From positions 64,001-128,000 of the forward strand of contig CAZVGK010000001.1 in the NCBI GenBank assembly GCA_964626665.1: a stretch of 64,000 bases of DNA, written 5' to 3'. The notes beneath the pieces were generated by a model that did not search any database, was not told where the DNA came from, and worked only from the letters and a program-made list of their open reading frames with translations. This document shows, in pieces, positions 1 through 64,000 of this stretch. Numbering within the stretch: position 1 is the first letter of the stretch; each line of letters starts with the position of its first letter. The DNA comes from an uncultured Gemmatimonadota bacterium (lineage in GTDB: Bacteria > SM23-81 > DAOVCL01). A program made the position numbers and the translations under genes.

Positions 1-113
1 GATTACTGATTCCTGTTTTAGTCCGTGTTAATCTGTGGTGAAATTTTTGTTGGCTCCATCCTTGAATTCAATTTCTCCCTTGCCATCCGTTATTTTCCCC
101 CTATATTTGCACT

Positions 114-512
114 ATGTTTTGGAAGATCCTCTTGGCCTTTACAATTATTCCCCTTCTGGAACTGGCTCTTCTTCTAAAGCTTGGGCGCTGGATCGGCGTA
201 GGGCCAACCATCTCCCTGGTGATCATCACCGCCCTCTTGGGAGCGGCTTTAGCCAAGAGCCAGGGTGTTGGAGTTATCAAGAGGATAAGAGGTCAGCTCT
301 CCCAGGGGAGCATCCCCACAGAGGGGCTACTGGATGGAGCCTTTGTCCTCTCCGGCGGGCTTCTCCTCTTAACCCCGGGCCTGCTTACCGACCTATTGGG
401 GTTCGTTTTCTTAATTCCTTTTACCAGATTGCCCATAAAGAAGTGGCTGAGAAAGAAATTGGAGAGGCTCATCCAAAAGAATGCTGTTCACACCAGTTAT
501 CACATAGACTGA
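114..512 (+). CDS. fxsA: FxsA family membrane protein
   Basis: IPLLELALL start and LLLTPGLLTDLLG motif typical of FxsA. Confidence 0.9.
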   Translation: MFWKILLAFTIIPLLELALLLKLGRWIGVGPTISLVIITALLGAALAKSQGVGVIKRIRGQLSQGSIPTEGLLDGAFVLSGGLLLLTPGLLTDLLGFVFLIPFTRLPIKKWLRKKLERLIQKNAVHTSYHID

Positions 513-533
513 CTTCCCTCTCAGAAGGTCTCC

Positions 534-1310
534 TTAATCCTTTTTAGCCCTGCTTGCTGGGGTCGGTTTCTTATCCCCCTCAATTTGCTGCAACCACTTC
601 AGAAAATCTTCACTACCAGCGTGCTCTATCAATTCGTGAATAGAAGCCTTCTTCAAAAAATAACGAAAGGCTGCGCTGTGCTTCCTATAACTACCTCTCT
701 TTGTGGCTTTGACGACCTCCCAAACTTCGGCAGGCCTGAGGGTGTAATCTGGAAACTGACCTGCCGCATATATAGCAAAACCTTCAAAAAACCAAAGAGG
801 TCCCATTTTCTCTTCATTGCCGTTTAGAATCCTGATATGAAGCCTATGAGCCATTTCATGGGTGATCAGCTTTTCAAAGGATTTATCCTCTATACCTTCT
901 GGATAAATTCGGCTATAAAGCTCAGGTGATACGGACAGAAACATCCTCTTTTCCAAACAAGCAGAGAATGCCTTGGGAAATTTAGTTGCTGGATTTTCAC
1001 CTGTGATTTTGATAACCGCCTGAATGAATTTGTTTTGCTTAGTATAGATTTCAGCCCGGTCAGCGAAACTCTCCTTCACAAGATTACCCCAGCCATTTTG
1101 TACGGCAAAATTCCGCAAACGCCTTTGCGCTGCCACTAATTCTTTTTCCAACCCATTCCTCTTTGGCTCAAGCGATTTGGGTAAAACAAGAGGGATTCTA
1201 TAAACACCTTCTTCAATCATTTTTAACTTTTCCATTTTGCAATCTTCCCCAATAATTACGAGAACAAATATTGTAGGGATTATCAGATATTTATTCGGCT
1301 TGATTTGCAC
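534..1310 (-). CDS. Hypothetical zinc metallopeptidase-like protein (gluzincin/peptidase MA-like)
   Basis: HEMAH (HExxH) followed by WFFEGFA; start may be 1235. Confidence 0.55.
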   Translation of the reverse strand: MQIKPNKYLIIPTIFVLVIIGEDCKMEKLKMIEEGVYRIPLVLPKSLEPKRNGLEKELVAAQRRLRNFAVQNGWGNLVKESFADRAEIYTKQNKFIQAVIKITGENPATKFPKAFSACLEKRMFLSVSPELYSRIYPEGIEDKSFEKLITHEMAHRLHIRILNGNEEKMGPLWFFEGFAIYAAGQFPDYTLRPAEVWEVVKATKRGSYRKHSAAFRYFLKKASIHELIEHAGSEDFLKWLQQIEGDKKPTPASRAKKD

Positions 1311-1350
1311 TTCTATAGTTAATGTCGCCCGTTATCTGCCCTCGCCAACT

Positions 1351-1593
1351 CTATGCCTTCCTATAAGCCTCCAAAAACTCATCTCTTGTAATTCCAGATT
1401 GGGTGCAGATTGTCCTTAATGTAGAGGCTTTTATCTTCGGCTGATTCGGCATAGTTAAAGGAGTTTTACTTCCGTCGGGGTTTTTACGTACCATGGAAAT
1501 GTGCTCTTTCTCCCTTACAGTTTGAAAGCCAAGAATCTCTAATGTCTTTACTACCTTTCGCTTGGGGGCATCAACAGGAAACTTTACCATCAA
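1351..1593 (-). CDS. hicA: HicA family toxin
   Basis: 80 aa, LGF..VREKEHISM, TLRTICTQSGI. Confidence 0.85.
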   Translation of the reverse strand: MMVKFPVDAPKRKVVKTLEILGFQTVREKEHISMVRKNPDGSKTPLTMPNQPKIKASTLRTICTQSGITRDEFLEAYRKA

Positions 1594-1814
1594 ACTTCTA
1601 CTCCTGTTTCAGCAACGAAGACCTCAATAATTCGTGGATCTACCTCTATTACTTCTTTTCCAAAGGTTTCAATATGAAAACGAATTGCTGACTTTACATC
1701 AGAAAGTGCCTCTTCATAGGTATCTCCCTGCCCCACCACAACCCCCTTGAGCCCCAGTGGATACGCTACATAACCATCAGGGTGTTTCTCCACAATGATT
1801 TTAAATTGTCTCAT
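1590..1814 (-). CDS. hicB: HicB family antitoxin (short)
   Basis: GVVVGQGDTYEEALSDVKSAI motif; overlaps hicA start. Confidence 0.85.
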   Translation of the reverse strand: MRQFKIIVEKHPDGYVAYPLGLKGVVVGQGDTYEEALSDVKSAIRFHIETFGKEVIEVDPRIIEVFVAETGVEV

Positions 1815-1839
1815 GAAAAATTCCTCCTTTTCAAGTAAT

Positions 1840-1902
1840 GGCAGCTAACGGAGCGGCGGGTAGGCGAAGTCTCGGCTTATCGGGATTTGAGCGGAGCGAT
1901 AG
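1840..1902 (-). other. attC-like integron cassette site remnant (3' half)
   Basis: Minus strand TCGCTCCGCTCAAATCC...GACTTCGCCTACCCGCCGCTCC-GTTAGCTGC; near-complement GCAGATAAC lies after hicA at 1331-1339. Confidence 0.5.
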
Positions 1903-1946
1903 AATGAATTTTGAAGGTCTGATTATCATATCCCTATTTTTTGTCC

Positions 1947-4085
1947 TCAGTAGGAGATTATCTCCAGGTCGGCATATTTGACCAGGATCTTCTTTAGTCT
2001 GTGACCAGGGAACATAACGGTCAACTTAAGGTTCTCACCTGAGCCTTCGCTCTCCATCACTACCCCTTCCCCCCAGGATGGGTGCCTGACCACGCTTCCC
2101 TTCTTCAAGGGCAGTGGGAAAAGGTCACTTTCCTCCCTGGTGGTTATTCCCCAACTGAAGCCCCTTTTCTCTAAAAGGTCTGCGGGGATCTCCTGCAGGA
2201 AGCGGGAGGGGGGACTGCCGTAGCTTCCCTCGTATCTCCTTCTTCTCTTGGCATAGCTAAGGATGACTTGGTCCTTGGCCCGGGTAAGGCCTACATAGAA
2301 GAGCCTTCTCTCCTCCTCCAGCCTCTCTGGACTACTTAGGGAATGGGTCACGGGAAGGAGCCCCTCCTCCAGCCCACAGATGAAGACCACTGGGAACTCC
2401 AATCCCTTAGCATTGTGCAGAGTCATCAAGGTGACCGCCTGAGATCTCCCGTTCCAACTGTCGATGTCCGTAATCAAGGAGACCTCCTCCAACCAGGCCT
2501 CCAGAGATGGCTTTGGGTTCCTTTCGGCATAGTCCTTGGCGGCGTTGAGAAGTTCCTTAATGTTCTCTGCCCTCCCCTGGGCCTCCAAGGTCCCCTGGGA
2601 CTCCAGCAGGGGAAGATAGCCTGTTTGGTTAATGGTTCTCTCTACCAGTTGGGGTAGAGGGATGGTTTTAGATATAGTCTGCAATTCGATTATCAGCTCC
2701 ACAAACCCCTTTACTACCCTGCGGTAGGAGGTTTGCAGCCCCTGCAGCTCATCAACCCTTTGCATAGCCTCGAAGAAAGGAAGGTTATGATCCCGGGCAT
2801 ACCTGGCGATCTTTAGTCTCGTTCCCTCTCCGATCCCCCTATGGGGGACATTGATTATTCTGAGCAGGCTAACCTCGTCCAGAGGGTTGGCGATAACCCT
2901 CAAATAGGCAAGGATATCCTTTACCTCCTTCCGCTCATAGAACCTTACCCCTCCCACGATGATATAGGGGATAGCCTCCCTTCTGAATTCTTCCTCTAAA
3001 ATCCTGGATTGGGCGTTTGTGCGGTAAAGGATGACGAAACTCCCATATTCCCTCCCTTCTTCCCTGTACAGATCCCCGATAACCTGCAGAATGGAGGCTG
3101 CCTCCTCCCTCTCATCCCCGCAACTAATGAGGGTAATCCTTTCCCCCCCTTCCCTTTCGGTCCAAAGTTCCTTCCCCTTGCGGCCTAAGTTATTTCCCAC
3201 CACAGAGCTTGCTGCCTGAAGGATCATCTGGGTGGAGCGGTAATTTCTCTCCAGCCTGACCACCTTGGCCTGCGGATAGTCCTCCTCAAACTCCAAGATG
3301 TTTCTTATGTCTGCCCCTCTCCATCCATAAATGGACTGATCATCATCCCCCACTACGCAGAGGTTGCCATGAGCTGAGGCTAAAAGGTTGAGCCACCTGT
3401 ATTGGGCGTGGTTGGTATCCTGGTATTCATCCACCAAGATATATCTGAATCTCTCCTGATAGTGGTGCAGGATATCGGGGAATGATGTAAAGAGTTCAAC
3501 GGTTTTCATTATCAGATCGGAGAAGTCCAAGGCACCAAAGTCACGCAGCCTCGTCTGATAATGTTCATAAACCTCAGCAACTACCCTTTCCATATAGTCC
3601 CTGCTCTCCTTTCCATACTCCTCTGCCCCGATGAGGTTATTTTTAGCCCATTCGATCCTGACCCTCACCGCAGATGGGGAGAACCTTAAAGCTGGGAGTT
3701 CCAACTCCTTCATTAGCCCTTTGATCAGGGAGAGTTGGTCATCATCGTCATAGATGGTAAACTGGGGGTTATAGCCCATTAGATCAATGTGCCGCCGCAA
3801 GATCCTGGCACAGGTGGAATGAATAGTGGCTACCCAAGGGCTTATAGCCCCTCGGGGAAGGAGTTGCCCAATCCTCTCCTTCATCTCGCGGGCTGCTTTG
3901 TTGGTGAAGGTAACCGCAAGTATATTTGTGGGATTGACCCCCTTGTGGCCTACAAGGTAGGCTACCCTGTAGGTGAGAACCCTTGTCTTCCCGCTTCCCG
4001 CTCCAGCCAATACCAGAAGGGGCCCTTCGGTATGTTCCAGCGCCTCCCTCTGGGCTGGGTTGAGGTTATCTAAAAGATTCTTCAT
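1947..4085 (-). CDS. pcrA: ATP-dependent DNA helicase PcrA/UvrD
   Basis: AGAGSGKT, DEYQD, HNAKGLEF motifs and C-terminal Tudor-like tail; start reset to ATG 4085. Confidence 0.97.
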   Translation of the reverse strand: MKNLLDNLNPAQREALEHTEGPLLVLAGAGSGKTRVLTYRVAYLVGHKGVNPTNILAVTFTNKAAREMKERIGQLLPRGAISPWVATIHSTCARILRRHIDLMGYNPQFTIYDDDDQLSLIKGLMKELELPALRFSPSAVRVRIEWAKNNLIGAEEYGKESRDYMERVVAEVYEHYQTRLRDFGALDFSDLIMKTVELFTSFPDILHHYQERFRYILVDEYQDTNHAQYRWLNLLASAHGNLCVVGDDDQSIYGWRGADIRNILEFEEDYPQAKVVRLERNYRSTQMILQAASSVVGNNLGRKGKELWTEREGGERITLISCGDEREEAASILQVIGDLYREEGREYGSFVILYRTNAQSRILEEEFRREAIPYIIVGGVRFYERKEVKDILAYLRVIANPLDEVSLLRIINVPHRGIGEGTRLKIARYARDHNLPFFEAMQRVDELQGLQTSYRRVVKGFVELIIELQTISKTIPLPQLVERTINQTGYLPLLESQGTLEAQGRAENIKELLNAAKDYAERNPKPSLEAWLEEVSLITDIDSWNGRSQAVTLMTLHNAKGLEFPVVFICGLEEGLLPVTHSLSSPERLEEERRLFYVGLTRAKDQVILSYAKRRRRYEGSYGSPPSRFLQEIPADLLEKRGFSWGITTREESDLFPLPLKKGSVVRHPSWGEGVVMESEGSGENLKLTVMFPGHRLKKILVKYADLEIISY

Positions 4086-4097
4086 AGTAGTTTTTGT

Positions 4098-4126
4098 AAA
4101 GTAGCAAAGCGATCTTCCCCTGTCAA
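4098..4126 (-). promoter_or_regulatory. sigma70-type promoter of pcrA
   Basis: TTGACA-17-TACTTT with TG extension, 12 nt upstream of the ATG. Confidence 0.55.
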
Positions 4127-4171
4127 GGTTAAAAGAGCCTATCCCCCTGTTACTGGGAGGACAAAAAGGTT

Positions 4172-4200
4172 TTGACAAGATAGAGATGTTTTCGTATATT
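4172..4200 (+). promoter_or_regulatory. sigma70-type promoter
   Basis: TTGACA-17-TATATT. Confidence 0.7.
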
Positions 4201-4342
4201 GGATGCGATTAGTTTGCCTTCCTTAGAGGGTTAAATCCTGCTTCTCCTGTAGAAAAAAATGTGGCAGGGAAGGTTTAGTAGAACTAAAGAAGACGCTTGA
4301 TAGCACAATTGCAGGGCCTCAATTTATCGAACCCGCAAAAGG

Positions 4343-4516
4343 ACGGGTCGGATGAATCCGACCCCTTCGGAAAGAGGCTATAGATGCGTAAAAAGGTGAG
4401 TGATAGAGAGGAGAAAAGCTTTGCAGCGGAATCTAACTCGATCTATACTATGAGTTGTAGGGACAAGGCTTCAGCCCTGTCCGAAGGGGCGGACAGACAT
4501 AAATGTCTGTCCCTAC
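4343..4516. repeat. REP-like palindrome cluster
   Basis: GGGTCGGATGAATCCGACCC; GTAGGGACAAGGCTTCAGCCCTGTCCGAA...GGACAGACATAAATGTCTGTCCCTAC; the GTAG unit recurs near 17134. Confidence 0.65.
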
Positions 4517-4549
4517 ACGAAATACAAACCAAAAAATGGAGGTGATGAG

Positions 4550-7500
4550 ATGAAAGCACGCATGTTTGTCTGCTTTGTGGCCCTGGTTTTGGTAGGCGTC
4601 GTTGCCATACCGGCTTTTGGCCAGAACCTATTTGTGAAAACCCTGGGGGGAGCCAGCATAGATTATGGGCACTCTGTGGTAGAGGTTTCTGATGGCTTGT
4701 CGTTGCCGGAGTCACTTACAGTTATGGCGCAGGTGATGAAGATCTCCTCCTGGCTAAGCTTGATGGTTCAGGCAATCACCTGTGGACAAAAACCCTGGGG
4801 GGAACCGGCCATGATAGGGGGATCTCTGTGGTAGAGGTTTCTGATGGGGGGCTTGTCGTTGCCGGAGTCACTTACAGTTATGGCGCAGGTGATGAAGATC
4901 TCCTCCTGGCTAAGCTTGATGGTTCAGGCAATCACCTGTGGACAAAAACCCTGGGGGGAACCGGCCATGATAGGGGGATCTCTGTGGTAGAGGTTTCTGA
5001 TGGGGGGCTTGTCGTTGCCGGAGTCACTTACAGTTATGGCGCAGGTGATGAAGATCTCCTCCTGGCTAAGCTTGATGGTTCAGGCAATCACCTGTGGACA
5101 AAAACCCTGGGGGGAACCGGCCATGATAGGGGGATCTCTGTGGTAGAGGTTTCTGATGGGGGGCTTGTCGTTGCCGGAGTCACTTACAGTTATGGCGCAG
5201 GTGATGAAGATCTCCTCCTGGCTAAGCTTGATGGTTCAGGCAATCACCTGTGGACAAAAACCCTGGGGGGAACCGGCCATGATAGGGGGATCTCTGTGGT
5301 AGAGGTTTCTGATGGGGGGCTTGTCGTTGCCGGAGTCACTTACAGTTATGGCGCAGGTGATGAAGATCTCCTCCTGGCTAAGCTTGATGGTTCAGGCAAT
5401 CACCTGTGGACAAAAACCCTGGGGGGAACCGGCCATGATAGGGGGATCTCTGTGGTAGAGGTTTCTGATGGGGGGCTTGTCGTTGCCGGAGTCACTTACA
5501 GTTATGGCGCAGGTGATGAAGATCTCCTCCTGGCTAAGCTTGATGGCTCAGGCAATCACCTGTGGACAAAAACCCTGGGGGGAACCAACTGGGATAGGGG
5601 GTACTCTGTGGTAGAGGTTTCTGATGGTGGGCTTGTGGTTGCCGGAGGCACTGAGAGTTACGGCGCAGGTTCTTGGGATCTCCTCCTGGCCAAGTTTGAT
5701 GCTGATGGCAATACCTGTATGGGGGAGTTTGTCACTCCCACCGTCCAGAGCGTCTCTCCTACCATAAACACCTGGGACCCCACAGTCAACACTTGGTCGC
5801 CGACCATTACCAGTCCTACTCCCACGATCACTTCTCCTGAGCCAACGCTAACAACCGTGTGCGAAGAATGTGGGGACCTTTACTTTCGGCCTAACTCCGA
5901 CGGTTGGGGATTTAAGAATAAAGCTGATAATATGTGGCCAAAGAGTTGGTGGCAACAGTTTAATTACTGCCAATCTCCATACCCATTCCTTTGGTGTTAC
6001 CTATGCAAATCTTCAGACTTTCCGGATTGGCCACTTTTCGTATCCGCATTTGGAGAGGATCAATGCTACTGGAATCCGCCGCCCGGTTCGGTGATCTATA
6101 AGCCATCGGCGGTGAGGAAATGGTTTGCAATCAAAGGAGGTTGGAACGGCTCTTGCTTTGGATTCGCCATATCGAGCTTTCTTTTCTTTGACAATTATCT
6201 GCACCTTTCCAGCGAATTCCCCGGCTATTTGCAGCTTTATTCAGTTCCGCTCGGCGATGAGAGCCGGTTGATGATAAACAAATACATGATCTATCAGGTC
6301 GGCAAAGCGCAACAAGAATATATAGATGCCAACTATAACACCACCACACCACACCAAACTCTCCAGGCCTGTAAGGATATGTTCAATTCCTCTTATCGCG
6401 ACGACAGGATACTTCTTATGCACAATAACCACGGTGGCGGTGGCCACACCGTCAATCCATACAGATGTGAAGTTAATCCCGAAAATCCTGAAAAAACGTA
6501 CATTTATGTGTGCGATAGCAATAACCCCGGAGAGGAGCGAAAGATTATCATCAATACTGCCACTAATATTTGGGCATACTCGGGAAAGCCCACATGGGGA
6601 GGGAAAAAGCACCTTTTTCTGAGTGATCCTATGAGCAATTACACCACAAACCCGATTCTACGCACTTCCATCCCTCCTCAGGATAGGTGGGCGAACGGAA
6701 AGGCTATGCTGAACTCTGAATATATTGAGTTTTACATCTCATTTACAGACACCGCTCTTTTCGAGTCTCCTGCTGGGAATATTGGCCATATCGGGGATTC
6801 TCTCTTCACTACACTTTCGGAAGGCCATCCAATCATATCTCTAACTGGAGAAGAGGTTTTGCCTATAGGGTACTACCTACCCAACGATACCTGGACTTGC
6901 CAGTTCTCAGACATAGCTGATTCGACATTCCGTCTGAGCCTATTTACTGATTCCACTGTAATTGTATACTCGCGGACAGAAGCCGATAGCACCCAAGGCG
7001 AGAGGCTTCGTTATCCCGGAAATGATAGCACGCTTTGGGTTGGTAATCCTGACCCTTACACGCGATCCTACGATCTTGAAGTTATTTCTGTTGCCCCTGA
7101 TTCGGAGATAGTTTGCGGCATACATAATATCTCTATTGACCAGAGTGATTCAGCTTGCTACTCAATCACTCCTGTATCGGGATTACAACTTGACAATTAT
7201 GGAGGACAAAAGACCTATGATTTGCAGGTTGAGATCGTAGGCGATAATGTTGACACGGTGTTTTTCCATGGTAATATAGCGCTAAGCGGAAGCACCGCAC
7301 ATCAAATTATCTCGGATTGGCGTCAAAATGGGGATACCCTTATGGTTTTAGTTGACGAGGGTATGGAGGGAGATTTTTCAGATACCATTCGCCTTGCAAA
7401 TGAATGGGTGCCTGTTGTCACTGGTGAGCCGAAGATATTGCCCACCGAATTCTCCCTCTCCCAAAACTACCCCAACCCGTTTAACTCCACTACTCTGATA

Positions 7501-7707
7501 AAATACAGTTTACCGAAGGATTGTCATGTGAACTTGGGGACTTACAACATCCTTGGCCAGAAGGTGGCAAGTTTGGTTGATGGAAAGCAGAGAGCCGGCT
7601 ACAAGATAGCCAGGTGGGATGCAAGTTCTTTCTCTAGCGGCATATATTTTTACAGGCTTCAGGCTGGGAATTTTGTGCAGACGAGGAAGATGGTGCTAAT
7701 CAGATAG
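4550..7707 (+). pseudogene. Frameshifted secreted protein: signal peptide, seven 52-aa beta-propeller repeats, Thr/Pro linker, papain-like domain, C-terminal YPNPFN sorting domain
   Basis: ORFs 4550-4834 and 4828-7707 join if the GG at 4694-4695 is restored to the GGGGGG seen in the later repeats. Confidence 0.8.
4634..5715 (+). repeat. Intragenic tandem repeat, 156-bp unit, 7 units
   Basis: GCCGGAG anchor at 4705, 4861, 5017, 5173, 5329, 5485 and 5641; middle units identical at DNA level. Confidence 0.97.
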
Positions 7708-7769
7708 AGACGAGAGATAGAAACGACCCCACCCTAAATCGTGCTAGTTGATCGGAGTTCGTGATCGGG

Positions 7770-8165
7770 GGTTTGTCAGGACGGGAGCCCTGACAGCATA
7801 AAAGAAATATTCTCCCCCCCTTGATGGGGGAGAACCAAAGAGAGGGTGAGGATTATCCCTCGATCCCCTCTCCCTCTAACTCTCACCCACCAGGAGAGAG
7901 GGAACCATAAGGACGCCATTCATCCCCGCTCATAGAAATAGGTTTTTTGTCTGATTTTCATAAATAGAAACCTCCCGCAGATTCGAAATCTGCGGGAGGT
8001 TTAATATTCTTGTGGCAGAGGAGAGATTGCTCGTTTTCTTCCGTCAGGGCGGGAGCCCTGACAACACGAGATAAATCCGCCCTCACCTAAAGAACCCCCC
8101 CTCTAACTCCCTCCCGCCAGGGAAGGGAGAATTACAATCGAGGTCTGAAGACCCCTCCCACAAGT
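7770..8165. repeat. Cluster of palindromic REP-like elements
   Basis: GTCAGG(A/G)CGGGAGCCCTGACA twice; AAACCTCCCGCAGATT-CGA-AATCTGCGGGAGGTTT at 7968-8002; two CCCTCTAACT...GAGGGA/AAGGGA hairpins. Confidence 0.75.
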
Positions 8166-8238
8166 CGATCAGACGGGTTTAAGATTCTAAAGAAAATTCG
8201 TTCGGTGTAATCTCAGCCACATTTTTTAAATTTTGGGG

Positions 8239-8267
8239 TTGCTTTTCTGCGGGAAAGTTGGTATAAT
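8239..8267 (+). promoter_or_regulatory. sigma70-type promoter of the yggT-divIVA operon
   Basis: TTGCTT-17-TATAAT with TG extension. Confidence 0.7.
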
Positions 8268-8312
8268 ATCCTCCTATGGGAAGTCAGAATAAAGGGGTGA
8301 GAAGCCACAGAT

Positions 8313-8609
8313 ATGTTTATTCTCTCTAATTTCCTGGGAGCGGTAGCCAGAATTTTAAATATCCTCCTCTCCCTCTATATGCTTTTGATTATCGGTCGAG
8401 CACTTATCTCCTGGGTTCATCCTGACCCTTATTCCCCTTTGGTGAGATTCCTGGTAGGGGCCACCGAACCCCTGCTTGCCCCCTTAAGGAGGCTTCTCCC
8501 CGGCTGGCGAATGGGGATAGATTTTTCTCCCCTTCTTGCCTTGTTGGTTATATATTTTCTCAAGATCTTCCTGGTGCAAAGCCTATTTGATTTAACCAGG
8601 AGGTTTTGA
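8313..8609 (+). CDS. yggT: YggT family membrane protein
   Basis: SWVHPDPYSP..TEPLLAPLR..IDFSP. Confidence 0.93.
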   Translation: MFILSNFLGAVARILNILLSLYMLLIIGRALISWVHPDPYSPLVRFLVGATEPLLAPLRRLLPGWRMGIDFSPLLALLVIYFLKIFLVQSLFDLTRRF

Positions 8610-8647
8610 AAGGGACGAGAATCCATTTTGCAGGGGAGGTGATAGGT

Positions 8648-9154
8648 TTGCAGATAACCCCCATAGAAATTAAGAAGCAAGAGTTCCACAAGGCCTTTCG
8701 GGGATATGATCCGGGAGAGGTAGAGGCATTCTTAGAGATGGTCGCGGAGGAGATGGAATCCTTAAATCGGGAGAACAGTGAGCTTAAGGAGAGGCTTACG
8801 GTCCAGAAATCGAAGTTAAAGGATTATGAGGAGATGAGGGAATCCTTACATAAGGCCCTGGTTACCACAGAGAAGGCGGCTGAGGAAAAGATAGAGAATG
8901 CGCAGAAGGAGGCCGGACTGATCCTTAACGATGCCCAACTTAAGGGGGAGAGACTCATCGAGGAGGCCCGGAGGAAAGTTCTAAAGTATGAGAGGGATAT
9001 TGCCGATTTAAATAACCTCAAGGCATCCCTCATTACCCGCCTTAAGGCCTTGCTCTCCGCTCAGGGGGAGATGCTTGAGGCCATAGAAAAGGAGGGGATA
9101 GAGAAGAGAGGGCCGGTTGCCGAGCCGCATTTGGAGGTTGGGGCAGGAACCTGA
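8648..9154 (+). CDS. divIVA: DivIVA domain protein
   Basis: ITPIEIKKQEFHKAFRGYDPGEVEAFL plus coiled coil; TTG start after GGAGGTGA. Confidence 0.93.
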   Translation: MQITPIEIKKQEFHKAFRGYDPGEVEAFLEMVAEEMESLNRENSELKERLTVQKSKLKDYEEMRESLHKALVTTEKAAEEKIENAQKEAGLILNDAQLKGERLIEEARRKVLKYERDIADLNNLKASLITRLKALLSAQGEMLEAIEKEGIEKRGPVAEPHLEVGAGT

Positions 9155-9289
9155 CCTTTCGAGCTCATAAATAGTAACCCATAGTGGAACTTTTTCGACA
9201 GGATGAAGAGGTTTTCGGAATTTATGTTTTATCCTGATCATTCTGTTGAAAGGGGAGATTCCCCTAGTTTTAAGTTCAAGGAGACAATT

Positions 9290-10111
9290 ATGGAAGATCT
9301 GCAGAAAAGAATCTCAGAGGCGAAGGATTTTATAGCAGCTAAATCCAAGATCAAACCTAAGATAGGGATTATTTTGGGCACCGGTTTAGGAGCTTTAGCC
9401 AAGGAGATTAAGGTGGAATCCTCCATTCCCTACAAGGAGATCCCCTATTTTCCTGTCTCTACGGTCTATGGCCATGAGGGGAAGTTGGTCCTGGGCAGTT
9501 TGGGGGGGAAGAAGGTGCTGGCTATGCAGGGCAGATTTCACTATTATGAGGGCTATAGCCTCCAGGAGGTTACCTTTCCGGTGAGGGTAATGAGGGCAAT
9601 GGGAGCGGATACCCTGGTGGTCTCCAATGCCTGTGGGGGGATGAACCCCCTCTTCTCCCGGGGGGATATTATGGTTATGGAGGATCACATCAACCTCTTT
9701 GGTGACAATCCCCTGCGGGGTCCCAATGACGACAGCCTGGGTCCCCGGTTCCCCGATATGTCTGAACCTTACAGCAAGGAGCTCATTGCTTTGGCTGAGC
9801 AGGTGGCCTTAGAGGCGGGGATAAAGCTGCAGAAGGGGGTATATGTAGGGGTGCAGGGGCCGAATTTGGAGACCAGGGCAGAGTACAGATTCTTGCGCGG
9901 CATTGGAGCTGATGTGGTGGGAATGTCCACGGTGCCGGAGACCATAGTGGCCGTCCATTCCGGGATGAGGGTCTTAGGCCTCTCGGTGGTCACCGATCTC
10001 TGTCTCCCCGATGCCCTCAAGCCGGCCAGCCATATAGAGATCGTGAAGACCGCCTCTAAAGCCGAGCCGCAGCTGACCAAGCTGATGATGCTCACCATAG
10101 AGAGGATGTAG
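9290..10111 (+). CDS. punA: Purine nucleoside phosphorylase (trimeric type)
   Basis: GRFHYYEG, GPNLETRAE, VGMSTVPE. Confidence 0.95.
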   Translation: MEDLQKRISEAKDFIAAKSKIKPKIGIILGTGLGALAKEIKVESSIPYKEIPYFPVSTVYGHEGKLVLGSLGGKKVLAMQGRFHYYEGYSLQEVTFPVRVMRAMGADTLVVSNACGGMNPLFSRGDIMVMEDHINLFGDNPLRGPNDDSLGPRFPDMSEPYSKELIALAEQVALEAGIKLQKGVYVGVQGPNLETRAEYRFLRGIGADVVGMSTVPETIVAVHSGMRVLGLSVVTDLCLPDALKPASHIEIVKTASKAEPQLTKLMMLTIERM

Positions 10112-12886
10112 GTGGATTACTCAAAGACCATAAATCTTCCTCGGCCCAGTATCTCGATGAAGGCCAACCTCCCCCATAAGGAACCGGAGCTTTTGCAGTT
10201 CTGGGAAGAGCTAAGGTTCTACCAGAAGCTGCGGGAGGAGAGGAAGGGAGCCCCGCAATACATCCTCCATGATGGCCCCCCCTATTCCAATGGCCATATC
10301 CATATGGGCACAGCCCTAAACAAGGTGGCCAAGGATATAGTAGTGCGGTCGAAGTCTATGGCTGGCTATGACAGCCCCTATATCCCGGGATGGGACAATC
10401 ACGGGATGCCCATTGAGATCGAGGCTACGAAGAGTTCTGGCCAGGGGGATAGGCTTGCCGTAAGGAGGAGCTGTCGGGAGTATGCCCGTAAGTTTGTAAA
10501 TGTGCAAAGGGAGGAGTTCAAGAGGTTGGGGGTTATGGGACAATGGGACGAGCCCTACCTGACGATGTCCCCGAAGTTCGAGGCAAAGATCATCGATGTG
10601 TTTGGGGAACTGGCTGAGAAAGGTTATATTTACAGGGGTTTAAGGCCCATTGACTGGTGTCCCCACTGCCGCACGGCCTTAGCCGAGGCGGAGATCGAAT
10701 ATAAAGAGAAGGAATCGGATTCCATCTTGGTCCGTTTTCCCTTGTTAAAGGACCCCCAGGGGATTTTCGCCGGGGCTAAAGAGGCCTTTGTGCTCATCTG
10801 GACAACCACCCCTTGGACTATACCGGCAAACCAGGCGGTGGTGGTCAACCCAGAATTTGCCTATGTGGTTGCCCTCTCAGGCTCTGAGTCTTATCTGGTG
10901 GCGGAGGAGCTTCTCCCCCAGGTGATGAGATTAGCTGGCAAGGGGAATTACCGAGCGATAAAGAGGATAAAAGGTGAAAAGCTGCAAGGTTTAGTTTTCA
11001 AGCATCCGCTGTTCGATCGCCCCTCCCCCCTCTTCCTCGCCGACCATGTTACCCTGGAGGAGGGAACGGGGATTGTGCATACCGCACCCGGCCATGGGGA
11101 GGAGGACTTCGAGGTGGGGAAGAGAGAGGAATTGGAGGTCCTCTCCGTAGTGGATGAGGCCGGAGTCTTCAACTTTCAGGCGGGCAAATATTCCGGTTTG
11201 AGCTTGGAGCAGGGAAATGCAGCGGTATTAAGGGATCTTTTGGCCAACGGCAACCTCCTCCACCATACACGCATCACCCACAAATACCCTCACTGTTGGA
11301 GATGTCACCAACCCCTCATCTTTCGCGCCACGGTGCAATGGTTTTTATCGGTCGACCACCTCTCGTTAAGGAAGAAGGCACTGGCGGCTATTGAAAAGGT
11401 TAAGTGGGTTCCCTCCTCCAGCCGCAATCGCATCATCTCAATGATGGAGGGCCGCCCGGATTGGTGCCTCTCGCGGCAGCGGAACTGGGGGGTGGGTATT
11501 CCCGTCTTCTACTGTCAGGGGTGTGGAAGAGAGATAATCAGAAAGGACCTCATCGAAAGGGTGCGGGACCTGGTTGCCCAGAAGGGTTCCGATGTTTGGT
11601 TTGAGCTGCCAGCTGAGGAGCTCCTTCCCCCTGATTTTAGGTGTCCTTATTGTGGGGGGAGGGAGTTTGAAAAGGAGAAGGATATCCTCGATGTCTGGTT
11701 CGACTCCGGTTGCAGCCACCTGGTCGTCCTGGAGGGAAACTCTGATTTGAGGTGGCCTGCCGACCTCTACTTGGAGGGGACGGACCAGCACAGGGGATGG
11801 TTTAACCAGTCTCTTCTTATCTCTATGGCTATTAAGGGTTTCCCGCCTTATCGCACCGTGGTGACCAACGGCTGGATGCTTGATGCCCAGGGTAAGGCTA
11901 TGCACAAGTCCCGGGGTAATGTCATCTCCCCTATGGAGATCTACAACAAGTATGGGGCCGATATCTTACGGCTTTGGGTGGCCTCAACTGAGTTCACCTC
12001 GGATATGAAGCTCTCCCCTAGCATCATCCAGCAAGTGGTTGATGCCTATCGCCGCATTCGCAACACCTTCAGATTTCTCTTGGGCAACCTGTATGACTTC
12101 TCTCCGGGGCCCCATCTTCAGCCGCGGGATGGACTCCTGGAGATAGATAGGTTCATCCTCCAAAAGTTGGGTTATCTGGTAAAGGAGGTCTTGGGGTACT
12201 ATGAGAGGTTTGAATTCCACAAGATTTACCATGTTTTCCACAATTTCTGTGCTGTGGACCTCTCCGCCTTCTACTTGGATGTGCTCAAGGATAGGATGTA
12301 TACCTGGGGGAAGGACTCCTTAGAGAGGAGGTCGGGGCAAACCGCCTTTTACCTGCTGGCCAATTCCTTGGCTAAGCTCATTGCCCCCATAATGCCGTTT
12401 ACGGCTGAGGAGATATGGGAGAAAATTCCCTATTCCGGAGATAGGCCAGAGAGCATTCACCTTACCCTCTTCCCAGATCCTGACCTTGGCTGGTTTAATC
12501 CAGCCGAGGAGGAAAATTGGCGGAGGTTGTTGCAGCTGAGGGATGTGGTGCTCAAGGGGATAGAGATAATGCGGGGGGATGGCCTGATTGGCAATTCACT
12601 GGAGGCGAGGGTAACCTTGGAGGCCACCGATCCTGGATTGAGGGAGATTTTGGAGAGGTATGAGGGGGATCTTCCCACCCTCTTTATCTGCTCTCAGGTG
12701 GAGCTCTCCCCCCTTCCCCGGTATACCTGCCAGGATGAGGGGATTGGTTTGAAGGTGTTGGTGGGAAGGGCTCAAGGGGGAAAATGTGTCAGGTGCTGGA
12801 ATTACTCCCCTACAGTGGGGGAGGATGAGGATTTCCCTGGCGTCTGTGCCAGGTGTGCCCAGGTCTTAAGGGAAGGGTGGGGATAA
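10112..12886 (+). CDS. ileS: Isoleucine--tRNA ligase (type 1)
   Basis: HDGPPY, HMGT (HIGH), WTTTPWT, AMHKS (KMSKS), C-terminal CxxC zinc finger. Confidence 0.97.
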   Translation: MDYSKTINLPRPSISMKANLPHKEPELLQFWEELRFYQKLREERKGAPQYILHDGPPYSNGHIHMGTALNKVAKDIVVRSKSMAGYDSPYIPGWDNHGMPIEIEATKSSGQGDRLAVRRSCREYARKFVNVQREEFKRLGVMGQWDEPYLTMSPKFEAKIIDVFGELAEKGYIYRGLRPIDWCPHCRTALAEAEIEYKEKESDSILVRFPLLKDPQGIFAGAKEAFVLIWTTTPWTIPANQAVVVNPEFAYVVALSGSESYLVAEELLPQVMRLAGKGNYRAIKRIKGEKLQGLVFKHPLFDRPSPLFLADHVTLEEGTGIVHTAPGHGEEDFEVGKREELEVLSVVDEAGVFNFQAGKYSGLSLEQGNAAVLRDLLANGNLLHHTRITHKYPHCWRCHQPLIFRATVQWFLSVDHLSLRKKALAAIEKVKWVPSSSRNRIISMMEGRPDWCLSRQRNWGVGIPVFYCQGCGREIIRKDLIERVRDLVAQKGSDVWFELPAEELLPPDFRCPYCGGREFEKEKDILDVWFDSGCSHLVVLEGNSDLRWPADLYLEGTDQHRGWFNQSLLISMAIKGFPPYRTVVTNGWMLDAQGKAMHKSRGNVISPMEIYNKYGADILRLWVASTEFTSDMKLSPSIIQQVVDAYRRIRNTFRFLLGNLYDFSPGPHLQPRDGLLEIDRFILQKLGYLVKEVLGYYERFEFHKIYHVFHNFCAVDLSAFYLDVLKDRMYTWGKDSLERRSGQTAFYLLANSLAKLIAPIMPFTAEEIWEKIPYSGDRPESIHLTLFPDPDLGWFNPAEEENWRRLLQLRDVVLKGIEIMRGDGLIGNSLEARVTLEATDPGLREILERYEGDLPTLFICSQVELSPLPRYTCQDEGIGLKVLVGRAQGGKCVRCWNYSPTVGEDEDFPGVCARCAQVLREGWG

Positions 12887-12989
12887 GGGTGTCGGGGATC
12901 GGTTCTCAGGGATCAGGGGAAATCCTGACAACTGACTGCCGACCCCTGAGAGCTGTAAGCAGGTATGAAATGAGATAGAAGGGGAGGAA

Positions 12990-13385
12990 ATGGATGCTAA
13001 GCACTTGAAGAAGTTTGAGGGATTGCTCCTGGCCAAGAGGAAACAACTCCTTGAATCGATAGGTCATTATGAGGATTCCCTGATGAACTCCTCCCTCAAG
13101 GAGTCTAATGGGAACCTCTCCACCTATGCTGATCATATGGCTGATTTAGGGACCGATGCTCAGGAGAGGGAGAAGGCCTATCACTTTGCCTCCAAGGAGG
13201 GAAGGTTGCTCTACCACATTGATGAGGCCCTGCGGCGGATGCAGGATGGCACCTATGGGAAGTGTGTGGAGTGTGGGGAGGAGATAAGCCTGGATAGGTT
13301 GGAGGCCGTCCCTCATGCCAGGTTGTGCATAAGGTGCAAGCAGCGAGAAGAGGAGAAGAAAAGGCAACTTGACCGCACAGCTTAG
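12990..13385 (+). CDS. dksA: TraR/DksA C4 zinc-finger protein
   Basis: HMADLGTD; YGKCVECGEEI..RLEAVP..LCIRC. Confidence 0.9.
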   Translation: MDAKHLKKFEGLLLAKRKQLLESIGHYEDSLMNSSLKESNGNLSTYADHMADLGTDAQEREKAYHFASKEGRLLYHIDEALRRMQDGTYGKCVECGEEISLDRLEAVPHARLCIRCKQREEEKKRQLDRTA

Positions 13386-13866
13386 CCGGGAGAGGGGAAC
13401 CGCGTTGAGGGGGAGCCTCTACTTCTACTTAGGGATCTTCTTGGCCGTGGTTGGCTTAGATCAGGTCACCAAATATCTGGCCAGCAGATTTCTCTCAGCA
13501 CGGATCTGTGTAGAAGTTGCGGGTTCCGTCTTCAGATTGACCCTGGTGAGGAACCCCGCTGGGGTATTTGGGATAGTGGGTGGGGGGAAGCTATTCTATC
13601 TTTACCTCTCCCTTTTAGCAGTAGGATTGATTGGTTTCTACCTCACCAAAGTTAAGCTCCCTATCTACAGGTTTTCCCTGGCCCTTATCTTGGGTGGGGC
13701 TGTGGGGAACCTGGCCGATCGGATAAGGTTCGGGGAGGTAGTGGATTTCCTGGACTTTGGCCTCGGCTCCTATCGCTGGCCCACCTTTAATCTCGCTGAT
13801 AGTGCAATAACCATTGGCATCTTTCTTCTCTTGTTGGCCAGCTTCAGAAAAGGTAAAAGTCATTAG
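13369..13866 (+). CDS. lspA: Lipoprotein signal peptidase II
   Basis: DQVTK, GAVGNLADR, VVDF, FNLADS. Confidence 0.95.
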   Translation: MTAQLSRERGTALRGSLYFYLGIFLAVVGLDQVTKYLASRFLSARICVEVAGSVFRLTLVRNPAGVFGIVGGGKLFYLYLSLLAVGLIGFYLTKVKLPIYRFSLALILGGAVGNLADRIRFGEVVDFLDFGLGSYRWPTFNLADSAITIGIFLLLLASFRKGKSH

Positions 13867-13954
13867 GGATAACAACGGGATAGCCAAAATTGTTGGCAGA
13901 TTTGGAACAGGTAAGATAGCCGTAGGCTTTATCCTGCGAAAGGAACTACCCAAT

Positions 13955-14390
13955 CTTGTTTTTTGACAATTTTTTTTAACCGCAAGGCTCGCTAAGTAGG
14001 CGCAGAGAACGCAAAGGATTAAATGTAAATTGCAGTATATGCCGGGGAGAGCCTGAAGTCTCCAATACCTTCTTTACTATCCGTGAAATCTGTGGCTGCT
14101 ATTTGTTGGCAACTCTGACCGACTGTGTAGCTCCGTGAGATTCTGTGGTAATTTCACCACGGACTATGCACAGAAAAACAGGAATCAGTTTTCAGGGATC
14201 AAGGATGGACAGCATAAATTCCTTCTTTAATTCTTAATTTTCAATTCATAATTGTTTTTTCCCGTCTAATTCCGTGAATTCCTGGGGTAAGTCTGTTAAT
14301 TCGTGTAGATTCGTCTATTCGTGCCATTCGTGTTCCAGGGGTTCAGTGTAATCTGTGGTTGTTGTTTGATTGTGCTTTTGCCGCGTTGTT
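13955..14390 (+). repeat. Dispersed modular non-coding element, copy A
   Basis: Long blocks shared with 59525-59830 and with the reverse complement of 43787-44102. Confidence 0.8.
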
Positions 14391-14421
14391 TTATTCCGTG
14401 GTGAACCGTTCGGGAAAAAGG

Positions 14422-15384
14422 TTGAAGGTAAAAACCGTAAAGATAGAAGGGATAGGTGAACCCCTCAGGTTAGATGTTTGGCTGGTTAAGAATATGCAAG
14501 GGCTGAGCCGTTCTCGGTTGCAGGGATTGGTAAATGAGGGGTTTATTCTCCTAAACAACAAAAAAGTCAAGCCAAACCATAGGGTCTCCTCTGGAGAGCT
14601 GGTCACTATAACCATCCCTTCCCCTGAGAGGTCAACCCTCCAACCGGAGGAGGGCCCCTTGAATGTCCTCTATGAGGACGAACACCTTTTGGTGATCAAC
14701 AAACCTCCTGGCCTGGCTGTCCATCCCGGCGGTGGGGTGAGGCAGGGGACCCTGGTCAACCTTCTCCTCCATCATTGTAGGGAACTTTCGGGGATAGGGG
14801 GGATAGAGAAACCGGGAATTGTCCATCGCTTGGACAAGGATACAACCGGGGTTATGGTGGTGGCCAAGGATGACTGGACCCATCTGGAGCTCTCCTCCCA
14901 GTTTCAGAGAAGGGAAGTGAAGAAGGAATACCTGGCCCTTGTTTGGGGAGAGCTGGGGGGAGGGGAGGGGGTGATAGAGCTTCCCATAGGTAGAAGCAGG
15001 AAGGACAGGAAGAAGATGGCTGTCCGCGAGCTGGGAGGGAGGGAAGCGCTAACCCGCTACAAGGTTTTAGAGGATTTTGGCCTCTGCTCCTACCTGGCTG
15101 TAAGGCTAGGCACAGGTCGCACCCATCAGATTAGGGTGCATCTCTCCCATATAAGCCATCCCATAGTAGGAGATCCTAAATATGGGGGGAGAAGGAAGAT
15201 GTTAGGTAAACTCCCCCCCTCCCAAAGGGATATGGCCCGGATGCTCTTGGAGCTTCTTCCTCGCCAGGCACTTCATGCTCATCACTTAGGGTTCGTTCAT
15301 CCGATAAGCAGGGAATACTTGGAGTTCTCCAGCCCCCTGTGGGGGGATATGGCCAAGGCATTGGAGCTGCTCAGGTGTAGATGA
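14422..15384 (+). CDS. rluD: RluA/RluD family pseudouridine synthase
   Basis: S4 domain, HRLDKDTTG, TGRTHQIRVH; start moved to TTG 14422 because the upstream extension is repeat DNA. Confidence 0.93.
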   Translation: MKVKTVKIEGIGEPLRLDVWLVKNMQGLSRSRLQGLVNEGFILLNNKKVKPNHRVSSGELVTITIPSPERSTLQPEEGPLNVLYEDEHLLVINKPPGLAVHPGGGVRQGTLVNLLLHHCRELSGIGGIEKPGIVHRLDKDTTGVMVVAKDDWTHLELSSQFQRREVKKEYLALVWGELGGGEGVIELPIGRSRKDRKKMAVRELGGREALTRYKVLEDFGLCSYLAVRLGTGRTHQIRVHLSHISHPIVGDPKYGGRRKMLGKLPPSQRDMARMLLELLPRQALHAHHLGFVHPISREYLEFSSPLWGDMAKALELLRCR

Positions 15385-15579
15385 TAAAATCCACAAAGAG
15401 CGCTGAATGAAGTAAGTCATTGCGAGGCACCGAAAGTGCCGGAGCAATCTCTCTGGATTAGTAGAAATCTCTGTTTTGGACGCTGATAGTCGCAGATTTT
15501 ACAGGATAATTTTTATAAATCCCAAGCATCTGCGTTAATCTGCGTTCCATAAAGCCTGTCTGAAGGGGGCCAAGTTCTG

Positions 15580-16329
15580 ATGCAGATAGGGGAAAAGGTA
15601 TATCATTTTACCGAATTGGACTCCACAAATGATTTCGCTAAGGGACTTATCGCGGGAGCCCCAGAGGGAACGGTGGTAATTGCAGAAAGACAGAGGAGGG
15701 GAAAGGGAAGGTTGGGCAAGAGTTGGTGCTCTCCAGAAGGTGGGCTTTGGTTTTCTATTATCATAGGGAAAAGCAATGGCTTGCTTATTCCCTTGATGGC
15801 TGGGGTAGCCCTCTGTGAGGTCCTGCGGGGACTTGGTTTAAATGTGGGTATAAAATGGCCCAATGACATAGTGATAGGGGGCAAGAAGATAGCTGGAATC
15901 CTGACTGAGCTGGAAGGGAAGAGGATCATTCTGGGAATTGGCCTGAACCTGAATGTATCTCGGTTTCCTGATGAGATAAAGGATGTAGCCACCTCCCTTT
16001 TCCTGGAGATGGGAAGGAGCTATCCCAGGGAAGAGGTGCTCGGATTGATCCTGAAAGGGATTGAGAGATGGTTTGGGGCTTTAAGGGAGGGCAATATCCA
16101 AGGCTTGCTTGATAAGTGGCGGGAATATGCGGCCATCCTGGGGAAGGTGGTGGTGGTGAGAACCCCCAGGAGGATACTGCAGGGGAGGGCAATGGATATA
16201 GCGCAGGATGGAGGGCTTCTTTTGGAACTCCCCGATGGATCCAAAGAGAAAGTTTTGGCCGGTGAATGTAGCCTCAGGGTGGGGACCGTGGGTTCTCCGA
16301 TTCCCGAGCCAGCCAGCAAAGGGGGTTGA
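15580..16329 (+). CDS. birA: Biotin--protein ligase without HTH domain
   Basis: DSTN, GKGRLGKSW, IKWPND, KIAGIL. Confidence 0.93.
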   Translation: MQIGEKVYHFTELDSTNDFAKGLIAGAPEGTVVIAERQRRGKGRLGKSWCSPEGGLWFSIIIGKSNGLLIPLMAGVALCEVLRGLGLNVGIKWPNDIVIGGKKIAGILTELEGKRIILGIGLNLNVSRFPDEIKDVATSLFLEMGRSYPREEVLGLILKGIERWFGALREGNIQGLLDKWREYAAILGKVVVVRTPRRILQGRAMDIAQDGGLLLELPDGSKEKVLAGECSLRVGTVGSPIPEPASKGG

Positions 16330-16423
16330 GGGGGGACTGGCCTCTTCCCCAAGAGAGTAGCCCTAACTTGTTGGGACGTTTGAAGAGGTCAAGCCAGGAA
16401 ATTAGTAAACGGAGGGAACTGAA

Positions 16424-16945
16424 TTGAAAATAGGGACGCTGCAGGTCTATACTGGGGAGGGGAAGGGGAAGACCACCGCTGCCCTGGGTCAGGCCCTGCG
16501 GGCAGTGGGCCATGGACAGCAGGTGATTGTGATCCAATTTATGAAGGGTCAAATAAACTATGGTGAACTGAAGGCGGTGGAGGATGTTCCCGGATTGAAG
16601 ATTGAGCAGTATGGTTTGCCCACCTTTGTGGAGCGGGGTAATCCCTCCGCAGAGGATAGGGAATGGGCCAGGAAGGGGATGGAGCGGGCCAAAAAGGTCA
16701 TCAGGGAGGCAAGATATGACATGGTCGTCTTGGATGAGATAAGTGTGGCCGTGGACTATGGATTGGTTGGCTTAGATGAAGTCCTCGGTTTAATTAAGGC
16801 CAGGCCCCCGGAGATGGAACTTGTTCTCACCGGCAGATATGCGGCCAAGGAGATAATTGAGCTTGCTGACCTGGTTACGGAGATGAAGGAAATAAAGCAC
16901 CACTATCAAAAGGGCATCCAGGCCAGGGAGGGAATCGAGTTCTAA
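16424..16945 (+). CDS. cobO: Cob(I)alamin adenosyltransferase
   Basis: YTGEGKGKTTAALG, LDEI, TGR, ADLVTEM, GIEF. Confidence 0.93.
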   Translation: MKIGTLQVYTGEGKGKTTAALGQALRAVGHGQQVIVIQFMKGQINYGELKAVEDVPGLKIEQYGLPTFVERGNPSAEDREWARKGMERAKKVIREARYDMVVLDEISVAVDYGLVGLDEVLGLIKARPPEMELVLTGRYAAKEIIELADLVTEMKEIKHHYQKGIQAREGIEF

Positions 16946-17081
16946 GGGGTTCAAGATTGAGGATATGGCCTTGTAGTATGAGAATTCCCACCTATTGGAC
17001 AGGATATACAGGATTGCCAGGATATGAATTGATTATGTAAATCCCGTTTATCCCGTCAAAAAAGCCTTGTCGTTGGTTTCC

Positions 17082-17127
17082 CCAATTCAGTGCCGTCAGG
17101 GCCCCTGCCCTGACGGCACTGAATTGG
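17082..17127. repeat. Perfect 21-bp-arm inverted repeat
   Basis: CCAATTCAGTGCCGTCAGGGC-CCCT-GCCCTGACGGCACTGAATTGG; core related to the 7775 and 8042 palindromes. Confidence 0.9.
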
Positions 17128-17355
17128 ATGTAAGTAGGGACAGGTCTTCAGCCCTGTCCGAAAGAGTGCTGCCCTTGCGCCGCTCTAATTCTCTGCCTAT
17201 GATGAATCAGAGCTAAGGCAGAATATTGGAAATGTTAATTGGTATTTAAAGATGTGACTCCGATTTATGCCAAAAAGGAGAAAAACATCACACAGAACAA
17301 GTTTGAGCGGTTTAACGGTCAAAGTAGAGGGAATTGTATTTTTTAAAACTGCTTT

Positions 17356-17530
17356 TAGCCCATATTCTGGAAAATAAATTTTGGATTCGTAACTTATTGA
17401 TTTTCAAGGGAAAATTTTCTAGATTTTCATGGACTACATTCAATTGGCGATTATTAAAAAACTGTCTAACTGGTTGATTTTTAAGTAGTTGTTCGTATTT
17501 GACCTTAAATTTTTCCCGGAATGTAGGCTA
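17356..17530. mobile_element. Putative MITE or IS-end remnant
   Basis: Terminal inverted repeats TAGCCCATATTCTGGAAAA / TAGCCTACATTCCGGGAAA (15 of 19, mismatches all transitions); no ORF. Confidence 0.55.
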
Positions 17531-17636
17531 CAGCATAAAAATGCTACCATAACATCCAGGGGCCAGTAGCAACTTTTTCATAGGTGACCTCAGTGACAGA
17601 ATGGCAAAAAATCTTTCTCAAATCTGCATTTTTTTC

Positions 17637-17665
17637 TTGACAAATGCTTACTGAATTCTTATAAT
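17637..17665 (+). promoter_or_regulatory. Consensus sigma70 promoter of the aromatic super-operon
   Basis: TTGACA-17-TATAAT, exact consensus. Confidence 0.9.
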
Positions 17666-17730
17666 ATATTAGAAAAGGGGGCTGAGGTGTCTTTAAGAAT
17701 GTCAGGACAGATTTTTTGAAGGGAAGTAGA

Positions 17731-17886
17731 ATGATTTTTTCGGTTGGTTCGTCTAAACATGTTGTCAATTATAAGAACCAGTGGCACCATTTGTCCATGG
17801 GGGCATGGTGTCTTTGGATGTGGCACATTTGGTACTATAGTAGCTTACAGAGACCAACCGGAAAAGGATTGAGAGCAATGAAATAG
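17731..17886 (+). CDS. Attenuator leader peptide, 51 aa, Trp/His/Tyr-rich
   Basis: MIFSVGSSKHVVNYKNQWHHLSMGAWCLWMWHIWYYSSLQRPTGKGLRAMK; purine-rich RBS; lies between promoter and terminator. Confidence 0.85.
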   Translation: MIFSVGSSKHVVNYKNQWHHLSMGAWCLWMWHIWYYSSLQRPTGKGLRAMK

Positions 17887-17908
17887 AAAATACAACAGAG
17901 TGAAGGTT

Positions 17909-17943
17909 AAAACCCACATCCGATTTCGGTTGTGGGTTTTTTT
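17909..17943 (+). terminator. Intrinsic terminator (attenuator)
   Basis: AAAACCCACA-T-CCGA-TT-TCGG-T-TGTGGGTTTTTTT. Confidence 0.88.
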
Positions 17944-18105
17944 GTTCGTTCGCCAGAGGGCAGAGTGAGAGTTTCTTCAAAAGTCAAGTTTGATGGTTAG
18001 GCAAAAAGTCAAAAAATGCTCTTGTAACATTGTGAACCTAAAATGCAACTTATTTAAAATGAATATGTTGCTTACCTTGGTTTAATCCGTTATAGCACCA
18101 AAACG

Positions 18106-18814
18106 GACTTTTTAGCAAAATTGACTAAAACCAAAATAACTGTTGCAGGTGGTGTGAGTTCAATTGATGAGATAAGAGAAGTTGCAAGAATAGGAGTGGA
18201 TGTACAACTTGGTATGGCACTGTATACTGGTAAGATAAATCTCGCAGAAGCATTTATTGAATCGCTCAACTGGAAAGGTGAACTCATACCAACCATTACA
18301 CAGGATCATAGAGGTCAGGTTCTTTTGCCTCGCTTACAGTAACAGGGATTCTCTCAGGAAGGCATTTGAAAAAGGCAAAATGTGGTATTTTTCAAGGTCA
18401 CGAAATAAGCTCTGGATGAAAGGCGAAACATCCGGCAATATACAAGAGCCTATAAGATTAAGGGCAGATGGCGATAGGGATGCACTGCTTGCCACAGTAA
18501 AGCAACAGGGTGTTGCGTGCCATACAGGTGAGTATTCCTGTTTCGGCGCTAAAAAGTTCAGCCTTTATGAACTCTATGAAGTTGTAAAAGACAGGATAGA
18601 AAATCCAAGACCTGAATCATACACCGCAGAACTAACAGATGATATGCTGAGCGATAAGATATTGGAAGAAGCCAAAGACCTTATAGAGGCAAGAGATAAA
18701 GATGGAATAATACGGGAAGCAGCAGATCTTATATATTTTCTGAAGATTCTTCTAGCCAAGAATGGGATCAAAATAAATGATGTATTTAACGAATTAAGGA
18801 GGCGTAGAAGATGA
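18106..18814 (+). pseudogene. hisIE: 5'-truncated, frameshifted HisA-like/HisI/HisE fusion
   Basis: ITVAGGV..GMALYTG barrel end; YFSRSRNKLWMKGETSGN and ACHTGEYSCF (HisI); KILEEA..EAADLIY (HisE); frameshift near 18325; DCD changed to DGD. Confidence 0.88.
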
Positions 18815-19821
18815 AAATAAAAGAAGCAATAAAAAAAATTATTGAACTGAATGACCTAACCCAGCAGGAAGCCTTTGAGGTCGCAATAGAGATTATGAGT
18901 GGTGGTGCAACAGACGCCCAGATAGCTGCTCTGCTTACAGCATTGAGAATGAAAGGTGAAACAATAGACGAGATAACTGGATTTGTCAGGGCAATGAGAG
19001 ATAAGGTAACCCCTATTGAATGTAGTTCTAAAGATCTTGTTGACACCTGTGGCACAGGCGGTGATAGGTCCGGAACATTTAATATCTCAACACTCTCTGC
19101 GTTCGTCGCAGCCGGCGCTGGCTGTAGGGTGGCAAAACATGGAAACCGGTCTGTATCCAGTAGATGTGGAAGTGCTGACCTTCTTAAAGCTCTGGGTGTA
19201 AATATTGAGATTACACCAAAAAGAATGGTAAGCTGTATTGATGAGACAGGTATCGGTTTTTTGTTTGCACCAATTCTACACAAAGCTATGAAATACGCAA
19301 TAGGGCCAAGGAGAGAAGTTGGAGTGAGAACAATTTTTAATATACTTGGTCCCCTTACCAATCCTGCAGGTGCAAGGCGGCAGCTTTTAGGGTTATTTAG
19401 CGATGAACTTACAGAGCCCATCGCAAATGTGTTAAAGAAACTTGGTTCTGAACACTGCCTAGTAGTTCATGGTGAGGATGGACTTGATGAGATAACCATA
19501 ACAGGGAAGACATTCGTGAAGGAATTACGTAATGGGGTGGTGGAGAGTTACTGCATAGAACCAGAAGATTTTGGAATTCAAAAGGGAACAATTGATGATA
19601 TTAGGGGTGGCGATGTAAACGATAATGTTAGGATTGCTCTGGATATTCTCAATGGTGGCAAGGGACCTAAGAGAGATATAACGGTTTTTAATGCCGGTGC
19701 AGCCATCTATGTAGGTGGTAAGGCAGCATCGCTTGCAGAAGGTATCGAACTTGCAAAGGAATCAATAGATTCTGGCAAGGCAATTGAGAAACTCCAGATG
19801 CTGAGGGAAATGACGCGATGA
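18811..19821 (+). CDS. trpD: Anthranilate phosphoribosyltransferase
   Basis: DTCGTGGD..FNIST, KHGNRSVSS..GSAD. Confidence 0.97.
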   Translation: MKIKEAIKKIIELNDLTQQEAFEVAIEIMSGGATDAQIAALLTALRMKGETIDEITGFVRAMRDKVTPIECSSKDLVDTCGTGGDRSGTFNISTLSAFVAAGAGCRVAKHGNRSVSSRCGSADLLKALGVNIEITPKRMVSCIDETGIGFLFAPILHKAMKYAIGPRREVGVRTIFNILGPLTNPAGARRQLLGLFSDELTEPIANVLKKLGSEHCLVVHGEDGLDEITITGKTFVKELRNGVVESYCIEPEDFGIQKGTIDDIRGGDVNDNVRIALDILNGGKGPKRDITVFNAGAAIYVGGKAASLAEGIELAKESIDSGKAIEKLQMLREMTR

Positions 19822-20591
19822 ATTTACTGAAAAGAATAGTTTCATACAAAAGAGAAGAAGTGAAGAAGAGAAAAAGCATTGTTTCCGTTGGAACTCTTAA
19901 AAGTGGAAATTTCCCAAAAGTGAGAGATTTCAAATCAGTGCTTGAAAAAGAAGGTATATCAATAATTGCCGAAATAAAGCGGATGTCCCCCTCAGCAGGT
20001 ATTATAAGAGAGGATTTTGACCCTACCCAAATGGCAAGAACATATGAAGAGAATGGGGCAAGTGCCATTTCAGTGCTTACAGACAGAAAATTCTTTGGTG
20101 GTAGTATTGATTATGTAATTGCGGTTAAGAACGAGGTGAATCTGCCCGTATTAAGAAAAGAGTTTATCATTGATGAGTATCAGATTTATGAATCACGCTA
20201 CATTGGTGCTGATGCAGTTCTCCTTATTGCAAGGATATTGACTTCTGCTGAACTGGGCAGGTTCATTTCGATAGCAAAAGAATTGGGACTGGCATGCCTT
20301 GTTGAGGTTCATACACGGAATGAACTTGAAGAGGTTTTATCAACAATCACAGAGATAATAGGAATAAACAACAGAAACCTTGATACACTTCAGATTGATA
20401 TTAAAACTTCACTTGAATTGAAGAAGATGACCCCAGAAGGGTATATTACTGTGAGTGAAAGCGGGATAAAAACAAGAGAGGATGTCCTAAAACTTCAAGA
20501 AGCTGGCTTTGATGCTATACTTGTTGGTGAAACACTTATGCGGACAAAAAATTTAGGAAATAAACTTAAAGAACTTTTGGGAGAAGTATAG
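19818..20591 (+). CDS. trpC: Indole-3-glycerol phosphate synthase
   Basis: IIAEIKRMSPS, SVLTD, GINNRNL, VSESGI. Confidence 0.97.
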   Translation: MNLLKRIVSYKREEVKKRKSIVSVGTLKSGNFPKVRDFKSVLEKEGISIIAEIKRMSPSAGIIREDFDPTQMARTYEENGASAISVLTDRKFFGGSIDYVIAVKNEVNLPVLRKEFIIDEYQIYESRYIGADAVLLIARILTSAELGRFISIAKELGLACLVEVHTRNELEEVLSTITEIIGINNRNLDTLQIDIKTSLELKKMTPEGYITVSESGIKTREDVLKLQEAGFDAILVGETLMRTKNLGNKLKELLGEV

Positions 20592-21674
20592 ATGGAAATC
20601 CTTGATGAATTGAGAAAAAAGGTGAGCGAGATTGATAGAGAGATTATAAAGTTGATAGCAAAGAGGCTCGAAATTACAAAAAAGATCGGTAAAAAGAAAA
20701 AGGAGGAAGGTATACCTTTGCGAAACTGGGAGATAGAGAAAGCAGTAATTGAAAATGCAACAGAATTTGCTGCTGAATTAGGGATATCTCCTGCTCTTAT
20801 CAAATCACTTATGCAGCAACTTATAACGGAATCCCGTATACAGCAGGAGATACTTCATTACTCTGCCTACAAAGGGGATAAAGAGAATGTTCTGATTATT
20901 GGTGGATTAGGAGAGATGGGCAAATGGTTTTCGTATTTCTTCCAGAATCAGGGCCATAATGTATCGATTTATGACATCAAAGGCGAATCAGAGGATTTTA
21001 AATCATACGGAAGTCTGGAAGAGGGGATTGAGGAAGCATCATTTACTCTTATTGCCACATCACTTGAGGTAGTTCCGGAGATAATAAACAAAATAACAGA
21101 ACTGGGGTTCAAAGGTATTGTATTTGATATAGCAAGCTTGAAAGGACATTTAGAGGATTCTATCAAAAGGGCAACTGATAAGAGAATTTCCATTACCAGC
21201 ATTCATCCTATGTTTGGTTCAAATGTACGAACACTTTCCGATAAGGTAATTTGCCTCTGTGATTGCGGAGATAAGGAAGCAAATCAGAAAGTTGAATTTC
21301 TCTTCAAAGGCACAGCCGCATCGATTGTGAAACTATCGCTTGAGGAGCATGATCGTGTTATTTCTTTTGTGCTGGGACTTTCTCACATAATAAATATCAT
21401 ATTTATGAAGGTACTCATGGAGGGAGGCTATAAGTACGACGAATTGAAGAAGATTGCAAGTACTACCTTCCTTTCTCAAATGGTAACTGCAACCAGTGTA
21501 ATTAAGGAGAATCCACATCTCTATTATGAAATACAAAAATACAATCCATTTAAAGGAGACTTATACGAAAAGTTAAAAGAAGCTACAAAATCAATTACCG
21601 ATATTGTCTCATCAGCAAACAAGCCAGAGTTCATAGAAATCATGGAAAAAGGTAAGTATTGGTTAGGAGAATGA
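20592..21674 (+). CDS. tyrA: Chorismate mutase / prephenate dehydrogenase fusion
   Basis: N-terminal mutase LRKKVSEIDREII; IIGGLGEMG, DIASLK, HPMFG. Confidence 0.92.
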   Translation: MEILDELRKKVSEIDREIIKLIAKRLEITKKIGKKKKEEGIPLRNWEIEKAVIENATEFAAELGISPALIKSLMQQLITESRIQQEILHYSAYKGDKENVLIIGGLGEMGKWFSYFFQNQGHNVSIYDIKGESEDFKSYGSLEEGIEEASFTLIATSLEVVPEIINKITELGFKGIVFDIASLKGHLEDSIKRATDKRISITSIHPMFGSNVRTLSDKVICLCDCGDKEANQKVEFLFKGTAASIVKLSLEEHDRVISFVLGLSHIINIIFMKVLMEGGYKYDELKKIASTTFLSQMVTATSVIKENPHLYYEIQKYNPFKGDLYEKLKEATKSITDIVSSANKPEFIEIMEKGKYWLGE

Positions 21675-22273
21675 TGACAAAGATAAAGATATGTGGTGTA
21701 ACAAATATTGAGGATGCAATGATGATTGCTGAACTCGGTGCAGATGCCTTGGGCTTTGTTTTTGCTCCATCAAAGAGAAGGATAAGCCCGCAGGATGCAA
21801 AAGAAATTATAAAAAGACTTCCACCATTCGTCACAACCGTTGGTGTATATATGGACGCAGAGATTGATGAGGTAAATCAGGTAACCGAATACACTGGGAT
21901 AGATGTTATTCAACTTCATGGAAATGAGCCACCGACCCATTGCGATAGGCTCAAAAAGAAGGTAATAAAAAGAATCTCGGTATGTGATAATGATACTACT
22001 GAGATGCTTATTTCAAGGATGGAAAGATACCGAGTTCCTGCCTATCTTTTGGACCCTGGGGCAGGCAGTGGTAAGGTATTTAATTGGGAAAAAGCAGTGG
22101 GTATTGATTTACCTCTTATCATTGCGGGAGGACTTACCCCGGATAATGTAAAAACTGTTGTACGATTGTTAAAGCCTTACGGGGTGGACGTCTCTTCAGG
22201 AGTAGAACAGTTTCCTGGTAAGAAGAATAAACAAAAGGTGAAAAGATTTATAGAGGAGGTGAGGTCTTGTTGA
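21671..22273 (+). CDS. trpF: Phosphoribosylanthranilate isomerase
   Basis: KICG, QLHGNE, AGGLTPDNV, VDVSSGVE. Confidence 0.96.
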   Translation: MMTKIKICGVTNIEDAMMIAELGADALGFVFAPSKRRISPQDAKEIIKRLPPFVTTVGVYMDAEIDEVNQVTEYTGIDVIQLHGNEPPTHCDRLKKKVIKRISVCDNDTTEMLISRMERYRVPAYLLDPGAGSGKVFNWEKAVGIDLPLIIAGGLTPDNVKTVVRLLKPYGVDVSSGVEQFPGKKNKQKVKRFIEEVRSC

Positions 22274-23043
22274 TTACAGGAATAATAGGTTATCCCTTAG
22301 AGACTACGCTTTCACCCAAGATGCATAATGCAGCATTTAAGGAATTGGGAATAGATGGTGTTTATCTTCGCTTGCCTGTTTTAAAAGAAAGGTTGAAAGA
22401 GGCAACGCTGGGTCTTCGTGCGCTCGGTTTCAGGGGAGTGAATGTAACAGTTCCTCACAAAGAGACTATAGTGGAATATCTTGATGATACTACAGAGGAG
22501 GTGAAAAGGGTTGGTGCTGTGAATACGATCTTGATAGAGGATTATAAACTTATCGGGCACAACACAGACATATATGGATTTAAGGAGTCTTTGATGGAAT
22601 ATAAAATTGATATCACAGATAAAGATCTTCTAATTGTAGGGGCAGGTGGTGCTGCCCGTGCCTGTGCTCATGTAATAAATTCGATGAAACCAAAGAGGTT
22701 CATCATTACAGATAAGATTCTTGAAAGAGCAGAGGTCGTTTCAAATTTATTTGATGCAGAAATAATTGAGCCTGCTGAAATTGAGAATATTATTCCTGAA
22801 ATGGATATTGTAATAAATGCAACCCCCATAGACTTTCAAGAAATGATATTACCAGTTATGAAACGAGGAGCTGTCTACTACGACGTAAATTATAAATTTA
22901 GAAAGTTAAAAGGAAGGGATATTAAGATGATAAATGGACTTTTGATGCTTGTACTTCAGGGTGCGCAATCTTTCCATTTATGGACGGGAAGGGAAGCACC
23001 AATAGAGGTAATGAAAAATATGGTAGGGTTTGAAAATGATTAG
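22267..23043 (+). CDS. aroE: Shikimate dehydrogenase
   Basis: LSPKMHN, NVTVPHK, GAVNT, GAGGAA. Confidence 0.95.
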   Translation: MLITGIIGYPLETTLSPKMHNAAFKELGIDGVYLRLPVLKERLKEATLGLRALGFRGVNVTVPHKETIVEYLDDTTEEVKRVGAVNTILIEDYKLIGHNTDIYGFKESLMEYKIDITDKDLLIVGAGGAARACAHVINSMKPKRFIITDKILERAEVVSNLFDAEIIEPAEIENIIPEMDIVINATPIDFQEMILPVMKRGAVYYDVNYKFRKLKGRDIKMINGLLMLVLQGAQSFHLWTGREAPIEVMKNMVGFEND

Positions 23044-24178
23044 ATGGTTGACTTCGGGTGAATCGCACGGAAAGGGATTGTCTGTTATCATCGAGGGATT
23101 ACCTGCTGGTATACCCGTGGATGTTGAATTCATCAACGATGAACTTCTGCGAAGGCAGAAAGGATATGGTCGTGGAAAGCGGATGACAATAGAAAAGGAT
23201 CGCGTGGAAGTATTGTCCGGGGTGAGATACGGAAAGACTATCGGTTCCCCTGTTAGTCTGTTTATTAGTAATAAAGATTATGAAAACTGGAAGGATATTA
23301 TGAAAATAGAGCCTGGCAAAGAGACTGATAAGGTGACCTCTCCCAGGCCAGGGCATGCCGACCTTGCAGGAGTGCTGAAGTATGGCTTGGATGATATAAG
23401 AAATGTGATTGAGCATGCCTCTGCAAGGGAGACTGCGGCAAGAGTTGCAGCAGGTGCAATTCTTAAATTGTTTTTAAAAGAGTTTAAGATCGAATTTTAC
23501 TCCCATACAATTGCAATCGGTGGTATAAGCATAAATGAGAGAAAAAGAGAAATTGATAAATTAGAGAATACACCACTGCGGTGTATGGATCCAGAGAAAG
23601 AAAAAGAGATGATCAAACTTATTGATGAGGCAAAAAGTAGAGGCGATTCGATCGGCGGAATAAGTGAGGTTGTCGCCCTTGGTGTTTGCCCCGGGCTTGG
23701 AAGTTACTCTCATTACGATAAACGATTGGACGCAAGGATTGCTCATGCAATGCTTTCTATCCCGTCTGTGAAAGGTATTGAGATAGGTGAGGCCTTTGAG
23801 AATTCTAAAAGATTTGGATCGGATGTCCATGATGAAATATTCTACAGTGATGAAAAGGGTTTCTATCATAAAACAAACAGGGCTGGTGGAATAGAAGGTG
23901 GTGTCAGTAATGGTGGGGATATTGTTGTCCGCCTTGCAATAAAACCCATACCAACACTTAGAAAGCCTTTTCATTCGGTAGACATATTGACAAAAGAAGA
24001 GCGACTTGCCCAGAAGGAACGGGCTGATGTATGTGTCGTTCCTGCTGTGGGGGTGATTGGTGAGGCGATGCTCGCCTTTGTTATTTCCGATGCCTTCATT
24101 GAGAAATTCGGTGGGGACTGCCTCGATGATATAAAATCACACTATGATTTATATATGAAGAGGATAAGAGATGTCTGA
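23036..24178 (+). CDS. aroC: Chorismate synthase
   Basis: TSGESHG, PRPGHAD, SARETAAR, GGIEGG. Confidence 0.96.
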   Translation: MIRWLTSGESHGKGLSVIIEGLPAGIPVDVEFINDELLRRQKGYGRGKRMTIEKDRVEVLSGVRYGKTIGSPVSLFISNKDYENWKDIMKIEPGKETDKVTSPRPGHADLAGVLKYGLDDIRNVIEHASARETAARVAAGAILKLFLKEFKIEFYSHTIAIGGISINERKREIDKLENTPLRCMDPEKEKEMIKLIDEAKSRGDSIGGISEVVALGVCPGLGSYSHYDKRLDARIAHAMLSIPSVKGIEIGEAFENSKRFGSDVHDEIFYSDEKGFYHKTNRAGGIEGGVSNGGDIVVRLAIKPIPTLRKPFHSVDILTKEERLAQKERADVCVVPAVGVIGEAMLAFVISDAFIEKFGGDCLDDIKSHYDLYMKRIRDV

Positions 24179-25757
24179 TAATATAATTCTTATTGGATTT
24201 ATGGGAACAGGAAAGGATGTTGTTGGGAAGCAGATCGCAAGAAAAACGGGAATGAGTTTTCTTTCAGTTGATGAATTCATAGAGCTGAGGGAGAATAAAA
24301 CGATAAGCAGGATATTTGAGGAATCTGGTGAAGGGTATTTCAGGAGGTTAGAAAAAGAGGCGGTTCTGGCAATAAAGGATTTGAAGAATACAGTTGTAGC
24401 AACTGGGGGAGGAATTGTTATTGATGAGGAAAATCGGCGGCTTCTTTCTAAAATGGGTACAGTAATTCATCTTGAAGCAAAACTGGATCTCATTGAAGAA
24501 AGACTCAGAGATGATTTTAATCGTCCACTGATACAGGATAAAAAGAACATAAAGAGAATATTTAAAGAAAGGAAGGGTATATACGATTTTGCAGAACTAA
24601 AAATTGATACATCATTTAAGAATCCCCATGAGATTGCAGATGAAATAATCCAAAAAGGAAATGTAAGAAAGAGAGACAGGAACTTCCCACTTGATACAAT
24701 CGTTGTGAAATCAGAATTAAAAAACTATCCTGTTCATGTTGGATCGGGCATTCTTACAAGCAATAAAAATTTCATTAGACTGCTGGATCTGAATACCAAT
24801 AGAACAATAGTGATTACCAATCCACTTGTGGGCGCTTTATATCTACAGTCTATTGAGGATGCCCTTAATGAGAACAAAGTCAATCCCATTCACTTTATCG
24901 TACCTGATGGAGAGGAGTATAAGACATTAGAGATGGCTACCCGTATCTATGATTTTCTCTTGGAAAATAAGGTAACTAGATCAGAGCCAATAATTGCCCT
25001 TGGTGGCGGTGTAATAGGAGATCTTGCTGGTTTTGTTGCCGCTACATACAAGAGGGGAGTACCTCTCATCCAGATTCCGACAACACTACTTGCCCAGGTC
25101 GATGCATCTATTGGTGGTAAGACTGGTGTTGACCATAAACTGGGGAAGAATATGATTGGAGCCTTCTATCAACCCGATTCGGTAATTACCGATGTGGCCG
25201 TGCTCTTAAGTCTTTCAGAGAGGGAATTTAGAAATGGTCTGGCAGAGGTGATAAAATACGGAATTATAAAGGATCAAAAACTCTTTTCTTTGCTTGAAAA
25301 AAAGCATAACGAAATTTTAGACCGTGATATCAATATCCTTACTGAAATTATATCGAGGTGTATACAGATAAAGAGAAAAATTGTACAAGAGGATGAAAGG
25401 GAGGAGAAGGGCATAAGGGAGATTTTGAACTATGGGCATACAATAGGCCATATTATTGAGACGCTCACGGGTTATTCACAATACAGGCATGGTGAGGCAG
25501 TAGCAATTGGTATGGTTGAGGAAGCCAGAATGGCCGTGAGGAACGGCGTTTTGGAGGAAGAGGATTTAAAAAGGTTATCAGAGCTGATTTCATCATACGG
25601 GTTGCCTGTGGAGATACCCGAGTCCATAAGTAGGAATGATGTAAGGGGAAAGATACTTCAGGACAAGAAGGTCAGGCATGGAGAAATAAGAATGCCCATT
25701 CCTGAAGGGATAGGAAGAGTTGTCTTAAGGGAGGTACGATGCGAAACATTGTTGTAA
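24171..25757 (+). CDS. aroKB: Shikimate kinase / 3-dehydroquinate synthase fusion
   Basis: GFMGTGK..ATGGG, then GGGVIGD, PTTLLAQVD, LNYGHT, HGEAV. Confidence 0.95.
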   Translation: MSDNIILIGFMGTGKDVVGKQIARKTGMSFLSVDEFIELRENKTISRIFEESGEGYFRRLEKEAVLAIKDLKNTVVATGGGIVIDEENRRLLSKMGTVIHLEAKLDLIEERLRDDFNRPLIQDKKNIKRIFKERKGIYDFAELKIDTSFKNPHEIADEIIQKGNVRKRDRNFPLDTIVVKSELKNYPVHVGSGILTSNKNFIRLLDLNTNRTIVITNPLVGALYLQSIEDALNENKVNPIHFIVPDGEEYKTLEMATRIYDFLLENKVTRSEPIIALGGGVIGDLAGFVAATYKRGVPLIQIPTTLLAQVDASIGGKTGVDHKLGKNMIGAFYQPDSVITDVAVLLSLSEREFRNGLAEVIKYGIIKDQKLFSLLEKKHNEILDRDINILTEIISRCIQIKRKIVQEDEREEKGIREILNYGHTIGHIIETLTGYSQYRHGEAVAIGMVEEARMAVRNGVLEEEDLKRLSELISSYGLPVEIPESISRNDVRGKILQDKKVRHGEIRMPIPEGIGRVVLREVRCETLL

Positions 25758-26176
25758 TACATGGACCAAATCTTAATCTTCTAGGGAAGCGAAAACCAGA
25801 GGTATACGGGACCCTGACTCTTGATGAGTTGAACAGGAAGATAGAAGCCTTTTCCGAAGAGAAGAATATCGTGGTGCATATCATTCAGTCCAACAGTGAG
25901 GGCGATATCATCGGCGCGATTCATGATGCTGGTGGTACTCACGGAATAGTGATCAACCCTGGCGGGTATACCCACACCTCGGTTGCCATCAGGGATGCTG
26001 TGGAAGCTGTTGGGGTTCCGGTTGTGGAGGTTCACATCAGCAATATCTATGCGAGGGAAGCGTTCAGGCAGAAATCTGTGATTGCTCCGGTTTGCATCGG
26101 ACAGATAACAGGACTGGGCTGGGTTGGTTACCTATTGGCAATTGAATACCTTATGAAAATGAGTGAGGGAAAATGA
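25739..26176 (+). CDS. aroQ: Type II 3-dehydroquinate dehydratase
   Basis: [25 protein letters not shown]. Confidence 0.96.
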
Positions 26177-27354
26177 GAACGAACTTACCCGATGAAAGAG
26201 GTTATTTCGGAAAGTTCGGCGGCAGGTACGTCCCTGAAACGTTGATGACTGCCCTTGATGAATTAGAAAAGGCATACCTGTCGATGCGGGATGATCCGGA
26301 ATTCAAGAAGACGTTCGATTATTATCTTCGTGAATACGCAGGTAGACCGTCCCCATTGTACTCTGCTCGTAGACTCACAAGAGAACTTGGTGGTGCCAAG
26401 ATCTACCTGAAGCGCGAAGACCTCATGCACACGGGCGCGCACAAGATTAACAATACGATTGGTCAGGTTCTTCTTGCAGAGAGGACGGGAAAGAAAAGAA
26501 TCATTGCTGAGACGGGTGCAGGTCAGCATGGCGTCGCTACTGCCACTGCCTGTGCCTTATTTGGACTTGAATGTTCCGTTTACATGGGCACTGAGGACAT
26601 AGAAAGACAGAAAATGAATGTATTCAGGATGGAACTCCTTGGTGCTAAGGTTATACCTGTTGATTCAGGTTCCAGAACCCTCAAGGATGCAATAAACGAA
26701 GCTATAAGGGATTGGGTAACAAATGTCACCACTACCTATTATTGTATCGGCTCTGTGGTTGGACCTCATCCTTACCCTATGATGGTGCGTGATTTTCAAT
26801 CTATAATAGGAAAGGAGACAAAGGAACAGATACTGGGAAAAGAAGGCAGACTGCCCGATCTACTTATTGCTTGTGTTGGGGGCGGCAGCAATGCCATTGG
26901 ATTGTTTTATCCGTTCATAGATGATGATGTCAAAATGGTCGGTGTGGAGGGGGGAGGAGCAGGGTTGGATACCCGAAAGCATGCAGCCACATTGTGCAGG
27001 GGTAGCATTGGCGTTCTCCACGGTTCTATGAGTTATTTGCTCCAGGATGAAAACGGACAGATACTTCCAACACACTCGGTTGCTCCTGGATTAGATTATC
27101 CTGGTGTGGGCCCAGAACATGCTTATCTTAAAAATACCAATAGGATAGAATATACGTTTGCTACAGATGAGGAGACCCTCGAAGCATTTAGAATACTCTC
27201 AGAGACAGAGGGGATAATACCTGCACTTGAAAGTGCACACGCCGTCGCATATACGCTTAAAGTTGCCAGGAATATGCCAGAGGATAAGATAATCGTGGTA
27301 AATCTTTCTGGCCGGGGAGACAAGGACTTAGAAATTGTGGAGGGTGTGATATGA
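26173..27354 (+). CDS. trpB: Tryptophan synthase beta chain
   Basis: [29 protein letters not shown]. Confidence 0.98.
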
Positions 27355-28118
27355 GAATAAGGGAAACGTTTGATATCCTTAACCAGGCCGGAGAGATGTT
27401 ATTTATACCTTATATCACTGCTGGCTATCCTTCACTTGAGGAGTCAATAAACATTTTCCGTATGCTCTGCGAGTACGGTGCAGACATAATAGAAATAGGT
27501 GTTCCTTTCTCTGATCCTATTGCAGATGGTCCGACGATTCAGTATTCGTCGCAGATTGCCCTACAAAATGGCGTGACACTGAAAAAATTGATGGGCAGGT
27601 TGAGGGACGTGAAGATAGACAAGCCATTGATACTTATGTCCTATCTGAACCCATTACTGGCGTATGGAAAAGAAAATCTCTATAGAGATATGAAGGAAAT
27701 CGGTCTGTCAGGAATAATTGTTCCTGATATGCCTGCTGAGGAATCTGACGAATGGCTCTCTCTATCAAAGGCTTATGATATTGATATTATTTTTCTCGTT
27801 GCCCCCACATCCTCTGATGAGAGGATAAGATTTATTGCTGAACGGTCTTGCGGTTTTATATATTGCGTTAGTATCACAGGAACAACAGGAATGAGGGATG
27901 AATTACCAGGCGGGCTTTTAAGATTTATCAGGAAAATCAAGAAACTAACAGATGTGCCCGTTGCAGTTGGTTTTGGTATTTCAACACCTGAACAGATATT
28001 AACACTAAAAGGAGAGATAGATGGTGTTATTGTAGGAAGTAGAATAATAGAAGCCATAAGACGAGGAGAGAATTTAAAAGAAATTGTAGCGAAGTTGAAA
28101 AGTACAACAAGGAGGTAG
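27351..28118 (+). CDS. trpA: Tryptophan synthase alpha chain
   Basis: [26 protein letters not shown]. Confidence 0.97.
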
Positions 28119-28120
28119 AT

Positions 28121-29134
28121 ATGTTAGTAGTAATGCATAAAGATGCAACTAAAGAACAGATTGATAAGGTTAGCAATGTAATAAAAGAGATGGGGCTTAA
28201 AGCCCATCCTATCCCTGGTGCGCAGAGAGTTGCCATCGGAATAACAGGGAATAAGGAAATGGTAGACACTAACAGGATTGAAGGACTTCCTGGTGTAGTA
28301 AATATAATCCATGTTACCCAACCATTTAAGCTTGCAAATAGAGAGTTTCATCCTGAAGATACAATTGTCTCTGTTGATGGGAAATTTATTGGTGAAAAAG
28401 AGATTGCAATTATCGCAGGGCCTTGTGCTGTAGAGTCTGAAGAAAGTCTGTTAGAGATTGCAGAATTAGTTAAGGAAGCAGGGGCAAAATTCTTACGCGG
28501 CGGTGCGTTTAAACCAAGGAGCTCCCCATATAGTTTCCAAGGATTAGGAGAGAAGGGTTTAGAAATCTTGGCAAAGGCGCGTGAGCGCACAGGGCTCTCG
28601 ATAGTTACCGAGGTACTTTCCGAAGTGGATGTTCCCCTTGTATCACAATATGCAGATATCTTTCAGATAGGAGCCAGGAGTATGCAAAATTTTCCCTTAC
28701 TTAAGACAGTCGGTAGATTCCCAAAGCCGGTATTGCTTAAAAGGGGGATGTCGGCAACAATTGAGGAGTTGCTAATGTCGGCTGAGTATATCTTATCTGA
28801 GGGAAATCCCAATGTGATCCTGTGCGAAAGAGGAATCAGGACTTTTGAGAAATATACAAGAAATACATTGGATATTAGCACAGTTCCGGTGATTGACCGC
28901 TTGAGCCATCTACCCATTATTATCGATCCGAGCCATGCCTCTGGGAATTGGAGATACGTTAGCGCCCTTTCGAGGGCTGCGATTGCGGCGGGGGCCGATG
29001 GCCTGTTGATAGAAGTTCATACCAACCCTCCGGGTGCGCTTTCGGACGGGAAGCAGTCTCTGAAACCTGAAAGGTTTAATCAATTGATGGGAGAGATTAA
29101 AAAGATTGCAGCGGCAATAGGGAGGAAGGTATGA
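28121..29134 (+). CDS. aroF: DAHP synthase (class I-beta, with N-terminal regulatory domain)
   Basis: [29 protein letters not shown]. Confidence 0.96.
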
Positions 29135-29952
29135 AGAGAGTTTTTTATCAGGGAGAGAGGGGATGTTTCAGTGAACTTGCTGCTGAGAAGTTCTTTGATA
29201 GCCCAATAGAGGGAATCGGGGTGCCCACATTTGAGGCCGTGTTCGAAGCAGTGAAAAATGAAAGAGATGGTTATGGAATCATTCCCATCGAAAACGCTCT
29301 GACGGGAAGTATTCATCAGAATTACGATCTTCTCCTGAAGTATGATCTCTGGATTGTCGGAGAGGTGAGGTTGAAGATTACATTCAACCTGTTGGCTCAT
29401 CCAGGAGTTCGTTTGCCATCGATAAATGAAGTCTGGTCTCATCCCGTGGCCCTTGATCAATGCAAGGAATTCTTCACGCGTCATCCTGAATACAAAATTG
29501 TTCCGGTTTATGATACTGCAGGAGCGGCAAAAATTCTTCAGAAAGAGAAGAGAACCGATGTAGGTATTCTTGCGGGTCCCCAGGTTGCCAAACTTTATGG
29601 GCTTGAAACACTTGAACAGAGGGTCGAAGATAATCCCCAGAATTTTACACGATTCCTCATTCTCTCAGGTGAAAAGAAAATCTGTACGGGTCAAGATGTC
29701 AAGACCTCTCTTGTCTTCGGAGTCAAGAATGCCCCAGGTATTCTCTTCAAGTGTTTGAGCATTTTTGCGTTAAGAAATATCGACCTCACAAAATTGGAAT
29801 CCAGGCCCATCATCGGAAAACCCTGGGAATATCTATTTTATATTGATCTGAAAGGGAGTATTGAAGATGAAAGTTGTAAGGGCGCAGTGGAGAACTTTCG
29901 TGAGGTCGTTGCCTATTTGAGAATTTTAGGGAGTTACGAACTGAAGTGGTGA
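29131..29952 (+). CDS. pheA: Prephenate dehydratase
   Basis: [17 protein letters not shown] (ACT domain). Confidence 0.95.
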
Positions 29953-29956
29953 CGGT

Positions 29957-31267
29957 ATGAGACTCGTATTGAGAAAGTGCATCTCGCCCAGGGGTGAGGT
30001 GAAGGTGAGTGGAGATAAATCGATAACGCACAGGGGTTTCATCATTGGGGCCGTTGCTCGAGGGAGGAGTGTGCTTCGTGGGTATTCGAGATGCCAGGAT
30101 TGCGTGGCAACACTGAAGACCTTACGGGAGCTCGGAATATTCACAGAAGAATCGGAATCCACCGTGTCCATTCAGGGGAAAGGATTGGGCGGGCTTACTG
30201 AACCCGACGATGTGCTAAACTGTGAGAATTCCGGGACGACTATGCGATTGCTTGCCGGGCTGTTATCGGGGCAGGATTTCTTCTCCGTACTGACCGGGGA
30301 TGGTTCGTTACGAAGAAGACCGATGAGTAGGATTATTCAGCCGTTGAGTCAGATGGGTGCAGAGATCCGCGCAAGAAGTGGGGGCAGATTTGCTCCATTG
30401 AGCATTCAGGGCAGCACATTGAAGTCCATTGATTACACACTGCCTGTGGCCAGTGCCCAGGTGAAATCTGCCATCTTACTCGCCGGCCTTTGTGCCGATG
30501 GTGAGACAATCGTCGAAGAGCCGTATCCCACGAGAGATCATACCGAACGGATGCTGGCCCTTTTTGGCGCAAAAATCGAAAAAGCGGGTGAGAGAACGAT
30601 CCTTCGAGGGGAGGATAGCAACCTCGAAGCAAAGGAGTTGATCGTCCCGGGTGATCTCTCCTCGGCAGCCTATTTTATCGTCCTTGCAAGTCTTGCCCGT
30701 GATTCGGAGATTCTTTTGAAGGATGTGGGTGTAAACCCGACCCGAACAGGGATACTCGATGCGTTGGAAATGATGGGTGCAGGGATCTCTTTCTTGAATC
30801 GCAGGACGGTTTCCAATGAACCCGTTGCCGACCTTATGATTAAATCTGGTGGACTCGAGGGAAGAGAGGTATCGGGCAAACTCATCCCCAGACTCATAGA
30901 TGAAATACCTGTGTTGGCGGTGGCGGCTACTCAGGCAGAAGGGGTCACTGTGGTTAGGGATGCAGCCGAATTACGGGTAAAGGAGACCGACAGAATCAAG
31001 GCGATAGTGAAGGAACTCAAAAAAATGGGTGCCAAAATAGAGGAAAGAGAGGATGGATTTACCGTGGAAGGGCCGACACGGCTTTACGGAGCCTCGTGCA
31101 GTTCTTTTGGTGACCACAGAATTGCAATAGCCTTAGCCATTGCCGGACTTATAGCCGATGGAGTAACGACGATTGATGGTGCTGAATGTATAGACATTTC
31201 ATTCCCTGAATTCATACCAACAGCAAGGAAGGTGTGTGGTGAAGATAGGCTCACTACCCAAGATTAG
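29957..31267 (+). CDS. aroA: EPSP synthase
   Basis: GDKSITHR, SAQVKS, RDHTERM, RVKETDR, DHR. Confidence 0.97.
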   Translation: MRLVLRKCISPRGEVKVSGDKSITHRGFIIGAVARGRSVLRGYSRCQDCVATLKTLRELGIFTEESESTVSIQGKGLGGLTEPDDVLNCENSGTTMRLLAGLLSGQDFFSVLTGDGSLRRRPMSRIIQPLSQMGAEIRARSGGRFAPLSIQGSTLKSIDYTLPVASAQVKSAILLAGLCADGETIVEEPYPTRDHTERMLALFGAKIEKAGERTILRGEDSNLEAKELIVPGDLSSAAYFIVLASLARDSEILLKDVGVNPTRTGILDALEMMGAGISFLNRRTVSNEPVADLMIKSGGLEGREVSGKLIPRLIDEIPVLAVAATQAEGVTVVRDAAELRVKETDRIKAIVKELKKMGAKIEEREDGFTVEGPTRLYGASCSSFGDHRIAIALAIAGLIADGVTTIDGAECIDISFPEFIPTARKVCGEDRLTTQD

Positions 31268-32633
31268 ATTCAACCGTGAGAGACTCGAATTAAAATCTTC
31301 TCCTGTGAGTGTATTCGAGGAAGTCTATAACCAGGATTATTTTGGCTTTATCTATGAATCATTGGAGAGTGTGGGAGAGAGGGGTAGATATTCATTCATT
31401 GGTGCAAGACCTTTCATCTTATTTAAGAGCAAAGGAGAAGATATAGAAATTAATGTTATGAAAAAGACTTACAAGAAGAAAGGGGATCCTATAGATTTTT
31501 TAAGAAGTATTGTGGCAGAATATAGAGAATGTCCTGATACGGTGTTCCCCGGTGGTGCGGTTGGATATATCTCCTATGATGCTGTAAGATTCTTCGAAAA
31601 AATTCCTGACATAAATCCGGATGAACTTGCTGTTCCTGATACATATTTTATGTTCCCTTCTGAGATAATCGTCTTTGATCACAAGGAAGGGACCGTTGAT
31701 ATTATTGTGTATTCTGAAAAGAATAATCAGGAAAGAATAAAGGAGTTGAGAGGTGCAATTGAGACATGCACAAAGGAGACTGCATTTCGACCTCATAAGC
31801 TTGAGGCGCCACTACCATTTGAGTCAAATTTCACCAAAGATTCCTACCAAGAGATTGTAGAAAAAGCAAAAGAATATATCTACGCAGGTGATGTATTCCA
31901 GGTTGTGCTTTCTCAGAGGTTCCGATGTTGTGTAGAGAAAGAACCCATCCGTATTTATAAGGCCCTCCGTCTCACAAATCCTTCCCCTTACATGTATTAT
32001 CTCCGGTTAAACGACTTATATATTTTAGGGTCGTCTCCTGAGATATTGGTGAAGTTAACAAATGGTGTGGCAATAAGTAGACCTTTGGCAGGAACAAGAC
32101 CCAGAGGCAGAACAGAAAAGGAAGATCGGTCTTTAGAGGTAGATCTTTTGAAGGACGAGAAAGAAGTGGCAGAACATATAATGCTTGTTGACCTTGCGAG
32201 AAACGATATCGGTAGGGTATGTGAGTATGGTAGCGTAAGGGTAACAGAGCTTTTACAGATTGAAAGATATTCGAAGGTAATGCATATAGTTTCAAATGTT
32301 GTTGGCAAATTGATGAAGGGCCGAGATGCCTTTGACCTTCTACGGGCGACGTTTCCAGCCGGAACGGTTTCCGGGGCACCCAAGGTAAGGGCAATGGAGA
32401 TAATAGATGAGTTGGAGCCCTCAAAAAGAGGGGTTTATGCTGGTGCTATTGGGTATTTTTCCTTTTCTGGTAATATGGATATGTGTATTGCTATAAGGAC
32501 AATTGTGGTAAAGGATGGGATAGGTTATATTCAGGCAGGTGCAGGTATTGTTGCTGATTCAGTACCGGAAAGAGAATATATGGAAACACTGAATAAAGCA
32601 AGTGCATTAAAGAAGGCCATTGAGATAGTGTGA
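31236..32633 (+). CDS. trpE: Anthranilate synthase component I
   Basis: [26 protein letters not shown]; exact start uncertain. Confidence 0.95.
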
Positions 32634-33202
32634 TGATACTGGTGATCGATAATTACGATTCATTTGTTTATAATCTTGTTCAATATTTAGGTGAATTGGG
32701 GCAAAAGCTTTTGGTTTACAGGAATGATGAGATTACCGTCAGGGATGTGAGAAAGATTAACCCCTCTTTTATAGTCGTTTCTCCTGGCCCTTGCACACCC
32801 CAGGAGTCTGGAATCAGTCGGGAAATTATTTCCGCTTTTGCAGGGGAGATTCCCATACTCGGAGTCTGCCTGGGGCATCAATCGATTGGAGAGGTCTTTG
32901 GGGGCCGGGTCATCAGGGCCAACGCTGTGGTTCACGGAAAGACATCGAAAATATATCATGATGGGAAAACTATTTTTCGTGGGATTAAAAGTCCTTTTAT
33001 TGCAACACGTTATCACTCACTCATTATTGAAAAAGAGAGTTCGCCTGACTGCCTTGAGATTAGTGCTAGAACAGAAGATGGAATTATCATGGGAATAAGA
33101 CATAAGATGTTTAATGTGGAAGGTGTCCAATTCCATCCGGAATCTGTATTAACAAAGGTAGGTAAACAAATATTGAAGAACTTTTTAAGAGGTGTAAAGT
33201 GA
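32630..33202 (+). CDS. trpG: Anthranilate synthase component II
   Basis: IDNYDSF, SPGP, GVCLGHQ, QFHPES. Confidence 0.96.
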
Positions 33203-33340
33203 GAATTATCAACTCTTCAAAATTAGGAGAGAATTTTTTTAAAATATAAGGAATTGATCGATGTTTCTTTAGTCCGAAGGATAATCTTAGATGTAAAGAA
33301 CAACAGAGATAATGCGGTAATAGATTACACTTCAAAAAGC
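33199..33340 (+). pseudogene. hisD: N-terminal remnant of histidinol dehydrogenase
   Basis: GTG overlaps the trpG stop; after a frameshift reads VRRIILDVKNNRDNAVIDYTSK, matching the HisD pattern V..II..V...GD.A...YT.KFD. Confidence 0.7.
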
Positions 33341-33591
33341 CCTCTGGTGACGGTGCAGATTCTCTGGCTTAATCCCCCTTAATTCACATTCCACCAGAGT
33401 ATAATCCTAACATATGCGGTGCAGATTCGTAGGCTTCGCTAACTTACAGTAAAACAGGCACTTATCATTGAAATATTGAGAGATATGGGAAAAATTGGAG
33501 AAGAAATAAACTGTGAAGATTATATGATTTTAAGAGTTCGTCTGTTGCACGAGGTACACCTTAAAACTATTTGCTATCCAAATAGAAAAGC

Positions 33592-33627
33592 TTGACTTTT
33601 TTTGATATCTGATATATTATATATCAG
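33592..33627 (+). promoter_or_regulatory. Promoter with overlapping operator palindrome
   Basis: TTGACT-17-TATTAT; CTGATATAT-T-ATATATCAG at 33609-33627 covers the -10 box. Confidence 0.7.
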
Positions 33628-33640
33628 TTGGGAGGTAAAA

Positions 33641-34375
33641 ATGGATAATGAAAATGGGCTTTTGAATCTCAAATCGCTTAAACAGCAGGTTTACGAATAT
33701 TTAAGGAAACAGATGGGCAAAGGAAATATCCTTCCAGGCTCGGTTATAAATCTCAATAAGACTGCAAAGCAGCTTGGGATAAGCAAGACTCCTCTGAGGG
33801 AAGCCCTTATCCAGCTTGAGATGGATGAATTCGTCAGGATTCTACCAAGGAAAGGAATTGTTGTGAATGTTTTAACTCTCAGGGATATAAAGGATTTTTA
33901 CCAGCTCATAGGTTCTCTTGAAAGGTCGGCTGTGCTTTCTGCATTCGCAAAAATAGGAAGGGAAAAAATAGAAGAGATGGAGAAGCTCAATAGGAAAATG
34001 CAAGAGGCCATAGAAAACGGTGGTTTTGATATCTATTACCAGAAGAACTTAGAATTTCACAATACATATCTTAATCTTTGTCAGAACAAACACCTTGTTA
34101 AGATAGTAAATACCCTTAAGAAAAGACTTTACGATTTCCCGCGACAGAGGGGATATCTAAAAGAATGGGAAGAAGCTTCAATAAAGGAGCACGAGAAGTT
34201 TCTAAATTTCTTAAAAGAAAATAACCCCAGGTTAGCAGCAGACTATATCAGGGATGTCCACTGGTTCTTTGAAGTCCAGAAAAAGTTCATTAAGAAGTAT
34301 TATCCTCTAAAGGAATATCAGAAAAGATTAGAGGAAACCCTTGGGGAAAGATATACGAAGGAAGCCGTTGATTAA
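33641..34375 (+). CDS. GntR/FCD family transcriptional regulator
   Basis: LGISKTPLREALIQLE HTH; FH and EH motifs of the FCD domain. Confidence 0.92.
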   Translation: MDNENGLLNLKSLKQQVYEYLRKQMGKGNILPGSVINLNKTAKQLGISKTPLREALIQLEMDEFVRILPRKGIVVNVLTLRDIKDFYQLIGSLERSAVLSAFAKIGREKIEEMEKLNRKMQEAIENGGFDIYYQKNLEFHNTYLNLCQNKHLVKIVNTLKKRLYDFPRQRGYLKEWEEASIKEHEKFLNFLKENNPRLAADYIRDVHWFFEVQKKFIKKYYPLKEYQKRLEETLGERYTKEAVD

Positions 34376-35270
34376 AGGTATGATATTTGATATAAAAAGA
34401 TATGCCATCCACGATGGGCCTGGAATAAGAACGACAATATTTTTTAAAGGCTGTCCTCTAAGATGCCCATGGTGCCACAACCCGGAGGGTGTAAAAAAAG
34501 AGCAGGAAATTATGTTGTGGCAGGACAGATGCACAAAATGCGGTGATTGTGTCCCCGTGTGTCCTTACAGGGCAATTTCCATAGACAGAAATCTTTCCAT
34601 TGATTGGGGAAAATGTGACCTCTGCGGGGAATGTATAAAAGTATGCCATCCAAAGGCAATAGAAATGGTGGGAAGAGAAATTTCCGTTGAAGAGGTGGTG
34701 AGGGAAATAGAAAAGGACATAGTTTTCTACGATGAATCAGGTGGAGGAGCAACTTTCTCAGGGGGAGAGCCGTTCTTCCAGCCGAAATTTCTTGAGGCCC
34801 TTCTAAAAGAATGCAAGAAAAGATACATAAACACGGCAGTTGATACCTCAGGCTATGTTAGCAAGGAAATTCTCTCAGGGCTAAGCGACTATATTGACCT
34901 TTTCCTCTATGATTTAAAGATAATGGACAGTGAAAAGCACAGTAAATACACAGGGGTACCAAACGAATTGATTCTTGAAAATTTGAGGGAGCTTTTGAAA
35001 AGGGGAAAAAGAGTAAATGTTCGCCTTCCCCTTATTCCAAAAGTAAATGGTGATAGAAAGGGTATAGAGAAAACAGGTGAGTTCCTCGCATCTCTTCCTA
35101 ACCTAAAAGGTGTAAATCTTCTTCCTTATCACAATACCTGGGTCAATAAATTTAAGAGACTCTCAAGGGAGTGGAAACCATATATAACTCCTCCTCTATC
35201 CCGGGAAAAGGTGGAGGAAGTGAAATCAAGACTTGAGAAATATGGGTTGGAAATAAAAATAGGAGGGTAA
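34368..35270 (+). CDS. Glycyl-radical enzyme activating enzyme (radical SAM with ferredoxin insert)
   Basis: HDGPGIRT, CPLRCPWCHNPE, two CxxCxxCxxxC motifs, SGGEP. Confidence 0.96.
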   Translation: MIKGMIFDIKRYAIHDGPGIRTTIFFKGCPLRCPWCHNPEGVKKEQEIMLWQDRCTKCGDCVPVCPYRAISIDRNLSIDWGKCDLCGECIKVCHPKAIEMVGREISVEEVVREIEKDIVFYDESGGGATFSGGEPFFQPKFLEALLKECKKRYINTAVDTSGYVSKEILSGLSDYIDLFLYDLKIMDSEKHSKYTGVPNELILENLRELLKRGKRVNVRLPLIPKVNGDRKGIEKTGEFLASLPNLKGVNLLPYHNTWVNKFKRLSREWKPYITPPLSREKVEEVKSRLEKYGLEIKIGG

Positions 35271-35271
35271 A

Positions 35272-37635
35272 ATGACTGAGAGGGTAAAAAAATTAAGGCA
35301 AAAAAGCGTAAACACGGAACCCTATGTTTCATCGGAAAGGGCTGAGCTTCTGACAGAATTTTACAGGTCTGGTGTGCCGCACAGGGTGGCGACCCCGATT
35401 ACCCGTGCCTTAGCGCTTAAATACATAATGGAGCACAAGAAGATTTCCATAGATGAAGGGGAGCTAATAGTTGGAGAGAGGGGACCTGCTCCAAGGTCAA
35501 CTCCGACATATCCTGAACTCTGCACCCATACTCTAAAGGACTTTGAGGTAATGAGCAGCAGAGATAAGACAAGGTTCCAGGTTTCAGATGAGGTGAAGAA
35601 GGTTTACAGAGAGAAAATAATTCTGTTCTGGGAGGGAAAAACTATGAGGGAAAGGGTCTTTGGAACTATGTCAAAGGAATGGCACGATACTTTTGAAGCA
35701 GGAGTTTTTACAGAGTTTATGGAGCAGCGAGCACCTGGACATGCAATATTGGATGACAAGATTTACCATAAGGGTATGGAAGATTTCAAGGGAAAAATAG
35801 ATGAAAGGATAACACAACTGGATTATTTCAATGACCCTGATGCATATAAAAAGGAACAGGAGCTTAAAGCTATGAAAATTGCGGCAGACGCCATCACAAT
35901 CCTTGCAGGCAGATACTCAAAGCTTGCAAAGCAGCTCGCAGAGAAGGAGAAAAATCCTCAGAGGAAAAATGAACTTGAAAAAATTGCCGGGGTTTGCTCT
36001 TATGTCCCCACCCATGCCCCAAGGGATTTCTGGGAAGCTCTCCAGATGTACTGGTTCATCCACCTTGGGGTTATAACTGAGCTGAATGTATGGGATTCGT
36101 TTAATCCGGGCCGCATTGACCTTAACCTTTATCTTTTTTACAAAAAGGACATTGAGGAAGGAAAACTCTCAGGGGATTTTGCAAAGGAACTCCTTGAATG
36201 CTTCTGGATAAAATTCAACAACCAGCCAGCTCCTCCTAAAGTAGGTGTAACAGAGGAACAAAGTGCAACCTATCAGGATTTTTCTCTTATAAATGTTGGG
36301 GGACTCAAAAAGGATGGTTCAAATGCTGTAAACGAACTTTCATATCTCACGCTTGATGTCCTTGAAGAAATGGAAATAATGATGCCGAGCGTATGCGTTC
36401 AGCTCAGCAAGAAAAACCCTGATGCTTTTCTGAAAAGGGCAATTAAGGTTGTAAAGAAAGGTTTCGGCCAGCCATCCTTCTTCAATACAGATGCCATAAT
36501 CATGGAATTTCTGAGACAGGGAAAAAGCATTGAAGATGCAAGACTTGGAGGACCAAGCGGATGCGTAACAATAAGTGCCTTTGGAAAGGAAAGCTGCACC
36601 CTCACAGGGTATATGAACTGGCCCAAGATACTGGAGATTACACTAAACAATGGTATAGACCCTCGTACAGGGAAAAAGGTGGGGATAGAAACTGGGAAAC
36701 CAGAGAACTTCAAGAGCTTTGAGGATCTTATGGAAACTTACAGAAAACAGCTAAAATACTTTGTGGATATAAAGATCAAGGGAAACAGCATAATAGAAAG
36801 GCTCTATGCCCAATATATGCCAGCTCCTTTCATGTCCCTTCTCATGGATGATTGCATAAAAAAGGGAAGAGACTATCACGATGGAGGACCCAGATATAAT
36901 ACAACATACATCCAGGGAGTCGGAATGGGAACTATTACAGACTCCTTATCCGCTATAAAATACCATGTGTATGATAAGAGAAACCTTGAAATGAATGAAC
37001 TTCTGAAAGCTCTGAGGAAGAATTTTGAGGATAACGAAAAGATAAGACAGATGCTGTGGAACGAAGCTCCAAAATACGGGAATGACGATGATTACGCGGA
37101 TAAGATTGCAAAGGAAATTTTTGAAGCCTATTTCAAAGTTTTAGATGGAAGACCCAACACAAAAGGTGGAAAATACAGGGTAAATCTCCTTCCAACAACT
37201 GTCCACATATACTTCGGAAAAGTCACAGGTGCAACCCCCAATGGAAGGAAAGCAGGTGAGCCTTTATCCGATGGTGTTTCCCCAACTCAGGGTGCTGATA
37301 AATATGGTCCAACAGCAGCGGTAAAGTCCGTCGCAAAATTTGACCATATAAGAACAGGAGGAACTCTCCTCAATCAGAAATTTATGCCCAAGCTCCTTGA
37401 AGATGATGAGGGTATTGACAAACTTGCCTATTTAGTGAGAACCTATTTCAGGTATGACGGGCACCATATTCAATTCAATGTTATCAGCGCAAAAACCCTC
37501 AGGGAAGCCCAGAAATACCCTGAAAAATACAAAAACCTCATAGTGAGGGTTGCAGGTTACAGCGATTACTTCGTTAATCTCGGCAGTGACCTTCAGAATG
37601 AAATAATCGCAAGAACAGAGCATGAAAATTTTTAA
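35272..37635 (+). CDS. HypD-like glycyl radical enzyme with variant Cys loop
   Basis: FTEFMEQRAPGH, NNQPAPPKVG, RVAGYS (Gly762); Cys loop SGCVT instead of SGCVE. Confidence 0.9.
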   Translation: MTERVKKLRQKSVNTEPYVSSERAELLTEFYRSGVPHRVATPITRALALKYIMEHKKISIDEGELIVGERGPAPRSTPTYPELCTHTLKDFEVMSSRDKTRFQVSDEVKKVYREKIILFWEGKTMRERVFGTMSKEWHDTFEAGVFTEFMEQRAPGHAILDDKIYHKGMEDFKGKIDERITQLDYFNDPDAYKKEQELKAMKIAADAITILAGRYSKLAKQLAEKEKNPQRKNELEKIAGVCSYVPTHAPRDFWEALQMYWFIHLGVITELNVWDSFNPGRIDLNLYLFYKKDIEEGKLSGDFAKELLECFWIKFNNQPAPPKVGVTEEQSATYQDFSLINVGGLKKDGSNAVNELSYLTLDVLEEMEIMMPSVCVQLSKKNPDAFLKRAIKVVKKGFGQPSFFNTDAIIMEFLRQGKSIEDARLGGPSGCVTISAFGKESCTLTGYMNWPKILEITLNNGIDPRTGKKVGIETGKPENFKSFEDLMETYRKQLKYFVDIKIKGNSIIERLYAQYMPAPFMSLLMDDCIKKGRDYHDGGPRYNTTYIQGVGMGTITDSLSAIKYHVYDKRNLEMNELLKALRKNFEDNEKIRQMLWNEAPKYGNDDDYADKIAKEIFEAYFKVLDGRPNTKGGKYRVNLLPTTVHIYFGKVTGATPNGRKAGEPLSDGVSPTQGADKYGPTAAVKSVAKFDHIRTGGTLLNQKFMPKLLEDDEGIDKLAYLVRTYFRYDGHHIQFNVISAKTLREAQKYPEKYKNLIVRVAGYSDYFVNLGSDLQNEIIARTEHENF

Positions 37636-37686
37636 AAAAGGAGATATAAATTTTCAAAACTGAAATTTATGTGAAAAGGAGGAAAA

Positions 37687-38880
37687 ATGAGAGCAAAATT
37701 CGATTGGAAACCTCCAGAAGATTGGCCTGTGATTTTCACAATAGATGCGCATGCAGGAGGAGAACCTCTGAGGATAATTGTAGGAGGGCTCCCCAAAATT
37801 CCTGGGAAAACAATACTTGAAAAGAGAAGGTATGCCATGGAGAACCTGGACTACCTGAGGAAAGGACTTATGGGGGAACCGAGAGAACATGCAGATATGT
37901 ATGGAGCAATAATCACAGAACCAGTTTCATCAGAAGCAGATCTAGGAGTGCTTTTCCTTCACAATGAGGGATTTAGCACGATGTGTGGCCATGGAATTAT
38001 AGGGCTCACCACAGTGTTGCTTGAGACAGGGATACTACCCATGGAAGCTCCTGAAACAGTGCTCAAAATAGATGCACCTGCAGGGCTTATTACTGCCCAT
38101 GCAAGGATAAAAGGAAATAGGGTGAAAAGTGTCTATTTCCACAACGTTCCGTCTTTTGTCCTTGTTCTTGATGAAACTCTAAATGTTCCAGGAATCGGTA
38201 AGGTTAAATACGACATTGCCTTTGGCGGTGCATTTTATGCCTTTATAAATGCGGAAGAAATAGGTCTTTCCTGTAATCCCGAAAATTACAGGGAGCTTAT
38301 AGCGAAAGGAACAGCAATAAAAAAAGCGGTTATGAAAACAAGACCAATAAACCACCCATTTGATAAAGATTTAAGTTTTCTATACGGTACAATCTTTATT
38401 TGCCCGGCAGAAAAAAAATCCCACAGTAGAAATGTCTGCATATGAATATAAAGTCAACTCTTCCCATAAGGAGTTAATCCTATTATCTTGAAAGGGTTCT
38501 GAGACATTGAAGAGCGAAAGCACTTGTAGTCCCTGGAACTCATATAGAATTTAGGAAAAGTGTGTTGAGATTGAGAGTCAACCTTATATTCATATGTCTG
38601 CATATTTGCAGGGGGCGAAGTTGACAGGAGTCCAACGGGGACAGGTGTAAGTGCCAGGCTCGCTCTGAATTACGCAAGGGGAGAAATAAGTATTGAGCAG
38701 CCAATAGTGATTGAAAGCATTATTGGGACGAAATTTACAGGAAAGGTGGTGAGAGCTATAAAATTCGGACCATATAATGCAGTTATACCTGAGGTTGAAG
38801 GGAGCGCCCATATCGTGGGAAAGAACCAGTGGATTTTCGACCCCGAAGACCCTCTACAATTCGGATTTTTCCTGAGATGA
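37687..38880 (+). pseudogene. Proline racemase-family trans-3-hydroxy-L-proline dehydratase, interrupted by an insertion
   Basis: MCGHG in the 5' part; frame resumes NVCIFAGGEVDRSPTGTG...GFFLR after the insert; Cys/Thr catalytic pair. Confidence 0.88.
38442..38593. mobile_element. MITE of about 152 bp with target-site duplication
   Basis: Inverted ends ATGAATATAA / TTATATTCAT; direct repeat ATGTCTGCAT at 38432 and 38594. Confidence 0.9.
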
Positions 38881-39310
38881 ACTATAGGAAAATAAGATTT
38901 CTTTCTGCCCGGGATGTGAAAAGTTCTCTCTTCATGAAGGAAGCAATAGATGTAGTGGAAAAAACCTTTCTGCAGCTTTCAATGGGGAAGGCCACAGTCA
39001 CACAGCGCACAATTATGGAAATTTCGGGAGAGATTATTTTAAGAGCAAAGACAGTTATTGACCATAGGGAATCCTGTCTTGCCGAAGCTGGCGATCTCAT
39101 AATTCCTATGGAAGAAAGGCTTATAGACGAAAACCATATATGTGCAGAAATAGGTGAAATAATAGCTGGACAAAAGCCTGGAAGGGAAAACTCGGAAGAG
39201 GTGACATTTTCAAATCAGTTAGGAACGCTGTTCAGAATCTTGCAGCATCGAGTAAAGCTCTTGAAAATGCCGAAAATCTGAATCTGGGAATTGAAATTTC
39301 CCTGTTTTGA
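38877..39310 (+). pseudogene. Ornithine cyclodeaminase/mu-crystallin family gene with internal deletion and frameshift
   Basis: N-terminus FLSARDV..MKEAID joined directly to C-terminal EAGDL..AEIGE..GRENSEEVT; shifted frame FKSVRNAVQNL. Confidence 0.85.
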
Positions 39311-39329
39311 GTCCTGAAAAGAGCAAAAT

Positions 39330-40234
39330 ATGGAAGATATAAGAACAAGAACTATAAAATCAGACCTTTTATTACTGCTCACGGCAGCCATCTGGGGCTT
39401 TGCCTTTGTTGCCCAGAGGGCAGGAATGAAATATGTGGGTCCCTTCACATTCAATGGAGTGCGCTTTGCTCTGGGAAGCCTGATCCTTATCCCATTACTT
39501 TTAATAAGAAAACCTCCAGTTCGGACAGCGAAACAAGGACTGGCTCTTCCTGGATTCCTTGCAGGCACTGCAATCTTCCTTGGCGCTTCTTTGCAACAAG
39601 TAGGCTTAATTTACACCACAGCAGGAAAAGCAGGCTTTATTACAGGATTGTATGTGATAATCGTTCCTATCCTTGGCCTTATAGGAGGAAAAGATCAGGG
39701 ACAGGAGTCTGGATTGGAGCACTCCTCGCAGTTGTTGGTCTCTATTTTCTCAGCATAAGAGCCAATTTTTCCATGGTAAAAGGAGATCTTCTGGTCCTTA
39801 CAGGGGCCTTTTTCTGGGCAGTACATGTTCATCTTATAGGAAAATTTTCCCCAAGAGTTGACACAATAAAGCTGGCATTTCTTCAGTTTGTAACTTGCTC
39901 TGGACTTAGCTTTATAGTGGCCATTCTTGTTGAAAAAATTAATCTGGCACAAATACTGGCTGCCTGGATTCCAATTATTTACGCAGGAATCTTCTCCTCA
40001 GGGATTGCCTACACACTTCAGGTAGTTGCGCAGAAGGAAGCACACCCATCCCATGCAGCTATAATCCTCAGTCTTGAGGCAGTCTTTGCCGTTATTGGTG
40101 GATGGATGATTTTAGGTGAGAGGCTCTCTGCAAGGGAGGTTTTGGGTTGTGTCCTTATGCTTGCAGGGATGATAATCTCCCAGCTCTATCTTTCTTACCT
40201 TCAAAGGAAAACAAAGAAGACGGTGGTTTTGTGA
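39330..40234 (+). pseudogene. EamA/DMT family transporter, frameshifted
   Basis: IWGFAFVAQR..AGFITGLY and AYTLQVVAQK..LSLEAVFA split across two frames near 39690. Confidence 0.85.
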
Positions 40235-40480
40235 AAGTAACTTTAAAGGAAGAGCCTTTAAAGCATATCATGGCAGGTCAATGGGGTCAGGCTGAAAAAT
40301 AGAAATTAAGGAGATAGAGGAGGGCAACCCGAAAGTGCTTGGCAGTTTCTGCCCCACCGTCCCCTGTTTCCGATAATTGTTATTTAAAGGTTTGGCCACG
40401 ATCCCTCCACAAAGGTAAGCAGGACAGCCTCGATGATGGCAAAAAGCTAGAACTGACCTCTTACTGCTCAACCGAACTGT

Positions 40481-40744
40481 TCAACTCCTGTATATCTCTT
40501 TCCGGTGTCGGACGGTATAGAGAATAATTTGGTCGCCCTCAATGTCGTACCTGATGCGGTAGGGCCAGGCCACCCAACGCCATCTGGCAAAGGGTTTGGC
40601 TTTTAGTTTTCGCCCTTGATAAGGGTCCTTGAGCAGGGAATCTAAGGCCCGGTCCACCTTTTTCCGATCATTGGGGGCGACCTTCTTTTTTAGATCTCTC
40701 AAGAAAGTGTCTGTGGGAACCAGCTTAAATTTGGCTTTAAGCAT
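40481..40744 (-). CDS. RelE/ParE family toxin
   Basis: FLRDLKK..DPYQGRKL..YRIRY..VRHRKEIY. Confidence 0.88.
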   Translation of the reverse strand: MLKAKFKLVPTDTFLRDLKKKVAPNDRKKVDRALDSLLKDPYQGRKLKAKPFARWRWVAWPYRIRYDIEGDQIILYTVRHRKEIYRS

Positions 40745-40747
40745 CTC

Positions 40748-41044
40748 TTAGGTATGTAAGATCTTTTTAATCTCCTCTGCTGTCCCCACTTTACCTTGTT
40801 CAAATTCCAGCCTTGCTTTTTCTAAGTCTTTTTGAAACTTAGAGTCTAACTCCTCAGCCATGGTATCAACCATATCCAGTAAATTCTCGTAATCTTCCAC
40901 AGCTAACATAACCGCCGCAGGTTTTTCCAGTTTGGTAATCAAATAAGGTTGATGACCATAACTTACTGTATCCAGAATTTCTCCTAAGTTGTTGCGTGCT
41001 TTTTTAGCACTAACAGTTTTGGGGGTTTTAAACATAGGTTTCAA
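40748..41044 (-). CDS. Phd/YefM family antitoxin
   Basis: VSAKKARNNLGEILD..ITKLEKPAAVML; upstream TTGACA-17-TATATC. Confidence 0.88.
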   Translation of the reverse strand: MKPMFKTPKTVSAKKARNNLGEILDTVSYGHQPYLITKLEKPAAVMLAVEDYENLLDMVDTMAEELDSKFQKDLEKARLEFEQGKVGTAEEIKKILHT

Positions 41045-41219
41045 TTTAATCCTCCTTGCTTAGGTGTGGAGTTTACCTACTTTCAAGATATAAAATATTC
41101 CCCAGGGTGTCAAGGATTTTCAAACAAAAAAATATGGAAGTTCATCTGGTTCACCTCTAATTTCGTTGATGGCATAAATCATTTATTTTCAGAAGGTTTT
41201 TGTCAGGCTATAAAATAGC

Positions 41220-41556
41220 AACCTCCCGCAGATTTGACATCTGCGGGAGGTTTAACATTCTTGCTCAGCTTGATAGTATAGGCAATTCCATTTTGAACGC
41301 AGATTTTGCATGTCATTGCGAGCGCGGCGAAGCAATGTCTCATTTAGTGTCATTGCGAACGAAGTGAAGCAATCTCCAAGGGATTGCTTCATCCCGATTT
41401 CATCGGGATTCGCAACGACTTCGTCGGATTGCTTCGGCCAGTTCCCTCGTTCACACTCGGGACAAGCCTCGCAATGACACTTGAGATATCAATATGCAAA
41501 TTATAATGTGTCCCTGAGTAATCCTAAAGATCTGCGTTAATCTGCGTCCCATAAAG
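41220..41556. repeat. Nested palindromic repeat cluster
   Basis: AACCTCCCGCAGAT hairpin; two GTCATTGCGA..GCAAT units with an inverse GCAATGACA; ACGCAGAT...ATCTGCGT outer frame. Confidence 0.75.
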
Positions 41557-41577
41557 TCCGCTCGCAGGAAGCTAAGT

Positions 41578-43743
41578 TCAAAAGAGCGATCTTAATTCGG
41601 ATGGAGTGAAGTCGCTCTTTCCTTCATCCGAGATGTGGATGGCCCTGCCGTGAAGGAGAAATATGACCTCATCCCCCAGAGCAAGGAACCTTCCCACATC
41701 CGGAACCTTGCTTAGGAGTTTGAAATAGGCTTCCGAGAATCTTTTTATCTTTACTGTCTCTACCTTTCCCTCGTATGCGGTATCCACCCAGAGCCCGTTT
41801 TTGTTGAAGAAAGTCCTGTTTCCAACCTGAACCACCTTGGTTATTCTCTGCTCTTTCCCTTCCGCGTCCAGATATTCCTGGGGAGCCGTGAGGGCACTTT
41901 GATAAGCCGTTATTGCCATGGTTCGGTTCACCGCTCCTGCGCCCACCTCCTTTTTTAATCCTCTTTGCAAGTGTCTCTCCGCCTGGGGAGCCAATTCGTC
42001 AACAGCCAATCTATAATCGGCACCCACCAGAAAGGAGGTATATTCAGTGATGATGCCATATTTTTTGGATAACCTCACTACCTCATCCACCAACTCCTTG
42101 TTTTGACCATGAAGCCTTAATTGATCAATTAGATACCCGATCCTTCTGGTCGCCCAGAGTCGAGGGATAAAGTCGTTTTTGTCATCCGGTGAGAAGTTCA
42201 CCTTATAGGTGAATCTTCTGGTGGTTCCCTGGGTGGAGCCGGATAGCGTCACTTTGGTATGCCCTCCATTCCTGTATCTCCCCAGCACCAGAAGTTGCGT
42301 CCCCTTGAATATATCCGGCAGCTCTTGGGGGTAGAGATCATAGACTTTAACATCGCCAAAGGAAAGGTTAACATCTGTCAGAATTGGGTGGGAAACCTTC
42401 TTATAGAAGCTGGAGACCTTCACCTCGATATCCTCGGATGGGCGAACATAATCGGAGGTGGCGTGATTATCCTGGGCCAGTCGATCTAAAAGCCTGGTGT
42501 TCACATCATATCCCACTCCGAATACAAATATCCTGGTTGCGGATCGGTTCGCTTTTTTCACATTTCCCAAGATATTCCTGATGTCTGTCTCCCCCACTGT
42601 GGGCAGACCATCGGTCAAGAAGATGATGAAGGAGAGGTTATCATCCCCTGCCACCTGTCTGAGACTGATGAGAAGTGCATCATTTATGTTGGTTCCACCC
42701 TTTGCCTCACATCCCTCTACGAAGGAAAGCCCCTCCCGGATATTCTCATGATCTGCCCCCGCCAATTCAGGCTTGAAGTTTCTGATCTGGTCATCAAAAT
42801 CGATTATGTTGAAACAGTCCCCTTTATACAAGCTGTTCAAACAGAAAGAGAGGGCGCCCTTGGCTTGTTTTATCTTCTCTCCACTCATGCTCCCTGAGGT
42901 ATCGAGAATGAAGATTATGTTTTTGCTTAAGGTCTTATCCGCAGGAACTTCCACCTGGGGAGAGATCATAGCTAAAAAGTAACCGTTTTTATCCTCATCC
43001 TGGTAGGGAAGAAGATCAAAGCCAATATCCCTCTCTGAAACGGTATAATAAAGGAAAAAATCCTTGTCCGGACGAGTGTTTTCCTCCACATAGGTTATTT
43101 TGGCACGGTGATCGCTCTCTTTTTCAATTCTTATATTATGCGAAGGGGAATAGATGCTCTTTATGGGCTTTTTCGAATTTATCTCCACATTGAGCTTCAC
43201 GCTCTGCAAGGGGTCCCGAGAGAATTTCTCGGTGTTTAAGGTGTAGCGATAGCCGCATATTCCCCTGGTTAGCTTCAGAATTTCGGAATAATGTAATCTT
43301 ATGCGGGTTTCGCCGTTGGCTGGAATGGGGTAGACCGACGCCTTGAACATCCCGTCTTTGAAATATTCCAGAAGGGCGGGGTCTCTCTTTCTCCGGACTA
43401 TATCCTCGTAGATCCTGCGGGCTTCATTTTTGCCTAATACCTTCCCCCTGACCTCCTCATTTCCCACAAACATAGAGAAGTCTGAGATAGAAGCGCCTTC
43501 CGGTATGGGGAAGATGTAGGTCCCCTCAATGTCCCTATGAAAGTTGTTGATGAAAACCTGGTCCACCGCCGTCTGGGCAACCTGGTTGTCGATCTTTACC
43601 TGCACATGATGGTATTTTATGGATAGATTGGGGGGGAAAGGTTCATAGGGGCGCGGGGGCCGGGGAATGATGAATCCATCAGCCAGCACAAGCGAGCTGA
43701 GGAACAAAACTAAAATCAAGCTTAAGCCACATATCTTTTTCAT
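41578..43743 (-). CDS. Secreted VIT plus vWA domain protein
   Basis: Signal peptide, EGTYIFPIP (VIT), MIDAS DTSGS, FLTDG. Confidence 0.92.
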   Translation of the reverse strand: MKKICGLSLILVLFLSSLVLADGFIIPRPPRPYEPFPPNLSIKYHHVQVKIDNQVAQTAVDQVFINNFHRDIEGTYIFPIPEGASISDFSMFVGNEEVRGKVLGKNEARRIYEDIVRRKRDPALLEYFKDGMFKASVYPIPANGETRIRLHYSEILKLTRGICGYRYTLNTEKFSRDPLQSVKLNVEINSKKPIKSIYSPSHNIRIEKESDHRAKITYVEENTRPDKDFFLYYTVSERDIGFDLLPYQDEDKNGYFLAMISPQVEVPADKTLSKNIIFILDTSGSMSGEKIKQAKGALSFCLNSLYKGDCFNIIDFDDQIRNFKPELAGADHENIREGLSFVEGCEAKGGTNINDALLISLRQVAGDDNLSFIIFLTDGLPTVGETDIRNILGNVKKANRSATRIFVFGVGYDVNTRLLDRLAQDNHATSDYVRPSEDIEVKVSSFYKKVSHPILTDVNLSFGDVKVYDLYPQELPDIFKGTQLLVLGRYRNGGHTKVTLSGSTQGTTRRFTYKVNFSPDDKNDFIPRLWATRRIGYLIDQLRLHGQNKELVDEVVRLSKKYGIITEYTSFLVGADYRLAVDELAPQAERHLQRGLKKEVGAGAVNRTMAITAYQSALTAPQEYLDAEGKEQRITKVVQVGNRTFFNKNGLWVDTAYEGKVETVKIKRFSEAYFKLLSKVPDVGRFLALGDEVIFLLHGRAIHISDEGKSDFTPSELRSLF

Positions 43744-43786
43744 AACCGCCTCCTTTCAAGGACTTCACCACAAAACATGCTATAAC

Positions 43787-44102
43787 CACAGCGCGGCAAA
43801 GCCGCAATCAAACAGTAGCCACAGATTACACGGATTTCACTGAATCTTTGGAACACGAATAAACGAATCTACACGAATAGATAATTTACCACGGAAATTC
43901 ACGGAATCTCACGGGGAAAAGGTAATTGAGAATCAAAGATTTAGACGGATTTCACGAATAGTAAAGAAGATACTTGAGACTTCAGGCTTTCACCTTCTAA
44001 GTGAAAAACAGGTTTTGAATTCAATTCCTGTAAGTACCCTTATTTTGTACATCTTGTGATAATCTTGTGGAATCTCGTGGTTTCTTAATGCATAATCTGG
44101 GT
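43787..44102 (-). repeat. Dispersed modular non-coding element, copy B
   Basis: Reverse complement starts CCCAGATTATGCATTAAGAAACCAC and ends TTGCGGCTTTGCCGCGCTGT. Confidence 0.8.
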
Positions 44103-44120
44103 TAATGTTCAATCTATCTT

Positions 44121-44150
44121 TTATACAATTCAGAAGAGGGGAATATTCCC
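44121..44150 (-). promoter_or_regulatory. Putative ECF-sigma promoter of the vWA gene
   Basis: GGGAATA-17-GTAT, same as upstream of the ECF sigma gene. Confidence 0.65.
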
Positions 44151-44157
44151 CAAAAAT

Positions 44158-45345
44158 TCATCTTTTCCTCAATGTCTCTATTTTTTTCAGTTGGTCACTT
44201 AATTGGGCCTTGATCTTCGGGTCTTTGGTCTGATTAAGATATTCCCCTATGAGTTTTGAGCCTGCAGAGATATCTGTGGTATCCTGGGTAAGCCTACCCA
44301 AGAGATAGTAACCGATCGCCACCTGAAGATAGCCCTGATTGGCCAATGAGTCGCCGGGATTTTCCTCAATGTAGGTCTTCCATACTTGGATAATTTTTAT
44401 CAATTTATCCACCTGCATCAATGTGTCGTTGGGTTCTACTCTCGGGACCCTCATTTTATCCACTACATAATGACCCAAAGCCGAAGAGGGACCATAGACT
44501 GAATCGGCAGTAATAACCTCGCCTGCTGGCTTTTCAGTTCCCCCCCTTTGGTTAACCCCTTCAATCCTTTGGCTCTTAGCCCTAACCTCTTTCCTCATTC
44601 CTCCTCCGCTGGGTTTTACCTCCCGGGACAAAGATTCTTTTTTTGACGGTCTTGCAGCCTCCATAATGCCTTCATACTTCGTAATGGGTACAAGGGAAGG
44701 GGGTGCTTTTTCTTCGGCAACCTTTGGTTGGGGGATGGTTTTCTCCTTCCTTAACATAGTCTCCCTTTTATTAACCGCTCCCTCTGAGGAAATGGCCTTC
44801 TCTTTTGTTTCATCCGTAGTGATGGATTTCGTTTCTTTCTGGAGTTTTTCAGAGTATATTTTCTTTTCTCCCTCCTCTGTGGGAAATGCCTTGCCCTTTC
44901 CCATTCCCCTGGTATCAAAACCTGGTATTTCAACAGGTCTCATGACAGGTGCCGGTGGTGTTATCCTTCCCCCGTGATATTCCATATACATTTTTCCGAT
45001 GATGAAGACCAACACAACCGCTACCAGGCCGGCTGCTATCTTTATCTTAAATGGGGAGAAGGTAAGGATATTCTCCATAAGCTTTCTGAATCTGACTGCA
45101 GGTGACCTTTCTTTTCGGACAATGATCTTCTCCCTTACCCGGCTGGAGAAGCTTTCCCAGTATTCCTGCGGTGGCTCTTTTACTTCAATTTTTTTCGCTT
45201 TCCCTTCTACCGCTTCCCAAAGGGACAGTTTCTCCTGGCATCTTTTGCACTGAGAAAGATGCTTCTGGAGTTTCCTCTTTTCTCTTTGGTTTAGCCTCCC
45301 ATCCAGGAAAAGGTAAATCAGCTTGTCAAACCCTTTGCATCTCAA
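44158..45345 (-). CDS. zf-HC2 anti-sigma factor, membrane anchored
   Basis: HLSQCKRC (HxxxCxxC), one TM helix, long extracytoplasmic tail. Confidence 0.88.
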   Translation of the reverse strand: MRCKGFDKLIYLFLDGRLNQREKRKLQKHLSQCKRCQEKLSLWEAVEGKAKKIEVKEPPQEYWESFSSRVREKIIVRKERSPAVRFRKLMENILTFSPFKIKIAAGLVAVVLVFIIGKMYMEYHGGRITPPAPVMRPVEIPGFDTRGMGKGKAFPTEEGEKKIYSEKLQKETKSITTDETKEKAISSEGAVNKRETMLRKEKTIPQPKVAEEKAPPSLVPITKYEGIMEAARPSKKESLSREVKPSGGGMRKEVRAKSQRIEGVNQRGGTEKPAGEVITADSVYGPSSALGHYVVDKMRVPRVEPNDTLMQVDKLIKIIQVWKTYIEENPGDSLANQGYLQVAIGYYLLGRLTQDTTDISAGSKLIGEYLNQTKDPKIKAQLSDQLKKIETLRKR

Positions 45346-45359
45346 CTTGACCCCCCTTA

Positions 45360-45700
45360 TCTCAGATTATGGTCAGGAAACCACAAGATTTCACGAGATT
45401 GTCACAAGACATTAAAAACAACGAGTTCAAGAAAAATTGAATTCAAACCCTTCTTTCGCCTAAAAGATAAGCCCTCTTATTCTTAAAGATTCTTGTGTAA
45501 TCTGTACTACAATTTTGCAAGAACTTGTTTTGTGAGCAAAGTTTTTCAGGTTTTCTTGGCGAAAAGCGTTAAAAATCAAAGAATTACCTATGGTATTTTC
45601 CGTGAGGTTCTGAGGTAAATCGTTATGATCTTCTTATCTATTCGTGTTATTCGTGTTCTGCAATTTGTGGCCTTGTTTGGTTGCGGCTCTGCCGCGCTGT
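45360..45700 (+). repeat. Dispersed modular non-coding element, copy C
   Basis: CAGATTATG..GAAACCACAAG start; TTGCGGCTCTGCCGCGCTGT end. Confidence 0.8.
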
Positions 45701-45712
45701 GAAAATCCGTGC

Positions 45713-46321
45713 TTATCTGTGGTTTATGTATGTTTTGGGCTTGTATTCCTTTAACATCTTCTGCATCTTTTCCCTGGCCCTGAAGAGCCGGGACATCACC
45801 GTTCCCAAAGATACCTTCAGAGATTTAGCGATCTCCTCATAGCTTAGATCATCGTATATCCTCAATACCAACACGGCTTTATATTTTGGCGAAAGGGAAT
45901 CTATGGCCTTCTCTATCTTATTTTCCAGTTCCTTTAGGGCCAAGTGATTTGAGGGATCTGACCCGGCTGTCTCCCTCTCCAATGGGCTTGAGGTCTCTGC
46001 AAATTGGCTCTCCGATAGCACGAACTTCTCACGCTTCAGGTAATTTATGCTCAAGTTCACACATATCCGGTATAGCCAGGTATAGAAATTATATCCGGCC
46101 TTGAAGGATTTGATACTTTTGAATGCATTGATGAAGGTTTCCTGGGCAATATCGTCTGCGGCATCATGATTTTTAACCATACGATAAGCTAAGAAATAGA
46201 CTCTTTTCTGATAACGTTTCACTAATAAATCAAAGGAATATAAGTCACCTTCCTTAACTTTGGAAATCAGCTTATCGTCATTTTGGTGGTTGAAAGACGC
46301 TCGCTCGTCATTTTTGTTCAT
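45713..46321 (-). CDS. ECF RNA polymerase sigma factor (RpoE/SigW-like)
   Basis: DIAQETF, FYTWLYRI, LSYEEIA..GTVMSRLFRAR. Confidence 0.95.
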   Translation of the reverse strand: MNKNDERASFNHQNDDKLISKVKEGDLYSFDLLVKRYQKRVYFLAYRMVKNHDAADDIAQETFINAFKSIKSFKAGYNFYTWLYRICVNLSINYLKREKFVLSESQFAETSSPLERETAGSDPSNHLALKELENKIEKAIDSLSPKYKAVLVLRIYDDLSYEEIAKSLKVSLGTVMSRLFRAREKMQKMLKEYKPKTYINHR

Positions 46322-46339
46322 TGGCACTACCACCTAATA

Positions 46340-46369
46340 GAATACAAATTAAATTTAAAAATTATTCCC
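46340..46369 (-). promoter_or_regulatory. Putative autoregulatory ECF promoter
   Basis: GGGAATA-17-GTAT. Confidence 0.65.
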
Positions 46370-46799
46370 TGAAATCTTGGGCCCTTCGTTTTTTTTTTGG
46401 GAATAGGTGATGTTTTTAATTGGGACGCAGATTTTCGCCGATAACCGCAGAAAGTTAAAATCCTGACAATCTGCGTTTATCTGTGTCCAAAAAGGAATTT
46501 CCTCTTTTTTCAAGTTAGTTCATCAAGATATGATTGTCAATAGGAAAGGGTTCTCTGGTTGTAGGACATCGTATTTAGTCGCTTTACAAGATGATCGATA
46601 GTAGTAGTTATGAGGGTAAATCAGGGATTGGGAGCGAACATTTTTAGGGGGAGCCCATCTACCGTTTCTGGTAGGTGCCTGTCCTGAGGGAGAAGAACAT
46701 TGGAAGCGTCCTCAAGATAGATGCTTGGTTAGTTTCTTTCTCTTCCTCAAAAAAATGCTTGACCACTGGCTCAGTATTTGTTATTTTAGTCTAAACCGG

Positions 46800-46873
46800 G
46801 GGCCCATAGCTCAGTTGGTTAGAGCGGCTGACCCATAATCAGTAGGTCCTAGGTTCGAGTCCTAGTGGGCCCA
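46800..46873 (+). tRNA. tRNA with CAT anticodon, most likely tRNA-Ile2
   Basis: Cloverleaf with GGGCCCA/TGGGCCC acceptor stem and TTCGA T-loop; anticodon loop CCCATAA; CCA not encoded. Confidence 0.88.
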
Positions 46874-46880
46874 TTAAGCT

Positions 46881-46954
46881 GGGCGATTAGCTCAGCCGGT
46901 TAGAGCGCTTGTTTCACATACAAGAGGTCACTGGTTCGAATCCAGTATCGCCCA
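46881..46954 (+). tRNA. tRNA-Val(CAC)
   Basis: GGGCGAT/ATCGCCC acceptor stem; CTTGT-TTCACAT-ACAAG anticodon arm. Confidence 0.95.
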
Positions 46955-47071
46955 TTGTTTGAACAAAGAGGGGAGGGAATAGTGAGGATACCATTTTGGA
47001 CAATATCTTGTGGAGGAAAATTTGGTTAAAGTGCACCTGGGTGCACTTTTTCTTTTGTGAAAGGGGGGTAG

Positions 47072-47782
47072 ATGTGGGAAGAGCTGAAGAGGCTCCTCCA
47101 GTTGCAGGAGATGGATGATGAGCTCTCATCATTGGAGAGGGCCAAAGTGGAGTTGCCTAAGAGGATCCAGGCCCTGGAGGAGAGGATAAAGGAAGCCAGC
47201 CAGAAGTTGGATGATGGGAAAGCTATCTTGGAGGAGCTGAAGAGGAAGAAGAGACATTCGGAGCTGGAGCTGAGGGATGCCGAGGCGGGGTTGAAGGAGT
47301 TACAGGAAAAGGTCTATGAGATAAAAACCAACAAGGAGTATGATGCCCTACAAAGTGAGACAGGGAGTAAAAAGGAGGAGATATCCAACTCCGAAGAGGA
47401 GATATTGACCCTGATGAGCCAGATAGAGGAGACGGAGGAGGAGATTGAAAAACAGGAAGGTGAGTTCGCCACGATCTCTCAGGAGAGCGGGGCTGAGTTG
47501 GAGGCCCAGAAAAGGGAGCTGGCCACCTTAGAGGAGAAGATCGCCATAAAACAAGGGGAAAGAAAGAATATAGTGGTCCGTGTCTCGCGGAAGAACCTCT
47601 CCACCTATGAAAGGATAAGCAAGGGGAAGGATGGGTTAGCCGTGGTTAGGATAAGAAAGGGGGCCTGCGGTGGCTGTTTTAAATCCCTCCCTCCCCAGAA
47701 ACTTCAGGAGATAAGGAGGAAAGATCGGCTGATAACTTGTGAAAACTGTGGTCGCATTTTGGTTTGGGATCAGGAAGATTAA
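47072..47782 (+). CDS. Coiled-coil C4 zinc-ribbon domain protein
   Basis: LQLQEMD, long coiled coil, CGGC...CENCGRIL. Confidence 0.92.
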   Translation: MWEELKRLLQLQEMDDELSSLERAKVELPKRIQALEERIKEASQKLDDGKAILEELKRKKRHSELELRDAEAGLKELQEKVYEIKTNKEYDALQSETGSKKEEISNSEEEILTLMSQIEETEEEIEKQEGEFATISQESGAELEAQKRELATLEEKIAIKQGERKNIVVRVSRKNLSTYERISKGKDGLAVVRIRKGACGGCFKSLPPQKLQEIRRKDRLITCENCGRILVWDQED

Positions 47783-48213
47783 TGGGCAAACATTTAGTGG
47801 CCTATGTAGATGGGGCCTGCCGGGGGAATCCCGGGGAAGGTGGGGTGGGAGTCCTCTTCCAGGACGAAAAAGGCACCACCCTTTTTAAAGCCTACAAGTA
47901 TATTGGGAAGGTTACCAATAACATCGCTGAATATCGCGCCCTTATCTTGGCCTTAGAGAAGGCCCAGAAATTCAGGGCAAAATCGCTTACCGTCTATTCT
48001 GACAGCCAGCTTATCGTAAACCAGGTAAATGGGGATTATCGGGTAAGGGATACCAAGCTTAAGCCCCTTCTCAGGGAAGCCCTATTCTTGATCAGGAAGT
48101 TTCAGGGGGTTGAGGTTAAGTCAATAGGTAGGGATAAGAATAAATTGGCTGACTCCCTGGCCAATAGGGCCATCGATACCAAAGGAGAAGAGGAATACCT
48201 TTTAGATGAATGA
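47782..48213 (+). CDS. rnhA: Ribonuclease HI family protein
   Basis: [27 protein letters not shown]. Confidence 0.93.
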
Positions 48214-49663
48214 CAAGAAATCGCTAAAAATGGGGTTGGCATTTGATGATGTTCTCCTATTGCCGGCCAAGTCCCGCGTGCTTCCCAGGGAGGCGAATCT
48301 GCGCACAGTCCTGGCTGGCCAGATAGAGCTTAATCTGCCCATAATAAGCGCAGCTATGGATACGGTGACTGAAGCCGGGATGGCCATAGCTATGGCTCAG
48401 GAAGGGGGGATGGGGATCATCCACCGCAATATGTCCATAGAGAAACAGGCCGCAGAAGTTGCTCGGGTGAAGAGGTCGGAGAGCTGGATTATCTTAGATC
48501 CAATTACCCTCTCCCCTGAGGAGAAGATCGGCCGGGCCCTGAAGGTGATGAAGGAGGCAGGCATCTCCGGTGTGCCTATAACCGAAGGAAAGAGGTTGGT
48601 AGGGGTTCTCACCAACAGGGATCTGAGGTTTGAGGGGGACAGGGAGAGGCCCATTTCTGAGGTGATGACCAAGGAGAACCTGATCACTGCCCCTATGGGG
48701 ATTGGCTTGGAGGAGGCCAAGGGGTTGCTCCACAAATACAGGATAGAAAAGCTCCCTGTGGTGGATGGAGAGGGGAACCTTAAGGGCCTGATAACGGTTA
48801 AGGATATAATGAAGGGGATCGAGCATCCTTTGGCCTGTAAGGATAACCAGGGGAGGTTGCGGGTAGGGGCAGCCATAGGGGTCTCCTCCGGGACGATGGA
48901 GAGGGCGGAGAGGTTGCATCGGGCGGGGGTTGACTGCTTAGTGGTGGATACCGCCCACGGACATTCCCTAATGGTCCTGCGTATAGTGGAAGAGCTGAAG
49001 GCTGCCTTCCCTCATCTTCCCCTTATCGCTGGTAATGTGGCTACCGGGGAAGGGGTGGAGGATCTGATCAGAGCGGGTGCTGATGGGGTTAAGGTGGGTG
49101 TGGGACCAGGCTCCATTTGCACCACCCGGGTGGTGACCGGAGTGGGCGTGCCCCAGTTCACCGCCATCAGGGATTGCAGCCAGGTGGCTCAAAGCTATCA
49201 AATACCCCTGATTGCTGACGGAGGGATAAGGCATTCCGGGGACATAACCAAGGCCCTGGCTGCTGGGGCGGACTCGGTGATGATCGGCAACCTTCTGGCC
49301 GGGACAGAGGAGAGCCCCGGGGGAAAGATCCTCTATGAGGGGAGGAGTTTTAAGCTATACCGAGGGATGGGTTCGGTGGAAGCAATGAAAGTTGGTTCCC
49401 AGGACAGATATTTCCAGGAGGGGGCAGAAAAATTTGTCCCCGAGGGGGTGGAGGGAAAAGTCCCCTATAAGGGATTGATTGCAGACCTTCTCTTTCAGTT
49501 GGTGGGAGGGGTAAAGGCCGGGATGGGTATGTGTGGGGCCAAAACGATTAGGGAATTTTGGGGTAAAGCCCGATTTATCCAGATAACAGGTGCAGGTCTC
49601 ATAGAAGGTCATCCACACAATGTATCTATCACCAAGGAGCCACCAAATTATAGCGTTCACTGA
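48206..49663 (+). CDS. guaB: IMP dehydrogenase
   Basis: [11 protein letters not shown] pair, [14 protein letters not shown]. Confidence 0.98.
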
Positions 49664-49677
49664 TTCAGGAGGGAAAT

Positions 49678-50247
49678 TTGTCTAAAGGTAAAGCAAGTTT
49701 AGGTTTGATAGTTGTCGTTGGCATAGTCTTGGTTGCTATCCTCTCGGGGATTGTTATCTACAATCGCCTGGTGAAGATGGATGAGACCATAAAGGAGGCC
49801 TGGGCTCAGGTGGAGAACCAGTTGGAGAGGAGATCCGATCTCATCCCAAATTTAGTCAACACGGTGAAAGGTTATGCCAAGCATGAGAAGGGAATATTCG
49901 AACACATCGCCGACGCCCGGGCCAGGTTGGCTGGAGCTCCTTCTCGTCCAGAGGCCATAAAGGCGGCCAATGAGCTCTCCGGACTCTTGGGTAGGCTCTT
50001 AGCCATAGCGGAGAACTATCCCCAATTGAAGGCAAACGAGACCTTTAATCGGCTGATGGATGAGCTGGCGGGGACGGAGAACAGAATCGCTGTAGAGAGA
50101 AAGAGATATAACGAGAAGGTGAGAGATTTCAACCGCACGATAAGGAGTTTTCCCACGAATCTAATAGCTGGAGGACTTGGCTTCCACCAGGAGGTCTACT
50201 TCCAGGCGCCGCCAGAGAAGAAAGGCGTCTCAGAGGTTAAATTTTGA
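49678..50247 (+). CDS. lemA: LemA family protein
   Basis: RRSDLIPNLV, ENYPQLKAN, TENRI. Confidence 0.95.
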   Translation: MSKGKASLGLIVVVGIVLVAILSGIVIYNRLVKMDETIKEAWAQVENQLERRSDLIPNLVNTVKGYAKHEKGIFEHIADARARLAGAPSRPEAIKAANELSGLLGRLLAIAENYPQLKANETFNRLMDELAGTENRIAVERKRYNEKVRDFNRTIRSFPTNLIAGGLGFHQEVYFQAPPEKKGVSEVKF

Positions 50248-50620
50248 AGGGGGGCGGCGATCGCCTCTTCCGAACGATAGGCAGGGGAGGAAAGTCCGAG
50301 CTCCACAGGGCAAGGTGCTGGGTAACGCCCAGGCCCTGACAGCCAAAGTTGTCGGGGACGGAAAGTGCCACAGAAAAGATACCACCCCGCACCTATCTGT
50401 AGTCAGATAGGTGCGGGGCAAGGGTGAAAAGGCGAGGTAAGAGCTCACCGCCCTGATGGTGACATCAGGGGCAGGGTAAACCCCACCTGGAGCAAGGCCA
50501 AATAGGGGAGGAGAGGTGGCCCGCCTCACTTGACTCCCGGGTAGGCCGCTTGAGCCTCGAAGCAATCCGGGGCCTAGATTGATGATCGCCCAAAACAGAA
50601 CTCGGCTTATGCCCCCCTTC
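50246..50620 (+). ncRNA. rnpB: RNase P RNA (type A)
   Basis: GAGGAAAGTCC, AGTGCCACAG, ACAGAACTCGGCTTA; P1 helix GAAGGGGGGC/GCCCCCCTTC. Confidence 0.97.
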
Positions 50621-50744
50621 AAAAAAACTTTATGGCAAAGGTTTTCATAACCCTATTTCTGTCCTTTTCAATGTTTGTTAGAATTTCAGGCAATTCCTAA
50701 CAATTTGGAATTTGGAAATTCTCCGATGGAGGGGCAAAAATAGG

Positions 50745-50773
50745 TTGACAAGTGAGGAGCAAAAGGGTATATT
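50745..50773 (+). promoter_or_regulatory. sigma70-type promoter
   Basis: TTGACA-17-TATATT. Confidence 0.7.
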
Positions 50774-50891
50774 TGGGTCTGTCTCCCCATATAGGGGCCG
50801 TTAGCTCCGTGGGGAATAGTTCGACATTTTTGGGAACCAATTGACCCTTTTTTCGTTTTATCTATTGAAACTGGGGAAAGGAGCTTTTGCG

Positions 50892-51746
50892 TTGGCCGAA
50901 GTGAAGAGAAAGTATAAGGGGGAAGAGAGATCCTTAGATCTTTATTTAAGGGAGATAGGGGAGACCTCCCTCATCTCCTCTCAAGAGGAGATCAACCTCG
51001 CCCAGAGGATAAAAGAAGGTGATGAGGGAGCATTGGAGGAGTTAACCAAGGCTAACCTCAGGTTTGTGGTTAGCGTGGCCAAGCAGTATCAGAACCAGGG
51101 TCTCTCCTTGGCCGATCTCATCAACGAGGGGAATATAGGTCTCATCAAGGCGGCAAAGAGATTTGATGAAACCAGGGGATTTAAGTTTATCTCCTACGCA
51201 GTATGGTGGATTAGGCAAGCTATCCTTCAGGCGCTTGCCGAACAGTCCCGCATAGTGAGGCTTCCTTTAAATCGCGTGGGTGCCCTCCACAAGATCGGCA
51301 AGATCTCTTCCAATCTGGAGCAGGAATTTGGGAGGGAGCCAATGACTGAGGAGATCGCCGCAAGGTTGGAGATGACCCCGGAAGAGGTCTCTGAGACCCT
51401 GAAGATTTCCAACAACCATCTCTCTCTGGATGCTCCCTTTAATGAGGGCGAGGACAGCAACCTCTTAGATGTGCTGAAGGATGAATTTCAACCAGCGCCG
51501 GACAGGGACCTCTTAGGGGAATCACTGAGGGTGGAGATCGAAAAGGCCCTGGGGACCCTCACGGAGAGGGAGGCCGAGGTGATCATCCTTTACTTCGGGA
51601 TAAAGAGGCCAAAGTCAATGACCTTGGAGGAGATCGGTAACCGGTTTAACCTTACCAGGGAAAGGGTAAGGCAGATAAAGGAGAAGGCGATAAGAAGGTT
51701 GCGGCATGCCTCTAGGTCACGAAGGTTGAAGGCCTTTGTCAACTAA
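50892..51746 (+). CDS. RpoD/SigA-family sigma factor lacking region 1.1
   Basis: [33 protein letters not shown]. Confidence 0.95.
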
Positions 51747-51788
51747 AAAAATCTCCTTCCGCCTGTGGGTGGGAGGAGATTTTTTTTC
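51746..51788 (+). terminator. Intrinsic terminator
   Basis: AAAAAATCTCCTTCCGCC..GGTGGGAGGAGATTTTTTTTT. Confidence 0.85.
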
Positions 51789-51855
51789 TGCGGCCCCTTA
51801 AGCTGATCAGCGACGCACGGCAAGTCGGTTTATCGCTAAAATTGCTGAAGGTTAT

Positions 51856-52923
51856 ATGAAGAGGAAAGCTAATGCCCTACTCCCAGGCCTGCGGGTATCC
51901 TTCCCCCTTCTCTCCATCCGTTATCACGGTGGGGTTAAGGTGGTCATCAGTTTGGCTAACTACCTGGCCCAGAGGGGCTGGAGGGTTTCCCTGATCACCC
52001 CCAAGGACAGATTCAACCCCCATTATCCCATCTCAGAGAGGGTGGCTTTGATCCTCATCCCCCGGGTGGGGCGGCTTGGTCTCCTCTCCCACCTCCTGGC
52101 CCTCTTCTATCTCCTTCTCTGGATTCCCAAGTCAGATCTTCTGGTGGCCAACTTCTTCCCCACATTCTACCCCTCCTATCTGAAGAGCAAGCTTGGGTAC
52201 GGTAGACTCCTCTACCTCATTCAAGGTTATGAGCCCTGGTTCCGGGGGTTCCCCTTTAGCCTATTTGCCTCCCTCAGCTATCGGCTGAGATCGGCTCAGG
52301 TGGTCGTCTCCCGCTGGTTGCGGAGCCAATTAAGGGGTAACCCTCCGGTGTTTAACCCTGGTCCCACCTATGGGTTCTTTCCCGATAAGTCCGAGGATCT
52401 CCTCAGGGAGAAGGAAGGAAGGAAAGCAGTCGTCTATCTCTGGTCGTCCCCTCTACGGGGGAGGATATCTATCTTCGGGGAGGTGGTCAGAGGTTGGCAG
52501 CGGGATAATCTGGAGCTTTGGATAGTAGGGGGAACTGCCATAAAGCTGAAGCCAGGATTGAAGGTTCGGTTCTTCCCCCTCCTTAAAGAGGATGAGCTGA
52601 GAAAGGTCTACTCCTCGGCGGACATCCTCCTTCACCTATCACCTTACGAGGGGTTCGGACTTCCCCCCTTGGAGGCCATGGCCTGTGGAACCCCCTCTGT
52701 GCTCACCGACTCTGGGGGAGTGAGGGATTATGCCCGGGATGGATGCAACTGTCTTCTGGTGGAGAAGGATCCCGTTCAGATAAGAGAAGCAGTAGAGAAG
52801 CTCCTTACCAATGATATTTTGAGGGATAGATTGGCAAAGGGGGCTTTAAAGACGGCAACCCGTTTCTCTATGGAGAAGATGGCCAGAAAGTTCGAGGGGT
52901 TACTTCAGGAGGTGATCGATTAA
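51856..52923 (+). CDS. Glycosyltransferase family 4
   Basis: EGFGLPPLEAMACG. Confidence 0.9.
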   Translation: MKRKANALLPGLRVSFPLLSIRYHGGVKVVISLANYLAQRGWRVSLITPKDRFNPHYPISERVALILIPRVGRLGLLSHLLALFYLLLWIPKSDLLVANFFPTFYPSYLKSKLGYGRLLYLIQGYEPWFRGFPFSLFASLSYRLRSAQVVVSRWLRSQLRGNPPVFNPGPTYGFFPDKSEDLLREKEGRKAVVYLWSSPLRGRISIFGEVVRGWQRDNLELWIVGGTAIKLKPGLKVRFFPLLKEDELRKVYSSADILLHLSPYEGFGLPPLEAMACGTPSVLTDSGGVRDYARDGCNCLLVEKDPVQIREAVEKLLTNDILRDRLAKGALKTATRFSMEKMARKFEGLLQEVID

Positions 52924-54060
52924 CCTCCTGGCCACATTATCCATCCTGTAGGGGGCAATTTCTTCGGCCTGCAGGTGGGGAAGTTTATCCTCCTCCCAGA
53001 GGTGATAGAATTCTCTTAGCGCTTTCCTGATCCCTTCTATATCATCAGGCTCCTCTATCCTTACCCCTTTGATCCCCTGGAGTATATCCTTAGCGGCAGA
53101 ATCCGGTATGGTGGCCATAATGGGTCTTCCTGACCCCAGATAGTCAAAGAGCTTGCTGGTGGAGACAAACCTCGCCCCTCGCCCCCTTCCTACCATAAGC
53201 CAGAGAAGATCAGATGTAACCATATACCTCAGTGCCTCCGGGTAGCGAACCTCAGGGATGAGCCTTACCTTCTCCTTTAGGCCATATGCGGTGACCAGTC
53301 CGGCCACATCAATCCATTTACGTCCCACCAGGAGGAGCTCCCAGTTTAGGTCCTTCATCTTGGAGAGAGCTTTGAGGATAAACTTTGGGGTTCTCCTCTC
53401 GGTTATTGTCCCCACCCAACCGATTTTGAACTTTTCTCCCCTCTTGTGTTTAAACCCCCGAAAGTCATCCGGCTCGAATCCATGGGTGATGGTTTCCACC
53501 TTAAGCCCCGGGTATCTTTCCTTTAAGTTATTGGTAATTCTTTCGTTTATGGTGATCACCAGTCTTGCATGGCTCAAGCTCCTTTTCTCCCCCAACCTGT
53601 GCAGCCACTTTAGGAGATTGCTTTCATATATCAGTGGGGTCTCCACCCAGGGGTCCCTGAGGTCAACGATGTATGGTCTCCTCGTGGTAAGGGAGAGAAG
53701 ATAGGTGCAGAGGAGGGGTGAGAAAGGGGGGGCAGAGGAGATCAGAAGGTCAATCTCCTTCTCCTTGATCAGACCTTTAAGCCTATGGTAGTTGAGGATA
53801 GACCAAAGGAGTTTGGTATCGGGGAAGGCGATGAGCTTAAGAAGCCTATAGATAAGCTTCCTCCCTCTCTTTATCCCCTCCCCTGAGCTGGTGGGCTCAG
53901 GGGAGGAAAAGGAGATGACCCCCTTAGCTCCCTTCTCCTTGGTGACAACGGTTATCTTATAGCCTTTTTGACGCAGATATTTGACCAGTCTGGGCCCCCT
54001 CTTCACCCCAGGTTTGGGCCAAGGAGGAAAGTAGTAGGAGATGTAAAGGATCTTTTTCAC
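52900..54060 (-). CDS. Glycosyltransferase (GT-B, family 4-like)
   Basis: ISYYFPP, DLRDPW, KLFDYL. Confidence 0.85.
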   Translation of the reverse strand: MKKILYISYYFPPWPKPGVKRGPRLVKYLRQKGYKITVVTKEKGAKGVISFSSPEPTSSGEGIKRGRKLIYRLLKLIAFPDTKLLWSILNYHRLKGLIKEKEIDLLISSAPPFSPLLCTYLLSLTTRRPYIVDLRDPWVETPLIYESNLLKWLHRLGEKRSLSHARLVITINERITNNLKERYPGLKVETITHGFEPDDFRGFKHKRGEKFKIGWVGTITERRTPKFILKALSKMKDLNWELLLVGRKWIDVAGLVTAYGLKEKVRLIPEVRYPEALRYMVTSDLLWLMVGRGRGARFVSTSKLFDYLGSGRPIMATIPDSAAKDILQGIKGVRIEEPDDIEGIRKALREFYHLWEEDKLPHLQAEEIAPYRMDNVARRLIDHLLK

Positions 54061-56207
54061 CGCCTCCTCCCTCGCACCGAGTTCACCAGATCGGCCAATT
54101 CCCTTACCCTTTGATCGCTAATTATCTTTTCTATCTCGTAGGGGATCTTCTGGCACCAGTTGGGATGGTTTTCCACCGTGCCAGGGAGGTTCTGCTGTTC
54201 CTCCTCTCCTAAGAGGTCCCATATATTCAGGATCAATAGCTTACAGGGGGTAAGGGATAGCCAGGAGATCACCGCCCTTAAGAGTTCCATCTCCAAATTG
54301 GCCCTGGAGAAAAGAAGCCCCCTTGACTTCAAGGCCTTGAGAATCGCCTTCTTCTGCGCCTCCCTCCTTCCCCTCTCCTCTTCAGCCATCTCCGTCTGGG
54401 GGTAGAGTCCAAGCTTCTCCCTCCATTCTATGTCCCTTAGCTGCCAAAATCCCCTTAAGGTGGGCATATCGTGGGTGTTTATCCCCGCCAGAGCCAGGGC
54501 CGGATAGTGCTCCGGAGGGATGGGGCTGTCATCTTCCCTCTCAAAGTAGAAGACCTTGGTGGAGAAAATCCCCCAATTTGCCAGGCCAACCCGCACCCAG
54601 GGAGGAACTGTGCCCAGATCCTCACCAATGATCAGGGTTTTGCGGAGATGACTTTCTAAGGCCAGGATGCCCAAAAGCTCCCCTGGATAACCCCTCACAT
54701 AGGCTCCATCTTGAGAGGCCATTCCCGAGGGGACCCAGAAAGTGTGGAAGAGCCCCATCACATGGTCAATCCTCAAAGCTCCCCCTAAGGGAAGGTTGTG
54801 GCGCAATATTTGGATATAGGACCGATAACCTTCTTCCCTCAGGCGGTCGGGGATAACCGGGGGAAGGCCCCACCTCTGCCCTTTGGGGAAGAACTCATCA
54901 GGAGGTGCCCCCAGCTCGGCTCCGAAAGCGAAGATCCCCTGATTGCTCCAGGCCTCGGCCCCACACCCCTCCACGCCCAAGGCCAGATCCTCATATAATC
55001 CCAGGGGCATCCCCGATTTATGGGCCTCTCCTGTGATCTGTGTCAACTGCTCCTCTATGTTCCACTGGATATACTGGTAGAAGAGGATTCGCCGTTGGTG
55101 GCTTCTTTGGAATGATCTCACCTCCTCGCTTTTAGGATCTCTATGCTCTCTCGGCCAATTGGGCCAAACCCGATCCGGGAAGTGCTCGCTCAGGGCCTGG
55201 AAGGTGGCAAACTCCTCTAAGGCCTTCCCCTCTTTCTCCCGATACCGGGAAAAATCCTGGGCTCTTCCTGGGTGATCTTTTTCCAGGAAGTTCTTAAAGA
55301 GGAGCTCCAAAACCCTCAGCTTTAGGGAGGCCACCCTTTCATAATCGACCAGAGGGGATGACCTCAGGGCCGCAAGCTCCCTCTGAAAATCCTTTCCTTT
55401 CACCATCTTCTGAGCCTCTGGACACTCCCTGAATTCCGGGATCCCTTCCACATCCAGATAGATGAAGTTGCGGTAGCTGCGGATAGAGGGGAAGTAAGGG
55501 CTCAGGTTATATGGCCAACGATTCTTAATGGCATGGAGGGGATTTATCTCAACAAAACCAGCCTGGAGCTCTTTACCCATCCATACCATAAGCTCTCTCA
55601 GATCCCGCAGGTCGCCTATCCCCCAATTCCTTGCAGATCTGAGAGCATAGAGGGGGAGGAATATACCCCAGGTTCTTCCCTTTCCTCTAAGGAACTCCGG
55701 AAGGTAGGTGGTCTCTGGATGGACGACCAAGCGGGAACTGCCGGCCAGATTCCCACCTGGTGTCGCAACTACCTTCAGTTCATAATAGCCCAGAGGAAGA
55801 TCCAAGGGTAAGGGAAAGTGGTAGGAGTTTACGCCCAGCTTCCCCTTGGAGGTTAGATCTTCCCCTCTAAACCTCTTGCTCCAGAATTTCCCCTTATCCC
55901 CGGAGACCTCCATCTCTATCCCAAAATTCCGAGGAATTGATTTACCTGGAAGGTGGATGGGAAAGCCTTTGGAGAGATCCCTCCGAGTCCTGACCAGCAC
56001 GGGCTCCAGGAATCTTTTCTCCTCAAAGAGGGAGAGCTCCCCTCGCAGACTCTCCTCGCTTCGGGTCTCCAGGCCCAGAGCCTTCAAGATGGCAAGCTTG
56101 GTCTCAAGGGATGTCCTGTGGTGGTTTCCCCAGATGTCGGTGTATTCCGGCTCGATGCCAAAGAGGACGGCTATTTTATCAATAAGTTCACCTTGGTCAG
56201 CGAACAT
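54057..56207 (-). CDS. malQ: 4-alpha-glucanotransferase (GH77)
   Basis: GIGD, DLALG, GAPPD, RIDH, GEDLG, THD. Confidence 0.95.
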   Translation of the reverse strand: MFADQGELIDKIAVLFGIEPEYTDIWGNHHRTSLETKLAILKALGLETRSEESLRGELSLFEEKRFLEPVLVRTRRDLSKGFPIHLPGKSIPRNFGIEMEVSGDKGKFWSKRFRGEDLTSKGKLGVNSYHFPLPLDLPLGYYELKVVATPGGNLAGSSRLVVHPETTYLPEFLRGKGRTWGIFLPLYALRSARNWGIGDLRDLRELMVWMGKELQAGFVEINPLHAIKNRWPYNLSPYFPSIRSYRNFIYLDVEGIPEFRECPEAQKMVKGKDFQRELAALRSSPLVDYERVASLKLRVLELLFKNFLEKDHPGRAQDFSRYREKEGKALEEFATFQALSEHFPDRVWPNWPREHRDPKSEEVRSFQRSHQRRILFYQYIQWNIEEQLTQITGEAHKSGMPLGLYEDLALGVEGCGAEAWSNQGIFAFGAELGAPPDEFFPKGQRWGLPPVIPDRLREEGYRSYIQILRHNLPLGGALRIDHVMGLFHTFWVPSGMASQDGAYVRGYPGELLGILALESHLRKTLIIGEDLGTVPPWVRVGLANWGIFSTKVFYFEREDDSPIPPEHYPALALAGINTHDMPTLRGFWQLRDIEWREKLGLYPQTEMAEEERGRREAQKKAILKALKSRGLLFSRANLEMELLRAVISWLSLTPCKLLILNIWDLLGEEEQQNLPGTVENHPNWCQKIPYEIEKIISDQRVRELADLVNSVRGRRR

Positions 56208-57465
56208 AGTAGATCCTCATCTGAGCTGGTTTTAGCCTCTTCGGCAAGGAAGGGGAAGGTTGGGCTGGCTTGGAGGTAAGTTCCCGGAGAGAACCATCTA
56301 TAGCCTGGGGATCCAGCTTGATCCGGTGGGGTTTCTCGGGATCGGAGTTGATCAGGGCTAAAACCTTGCCTGGTAACCTCTCCGAACTCTTTACAAGAAT
56401 TACTGCCGGATCCTTAACCTGAGAGAGCATCTCTATGGGGCCTTCCGTGTTTAAGATGGGAGAGGAAGCCTTTATCCTGTTGACCGCTGTTATGAATTTG
56501 CTGAGGCTAAAAGCTGGTTCCTCCCAGTCGGTTGGCCTGGTACGCACCACATCTAACTTCTTCCGGAAACCGAACTCATAGCCGAGGGGCATCAGGATTC
56601 CCTGAGAGAAGAAGGCGGCAAAGAGGTAGCGAAGTTTAGAGATCTCCTCCTTGCCCCCTGTCTCCTGGGCCAGGCGCGGGGTGTCGTGGCTCTCCGGGAA
56701 GCTGATGGAGGGGGCGATCTTCCGGAACTCCTCATACTGTTGCAGCAGCCATCCCTGGTGGAAATCCCACCATTTGGAACTGTTGAAGAGGTAATCAAAC
56801 CCGCAATGGGCCAAGTTTGCCACCTCCTTTAGCCGACAGCCCAGGGTCTCGGCGAAGAAGCAAACCTGCGGGGAGAGGAGCTTAGCCTGAGAGATGAGTT
56901 GGGCCCAGATAACGGGGGGGACCTTGTAGGCAGCATCACAGCGGAAACCCTTAAACCCCAGCCCAATGTAGAACCCTACCAAATTTTGCCAATAGGCCGA
57001 TAGATCCTCTTGCTGGGTGGGGTTTTCATAGTCGATCTCCGCCAGATCCCCCCAGACGGTTACCCGGCGAGCATCGGCAGGATCGATTGCCGAGGGGCTT
57101 TTGAGGGAACCGTTGGGGTTTCTCCTAAACCACTGCGGATGTTCTTTAACTAAGAGGGAATCCTTTGCCGTGTGGTTGATCACCAGATCCATCATCACCG
57201 AAAGGCCAAATCCTTCGGCCCTTTGGAGAAAATTTCTTAGAAGGTCAAATGGCCTGGCATCTGCGTTCTCCAAGAAGAGGGGGTTTATGCGGTAGTAGTC
57301 CTTTACGGCATAGAGGCTGCCGGAAAAACCGGGGTAGTGAAAGGAATTTATATATACCCAATTGAAACCCATTCCCGCAATTCTCTCCAATTCCTCCTCC
57401 CAACGGGTGATCGGTCCCACCAAGAGGGGGAAGAGGTTGTAGATGCGGGGGCCTTGCTCTACCAT
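56197..57465 (-). CDS. GH13 alpha-amylase family glycosyl hydrolase
   Basis: DLVINH, GFRCDAA, AETLG, SHD. Confidence 0.9.
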   Translation of the reverse strand: MVEQGPRIYNLFPLLVGPITRWEEELERIAGMGFNWVYINSFHYPGFSGSLYAVKDYYRINPLFLENADARPFDLLRNFLQRAEGFGLSVMMDLVINHTAKDSLLVKEHPQWFRRNPNGSLKSPSAIDPADARRVTVWGDLAEIDYENPTQQEDLSAYWQNLVGFYIGLGFKGFRCDAAYKVPPVIWAQLISQAKLLSPQVCFFAETLGCRLKEVANLAHCGFDYLFNSSKWWDFHQGWLLQQYEEFRKIAPSISFPESHDTPRLAQETGGKEEISKLRYLFAAFFSQGILMPLGYEFGFRKKLDVVRTRPTDWEEPAFSLSKFITAVNRIKASSPILNTEGPIEMLSQVKDPAVILVKSSERLPGKVLALINSDPEKPHRIKLDPQAIDGSLRELTSKPAQPSPSLPKRLKPAQMRIYYVR

Positions 57466-57998
57466 AGTCTCCTCAATCCCCGGAGAAATTTCCACCTGGG
57501 AACCCTTTTCATATAATCCTTGTATCCATCTCCGAACTTCTTAACATCGAACTCATCCTCCTTTTTGGAGGCTATCCAGAAGCAGAAGCCAGCCACTGTC
57601 CCCAATATGGTCGTTGGTAATGATTGGATGAGAGATATTACCCCTACCGCCCATAAGGCAGAGCCCAAGTAGAGGGGATGGCGGACGATGCGATATATTC
57701 CACTTTCGATCATTATGGTAGTATGCTCCCATCCGGATGGTGGTTTGCCTTTACTTTTGAGGTTAAAAAATCCAAAGCCCACAAAAAGGGCTGCGGGAAG
57801 AGACAGGATGAATCCAAGAATCCTTAAAGGGAAAAGGTTTATCTTACCCCAGGACCAGTTCAAGAGGAACGGGGTAAAATAGAGACCCAGTCCGCAGGCT
57901 TCATAGATCTCATAAACGATATGCTTGCGCACGACGGGGATTAGCCACTTAATGAGGATGCCAATCCAGATGCCGGCAAGTATGATGTAATTCCACAT
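57459..57998 (-). CDS. Isoprenylcysteine carboxylmethyltransferase/PEMT family membrane protein
   Basis: GIYRIVRHPLYLG; FGDGYKDYMKRVPRW. Confidence 0.88.
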   Translation of the reverse strand: MWNYIILAGIWIGILIKWLIPVVRKHIVYEIYEACGLGLYFTPFLLNWSWGKINLFPLRILGFILSLPAALFVGFGFFNLKSKGKPPSGWEHTTIMIESGIYRIVRHPLYLGSALWAVGVISLIQSLPTTILGTVAGFCFWIASKKEDEFDVKKFGDGYKDYMKRVPRWKFLRGLRRLW

Positions 57999-58020
57999 CC
58001 AGGTCTCCCAATTCGTAACA

Positions 58021-58176
58021 GTTCACCACGGGATCTCAGGGAGAGAATCATCATCAATGGTCAATTAACAATTAGCAAGTTAAAATGAAATGAAGCCAGA
58101 AAATCCTGAGGAGTGGGCCATTTTTCATTGATCATTGACCATTTCTTTGTCTGTTCGTGATTATCCGTGGTGAGCC
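58021..58176. repeat. Nested inverted repeat element
   Basis: TCACCACGG/CCGTGGTGA outer and AATGGTCAAT/ATTGACCATT inner inverted pairs. Confidence 0.6.
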
Positions 58177-58306
58177 ATTGTTCTTGGGTTATTAATATAA
58201 TGAAACTGCTTGGGGAAGCAACGATTTTTCGATGACCTATATTATTATTCCATTAAAGGGCAAAATGGAGAAGCAAAGGGAGGGCAAAAACTGGGGCCAC
58301 AAATAG

Positions 58307-58341
58307 CAACCTCCCGCAGATTCAGAATCTGCGGGAGGTTG
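58307..58341. repeat. Palindrome, third copy of the AACCTCCCGCAGAT family
   Basis: CAACCTCCCGCAGATTC-A-GAATCTGCGGGAGGTTG. Confidence 0.85.
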
Positions 58342-58454
58342 TAGTTGACATCGCGAGATTGCGAGGGTGGTGCGGAGGGGCCTCTTATCTCTATCTCTCG
58401 TCTCTATCTGATTAGCCTTCTCGATCACGATCTACCAGCACAGTAGGACTCCAA

Positions 58455-58720
58455 TCTATCGGATTGAAGGGATTCTCTTTGAAAAGCTCCACTTTTCACG
58501 CGGCTTTCCTTTGGATCTTAACATTTAACTTCCGAAAGAGCCGGGCAAATGTATGAGGGGTGACAATTTTCATTCACTGCTCCTGGACAAGCTCACGCAG
58601 GGAGTCCCTCTCAGTGATCCGTCCTTCCTGACGGTCTTTTTCAGAAGCATCCAATAGGTCAAGAAACTCTTTTTTAAAGAGGCCACAGGTATGGCAAAAG
58701 CTTTCGATATCTTCTCTATC
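58455..58720 (-). pseudogene. Decayed antitoxin plus RelE-like toxin pair
   Basis: ...KKEFLDLLDASEKDRQEGRITERDSLRELVQEQ* directly followed by MKIVTPHTFARLFRKLNVKIQRKAA*KVELFKENPFNP. Confidence 0.65.
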
Positions 58721-58776
58721 TATTGGCTGAGTTCAGCGGCAGTATTTACGCCGTCCGCTGGAACGAATTGTCAGAT
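58718..58776 (-). other. Degenerate attC site
   Basis: Minus strand ATCTGAC-AATTCGTTCCAGCGGACGGC..GCCGCTGAACTCAGCC-AATAGAT, an imperfect palindrome starting at the parE stop. Confidence 0.65.
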
Positions 58777-59076
58777 GATATCTATTCTCCTTTTTATTAG
58801 ATTCGGACTTCTTTTGCCATGTATTACAGCCAAAACAATTATCTTTTTATTTTCAACCAGATAAATTATTTTGTATGGGAACCTTTTAATGAGATATTTT
58901 CTTGCCCCTTTATACTCTGGCGGACTAATCACTGGATTTCTTTCTATAAATCTTAATCCAGCCTCAACCTGTAATAGAAAGTTATATCCTAATCCCTTTC
59001 TTCTATCTTCATACCATGAAAATGTTTCCTTTAAATCATCTTCAGCCTCAGGTCTGATAATAACTCTATATTCCAT
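58771..59076 (-). CDS. ParE/RelE family toxin
   Basis: IRPEAEDDL..WYE..RFPYKIIY..AVIHGKR. Confidence 0.9.
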   Translation of the reverse strand: MEYRVIIRPEAEDDLKETFSWYEDRRKGLGYNFLLQVEAGLRFIERNPVISPPEYKGARKYLIKRFPYKIIYLVENKKIIVLAVIHGKRSPNLIKRRIDII

Positions 59077-59294
59077 TATTTACGCACTATTCTTTTAAAA
59101 ACGTCCTCCCATAGAGAGCCTAAACTCGGACTCCTATGGTATGCCTCCAATCGTTCATCAATTATTCTTTTCTCCTCAGCGGTTAATTCCACAGAGTCAG
59201 CTTCAACAGCTATCGTATCCCAGATATCCTCTACCAGTTGAATTCTCTCCGGGATTGATAAATCAAGAGTATCGGTTACCTTTATCTTCTTCAT
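59076..59294 (-). CDS. Addiction module antitoxin
   Basis: LSIPERIQLVEDIWDTI..IDERL..WEDV. Confidence 0.9.
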   Translation of the reverse strand: MKKIKVTDTLDLSIPERIQLVEDIWDTIAVEADSVELTAEEKRIIDERLEAYHRSPSLGSLWEDVFKRIVRK

Positions 59295-59357
59295 GTTAAC
59301 AACCTCCTTCTTGCATTTATTGTGCATCTATCTCAATAGATAGCTTGCGAGATTTAA

Positions 59358-59850
59358 TCCTGGATTATGCATTAGGAAACCACAAGTTTTCACCAGATTG
59401 TCACAAGATGTTGAAAACAGTAGGCTTACAAAACTTGAATTTAACCCTCCTCTTTCACTCAAAAGGCGAAAACCCATATTCTTGAAGATCCCTATATAAT
59501 CTGTGCTACAAGCTTGCAGAATCTCGTTTTTTTGACAAACTTTTTTAACCGCAAAGCTCGCAAAGTAGGCGCAGAGAAGACAAAGACTTGAATGTAAATT
59601 GCGACATATACCAGGTGAAAGCCTGAAGCATCGAGTATCTTTTTCATAATCAGTGTAATCTGTCTTAATTCTCAATTGCCTTTTTCCGTGAGATTCTGTG
59701 GTAACTTCACCAAGGACTATGCACAGAAAAACAGGAATCACGAATGACCAGCACAAATCTCATTCTTAATTCTCAATTCATAATTGCTTTTCCCCGTGTC
59801 ATTCGTGTTCCAAAGATTCAGTGAAATCCGTGCCCATCTGTGTTTATGCA
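59358..59850 (+). repeat. Dispersed modular non-coding element, copy D (longest)
   Basis: Contains both the B/C start block and the copy A blocks. Confidence 0.8.
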
Positions 59851-59969
59851 TATTTTGGGTTAAACTTTCTTATTTTCATCCTCAAATTCGTTGCCATCAT
59901 TCACCTCCACATTTAGCTGTTTTCCCTGAAATCATTTCTCGGGTAAGATAATGAATAATTTGGCAGAAG

Positions 59970-60135
59970 TCAATAAGGATATCCCAAAAAGAGAAGCCAC
60001 CATGACCCTCAGGTGGGTTCCCTTCTTTGGCTATGAGGGTTTGTGCCGCCAAGACACCTGCCCTGACAGACCCCCGATTACGATCTGCGAGCATGGGGGG
60101 TGAAATATGACGGGATGCCGCCGCTCATTGGACGA
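59970..60135 (-). ncRNA. Candidate 6S-like RNA
   Basis: AAAGAAGGGAACCCACCTG..GGGTCA resembles the 6S 3' central-bulge motif as I recall it; nested pairings ATCCC/GGGAT, CCATG/CATGG, TTGGC/GCCAA. Confidence 0.45.
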
Positions 60136-60188
60136 TTTTCTTTACTTTATGCGGGATTCATAACGACTTAAATGGCTGTCAAAATTAG

Positions 60189-60956
60189 CTACCTTCTCTT
60201 GGCCACAAATATCTGCTCCCCTGAAGAATGGTCGTAAGGGGATTTGTCAAAGCCGCCGAAGAGGTCCTCTAGCTCAAATCCGTGGTTCTTTAGGAGGAGT
60301 TCCGCCTCGTATCGGAAGAGGTAGGAAATCCGGTAAGACCAGATGAGACGGTGGAATTGGCCCTCCTGATCGGTCCATTCGTAAAACCTGTCCTCTTTGA
60401 GGGTCTGCTTTACCAAATCATATTTTACCTCAGCCCTCCGGGTGACAAAGATAACCCACTCCCTGTCGTAAAACCCCTTCAGATATAGGCTTACCTTCCG
60501 CTGGGCCAAAAGGTCATACCTGGGGGCAAAGAGATCAATGATCAGCCTTCCCCTGGGCTCCAGGTGTTCCCTCACGCATTCCAGGCAGAGCCCCTGATCC
60601 TCTTTGGTTAAGAGGTTTTGAAAGGAACGAAAGGCGATGAAGATAAGAGGGAACCTCCTTCCCAGGTCAAAATGTCTCATATCCCCCTGGACAAGTTCTA
60701 TTCTCCTTTTCACTTCTCCATCAAGAGCTTTGATCTTTACTTCAGCCACCTTAAGCATCTCCCCTGAGATATCCAGCCCAACGACCGTTATCCCCGCTTC
60801 GGCCATTGGGATGAGAACCCTCCCTGTTCCGCAGGCAAGTTCAAGCGCAGCTCCCCCTTTCTTGGCGTATTCAATATAGAAGGGGATATCCTCATTCAAT
60901 CCCTCAGTCTCCAGATCATAGAACCTGACTACCCTATCGAAGTCTGCTTCTGTCAT
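60189..60956 (-). CDS. Class I SAM-dependent methyltransferase
   Basis: LELACGTGRV, GLDIS, QGDMR. Confidence 0.92.
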   Translation of the reverse strand: MTEADFDRVVRFYDLETEGLNEDIPFYIEYAKKGGAALELACGTGRVLIPMAEAGITVVGLDISGEMLKVAEVKIKALDGEVKRRIELVQGDMRHFDLGRRFPLIFIAFRSFQNLLTKEDQGLCLECVREHLEPRGRLIIDLFAPRYDLLAQRKVSLYLKGFYDREWVIFVTRRAEVKYDLVKQTLKEDRFYEWTDQEGQFHRLIWSYRISYLFRYEAELLLKNHGFELEDLFGGFDKSPYDHSSGEQIFVAKRR

Positions 60957-62491
60957 AGCCTCTCCTTTGCTTGATCGCAATCTCCAATCTCACTGGCCTC
61001 ATTTCTCACTACCACTGGACAGAGGAAAGGGCTCTCACAGTGAGTTCCCGGGTTCCGCTGAGGGCTATTATGAGCGAGCGGCCGGAGATAACCAATAAAC
61101 TCCCCAAACCTATCCCTCTCTTTGTAGACCTTTCCTACTCCCCACTCCTTTGAGTCCTCCCTGGTAACTATTACCACCCGTGCCTTTCCCCCTTCGATTA
61201 AATCCCCCATCTCCTCATTGGATGGGATGTTATACCTTTCCCCCTCTTCTTTCCCAAGCCTCTTGGCCAGTTCCTTGTCCCAGGGCTTGGCTCTGGGGGG
61301 GATCCCTCTCTTGGCCAAAACAGGGAACCCTGGCCAGGAGGAGAAGATTTCCTCTCCTTCTTCAGAATTTTTGTCAATCCAGGATACAGCCCTTCTTATA
61401 TTTTCCACCTTCCAGGTCTTATCGTGTTCCCTTATCCCCAGAATATGCAGTGCAATGGGGACAACCAAGAAAATGGCATAGACGGGGAGGAGGGTGTAAA
61501 TGAGCCTTCTCCTTCTTTGAATTAAACTTTTTAAGTAGGGCAGGGAGACGATGAGAAAAAAGGGCAATGTCTGTACGAAGTAATGGAACATAGAAGGGGT
61601 AGCTAAAAGGTAGGTAAGGAAAATGGTTGTCCCGATGAGGAAAGCCAGGAGTTCCGGCTTGAAATCTTTCAATCTTTTTCGCAGATAGATTATAGAGACA
61701 AGGGCCAGAATTGTTATTCCGCCAGTCTGAGGGAATCCAAGAAATTTTCCTAAGACCAAGCATTTCTGGAAGAGTGGATGGGCAATGGGGAGAAAAAGGT
61801 CCTTCCTTCTGAGCTGGGAAAGGAGGACATTAAATAAGAAAACCGATTTGTATTTAAACAGATAGAGGAGCCAGAAGCTGCTGGCAAGAAGCCAGCCAAC
61901 CAGCCAGCCAAGGGTATCTCTCCCTCTTTTTTCTACTATTAGCCAAACGAAAAAGAGGAGGAAAAGGGGGAGGAAGACAATTCGTAAGCTTAGGACAACC
62001 CCCAGAAGAAGTCCACTGAGAAATAGATAAATGGGTTTCCCCTTTAAAGATGACCAGAAGGCCAGGAAGAGAAGGAGATCAGTGGGGGCATTGAACTGCA
62101 GCACTGTATGCCAGGAAAGGATAAACCCATTGAATGTGTAAAGGATAAAAGAGAGCAGGCTTACTTGTAAATCATTGGTTCTTTCTCGGCTATAGGAGAA
62201 AATGGCTAAACCTAACAGGAGGCCAAAAGCGGCATAGAGCAGTCGGGCAGCGAAATAGCCATTTAATCCTTTGTCGGCAAAGGGGGAGAGAAGATACAGG
62301 ATTAAGGGCATCTGGGGGAAGAAGAAGTCCTGGTAAGGGGTTTTCCCTTCTAATATCTCCCGGGCATAGAGGAGGTGTAGCCCTTCGTCGATGTTTACTA
62401 TCCGCAAGAGGGCGAAACCCACGGAGAGGAGGATATAAAGGGAGAGGGTAGAAAGGAAAAGATTTTTGTTGCCTTTTAGGTAATTGATCAT
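60953..62491 (-). CDS. GT-C fold (ArnT/PMT-like) membrane glycosyltransferase
   Basis: DEG motif after first TM helix, PYQDFF, many TM helices. Confidence 0.75.
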   Translation of the reverse strand: MINYLKGNKNLFLSTLSLYILLSVGFALLRIVNIDEGLHLLYAREILEGKTPYQDFFFPQMPLILYLLSPFADKGLNGYFAARLLYAAFGLLLGLAIFSYSRERTNDLQVSLLSFILYTFNGFILSWHTVLQFNAPTDLLLFLAFWSSLKGKPIYLFLSGLLLGVVLSLRIVFLPLFLLFFVWLIVEKRGRDTLGWLVGWLLASSFWLLYLFKYKSVFLFNVLLSQLRRKDLFLPIAHPLFQKCLVLGKFLGFPQTGGITILALVSIIYLRKRLKDFKPELLAFLIGTTIFLTYLLATPSMFHYFVQTLPFFLIVSLPYLKSLIQRRRRLIYTLLPVYAIFLVVPIALHILGIREHDKTWKVENIRRAVSWIDKNSEEGEEIFSSWPGFPVLAKRGIPPRAKPWDKELAKRLGKEEGERYNIPSNEEMGDLIEGGKARVVIVTREDSKEWGVGKVYKERDRFGEFIGYLRPLAHNSPQRNPGTHCESPFLCPVVVRNEASEIGDCDQAKERL

Positions 62492-63075
62492 TGGGCACGA
62501 AAAACCGTAGTCTTCTCCTTCTTAGAGGATGCCTCGCTTGATTTGTTTCCTTGGAGAAAATTAAGGGTACAGAATGATGGCGTTTGAACCCAGCTTTACT
62601 CCGCATTATACGCAAGTTGCCTCCTCCGGTCAAGTCCTTTTGAACATAGTCGCTTTGAGAGGCTTTTCTGACAGGAGAAAAGGATTTACATGATTTTTGT
62701 TTGTCCCTTCTAATAAAAGAGGGGATCCCCATGCTACGGACTTAAATTGCCGTGGGCTTCCGCCCTCGCAATGATAGGTTTCATCCTCCTGTAACCCAGC
62801 CATAATATTGGGTGCTGTGGAAGAGGTTTCAAGACCTCCATTATCAACATCAGGAGATGTCTCCGATAATAAGTCTTCCTGCCCGGCTTTCCCGACTCGT
62901 TCCGGGATGGGTAGCTGAGGGTGTAACCTTGCATTAAAGTGCAGTAGAATGTGTCAGGGCAGAAGTTCTGCCAACACCCATGAGAGGATAAAAAAGGGAC
63001 AAAGCGGAAAAGAATCGGACACACCCAGGGGACCGTGGGTGTGCCTTTCATCACTGGGAGCCGAGATAAGCCCGG

Positions 63076-64000
63076 TCACTTGACCAACAATAGCTTCCGC
63101 ACTTCCTCTATTCTTTGCCCTTTGACTTCTAACCTGCAGAGGTAGACTCCACTGGCAACTGGGTTGCCACCTGAATCCTTACCATCCCAGAGAAGGGAGT
63201 ATCTCCCTGGTCCTTTCTCCTCATCCACCAGCGTTCTCACCTCTTGGCCTAAAATGTTGTAGATTATTAGGGTGGTGTGGAGCGGCCTGATCGCCGATAG
63301 CCGATAGCTGATAGCTGTATTTGAGTTAAACGGATTGGGGTAGTTCTGTTCCAAAGCAAATCCGCTGGGGAGGGGGACATCTTTGGCTTCGTCAACAAAA
63401 TCTTGTCCGCCGTATATGGCCATATCCTGAGCCCCGTCGCCAAAGCCATAGGTGGCCATCACCGAGTCATTTTGGGGATTGAACTTCTGCACTGTGTCAT
63501 CACCAAAATTGCTTACCCAGATCACATCCTTTCTATCATCGTAGAGAACCCTCATTGCCCCCTTGCCAATACGGATGGGATTGGAACTGTTATGATACAC
63601 ATCCCCAGTGGAGGTGTTGTAGCTATAGAGGAAGCCGTTGTTCTCATCGCCCCAGTCGGGGAGATAGCCTCTGCCGTCCTGGGTGATTGCTATGTCCCCC
63701 GACCAACCGCCGAGCTCGATGGTATCCACCACCGCCGGTGTCGAATCCAGTCCTGCCCAGCGGTCTATAACACAGACCTTGCCGGCATTGGCCTCCCAGA
63801 GCCCTGAACAGACCACATGAACCCTTCCGTCGGGAGCCAGGGCCAGGTCCTGAGCGTTGCAGGGCATAGGGAGGGTTGTAGTAACCTCATCGGTAGCGAG
63901 ATCAATGAGGGAGACCGAGGAAGGTTTGAAGTCAGGATACCCTCCGGTGTTGGCCACAAAGGCCAGGTTATCCACCACCAAGATCCCCTCAGGTCCGACC
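63076..64000 (-). CDS. YncE-like beta-propeller protein with FlgD-Ig/YPNPFN C-terminal domain (5' partial)
   Basis: FVAN..VSLID blades; LEQNYPNPFN..WDGKD..ASGVY. Confidence 0.8.
   Translation of the reverse strand, partial: VGPEGILVVDNLAFVANTGGYPDFKPSSVSLIDLATDEVTTTLPMPCNAQDLALAPDGRVHVVCSGLWEANAGKVCVIDRWAGLDSTPAVVDTIELGGWSGDIAITQDGRGYLPDWGDENNGFLYSYNTSTGDVYHNSSNPIRIGKGAMRVLYDDRKDVIWVSNFGDDTVQKFNPQNDSVMATYGFGDGAQDMAIYGGQDFVDEAKDVPLPSGFALEQNYPNPFNSNTAISYRLSAIRPLHTTLIIYNILGQEVRTLVDEEKGPGRYSLLWDGKDSGGNPVASGVYLCRLEVKGQRIEEVRKLLLVK

What the first reader, a model, noticed from the sequence alone, without database searches (positions are those of the whole stretch)
17637..17943. Multi-amino-acid attenuator: one leader peptide with Trp, His and Tyr codons and two alternative antiterminators
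Seen: exact sigma70 promoter, a 51-aa ORF missed by the ORF track (5 Trp, 4 His, 3 Tyr; core QWHHLSMGAWCLWMWHIWYY) and a terminator 22 nt after the stop. TTGGATGTGG (17814-17823) can pair with the terminator 5' arm CCACATCCGA (17914-17923). CAACCG (17855-17860) can pair with CGGTTG in the 3' arm (17927-17932), and its context GACCAACCGGAAAA can pair with 17736-17749. Known: classical trpL, hisL and pheL leaders are short and each sense their own pathway. Inferred: stalling at WHH frees the first antiterminator and stalling at WHIWYY frees the second, so shortage of Trp, His or Tyr opens a combined aromatic plus histidine operon. I know of no described leader with this combination.
Basis: partly seen in the sequence, partly recalled or inferred. 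Interest (0 to 1): 0.88.

Follow-up and report, generated by a model that had tools for sequence, protein, structure and literature searches.

The report
Conserved tryptophan-sensing leader before aromatic operon
A small tryptophan-rich upstream reading frame with its own promoter, switchable RNA hairpins and a terminator looks like a conserved on/off valve for tryptophan and aromatic amino acid genes, carried into this bacterium by gene transfer and partly dislodged from its operon; the proposed histidine sensing is not supported.

Summary

The unit is not an orphan. Homologous 51-codon leaders, with the same promoter spacing, helices and terminator, lie directly upstream of trpE in aro/trp supraoperons. 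This holds in 2 of 2 genomes of another phylum.

- **Not conserved:** the His codons.
- **No histidine pathway:** the downstream "his" gene is a truncated, frameshifted hisA'-hisIE relic, and hisD was not found in the genome.

The aro/trp genes lie in low-GC DNA. trpD and trpC were not found in the same-genus or same-phylum genomes searched. Here the leader is cut off from trpE by a native repeat and now sits 868 nt upstream of trpD.

Verdict: a new, long variant of the classical Trp leader-peptide attenuator. Tyr co-sensing is possible and His sensing unlikely. All evidence is computational.

The parts
17637..17665 (+). sigma-70-type promoter: -35 TTGACA, 17-nt spacer, -10 TATAAT
   Evidence: 12 of 12 match. 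The -35 hexamer is invariant and the -10 reads TAnAAT at the same spacing in G076 and G239.
17718..17726 (+). purine-rich Shine-Dalgarno-like stretch of the leader ORF
   Evidence: Read from the sequence. Unpaired in the MFE fold. Purine-rich stretches occupy the same place in G076 and G239.
17731..17886 (+). leader ORF of 51 codons (stop TAG 17884-17886)
   Evidence: The ORF is 51 codons in all three genomes. Peptide homologues P0001-P0003.
17736..17749 (+). segment 1: 5' strand of the long-range helix P1 (anti-antiterminator)
   Evidence: Pairs with 17852-17865 in the MFE. 95% of cells paired across 3 genomes. 86% invariant columns.
17782..17790 (+). W18-H19-H20: early Trp codon with His codons specific to this genome
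   Evidence: W18 is shared with G076. G239 has Trp codons at positions 21-22 instead. The His codons are not conserved.
17806..17838 (+). conserved Trp cluster W26, W29, W31, W34, followed by Y35 and Y36
   Evidence: The four TGG codons are invariant in 3 DNA and 4 peptide sequences, while the intervening codons vary. Hypergeometric P = 0.0067.
   Evidence: -16.1 kcal/mol, 69 of 2000 shuffles as good. 10 of 10 pairs in G000 and 7 of 10 in each of G076 and G239.
17852..17873 (+). segment 2: 3' strand of P1 and 5' strand of the conserved antiterminator
   Evidence: 89% invariant columns over 17852-17869. Read in a different frame in G239, so conserved as RNA. Pairs counted.
17909..17943 (+). intrinsic terminator. 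Segment 3 (17913-17932) is shared with the antiterminators; the 3' arm is 17927-17940, followed by a U-run
   Evidence: -18.7 kcal/mol. 100% of cells paired, with one compensatory pair AU/GU/GC.
17955..18000 (+). relic of the original first gene: trpE ribosome-binding site, GTG start at 17965 and 11 codons, then a stop
   Evidence: Aligns with the start of trpE in G239 and G076 up to about 17990. Translation.
17990..18113 (.). repeat C, a repeat native to the host genus, lying at the break between trpE' and hisA'
   Evidence: Copies in G000 contig C8 and three in G002, which carries none of these aromatic genes.
18112..18814 (+). hisA'-hisIE relic: the last ~50 residues of HisA fused to HisIE, with a frameshift at T-run 18323-18326
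   Evidence: Relatives carry an intact 414-426 aa HisA-HisIE fusion. Contigs of three runs show the same T-run.
18811..33202 (+). 15-gene aro/trp operon: trpD, trpC, CM-PDH, trpF, aroE, aroC, aroK-aroB, aroQ, trpB, trpA, DAHP synthase, pheA, aroA, trpE, trpG
   Evidence: Pfam assignments. Tightly packed ORFs. GC 0.423 against 0.489 for the genome.

Best explanation
This is a ribosome-mediated (leader-peptide) transcription attenuator that senses tryptophan. It belongs to a small, previously uncatalogued family with an unusually long leader of 51 codons.

Proposed mechanism:
1. Transcription starts at the perfect promoter and a ribosome translates the leader.
2. When Trp-tRNA is plentiful, the ribosome runs over segment 2 (17852-17873) to the stop codon. 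Segment 2 is then masked, or pairs back with segment 1 (17736-17749). The terminator 17909-17940 forms and transcription stops.
3. When Trp-tRNA is scarce, ribosomes stall at W18 or in the conserved cluster W26-W34, possibly also at Y35-Y36. Segment 2 stays free and pairs with the terminator's 5' arm, loop and first 3'-arm bases (17913-17932). That blocks the terminator, and RNA polymerase reads on.
4. This genome has a second, lineage-specific antiterminator (17814-17823 x 17914-17923). It is usable only when the stall lies before codon 25.

History: the unit arrived with the horizontally acquired aro/trp genes. It was later cut off from trpE at a native repeat. It now sits 868 nt upstream of trpD, ahead of a dead hisA'-hisIE fragment, where it is the only strong promoter.

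What is shown: the sequence features, the homology, the conserved pairing potential and the gene context. What is inferred: that ribosome stalling switches the structures, and that read-through reaches trpD in this genome.
For: Homology:
- An exhaustive phmmer search of 1.84 billion representatives gave 3 hits of 51-56 aa (E 1.4e-7 to 7.6e-5). A profile search of 5.77 billion sequences returned the same 3.
- A six-frame search of 401 genomes gave strong matches (E <= 6e-29) only in G000, G076 and G239. G076 and G239 are the only 2 genomes of their phylum.

Context: in both, the order is leader, terminator, then trpE, CM-PDH, trpG, trpD, trpC, trpF and aroE. G076 continues with aroC, aroK-aroB, aroQ, trpB, trpA, DAHP synthase and aroA, where the G239 contig ends. 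Identity to the window's enzymes is 37-71%.

Conservation pattern. Invariant columns:
- segment 1: 86%
- segment 2: 89%
- terminator: 77%
- 5' UTR: 26%
- spacer: 8%
- region between stop codon and terminator: 28%

Leader ORF:
- The ORF has 51 codons in all three genomes, although an indel puts segment 2 in another frame in G239.
- W26, W29, W31 and W34 are invariant in 4 of 4 peptides.
- 4 of the 5 W are among the 7 conserved residues of codons 8-36, P = 0.0067.
- W makes up 9.8% of the leader against 1.44% in the proteome, P = 8e-4.

Structures:
- P1: 95% of cells paired. Terminator: 100%, with one compensatory pair.
- Conserved antiterminator: 17 pairs, 96.1% of cells paired against 17-49% when slid, with one compensatory pair UA/UG/CG.

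Ribosome models:
- Antiterminator pair probability with the ribosome at W26-Y36 is 0.69-0.73 in G000, 0.97-0.99 in G076 and 0.74-0.81 in G239. It falls to 0 from about codon 40.
- With a ribosome at the stop codon the antiterminator is at 0 and P1 at 0.70-0.93 in all three.

Other:
- No other + strand promoter scoring above 9 of 12, and no + strand terminator, lies between 17944 and 18811.
- Short classical Trp leaders precede trpE in two other related operons.
Against: - There are no expression data. No RNA run holds the stretch.
- Only 3 DNA sequences exist, so covariation is anecdotal. Shuffled controls reach the observed covariation in 348-349 of 500 trials.
- With the 5' RNA kept and a single ribosome at W31, P1 still wins in G000 (antiterminator 0.13) and in G239 (0.28). 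The model then needs stacked ribosomes or steric exclusion of P1, which is an assumption.
- In G076 the antiterminator forms even without a ribosome at that transcript length (0.90).
- In G000 the antiterminator extension has an A-C mismatch. It adds only about -3 kcal/mol before the 3' arm emerges, against -4.5 to -6.6 in the homologues.
- In G000 the leader is separated from the first intact gene by a repeat and a pseudogene. It could therefore be a stranded relic.
- Every codon from 1 to about 38 is permissive in the simple model. Specificity for Trp therefore rests on codon content alone.
- Whether this phylum uses sigma-70-type promoters was not tested.
Confidence: 0.65

Rival explanations
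1. Stranded relic. The leader and the first 11 codons of trpE are what is left of a broken operon copy. Transcripts from the strong promoter simply end at the terminator, and the trpD-trpG operon is expressed from another, unrecognised promoter.
For: - trpE is cut after 11 codons at repeat C.
- The neighbouring hisA'-hisIE is decayed.
- The conserved antiterminator is weakest in G000.
- The terminator wins at equilibrium in every modelled state (P 0.95-0.96).
Against: - Promoter, start codon, ORF, Trp codons, all three helices and the terminator are intact. The promoter is 12 of 12, better than in the homologues.
- The differences at four columns of 17814-17823 (plus one in the terminator arm) between G000 and the homologues all raise pairing with the terminator arm, from 7 to 10 pairs of 10. 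That looks like selection rather than decay.
- No other + strand promoter scoring above 9 of 12 was found before trpD.
Confidence: 0.2
2. One reading: one leader senses Trp, His and Tyr through two antiterminators and opens a combined aromatic plus histidine operon.
For: - G000 has 4 His codons against 1.68% His in the proteome (P = 0.011), and H19-H20 directly follow W18.
- Both antiterminators exist, and they respond to different stall windows in the models.
- The hisIE stop overlaps the trpD start (18811-18814). A his-trp transcription unit therefore once existed in the donor lineage.
Against: - His counts in the family are 4, 1, 2 and 1, with no invariant His.
- hisIE is truncated and frameshifted. 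No hisD was found in G000 at 99.65% completeness, and HisA/HisF-family matches were only weak and partial.
- The Tyr count is not above background (P = 0.28).
Confidence: 0.08
3. The main product acts in trans. The terminated ~270-nt RNA or the 51-aa Trp-rich peptide has a function of its own, as reported for rnTrpL and peTrpL of Sinorhizobium meliloti.
For: - A strong promoter with an efficient terminator would make an abundant, structured short RNA.
- Abstracts of PMC6614838 and PMC7298713 (search listing) describe such trans functions for a Trp attenuator.
Against: - Outside the Trp codons and the RNA helices the peptide is poorly conserved, and its C-terminal part changes frame in G239.
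- No target was sought.
- This reading does not exclude attenuation.
Confidence: 0.05
4. Chance: an accidental ORF between a promoter-like and a terminator-like site in AT-rich junk.
For: - The intergenic stretch is a mosaic of repeats, and ORFs of 55-74 codons occur by chance on the other strand.
- The genome has 126 ORFs of 40-70 codons with at least 5 W.
Against: Homologues with the same architecture lie in front of trpE in another phylum.
Confidence: 0.02

Closest known systems
Classical trp operon attenuator (trpL) of Escherichia coli and Salmonella, and the trp attenuators of Corynebacterium and Streptomyces
   Same: - A promoter-proximal short ORF with Trp codons, an intrinsic terminator before trpE, and mutually exclusive 1:2, 2:3 and 3:4 pairings.
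- A ribosome at the stop codon favours the terminator.
[quoted passage not shown] PMC1183508 (passages read) gives the general mechanism.
   Different: - The leader has 51 codons. The Sinorhizobium trpL peptide is 14 aa (abstract of 10.1101/606483, listing).
- There are five to six Trp codons, dispersed in the pattern W-x2-W-x-W-x2-W plus an early one, not tandem.
- Segment 1 lies at the very start of the ORF, so helix 1:2 encloses the regulatory codons in a ~100-nt loop instead of containing them.
- No match to Rfam Trp_leader or any other Rfam family.
- It fronts a whole aromatic supraoperon.
Multivalent attenuators (ilvGMEDA, ilvBN and thr leaders of enterobacteria)
   Same: One leader peptide could report on more than one amino acid. 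Here at least one Tyr codon follows the last conserved Trp codon within 3 codons in 4 of 4 members, and the operon makes Tyr and Phe as well as Trp.
   Different: - That those leaders are multivalent is recalled, not read. PMC1183508 only lists the operons as attenuator-controlled.
- Only Trp is conserved and enriched here. Tyr is not enriched and His is not conserved.
Short Trp leaders upstream of trpE in related uncultivated lineages
   Same: A TTGACA promoter, a short ORF with a C/Y-W-x-W-Y motif, a strong terminator, then trpE.
   Different: They have 18 and 25 codons with two Trp codons. They were not detected as homologues by the family profile (0 of 401 relatives of G041, G041 itself included).
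T-box (tRNA-Trp) and TRAP control of trp operons in Firmicutes
   Same: A leader RNA with a terminator/antiterminator switch ahead of trp genes.
   Different: - No T-box or other Rfam match at E <= 10.
- No run of (G/U)AG triplets spaced by 2-3 nt; the longest chain is one triplet. TRAP needs 11 (abstract of PMC3064811, listing).

Membership tests
Leader-peptide (ribosome-mediated) transcription attenuator | Short translatable ORF between the promoter and the first structural gene | tested here: met
   ATG 17731, an SD-like stretch at 17718-17726, and 51 codons. The ORF is open with the same length in G076 and G239.
Leader-peptide (ribosome-mediated) transcription attenuator | Regulatory codons cognate to the operon's end product, enriched and conserved | tested here: met
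   Met for Trp: 5 of 51 codons against 1.44% background (P = 8e-4), and four TGG codons invariant in 4 of 4 members.
Leader-peptide (ribosome-mediated) transcription attenuator | Intrinsic terminator between the leader ORF and the first gene | tested here: met
   -18.7 kcal/mol hairpin plus U-run. Conserved with a compensatory pair.
Leader-peptide (ribosome-mediated) transcription attenuator | Antiterminator that shares bases with the terminator, and an anti-antiterminator that shares bases with the antiterminator | tested here: met
   Pairing potential only. 2:3 has 17 pairs with 96.1% of cells paired. 1:2 has 14 pairs with 95%. Covariation cannot be tested statistically with 3 sequences.
Leader-peptide (ribosome-mediated) transcription attenuator | Ribosome position decides the fold: a stall at the regulatory codons frees the antiterminator, and a ribosome at the stop codon prevents it | tested here: inconclusive
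   In silico the antiterminator is at 0.69-0.99 for stalls at W26-Y36 and at 0 at the stop codon. With the 5' RNA kept, one ribosome is not enough in G000 and G239. No experiment.
Leader-peptide (ribosome-mediated) transcription attenuator | Sits directly upstream of the biosynthetic operon it controls | tested here: inconclusive
   Met in G076 and G239, where trpE starts about 30 nt after the U-run. In G000 it lies 868 nt before trpD, behind a repeat and a pseudogene.
Leader-peptide (ribosome-mediated) transcription attenuator | Read-through rises when the cognate amino acid is limiting | not testable with these tools
   No RNA run is listed for this DNA.
   His: no invariant position, counts 4, 1, 2 and 1. 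The his gene is a relic and hisD was not found. Tyr: inconclusive.
Rfam Trp_leader (RF00513) and other Rfam leader, T-box or riboswitch families | Match to the covariance model | tested here: not met
   No such family matched at E <= 10 in 16900-18300. None matched in the homologous loci either.
TRAP-controlled trp leader | Array of (G/U)AG triplets spaced by 2-3 nt | tested here: not met
   The longest chain in 17672-17945 is a single triplet.

The most novel reading that the evidence does not exclude
The copy in this genome may be a two-window attenuator. One leader peptide would carry two separate antiterminators read at two stall sites. W18-H19-H20 would free the lineage-specific helix 17814-17823 x 17914-17923. 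W26-W34-Y35-Y36 would free the conserved helix 17855-17873 x 17913-17932. The first window, with its His codons, would have evolved while the leader fronted a composite his-trp operon, whose dead hisA'-hisIE piece still overlaps trpD. The great length of the leader would let a queue of stalled ribosomes cover segment 1 at the start codon, so that ribosome stacking rather than a single stalled ribosome sets the switch.
Probability: 0.12. Interest if true: 0.75.

Novelty: new variant of a known kind. Interest (0 to 1): 0.55.

Why it matters
- **Reach of the mechanism.** Classical attenuation is known mainly from Proteobacteria and Actinobacteria. This would extend it to two scarcely sampled phyla. 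The form is unusual: a 51-codon leader, dispersed Trp codons, and a 1:2 helix that starts at the start codon and encloses the sensing codons.
- **Gene transfer.** A biosynthetic supraoperon apparently travelled between phyla together with its own promoter and attenuator. The host's searched relatives apparently cannot make tryptophan: trpD and trpC were not found in the 4-5 same-genus and same-phylum genomes searched.
- **A natural experiment.** A regulatory cassette was detached from its first gene by a host repeat, yet it is still intact and carries a new antiterminator.
- **Testability.** The proposed dependence on stacked ribosomes can be tested with simple reporter constructs.

Tried and rejected
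**My first reading, withdrawn.** I first took the unit for an orphan at a repeat-rich junction, not native to the operon. The grounds were its uniqueness in the genome, no DNA match in the two same-genus genomes, and a synteny break right after cobO. I withdrew this when protein-level searches found homologues in front of trpE.

**Searches that added nothing**
- The metagenome scan with the peptide returned only a contig identical to the window.
- No RNA holder is listed. The 23 runs are all salt-marsh DNA. Contigs show no variants in 17593-17989.
- No further family member turned up in 401 relatives of G041, in the order or phylum of G076 beyond G076 and G239, or in G001-G006.
- The 11 weak matches (18-23 bits) have no aro/trp gene within about 1.5 kb and were dropped as noise.
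- Relatives picked by HisIE or TrpD similarity (L019-L021, L105, L106, L108) do not share the window's gene order.
- Papers: three full-text searches returned no paper describing a long Trp-rich or Trp/His/Tyr leader among the 12-15 titles and abstracts shown per search (48-49 matches each). Subscription journals are not covered, and supplementary files were not consulted.

**Ideas rejected**
- Type I toxin-antitoxin idea: an 11 of 12 antisense promoter lies at 17797-17768. No antisense terminator was found, and the peptide's C-terminal part changes frame in a homologue.
- My Fisher test on invariant nucleotides in Trp codons is circular, because an all-Trp column is TGG by definition. I replaced it with the hypergeometric test.
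- My early dismissal of the second antiterminator on kinetic grounds was wrong. It continues into the terminator's 5' arm.

The DNA behind P0001 and P0002 therefore could not be seen.
Full report
**1. The observation**

- The promoter at 17637-17665 is TTGACA, 17 nt, TATAAT. It is the only 12 of 12 match among six promoter-like sites in 16800-18900.
- From ATG 17731 to TAG 17884-17886 runs a 51-codon ORF with 5 Trp, 4 His and 3 Tyr. A purine-rich Shine-Dalgarno-like stretch precedes it at 17718-17726.
- A hairpin at 17909-17940 of -18.7 kcal/mol, followed by a U-run, starts 22 nt after the stop.

The three complementarities also exist.
- 17814-17823 with 17914-17923: 10 pairs, -16.1 kcal/mol, reached by 69 of 2000 dinucleotide shuffles.
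- 17855-17860 with 17927-17932: extendable to 9 pairs.
- 17736-17749 with 17852-17865: 14 pairs, part of the minimum-energy fold, reached by 8 of 1000 shuffles.

The whole leader RNA folds at -75 kcal/mol, z = -2.33.

The composition is unusual but was picked post hoc. Of 5936 ATG-ORFs of 40-70 codons in the genome, 126 have at least 5 Trp and 17 have W+H+Y of at least 12.

The DNA is reproducible. A metagenome contig is identical over 17320-22883. Logan contigs agree with no differences: one X1 contig spans 17378-19400, X21 pieces cover 17418-17769 and 17831-18121, and X22 pieces cover only the region downstream of the leader.

**2. Surroundings in this genome**

The window is G000 contig C1, positions 64001-128000. 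GC falls from about 0.50-0.53 to about 0.39 at 17000 and recovers near 47000, beside two tRNA genes.

From 18811 to 33202 lie 15 tightly packed genes: trpD, trpC, chorismate mutase-prephenate dehydrogenase, trpF, aroE, aroC, aroK-aroB, aroQ, trpB, trpA, DAHP synthase, pheA, aroA, trpE and trpG.

These genes look acquired.
- trpD was not found in G001, G002 and G003, and G004 and G006 gave only weak partial matches (27-28% identity, residues 2-151). trpC was not found in G001, G002, G004 and G006. These genomes are 90-97% complete.
- Synteny with G002 holds for 10112-16945 at 67-88% amino-acid identity and stops right after cobO.

The stretch 17000-18120 is a mosaic of repeats native to the host genus:
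- REP-like palindromes at 17082-17166;
- repeat A at 17353-17543;
- repeat B at 17529-17592;
- repeat C at 17990-18113.

Only 17593-17989 is unique.

**3. The "histidine" part is a relic**
- Frame 1 from about 18112 encodes only the last ~50 residues of HisA (profile positions 182-231 of 231), joined to HisI.
- The HisI frame breaks at the T-run 18323-18326. Contigs of three runs show the same T-run.
- The closest relatives (69%, 59% and 56% identity) carry an intact 414-426 aa HisA-HisIE fusion at the end of a his operon, with no trpD behind it.
- G000 is 99.65% complete. No histidinol dehydrogenase was found, and the HisA/HisF family gave only weak partial matches.
- The hisIE stop still overlaps the trpD start (18811-18814). 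A his-trp junction therefore existed in a donor lineage, but the histidine function is gone.

**4. The turning point: homologues**

At first the leader looked like an orphan. It is unique in the genome, has no DNA match in the two same-genus genomes, and gave only an identical contig in the metagenome scan.
- An exhaustive phmmer search of 1.84 billion representatives then found three small proteins. P0001 is 51 aa with 47% identity and E 1.4e-7. P0002 is 56 aa. P0003 is 51 aa.
- A profile search of 5.77 billion sequences returned the same three.
- A six-frame search of 401 genomes gave strong matches (E <= 6e-29) in G000, G076 and G239 only. It also gave 11 weak ones of 18-23 bits. None of these has an aro/trp gene nearby, and I dropped them.
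- G076 and G239 are the only two genomes of their phylum in the collection.
- A further 401 genomes around G041 gave nothing.

In both G076 and G239 the order is leader, terminator, trpE, CM-PDH, trpG, trpD, trpC, trpF and aroE. G076 continues with aroC, aroK-aroB, aroQ, trpB, trpA, DAHP synthase and aroA, where the G239 contig ends. Identity to the window's enzymes is 37-71%.

**5. What is conserved**

The three DNA sequences align at 77% mean column identity. Conservation is patchy in a telling way:

| Region | Invariant columns |
|---|---|
| Segment 1 (17736-17749) | 86% |
| Segment 2 plus GGAU (17852-17869) | 89% |
| Terminator | 77% |
| 5' UTR | 26% |
| Spacer 17839-17851 | 8% |
| 17870-17908 | 28% |

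- The -35 hexamer is invariant and the -10 reads TAnAAT at a 17-nt spacing.
- The ORF has 51 codons in all three.
- In G239 a one-base gap puts the invariant segment 2 in another reading frame. There it reads D-Q-P-E-K-D instead of P-T-G-K-G. That segment is therefore conserved as RNA, not as peptide.
- W26, W29, W31 and W34 are invariant in all four peptides, while the codons between them change, including at third positions.
- Four of the five Trp are among the seven conserved residues of codons 8-36, hypergeometric P = 0.0067.
- An earlier Trp is present in every member: W18 here and in G076, W21-W22 in G239.
- His is not conserved (4, 1, 2 and 1 per member). The Tyr count is not above the proteome background (3 of 51 against 3.58%, P = 0.28). 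Even so, at least one Tyr follows W34 within three codons in 4 of 4 members.

**6. Structures**

Three mutually exclusive pairings are conserved.
- **1:2, helix P1:** 17736-17749 with 17852-17865, 95% of cells paired.
- **2:3, the antiterminator:** 17855-17863 with 17924-17932, 17866-17869 with 17918-17921, and 17870-17873 with 17913-17916. That is 17 pairs with 96.1% of cells paired, against 17-49% when the partner is slid. One pair changes as UA/UG/CG.
- **3:4, the terminator:** 100% of cells paired, with one compensatory pair AU/GU/GC.

Position 17916 is the shared partner in both compensated pairs, and its two partners carry the same bases in each genome.

With only three sequences the covariation is anecdotal. 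Shuffles reach it in 348-349 of 500 trials.

G000 differs from both homologues at four columns of 17814-17823 and at one column of the terminator arm; every one of these differences gives better pairing in G000.

**7. Ribosome models (inference)**
- **RNA behind the ribosome removed, transcript ending at 17932.** Helix 2:3 has a mean pair probability of 0.69-0.73 (G000), 0.97-0.99 (G076) and 0.74-0.81 (G239) for a ribosome at W26-Y36. It falls to 0 from about codon 40.
- **Genome-specific helix.** It forms (0.84-0.95) for stalls at codons 7-24, which include W18-H19-H20. It cannot form from codon 26 on, because the ribosome covers it.
- **5' RNA kept.** A ribosome at the stop codon gives antiterminator 0 and P1 0.70-0.93 in all three genomes. 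One ribosome at W31 is not enough in G000 (0.13) or G239 (0.28). Two or three stacked ribosomes are enough (0.72-0.78).
- **At equilibrium** the terminator always wins in G000 (0.95-0.96). Any antitermination must therefore be kinetic, as in the classical model.
- **Local weakness.** In G000 the extension of 2:3 has one A-C mismatch. Before the 3' arm appears, the helix adds about -3 kcal/mol, against -4.5 to -6.6 in the homologues.

**8. How the leader came to sit where it is**

After the terminator, G000 keeps the trpE ribosome-binding site, a GTG at 17965 and 11 codons. These align with the start of trpE in G239 and G076 up to about 17990. Repeat C follows at 17990-18113, and HisA homology begins at about 18112.

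The leader was therefore once joined to trpE, as in the homologues, and was cut off at a host repeat. Intact trpE and trpG now lie at the far end of the operon.

Between 17944 and 18811 the scan finds no + strand promoter above 9 of 12 and no + strand terminator. The leader's promoter is thus the best candidate for driving the operon. This last step is inference.

**9. Comparison with what is known**
- It works like the classical trp attenuator. PMC1262725 (passages read) reports classical attenuators with double or triple UGG repeats before actinobacterial trp operons. PMC1183508 (passages read) describes the general mechanism and lists the attenuator-controlled operons.
- It differs in leader length, in its dispersed Trp codons, and in a 1:2 helix that begins at the start codon and encloses the sensing codons.
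- No Rfam family matches, whether Trp_leader, T-box or any other. This holds for the window and for the homologous loci.
- There is no TRAP-like triplet array.
- Two other related operons (L106, L108) have short classical Trp leaders of 18 and 25 codons.
- Three full-text searches returned no paper describing a long Trp-rich leader among the 12-15 titles and abstracts shown per search (48-49 matches each). Subscription journals are outside that library, and supplementary files were not consulted.

**10. Verdict**

- This is most likely (0.65) a Trp-sensing leader-peptide attenuator of a new, long type. It was acquired with the aro/trp genes and is still gating them.
- Tyr co-sensing is possible.
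- His sensing and the "aromatic plus histidine operon" are not supported.
- The main rival (0.2) is that the G000 copy is a stranded relic.
- All evidence is computational. No RNA data exist for this organism.

Noticed in passing
window 17353-17543, 17529-17592 and 17990-18113: Three short interspersed repeat families (A about 180 bp, B about 64 bp, C about 124 bp). Copies at 73-90% identity lie on several contigs of G000 and in the same-genus genomes G001 and G002. They look MITE-like and break assemblies, since contigs end at repeat A.
   Followed up: partly
window 17082-17166: A palindromic REP-like element about 30 bp long, with dozens of copies at 91-97% identity across the genome. It gives spurious microRNA-model hits in Rfam.
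   Followed up: no
window 18112-18814: A hisA'-hisIE pseudogene: the HisA part is truncated to its last ~50 residues, and a frameshift lies at T-run 18323-18326. No hisD was found in this genome or in either congener, so the genus is probably auxotrophic for histidine.
   Followed up: yes
window about 17000-47000: A block about 30 kb long with lower GC (0.37-0.45 against about 0.50-0.55). It ends beside two tRNA genes (46800-46954). After the aro/trp operon it holds a GntR/FCD regulator, a glycyl-radical enzyme activase and a pyruvate-formate-lyase-like glycyl radical enzyme (33602-37635). It may be a genomic island. Its right-hand edge was not examined.
   Followed up: partly
window 16945, compared with L104 (G002:C34): Synteny with G002 ends right after cobO. 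In G002 the next gene starts about 35 nt later. Its G000 counterparts lie on contigs C24, C6 and C54, so this locus was rearranged as well as receiving an insertion.
   Followed up: partly
window 17797-17768 (minus strand): An 11 of 12 promoter-like site (TGGACA, 18 nt, TATAAT) lies antisense inside the leader ORF. No antisense terminator was found. Its conservation in G076 and G239 was not checked.
   Followed up: no
L106 14008-13952 (-) and L108 16261-16184 (-): Short classical Trp leader ORFs of 18 and 25 codons, each with two Trp and three Tyr codons. Each has a TTGACA promoter and a strong terminator upstream of trpE, in two uncultivated lineages. No Rfam match.
   Followed up: partly
L019 5242-6486 and L020 4884-6164: HisA-HisIE fusion proteins of 414-426 aa at the end of his operons. 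Similar HisA-like sequence sits directly before hisIE in many spirochaete loci (L022-L035).
   Followed up: partly
window 50245-50625: Bacterial RNase P RNA class A (307 bits).
   Followed up: no

Follow-up and report, generated by a model that had tools for sequence, protein, structure and literature searches.

The cassette described here lies on the plus strand of a 64,000-nt stretch of DNA, referred to below as the window, and centers on a gene for a glycyl radical enzyme (GRE). It begins with a gene for a GntR/FCD-family transcriptional regulator (33602–34375, + strand), recognized by its Pfam GntR and FCD domains. In loci L002, L003, L004, L005, L009, and L035, a regulator gene from this cluster precedes the GRE gene by about 900 nt. 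Directly upstream of the GRE gene is its cognate activase gene, which encodes a radical SAM protein (34341–35270, + strand) that scores 355 bits with TIGR02494 (cut-off 174) and 383 bits with the HypD-activase model NF043069, under the cut-off of 425 for that model. The presence of the motif CPLRCPWC and of two ferredoxin-like Cys clusters agrees with the first-pass annotation, which had called this gene intact.

The GRE gene itself (35272–37635, + strand) is translated without a stop into 787 amino acids. Its product scores 1284.4 bits with the HypD equivalog model NF043068, for which the cut-off is 1100, and is thus a member of that family. When compared by phmmer with C. difficile HypD (PDB 6vxc), the protein yields 1060 bits with SGCVT placed opposite SGCVE, and an AF2 model (pLDDT 88) superimposes on 6vxc with a TM score of 0.98 and an rmsd of 1.4 Å. 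Residues of the window GRE are numbered three lower than those of native HypD, and the 6vxc chain is numbered 20 higher than native.

A direct read of bases 36562–36573 gives TGC GTA ACA ATA, or C431-V-T433-I. The first three of these codons form the Cys431-Val432-Thr433 loop (36562–36570, + strand), which aligns with Cys434-Val-Glu436 of HypD. This read and the 6vxc alignment establish what had been proposed originally, namely that a HypD-like GRE lacks the CxE glutamate and has instead Thr433, encoded by ACA at 36568. The motif expected of GRE 1,2-eliminases and isomerases is therefore replaced by CVT. The radical-bearing Gly762 (codon 37555–37557, + strand, computed from the ORF start) resides in an intact RVAGYS loop, as had also been claimed, and within a Pfam Gly_radical domain that spans residues 666–768. 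Both this glycine of the RVxG motif and the thiyl residue Cys431 are invariant across the family alignment (A1). All published catalytic and substrate-contact residues of HypD except Glu436 are kept. These are H157, D275, S331, D336, F337, Y447, T642, F149, R153, and K323, which correspond in the same order to native H160, D278, S334, D339, F340, Y450, T645, F152, R156, and K326.

The GRE gene is under purifying selection in the source genome, with a Ka/Ks of 0.087 relative to its 93% identical counterpart in locus L002. The equivalent values for the activase and the regulator are 0.080 and 0.103. Private amino acid changes number 16 in the window lineage versus 18 in that of L002 (chi-square 0.12), which indicates no acceleration of rate, and the enzyme departs from its clade at only nine residues among sites with a conservation of 90% or more. 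The odd Pro-to-Leu changes remarked on earlier do exist. P118L and P288L are private to the source genome, and they affect a proline that is invariant in the 154 other Thr-bearing sequences and one that is nearly invariant, respectively.

Genes farther downstream are broken, as the first-pass annotation had suspected. A proline-racemase family gene resembling those for trans-3-hydroxy-L-proline dehydratase (37687–38880, + strand) carries the motifs STMCGHG and DRSPTGTG, a Cys/Thr form that we take to be the mark of the dehydratase type. Its pieces match positions 7–244 and 240–335 of profile NF045511, and tblastn with the intact L003 ortholog recovers amino acids 5–251 and 236–342 in one frame. 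The gene is split by a 154-bp MITE-like insertion (38441–38594, no strand assigned), which has terminal inverted repeats roughly 21 bp long and an 8-bp target duplication (TGTCTGCA). A second copy of this element, with one mismatch along its length, is intergenic on G000 contig 29 and is flanked by its own 8-bp duplication (TTCTGTGT). Next is the remnant of an ornithine-cyclodeaminase (OCD) family gene that is Pyr2C-reductase-like (38877–39304, + strand). Only amino acids 1–49, 234–302, and 298–329 of the L003 ortholog are recovered by tblastn, the last of these in another frame, such that residues 50–233 are gone and the NCBIfam OCD profile is matched at positions 227–299 only. Finally, a DMT/EamA-type transporter gene (39330–40234, + strand; partial match to TIGR00950) has a frameshift near 39700, with amino acids 1–123 in frame 3 and 120–297 in frame 2 by tblastn.

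The window has no M24B peptidase gene. Judging from these lesions, the downstream partners are inactivated by MITE insertion, deletion, and frameshift. The GRE and its activase, in contrast, are still maintained. Two genomes of the same genus do not carry the GRE gene, and the base composition of the cassette does not differ from that of its flanks. Horizontal transfer from an Aminicenantes-like donor appears to be the origin of the cassette of regulator, activase, and GRE genes.

The threonine-bearing branch of the HypD family

The threonine is neither private to this genome nor a product of decay, because it defines a conserved clade in which three synonymous Thr codons are used. Thr occupies the CxE position in 155 of 184 nonredundant homologs, and the other 29 have Glu. 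The CVT motif is present in 119 of the 120 best database matches (from about 8000 candidates scored) and in 53 of 81 genome loci, window included. Thr codons in the loci are ACG (22), ACC (19), and ACA (18), and a change from GAA to ACA requires two base substitutions. Examination of homologs for a conserved CVT clade, as had been recommended, thus uncovered a large one that extends well beyond the source genome. Among 80 genome loci, the clade accounts for the archaeal genes, which come from Bathyarchaeia, Thermoproteota, Asgard lineages, and Theionarchaea, and for many of those from candidate phyla and sediment bacteria. NCBI gives some of its members the name trans-4-hydroxy-L-proline dehydratase. 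Although the HypD family is known, the CxT subfamily is new relative to the literature searched, in which we found neither a description of a CxT HypD nor an assay of such an enzyme.

Residues F149, R153, H157, D275, K323, S331, D336, F337, C431, Y447, L640, and T642 are invariant in all 155 Thr-bearing and all 29 Glu-bearing sequences, and the earlier claim that substrate contacts are retained therefore holds for the entire family alignment. In the second shell, about ten positions co-vary with the threonine and divide the sequences almost perfectly into two types, which we call type I and type II. In native numbering, the type II changes include T161A, E333Q, N/M378C, Y445C, F451C/M, and L453W, among others, and E333Q is found in 159 of 159 type II sequences. 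Thr is present in 155 of these 159. We define the type II signature as A158, Q330, C375, P428, I/V434, S435, C442, and W450, where the window GRE has A, Q, C, P, I, S, C, and W. The nearby stretches VTEEQSATYQDF and KESCTLTGY, which had been singled out as unusual, were confirmed and prove to be usual for the clade. Two acids near the active site are gone from type II (E436T and E333Q), and no compensating acid is gained at 95% conservation or higher; E328 is Glu in only 128 of the 155 Thr-bearing sequences. The split between the types has SH-aLRT support of 100. By these sequence characteristics, Thr marks a deep, cross-phylum type II subfamily of HypD, and the product of 35272–37635 is a member of this widespread branch with a re-tuned second shell.

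Glu and Thr do not sort perfectly within type II. In a tree of 118 sequences, the type II side comprises 55 with Thr and six with Glu, and the latter occur in at least four places (L037, a clade of L123–125, L029, and L079). The 184-sequence alignment includes four Glu-bearing type II sequences, every one of which retains the type II signature. The Glu-bearing locus L029 has the order activase, GRE, M2/M3-like peptidase, SSF symporter, and M24B peptidase, and the same order is seen in its Thr-bearing sisters L030 and L036. As reconstructed from this tree, Glu and Thr have been swapped at least four times within type II, once between sister genes of one operon layout, and the two residues would be interchangeable in this scaffold. 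Rooting with six distant GREs places the root inside the Thr set, with weak support (74–88) and long branches.

Genomic context

Genomes that carry a HypD-like gene usually have only one. The gene is single in five of five genomes and in 11 of 11 positive Planctomycetota-phylum genomes. Of 62 positive Acidobacteriota-phylum genomes, 61 have one copy, and the remaining genome has a second match at only 43% identity. Of the Acidobacteriota matches, 30 of 62 were typed (27 Glu, two Thr, and one unreadable). Paralogs do exist, since one metagenome-assembled genome (MAG) has two Thr-type copies (L039 and L041). No sampled genome yielded both a Thr-type and a Glu-type gene, and many of these genomes were scored for at most three candidates.

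An M24B Xaa-Pro peptidase gene is located directly downstream from the GRE gene in both Thr-type loci (L002, L003, and L004) and Glu-type loci (L061, L068, and L071). Operons from Aminicenantes also carry a trans-3-hydroxyproline-dehydratase-like gene and a gene for an OCD-family reductase, and Thermotogae loci have oxoprolinase-like HyuA/HyuB genes. In Planctomycetota loci, a downstream ORF that had seemed to be a second GRE-like gene was grouped as such by an artifact of single-linkage clustering through a fused ORF, and is really an M2/M3-like metallopeptidase gene.

Adjacency of proC to the HypD gene is described in the available text of PMC6219649, and typifies the clostridial Stickland context. 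The source genome (99.65% complete) lacks this arrangement and has no match to proC (TIGR00112) anywhere, in a search whose control was matched in 14 of 14 genomes. Because proC was found in two of 11 Thr-type and two of five Glu-type genomes tested, its presence is uninformative as a discriminator of type. An AMP_N-type Xaa-Pro peptidase was likewise not found in the source genome. Three aldehyde dehydrogenase genes are present, and their products could be candidates for onward conversion of Δ1-pyrroline-5-carboxylate (P5C).

Function of the type II enzymes

[quoted passage not shown] In HypD, according to the available text of PMC7077986, the glutamate hydrogen-bonds the leaving hydroxyl and does not serve as catalytic base, the acid/base role is proposed to belong to Asp278, and the E436Q change abolishes activity of the C. 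difficile enzyme. Homology suggests that the activase would create the Gly762 radical, which would then be transferred to Cys431, and that the resulting thiyl radical would take a hydrogen atom from C5 of the substrate. The carboxylate is expected to be held by S331, Y447, and T642, the amine by D275 and D336, and the ring by F337. Asp275 would act as the acid/base as the C4 hydroxyl departs to yield P5C, and the Thr433 hydroxyl and His157 might together replace Glu436 in positioning and hydrogen-bonding the leaving group. The physiological role would be to process imino acids freed from Xaa-Pro and Xaa-Hyp peptides.

Several considerations weigh against continued Hyp dehydration. Near-perfect co-variation of shell residues is a pattern usual between isofunctional subfamilies. 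The loss of two acids is a real electrostatic change, which could reflect another substrate or protonation state. Moreover, because the E436Q protein is inactive, the glutamate is needed in the type I scaffold. The lack of proC in the source genome, its rarity in the Thr-type genomes tested, and the paralogs L039 and L041 also weigh on this side.

It is possible, though we consider it unlikely, that CxT enzymes act on a different pyrrolidine or with different regiochemistry. Candidate substrates include another hydroxyproline isomer, 3,4-dihydroxyproline, or an O-substituted hydroxyproline, and the pocket near C4 would have been reshaped by the two lost acids and by smaller side chains. Such a shift would be consistent with the split at about ten shell positions and with the loss of acids that have no conserved replacement. 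It would also fit the retention of CxE by all characterized GRE eliminases and isomerases, as stated in the available text of PMC13450708, and the inactivity of HypD E436Q (PMC7077986). The additional genes in Aminicenantes operons suggest that other isomers are handled nearby, and the HyuA/HyuB genes of Thermotogae loci would likewise suit a different substrate. However, the residues that bind the Hyp carboxylate, amine, and ring are invariant in both types, Glu-bearing type II genes share an operon layout with their Thr sisters, and the two types were found together in no genome sampled. In addition, prolidase neighbors are common to both, no epimerase was found among the annotated neighbors, and the proline-racemase homolog has the Cys/Thr form that is presumably diagnostic of dehydratases. 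The first-pass annotation had anticipated a proline-ring substrate but different chemistry or regiochemistry. The contacts indeed fit a proline ring, but the second proposal found no support in the tests run, and it is opposed by the four or more Glu/Thr interchanges, the shared layout of L029, the lack of a mixed genome among those sampled, and the Xaa-Pro peptidases that accompany both types.

It is also conceivable that the window GRE has lost its function and is decaying into a pseudogene, a prospect that strikes us as improbable. Its partners are dead or missing: the M24B gene is not in the window, the proline-racemase-like gene is split, the OCD gene is deleted and frameshifted, the transporter gene is frameshifted, and the nearly complete genome has neither proC nor an AMP_N-type peptidase. 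Furthermore, P118L and P288L are potentially damaging, and two same-genus genomes manage without the gene. Nevertheless, no lesion interrupts the 787-codon ORF, the activase, or the regulator, the Ka/Ks value and the unaccelerated rate of private change are those of a constrained gene, departures from conserved clade sites are few, and the three aldehyde dehydrogenases offer a possible route onward from P5C. An artifact of sequencing or assembly, or a one-off mutation, is an exceedingly improbable source of the Thr codon. The sole point in favor of this idea is the 63-contig draft status of the source genome. The idea is refuted by the recurrence of the same Thr, under three synonymous codons, in 155 independent sequences that represent many phyla and sources, and ACA is two base changes away from GAA.

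Contact of the CxE glutamate with the leaving group, in place of service as the base, has its textbook case in HypD. A natural Glu-to-Thr change with repeated reversals in one scaffold provides a ready-made experiment on the role of this residue. More speculatively, the CxT type II proteins might be functionally distinct GREs, either Hyp dehydratases that work without a Cys-loop carboxylate or enzymes for another pyrrolidine that is abundant in the environment. Compounds of the latter kind include another hydroxyproline isomer, dihydroxyproline, and the O-substituted hydroxyproline of algal and plant glycoproteins. The former case would overturn the indispensability of the CxE glutamate in GRE eliminases, and in either case sediment archaea (Bathyarchaeia and Asgard) and candidate bacterial phyla would have in these enzymes the main anaerobic route for such compounds. 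Because the window GRE passes the HypD model cut-off and some type II members are named accordingly by NCBI, conclusions on how hydroxyproline and collagen are turned over anaerobically in sediments rest on the putative activity of this enzyme type. Should that activity be the same, the annotation would be validated and the mechanism refined; should it differ, an annotation that has spread widely would be wrong and a new reaction would await discovery.

Comparison with known systems

Absence of the CxE glutamate is not confined to the HypD family. Among 132 full-length representatives (50%-identity clusters) related to the window GRE, 35 PFL2-type GREs lack it, and two unrelated representatives also have CVT. 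Unlike the window GRE, to which they are 33%–42% identical, these proteins do not have the HypD contact residues.

Among enzymes with established hydroxyproline substrates, the trans-4-hydroxy-D-proline C-N lyase HplG (7VUA) resembles the window GRE in fold (TM 0.96) and acts on a hydroxyproline isomer, but the two are only 31% identical. HplG keeps CxE (Glu429) and catalyzes ring opening rather than dehydration, according to the available text of PMC13450708. Neither an epimerase nor an OrtAB-type thiolase was found among the neighboring gene clusters annotated. The N-methyl-cis-4-hydroxyproline dehydratases HpyG and HpzG (8ID1 and 8IOF) are likewise GRE eliminases of a 4-hydroxyproline ring (TM 0.94), but when compared by fold and identity they share only 33%–34% identity with the window GRE, and they keep CxE as Glu437 (available text of PMC13450708).

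The closest system is C. difficile HypD (6VXC/6VXE; NF043068), with a match of 1060 bits over the full length and 56% identity by Foldseek. The window GRE shares with it the Gly and Cys radical loops, the adjacent activase, and all Hyp-contact and acid/base residues but one, and the Xaa-Pro peptidase linkage extends to Glu-type environmental loci. It differs by the change of Glu436 to Thr, together with E333Q, T161A, Y445C, L453W, T431P, G438S, and others, and by a source genome with proC neither adjacent nor elsewhere. The type II enzymes stand beside HypD as a separate deep branch, divided from it by a split with SH-aLRT support of 100.

A HypD-like enzyme with threonine at the glutamate position

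The uninterrupted ORF at 35272-37635 (+) encodes a 787-aa glycyl radical enzyme (GRE) with PFL-like and Gly_radical Pfam domains. With 1284 bits it clears the 1100-bit cut-off of the NCBIfam equivalog model for trans-4-hydroxy-L-proline dehydratase, and its closest solved structure is Clostridioides difficile HypD (6vxc, 1060 bits). The AlphaFold2 prediction based on an alignment of 40 sequences (mean pLDDT 88.1, pTM 0.89) superimposes on 6vxc with a TM score of 0.98 and an rmsd of 1.4 Å. In the alignment to 6vxc (chain residues numbered native +20, query residues native -3), SGC-V-E of HypD faces SGC431-V-T433, and direct reading of codons 36562-36573 gives TGC GTA ACA ATA. The query keeps H157 (H160 in native HypD), D275 (D278), S331 (S334), D336 (D339), and F337 (F340), as well as Y447 (Y450), T642 (T645), F149 (F152), R153 (R156), and K323 (K326). 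Its radical loop, RVAG762YS, is present, and an intact activase with radical-SAM and ferredoxin-type cysteine clusters lies upstream at 34341-35270. The CVT motif, glycine loop, and activase listed by the first-pass annotation therefore all hold in the ORF, the alignment, and the codon read.

The annotation had asked whether CVT defines a conserved clade, and it does. Among the best 120 matches to query residues 300-560 in a set of 5.8 billion proteins, 119 carry CVT and one (P0055) carries CVE. The window and the best 80 of 402 relatives in a species-representative genome collection divide into 53 CVT and 28 CVE loci. Among those best 80, bacterial Thr-type sources are Aminicenantes/Acidobacteriota, WOR-3, Synergistota, Latescibacterota, Planctomycetota, Bipolaricaulota, Thermotogota, and Chloroflexota, and archaeal ones are Bathyarchaeia, Thermoproteota, Thor-, Heimdall- and Hermod-archaeota, and Theionarchaea. 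Because three synonymous codons are in use (ACG 22, ACC 19, ACA 18), the threonine is preserved at the protein level.

A nonredundant 184-sequence alignment (155 with Thr, 29 with Glu) distinguishes two scaffolds, which we call type I (canonical HypD) and type II (the window gene). The published HypD contact residues kept by the query, plus L640, are invariant in both the Thr and Glu groups, and twelve shell positions split the groups almost perfectly. At these positions type II has A158, E328, Q330, Q335, C375, P428, I434, S435, C442, C/M448, W450, and V644, versus T161, A/L331, E333, T338, N/M/S378, T/S/A431, T437, G438, Y445, F451, L453, and C647, respectively, in type I. By the W450 criterion, 159 sequences are type II (155 Thr, 4 Glu) and 25, all Glu, are type I. 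Type II has lost two acids, through E436T and E333Q (the latter in 159/159), and the alignment holds no compensating acid gained at ≥95% conservation.

Phylogeny separates the scaffolds in the same way. The canonical Glu clade (25 rows) is set apart with an SH-aLRT of 100 in an 81-row tree, in which the Glu rows L029, L037, and L079 are nested among Thr rows. A larger tree of 118 rows, which includes further genomes, places 57 rows, all Glu, on the type I side and 61 on the type II side; these 61 comprise 55 Thr rows and six Glu rows, the latter in at least four places (L037, an L123-L125 clade, L029, and L079). With six distant GREs as outgroup, the root falls inside the Thr set, with weak support and long branches. 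What these trees firmly establish is the equal depth of the two types and a repeated Glu/Thr interchange within type II, with two base changes needed each time.

Copy number and operon setting

The HypD-like gene occurs once per genome in all five genomes checked. Matches at E ≤ 1e-200 were found in 62 of 301 sampled genomes of an Acidobacteriota-type phylum, singly in 61; the second match in the remaining genome is only 43% identical. The 30 classifiable matches comprise 27 Glu, two Thr, and one unreadable by script. Eleven of 301 Planctomycetota-type genomes were positive with one match each (three type II Thr, three type II Glu, five type I). No genome in these three samples carried types I and II together; a single MAG has two Thr copies (L039, L041).

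An activase lies upstream of the GRE gene in 55 loci, and the gene for an M24B Xaa-Pro peptidase comes next, at most 50 nt away, at both Thr (L002, L003, L004) and Glu (L061, L068, L071) loci. The Aminicenantes operon runs GntR regulator, activase, GRE, M24B peptidase, proline-racemase homolog, OCD-family reductase, DMT transporter, and DUF4125. Its racemase homolog best matches the NCBIfam trans-3-hydroxy-L-proline dehydratase model, under the cut-off, and the window's homolog is a Cys/Thr form. In Planctomycetota the order is activase, GRE, lipoprotein M2/M3-like metallopeptidase, SSF symporter, and M24B peptidase, and the Glu-bearing L029 layout matches those of Thr-bearing L030 and L036. 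The HExxH lipoprotein-type metallopeptidase gene lies immediately 3' of the GRE gene (L030 6883-8562, L036 10426-12144, L026 3239-5044), and at L038 8001-12008 both frames form one 1335-aa ORF, an apparent fusion that is either real or due to a missed stop.

Loci from Thermotogae further encode a regulator of HTH/cupin type, a peptide-binding protein, an M24 peptidase, and the oxoprolinase-like HyuA/HyuB. At type II loci L066, L070, and L077 (about 11.4-15.4 kb each), the hydantoinase/oxoprolinase A and B subunit genes sit between the GRE and M24 peptidase genes, a hint that the metabolism of a further amino acid with a five-membered ring is linked here. Asgard loci have ribosomal protein genes as neighbors and provide no metabolic context.

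Origin and state of the window copy

The collection holds only seven genomes of the window's phylum, among which the sole other carrier has a type I Glu gene (61% identity). The regulator-activase-GRE block at 33591-37686 shares 87.4% DNA identity with positions 6320-10415 of L002, a contig of a MAG titled Acidobacteria bacterium, and homology ends at the block edges. A 93%-identical GRE occurs in an Acidobacteriota-type genome (G082, L089). Because the flanking DNA is unrelated and the GRE gene is missing from two genomes of the same genus (97% and 90% complete), the cassette was likely acquired horizontally across phyla. Its base composition is unremarkable.

Compared with the Aminicenantes operon, the region downstream has decayed. 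There is no M24B gene, the OCD gene has lost aa 50-233, and both it and the transporter gene carry frameshifts. A MITE-like element of 154 bp at 38441-38594, with terminal inverted repeats of ~21 bp and an 8-bp target-site duplication (TGTCTGCA), splits the proline-racemase-like gene, which returns to frame if the element and one duplication (162 bp) are removed. A second copy on contig 29 (about G000:C29:6558-6711, L121; duplication TTCTGTGT) aligns with one differing position across the element, which suggests recent mobility. Just past the decayed operon, two small adjoining ORFs of 88 and 103 aa (40481-41059, -) suggest a candidate toxin-antitoxin pair by size and arrangement. Elsewhere in the genome, an in-frame TAG lies within one of three aldehyde dehydrogenase genes (G000:C7:56685-58058, L119).

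The 99.65%-complete genome (G000) yielded no AMP_N-type peptidase and no match to proC (TIGR00112), for which the control matched 14/14 reference genomes. The proC model also found no match in eight Thr-type genomes (G001, G002, G004, G005, G082, G315, G317, G319), two of them complete chromosomes.

Such decay raises the question of whether this copy, though not the clade, is a relic. Nine of its GRE residues deviate at sites ≥90% conserved in the clade, including P118L (Pro in 154/154 rows). Both P118L and P288L, the latter at a nearly invariant Pro, are private to the window lineage. About half of its 16 private changes, judged from amino-acid pairs, are G-to-A or C-to-T transitions. On the side of maintenance, GRE, activase, and regulator have Ka/Ks values of 0.087, 0.080, and 0.103, respectively, versus L002, and the GRE shows no lineage-specific acceleration (16 private changes versus 18). 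We regard a relic as improbable.

Mechanism and relation to known enzymes

According to the accessible text of the HypD study (PMC7077986), Glu436 hydrogen bonds to the leaving C4 hydroxyl and lies 2.5 Å from His160, Asp278 is proposed to serve the amine as base and the leaving group as acid, and E436Q, H160Q, D278N, D339N, S334A, and F340A are inactive. On that account HypD is the one eliminase whose glutamate is not the ketyl-forming base, and a hydroxyl-bearing replacement is therefore conceivable. E436Q also shows that the type I scaffold does not tolerate loss of this residue. We lean toward reading type II enzymes as dehydratases for peptide-derived trans-4-hydroxy-L-proline. Their hydrogen bonding would be rewired so that Thr433 and His157 position the leaving hydroxyl, with Asp275 performing the proton transfers.

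The main rival, that type II acts on a different pyrrolidine substrate or with different regiochemistry, is favored by the coordinated changes in the shell and by the two lost acids. We consider it rather unlikely, given an invariant contact set, Glu/Thr toggling inside one operon layout, and types that do not co-occur in the genomes sampled. Accepting a HypD-like enzyme without the CxE glutamate and a proline-ring substrate, as the first-pass annotation proposed, we part from it on different chemistry or regiochemistry: the overall reaction is most likely that of HypD. Type II poses an evident anomaly that experiments can test, within a well-studied mechanism and with broad environmental reach.

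Our search of the main text of openly accessible papers found no description of a HypD-like enzyme that carries Thr here. A 2018 survey counted archaeal and thermophile sequences as HypD, in their own clade, and its accessible text does not mention the motif (PMC6219649). Among 132 full-length sequences representing related clusters at 50% identity, 35 have no glutamate there, and none of these 35 carries the HypD contact set; within the superfamily, its loss is evidently not unique to type II. As far as the available text of a June 2026 review extends, CxE is kept by all characterized C-O, C-N, and C-S eliminases and by the isomerases HplG, YbiW, and PflD (PMC13450708). Because the query has CVT where canonical HypD has its defining CxE, we class it as a type II HypD-like variant rather than as canonical HypD.
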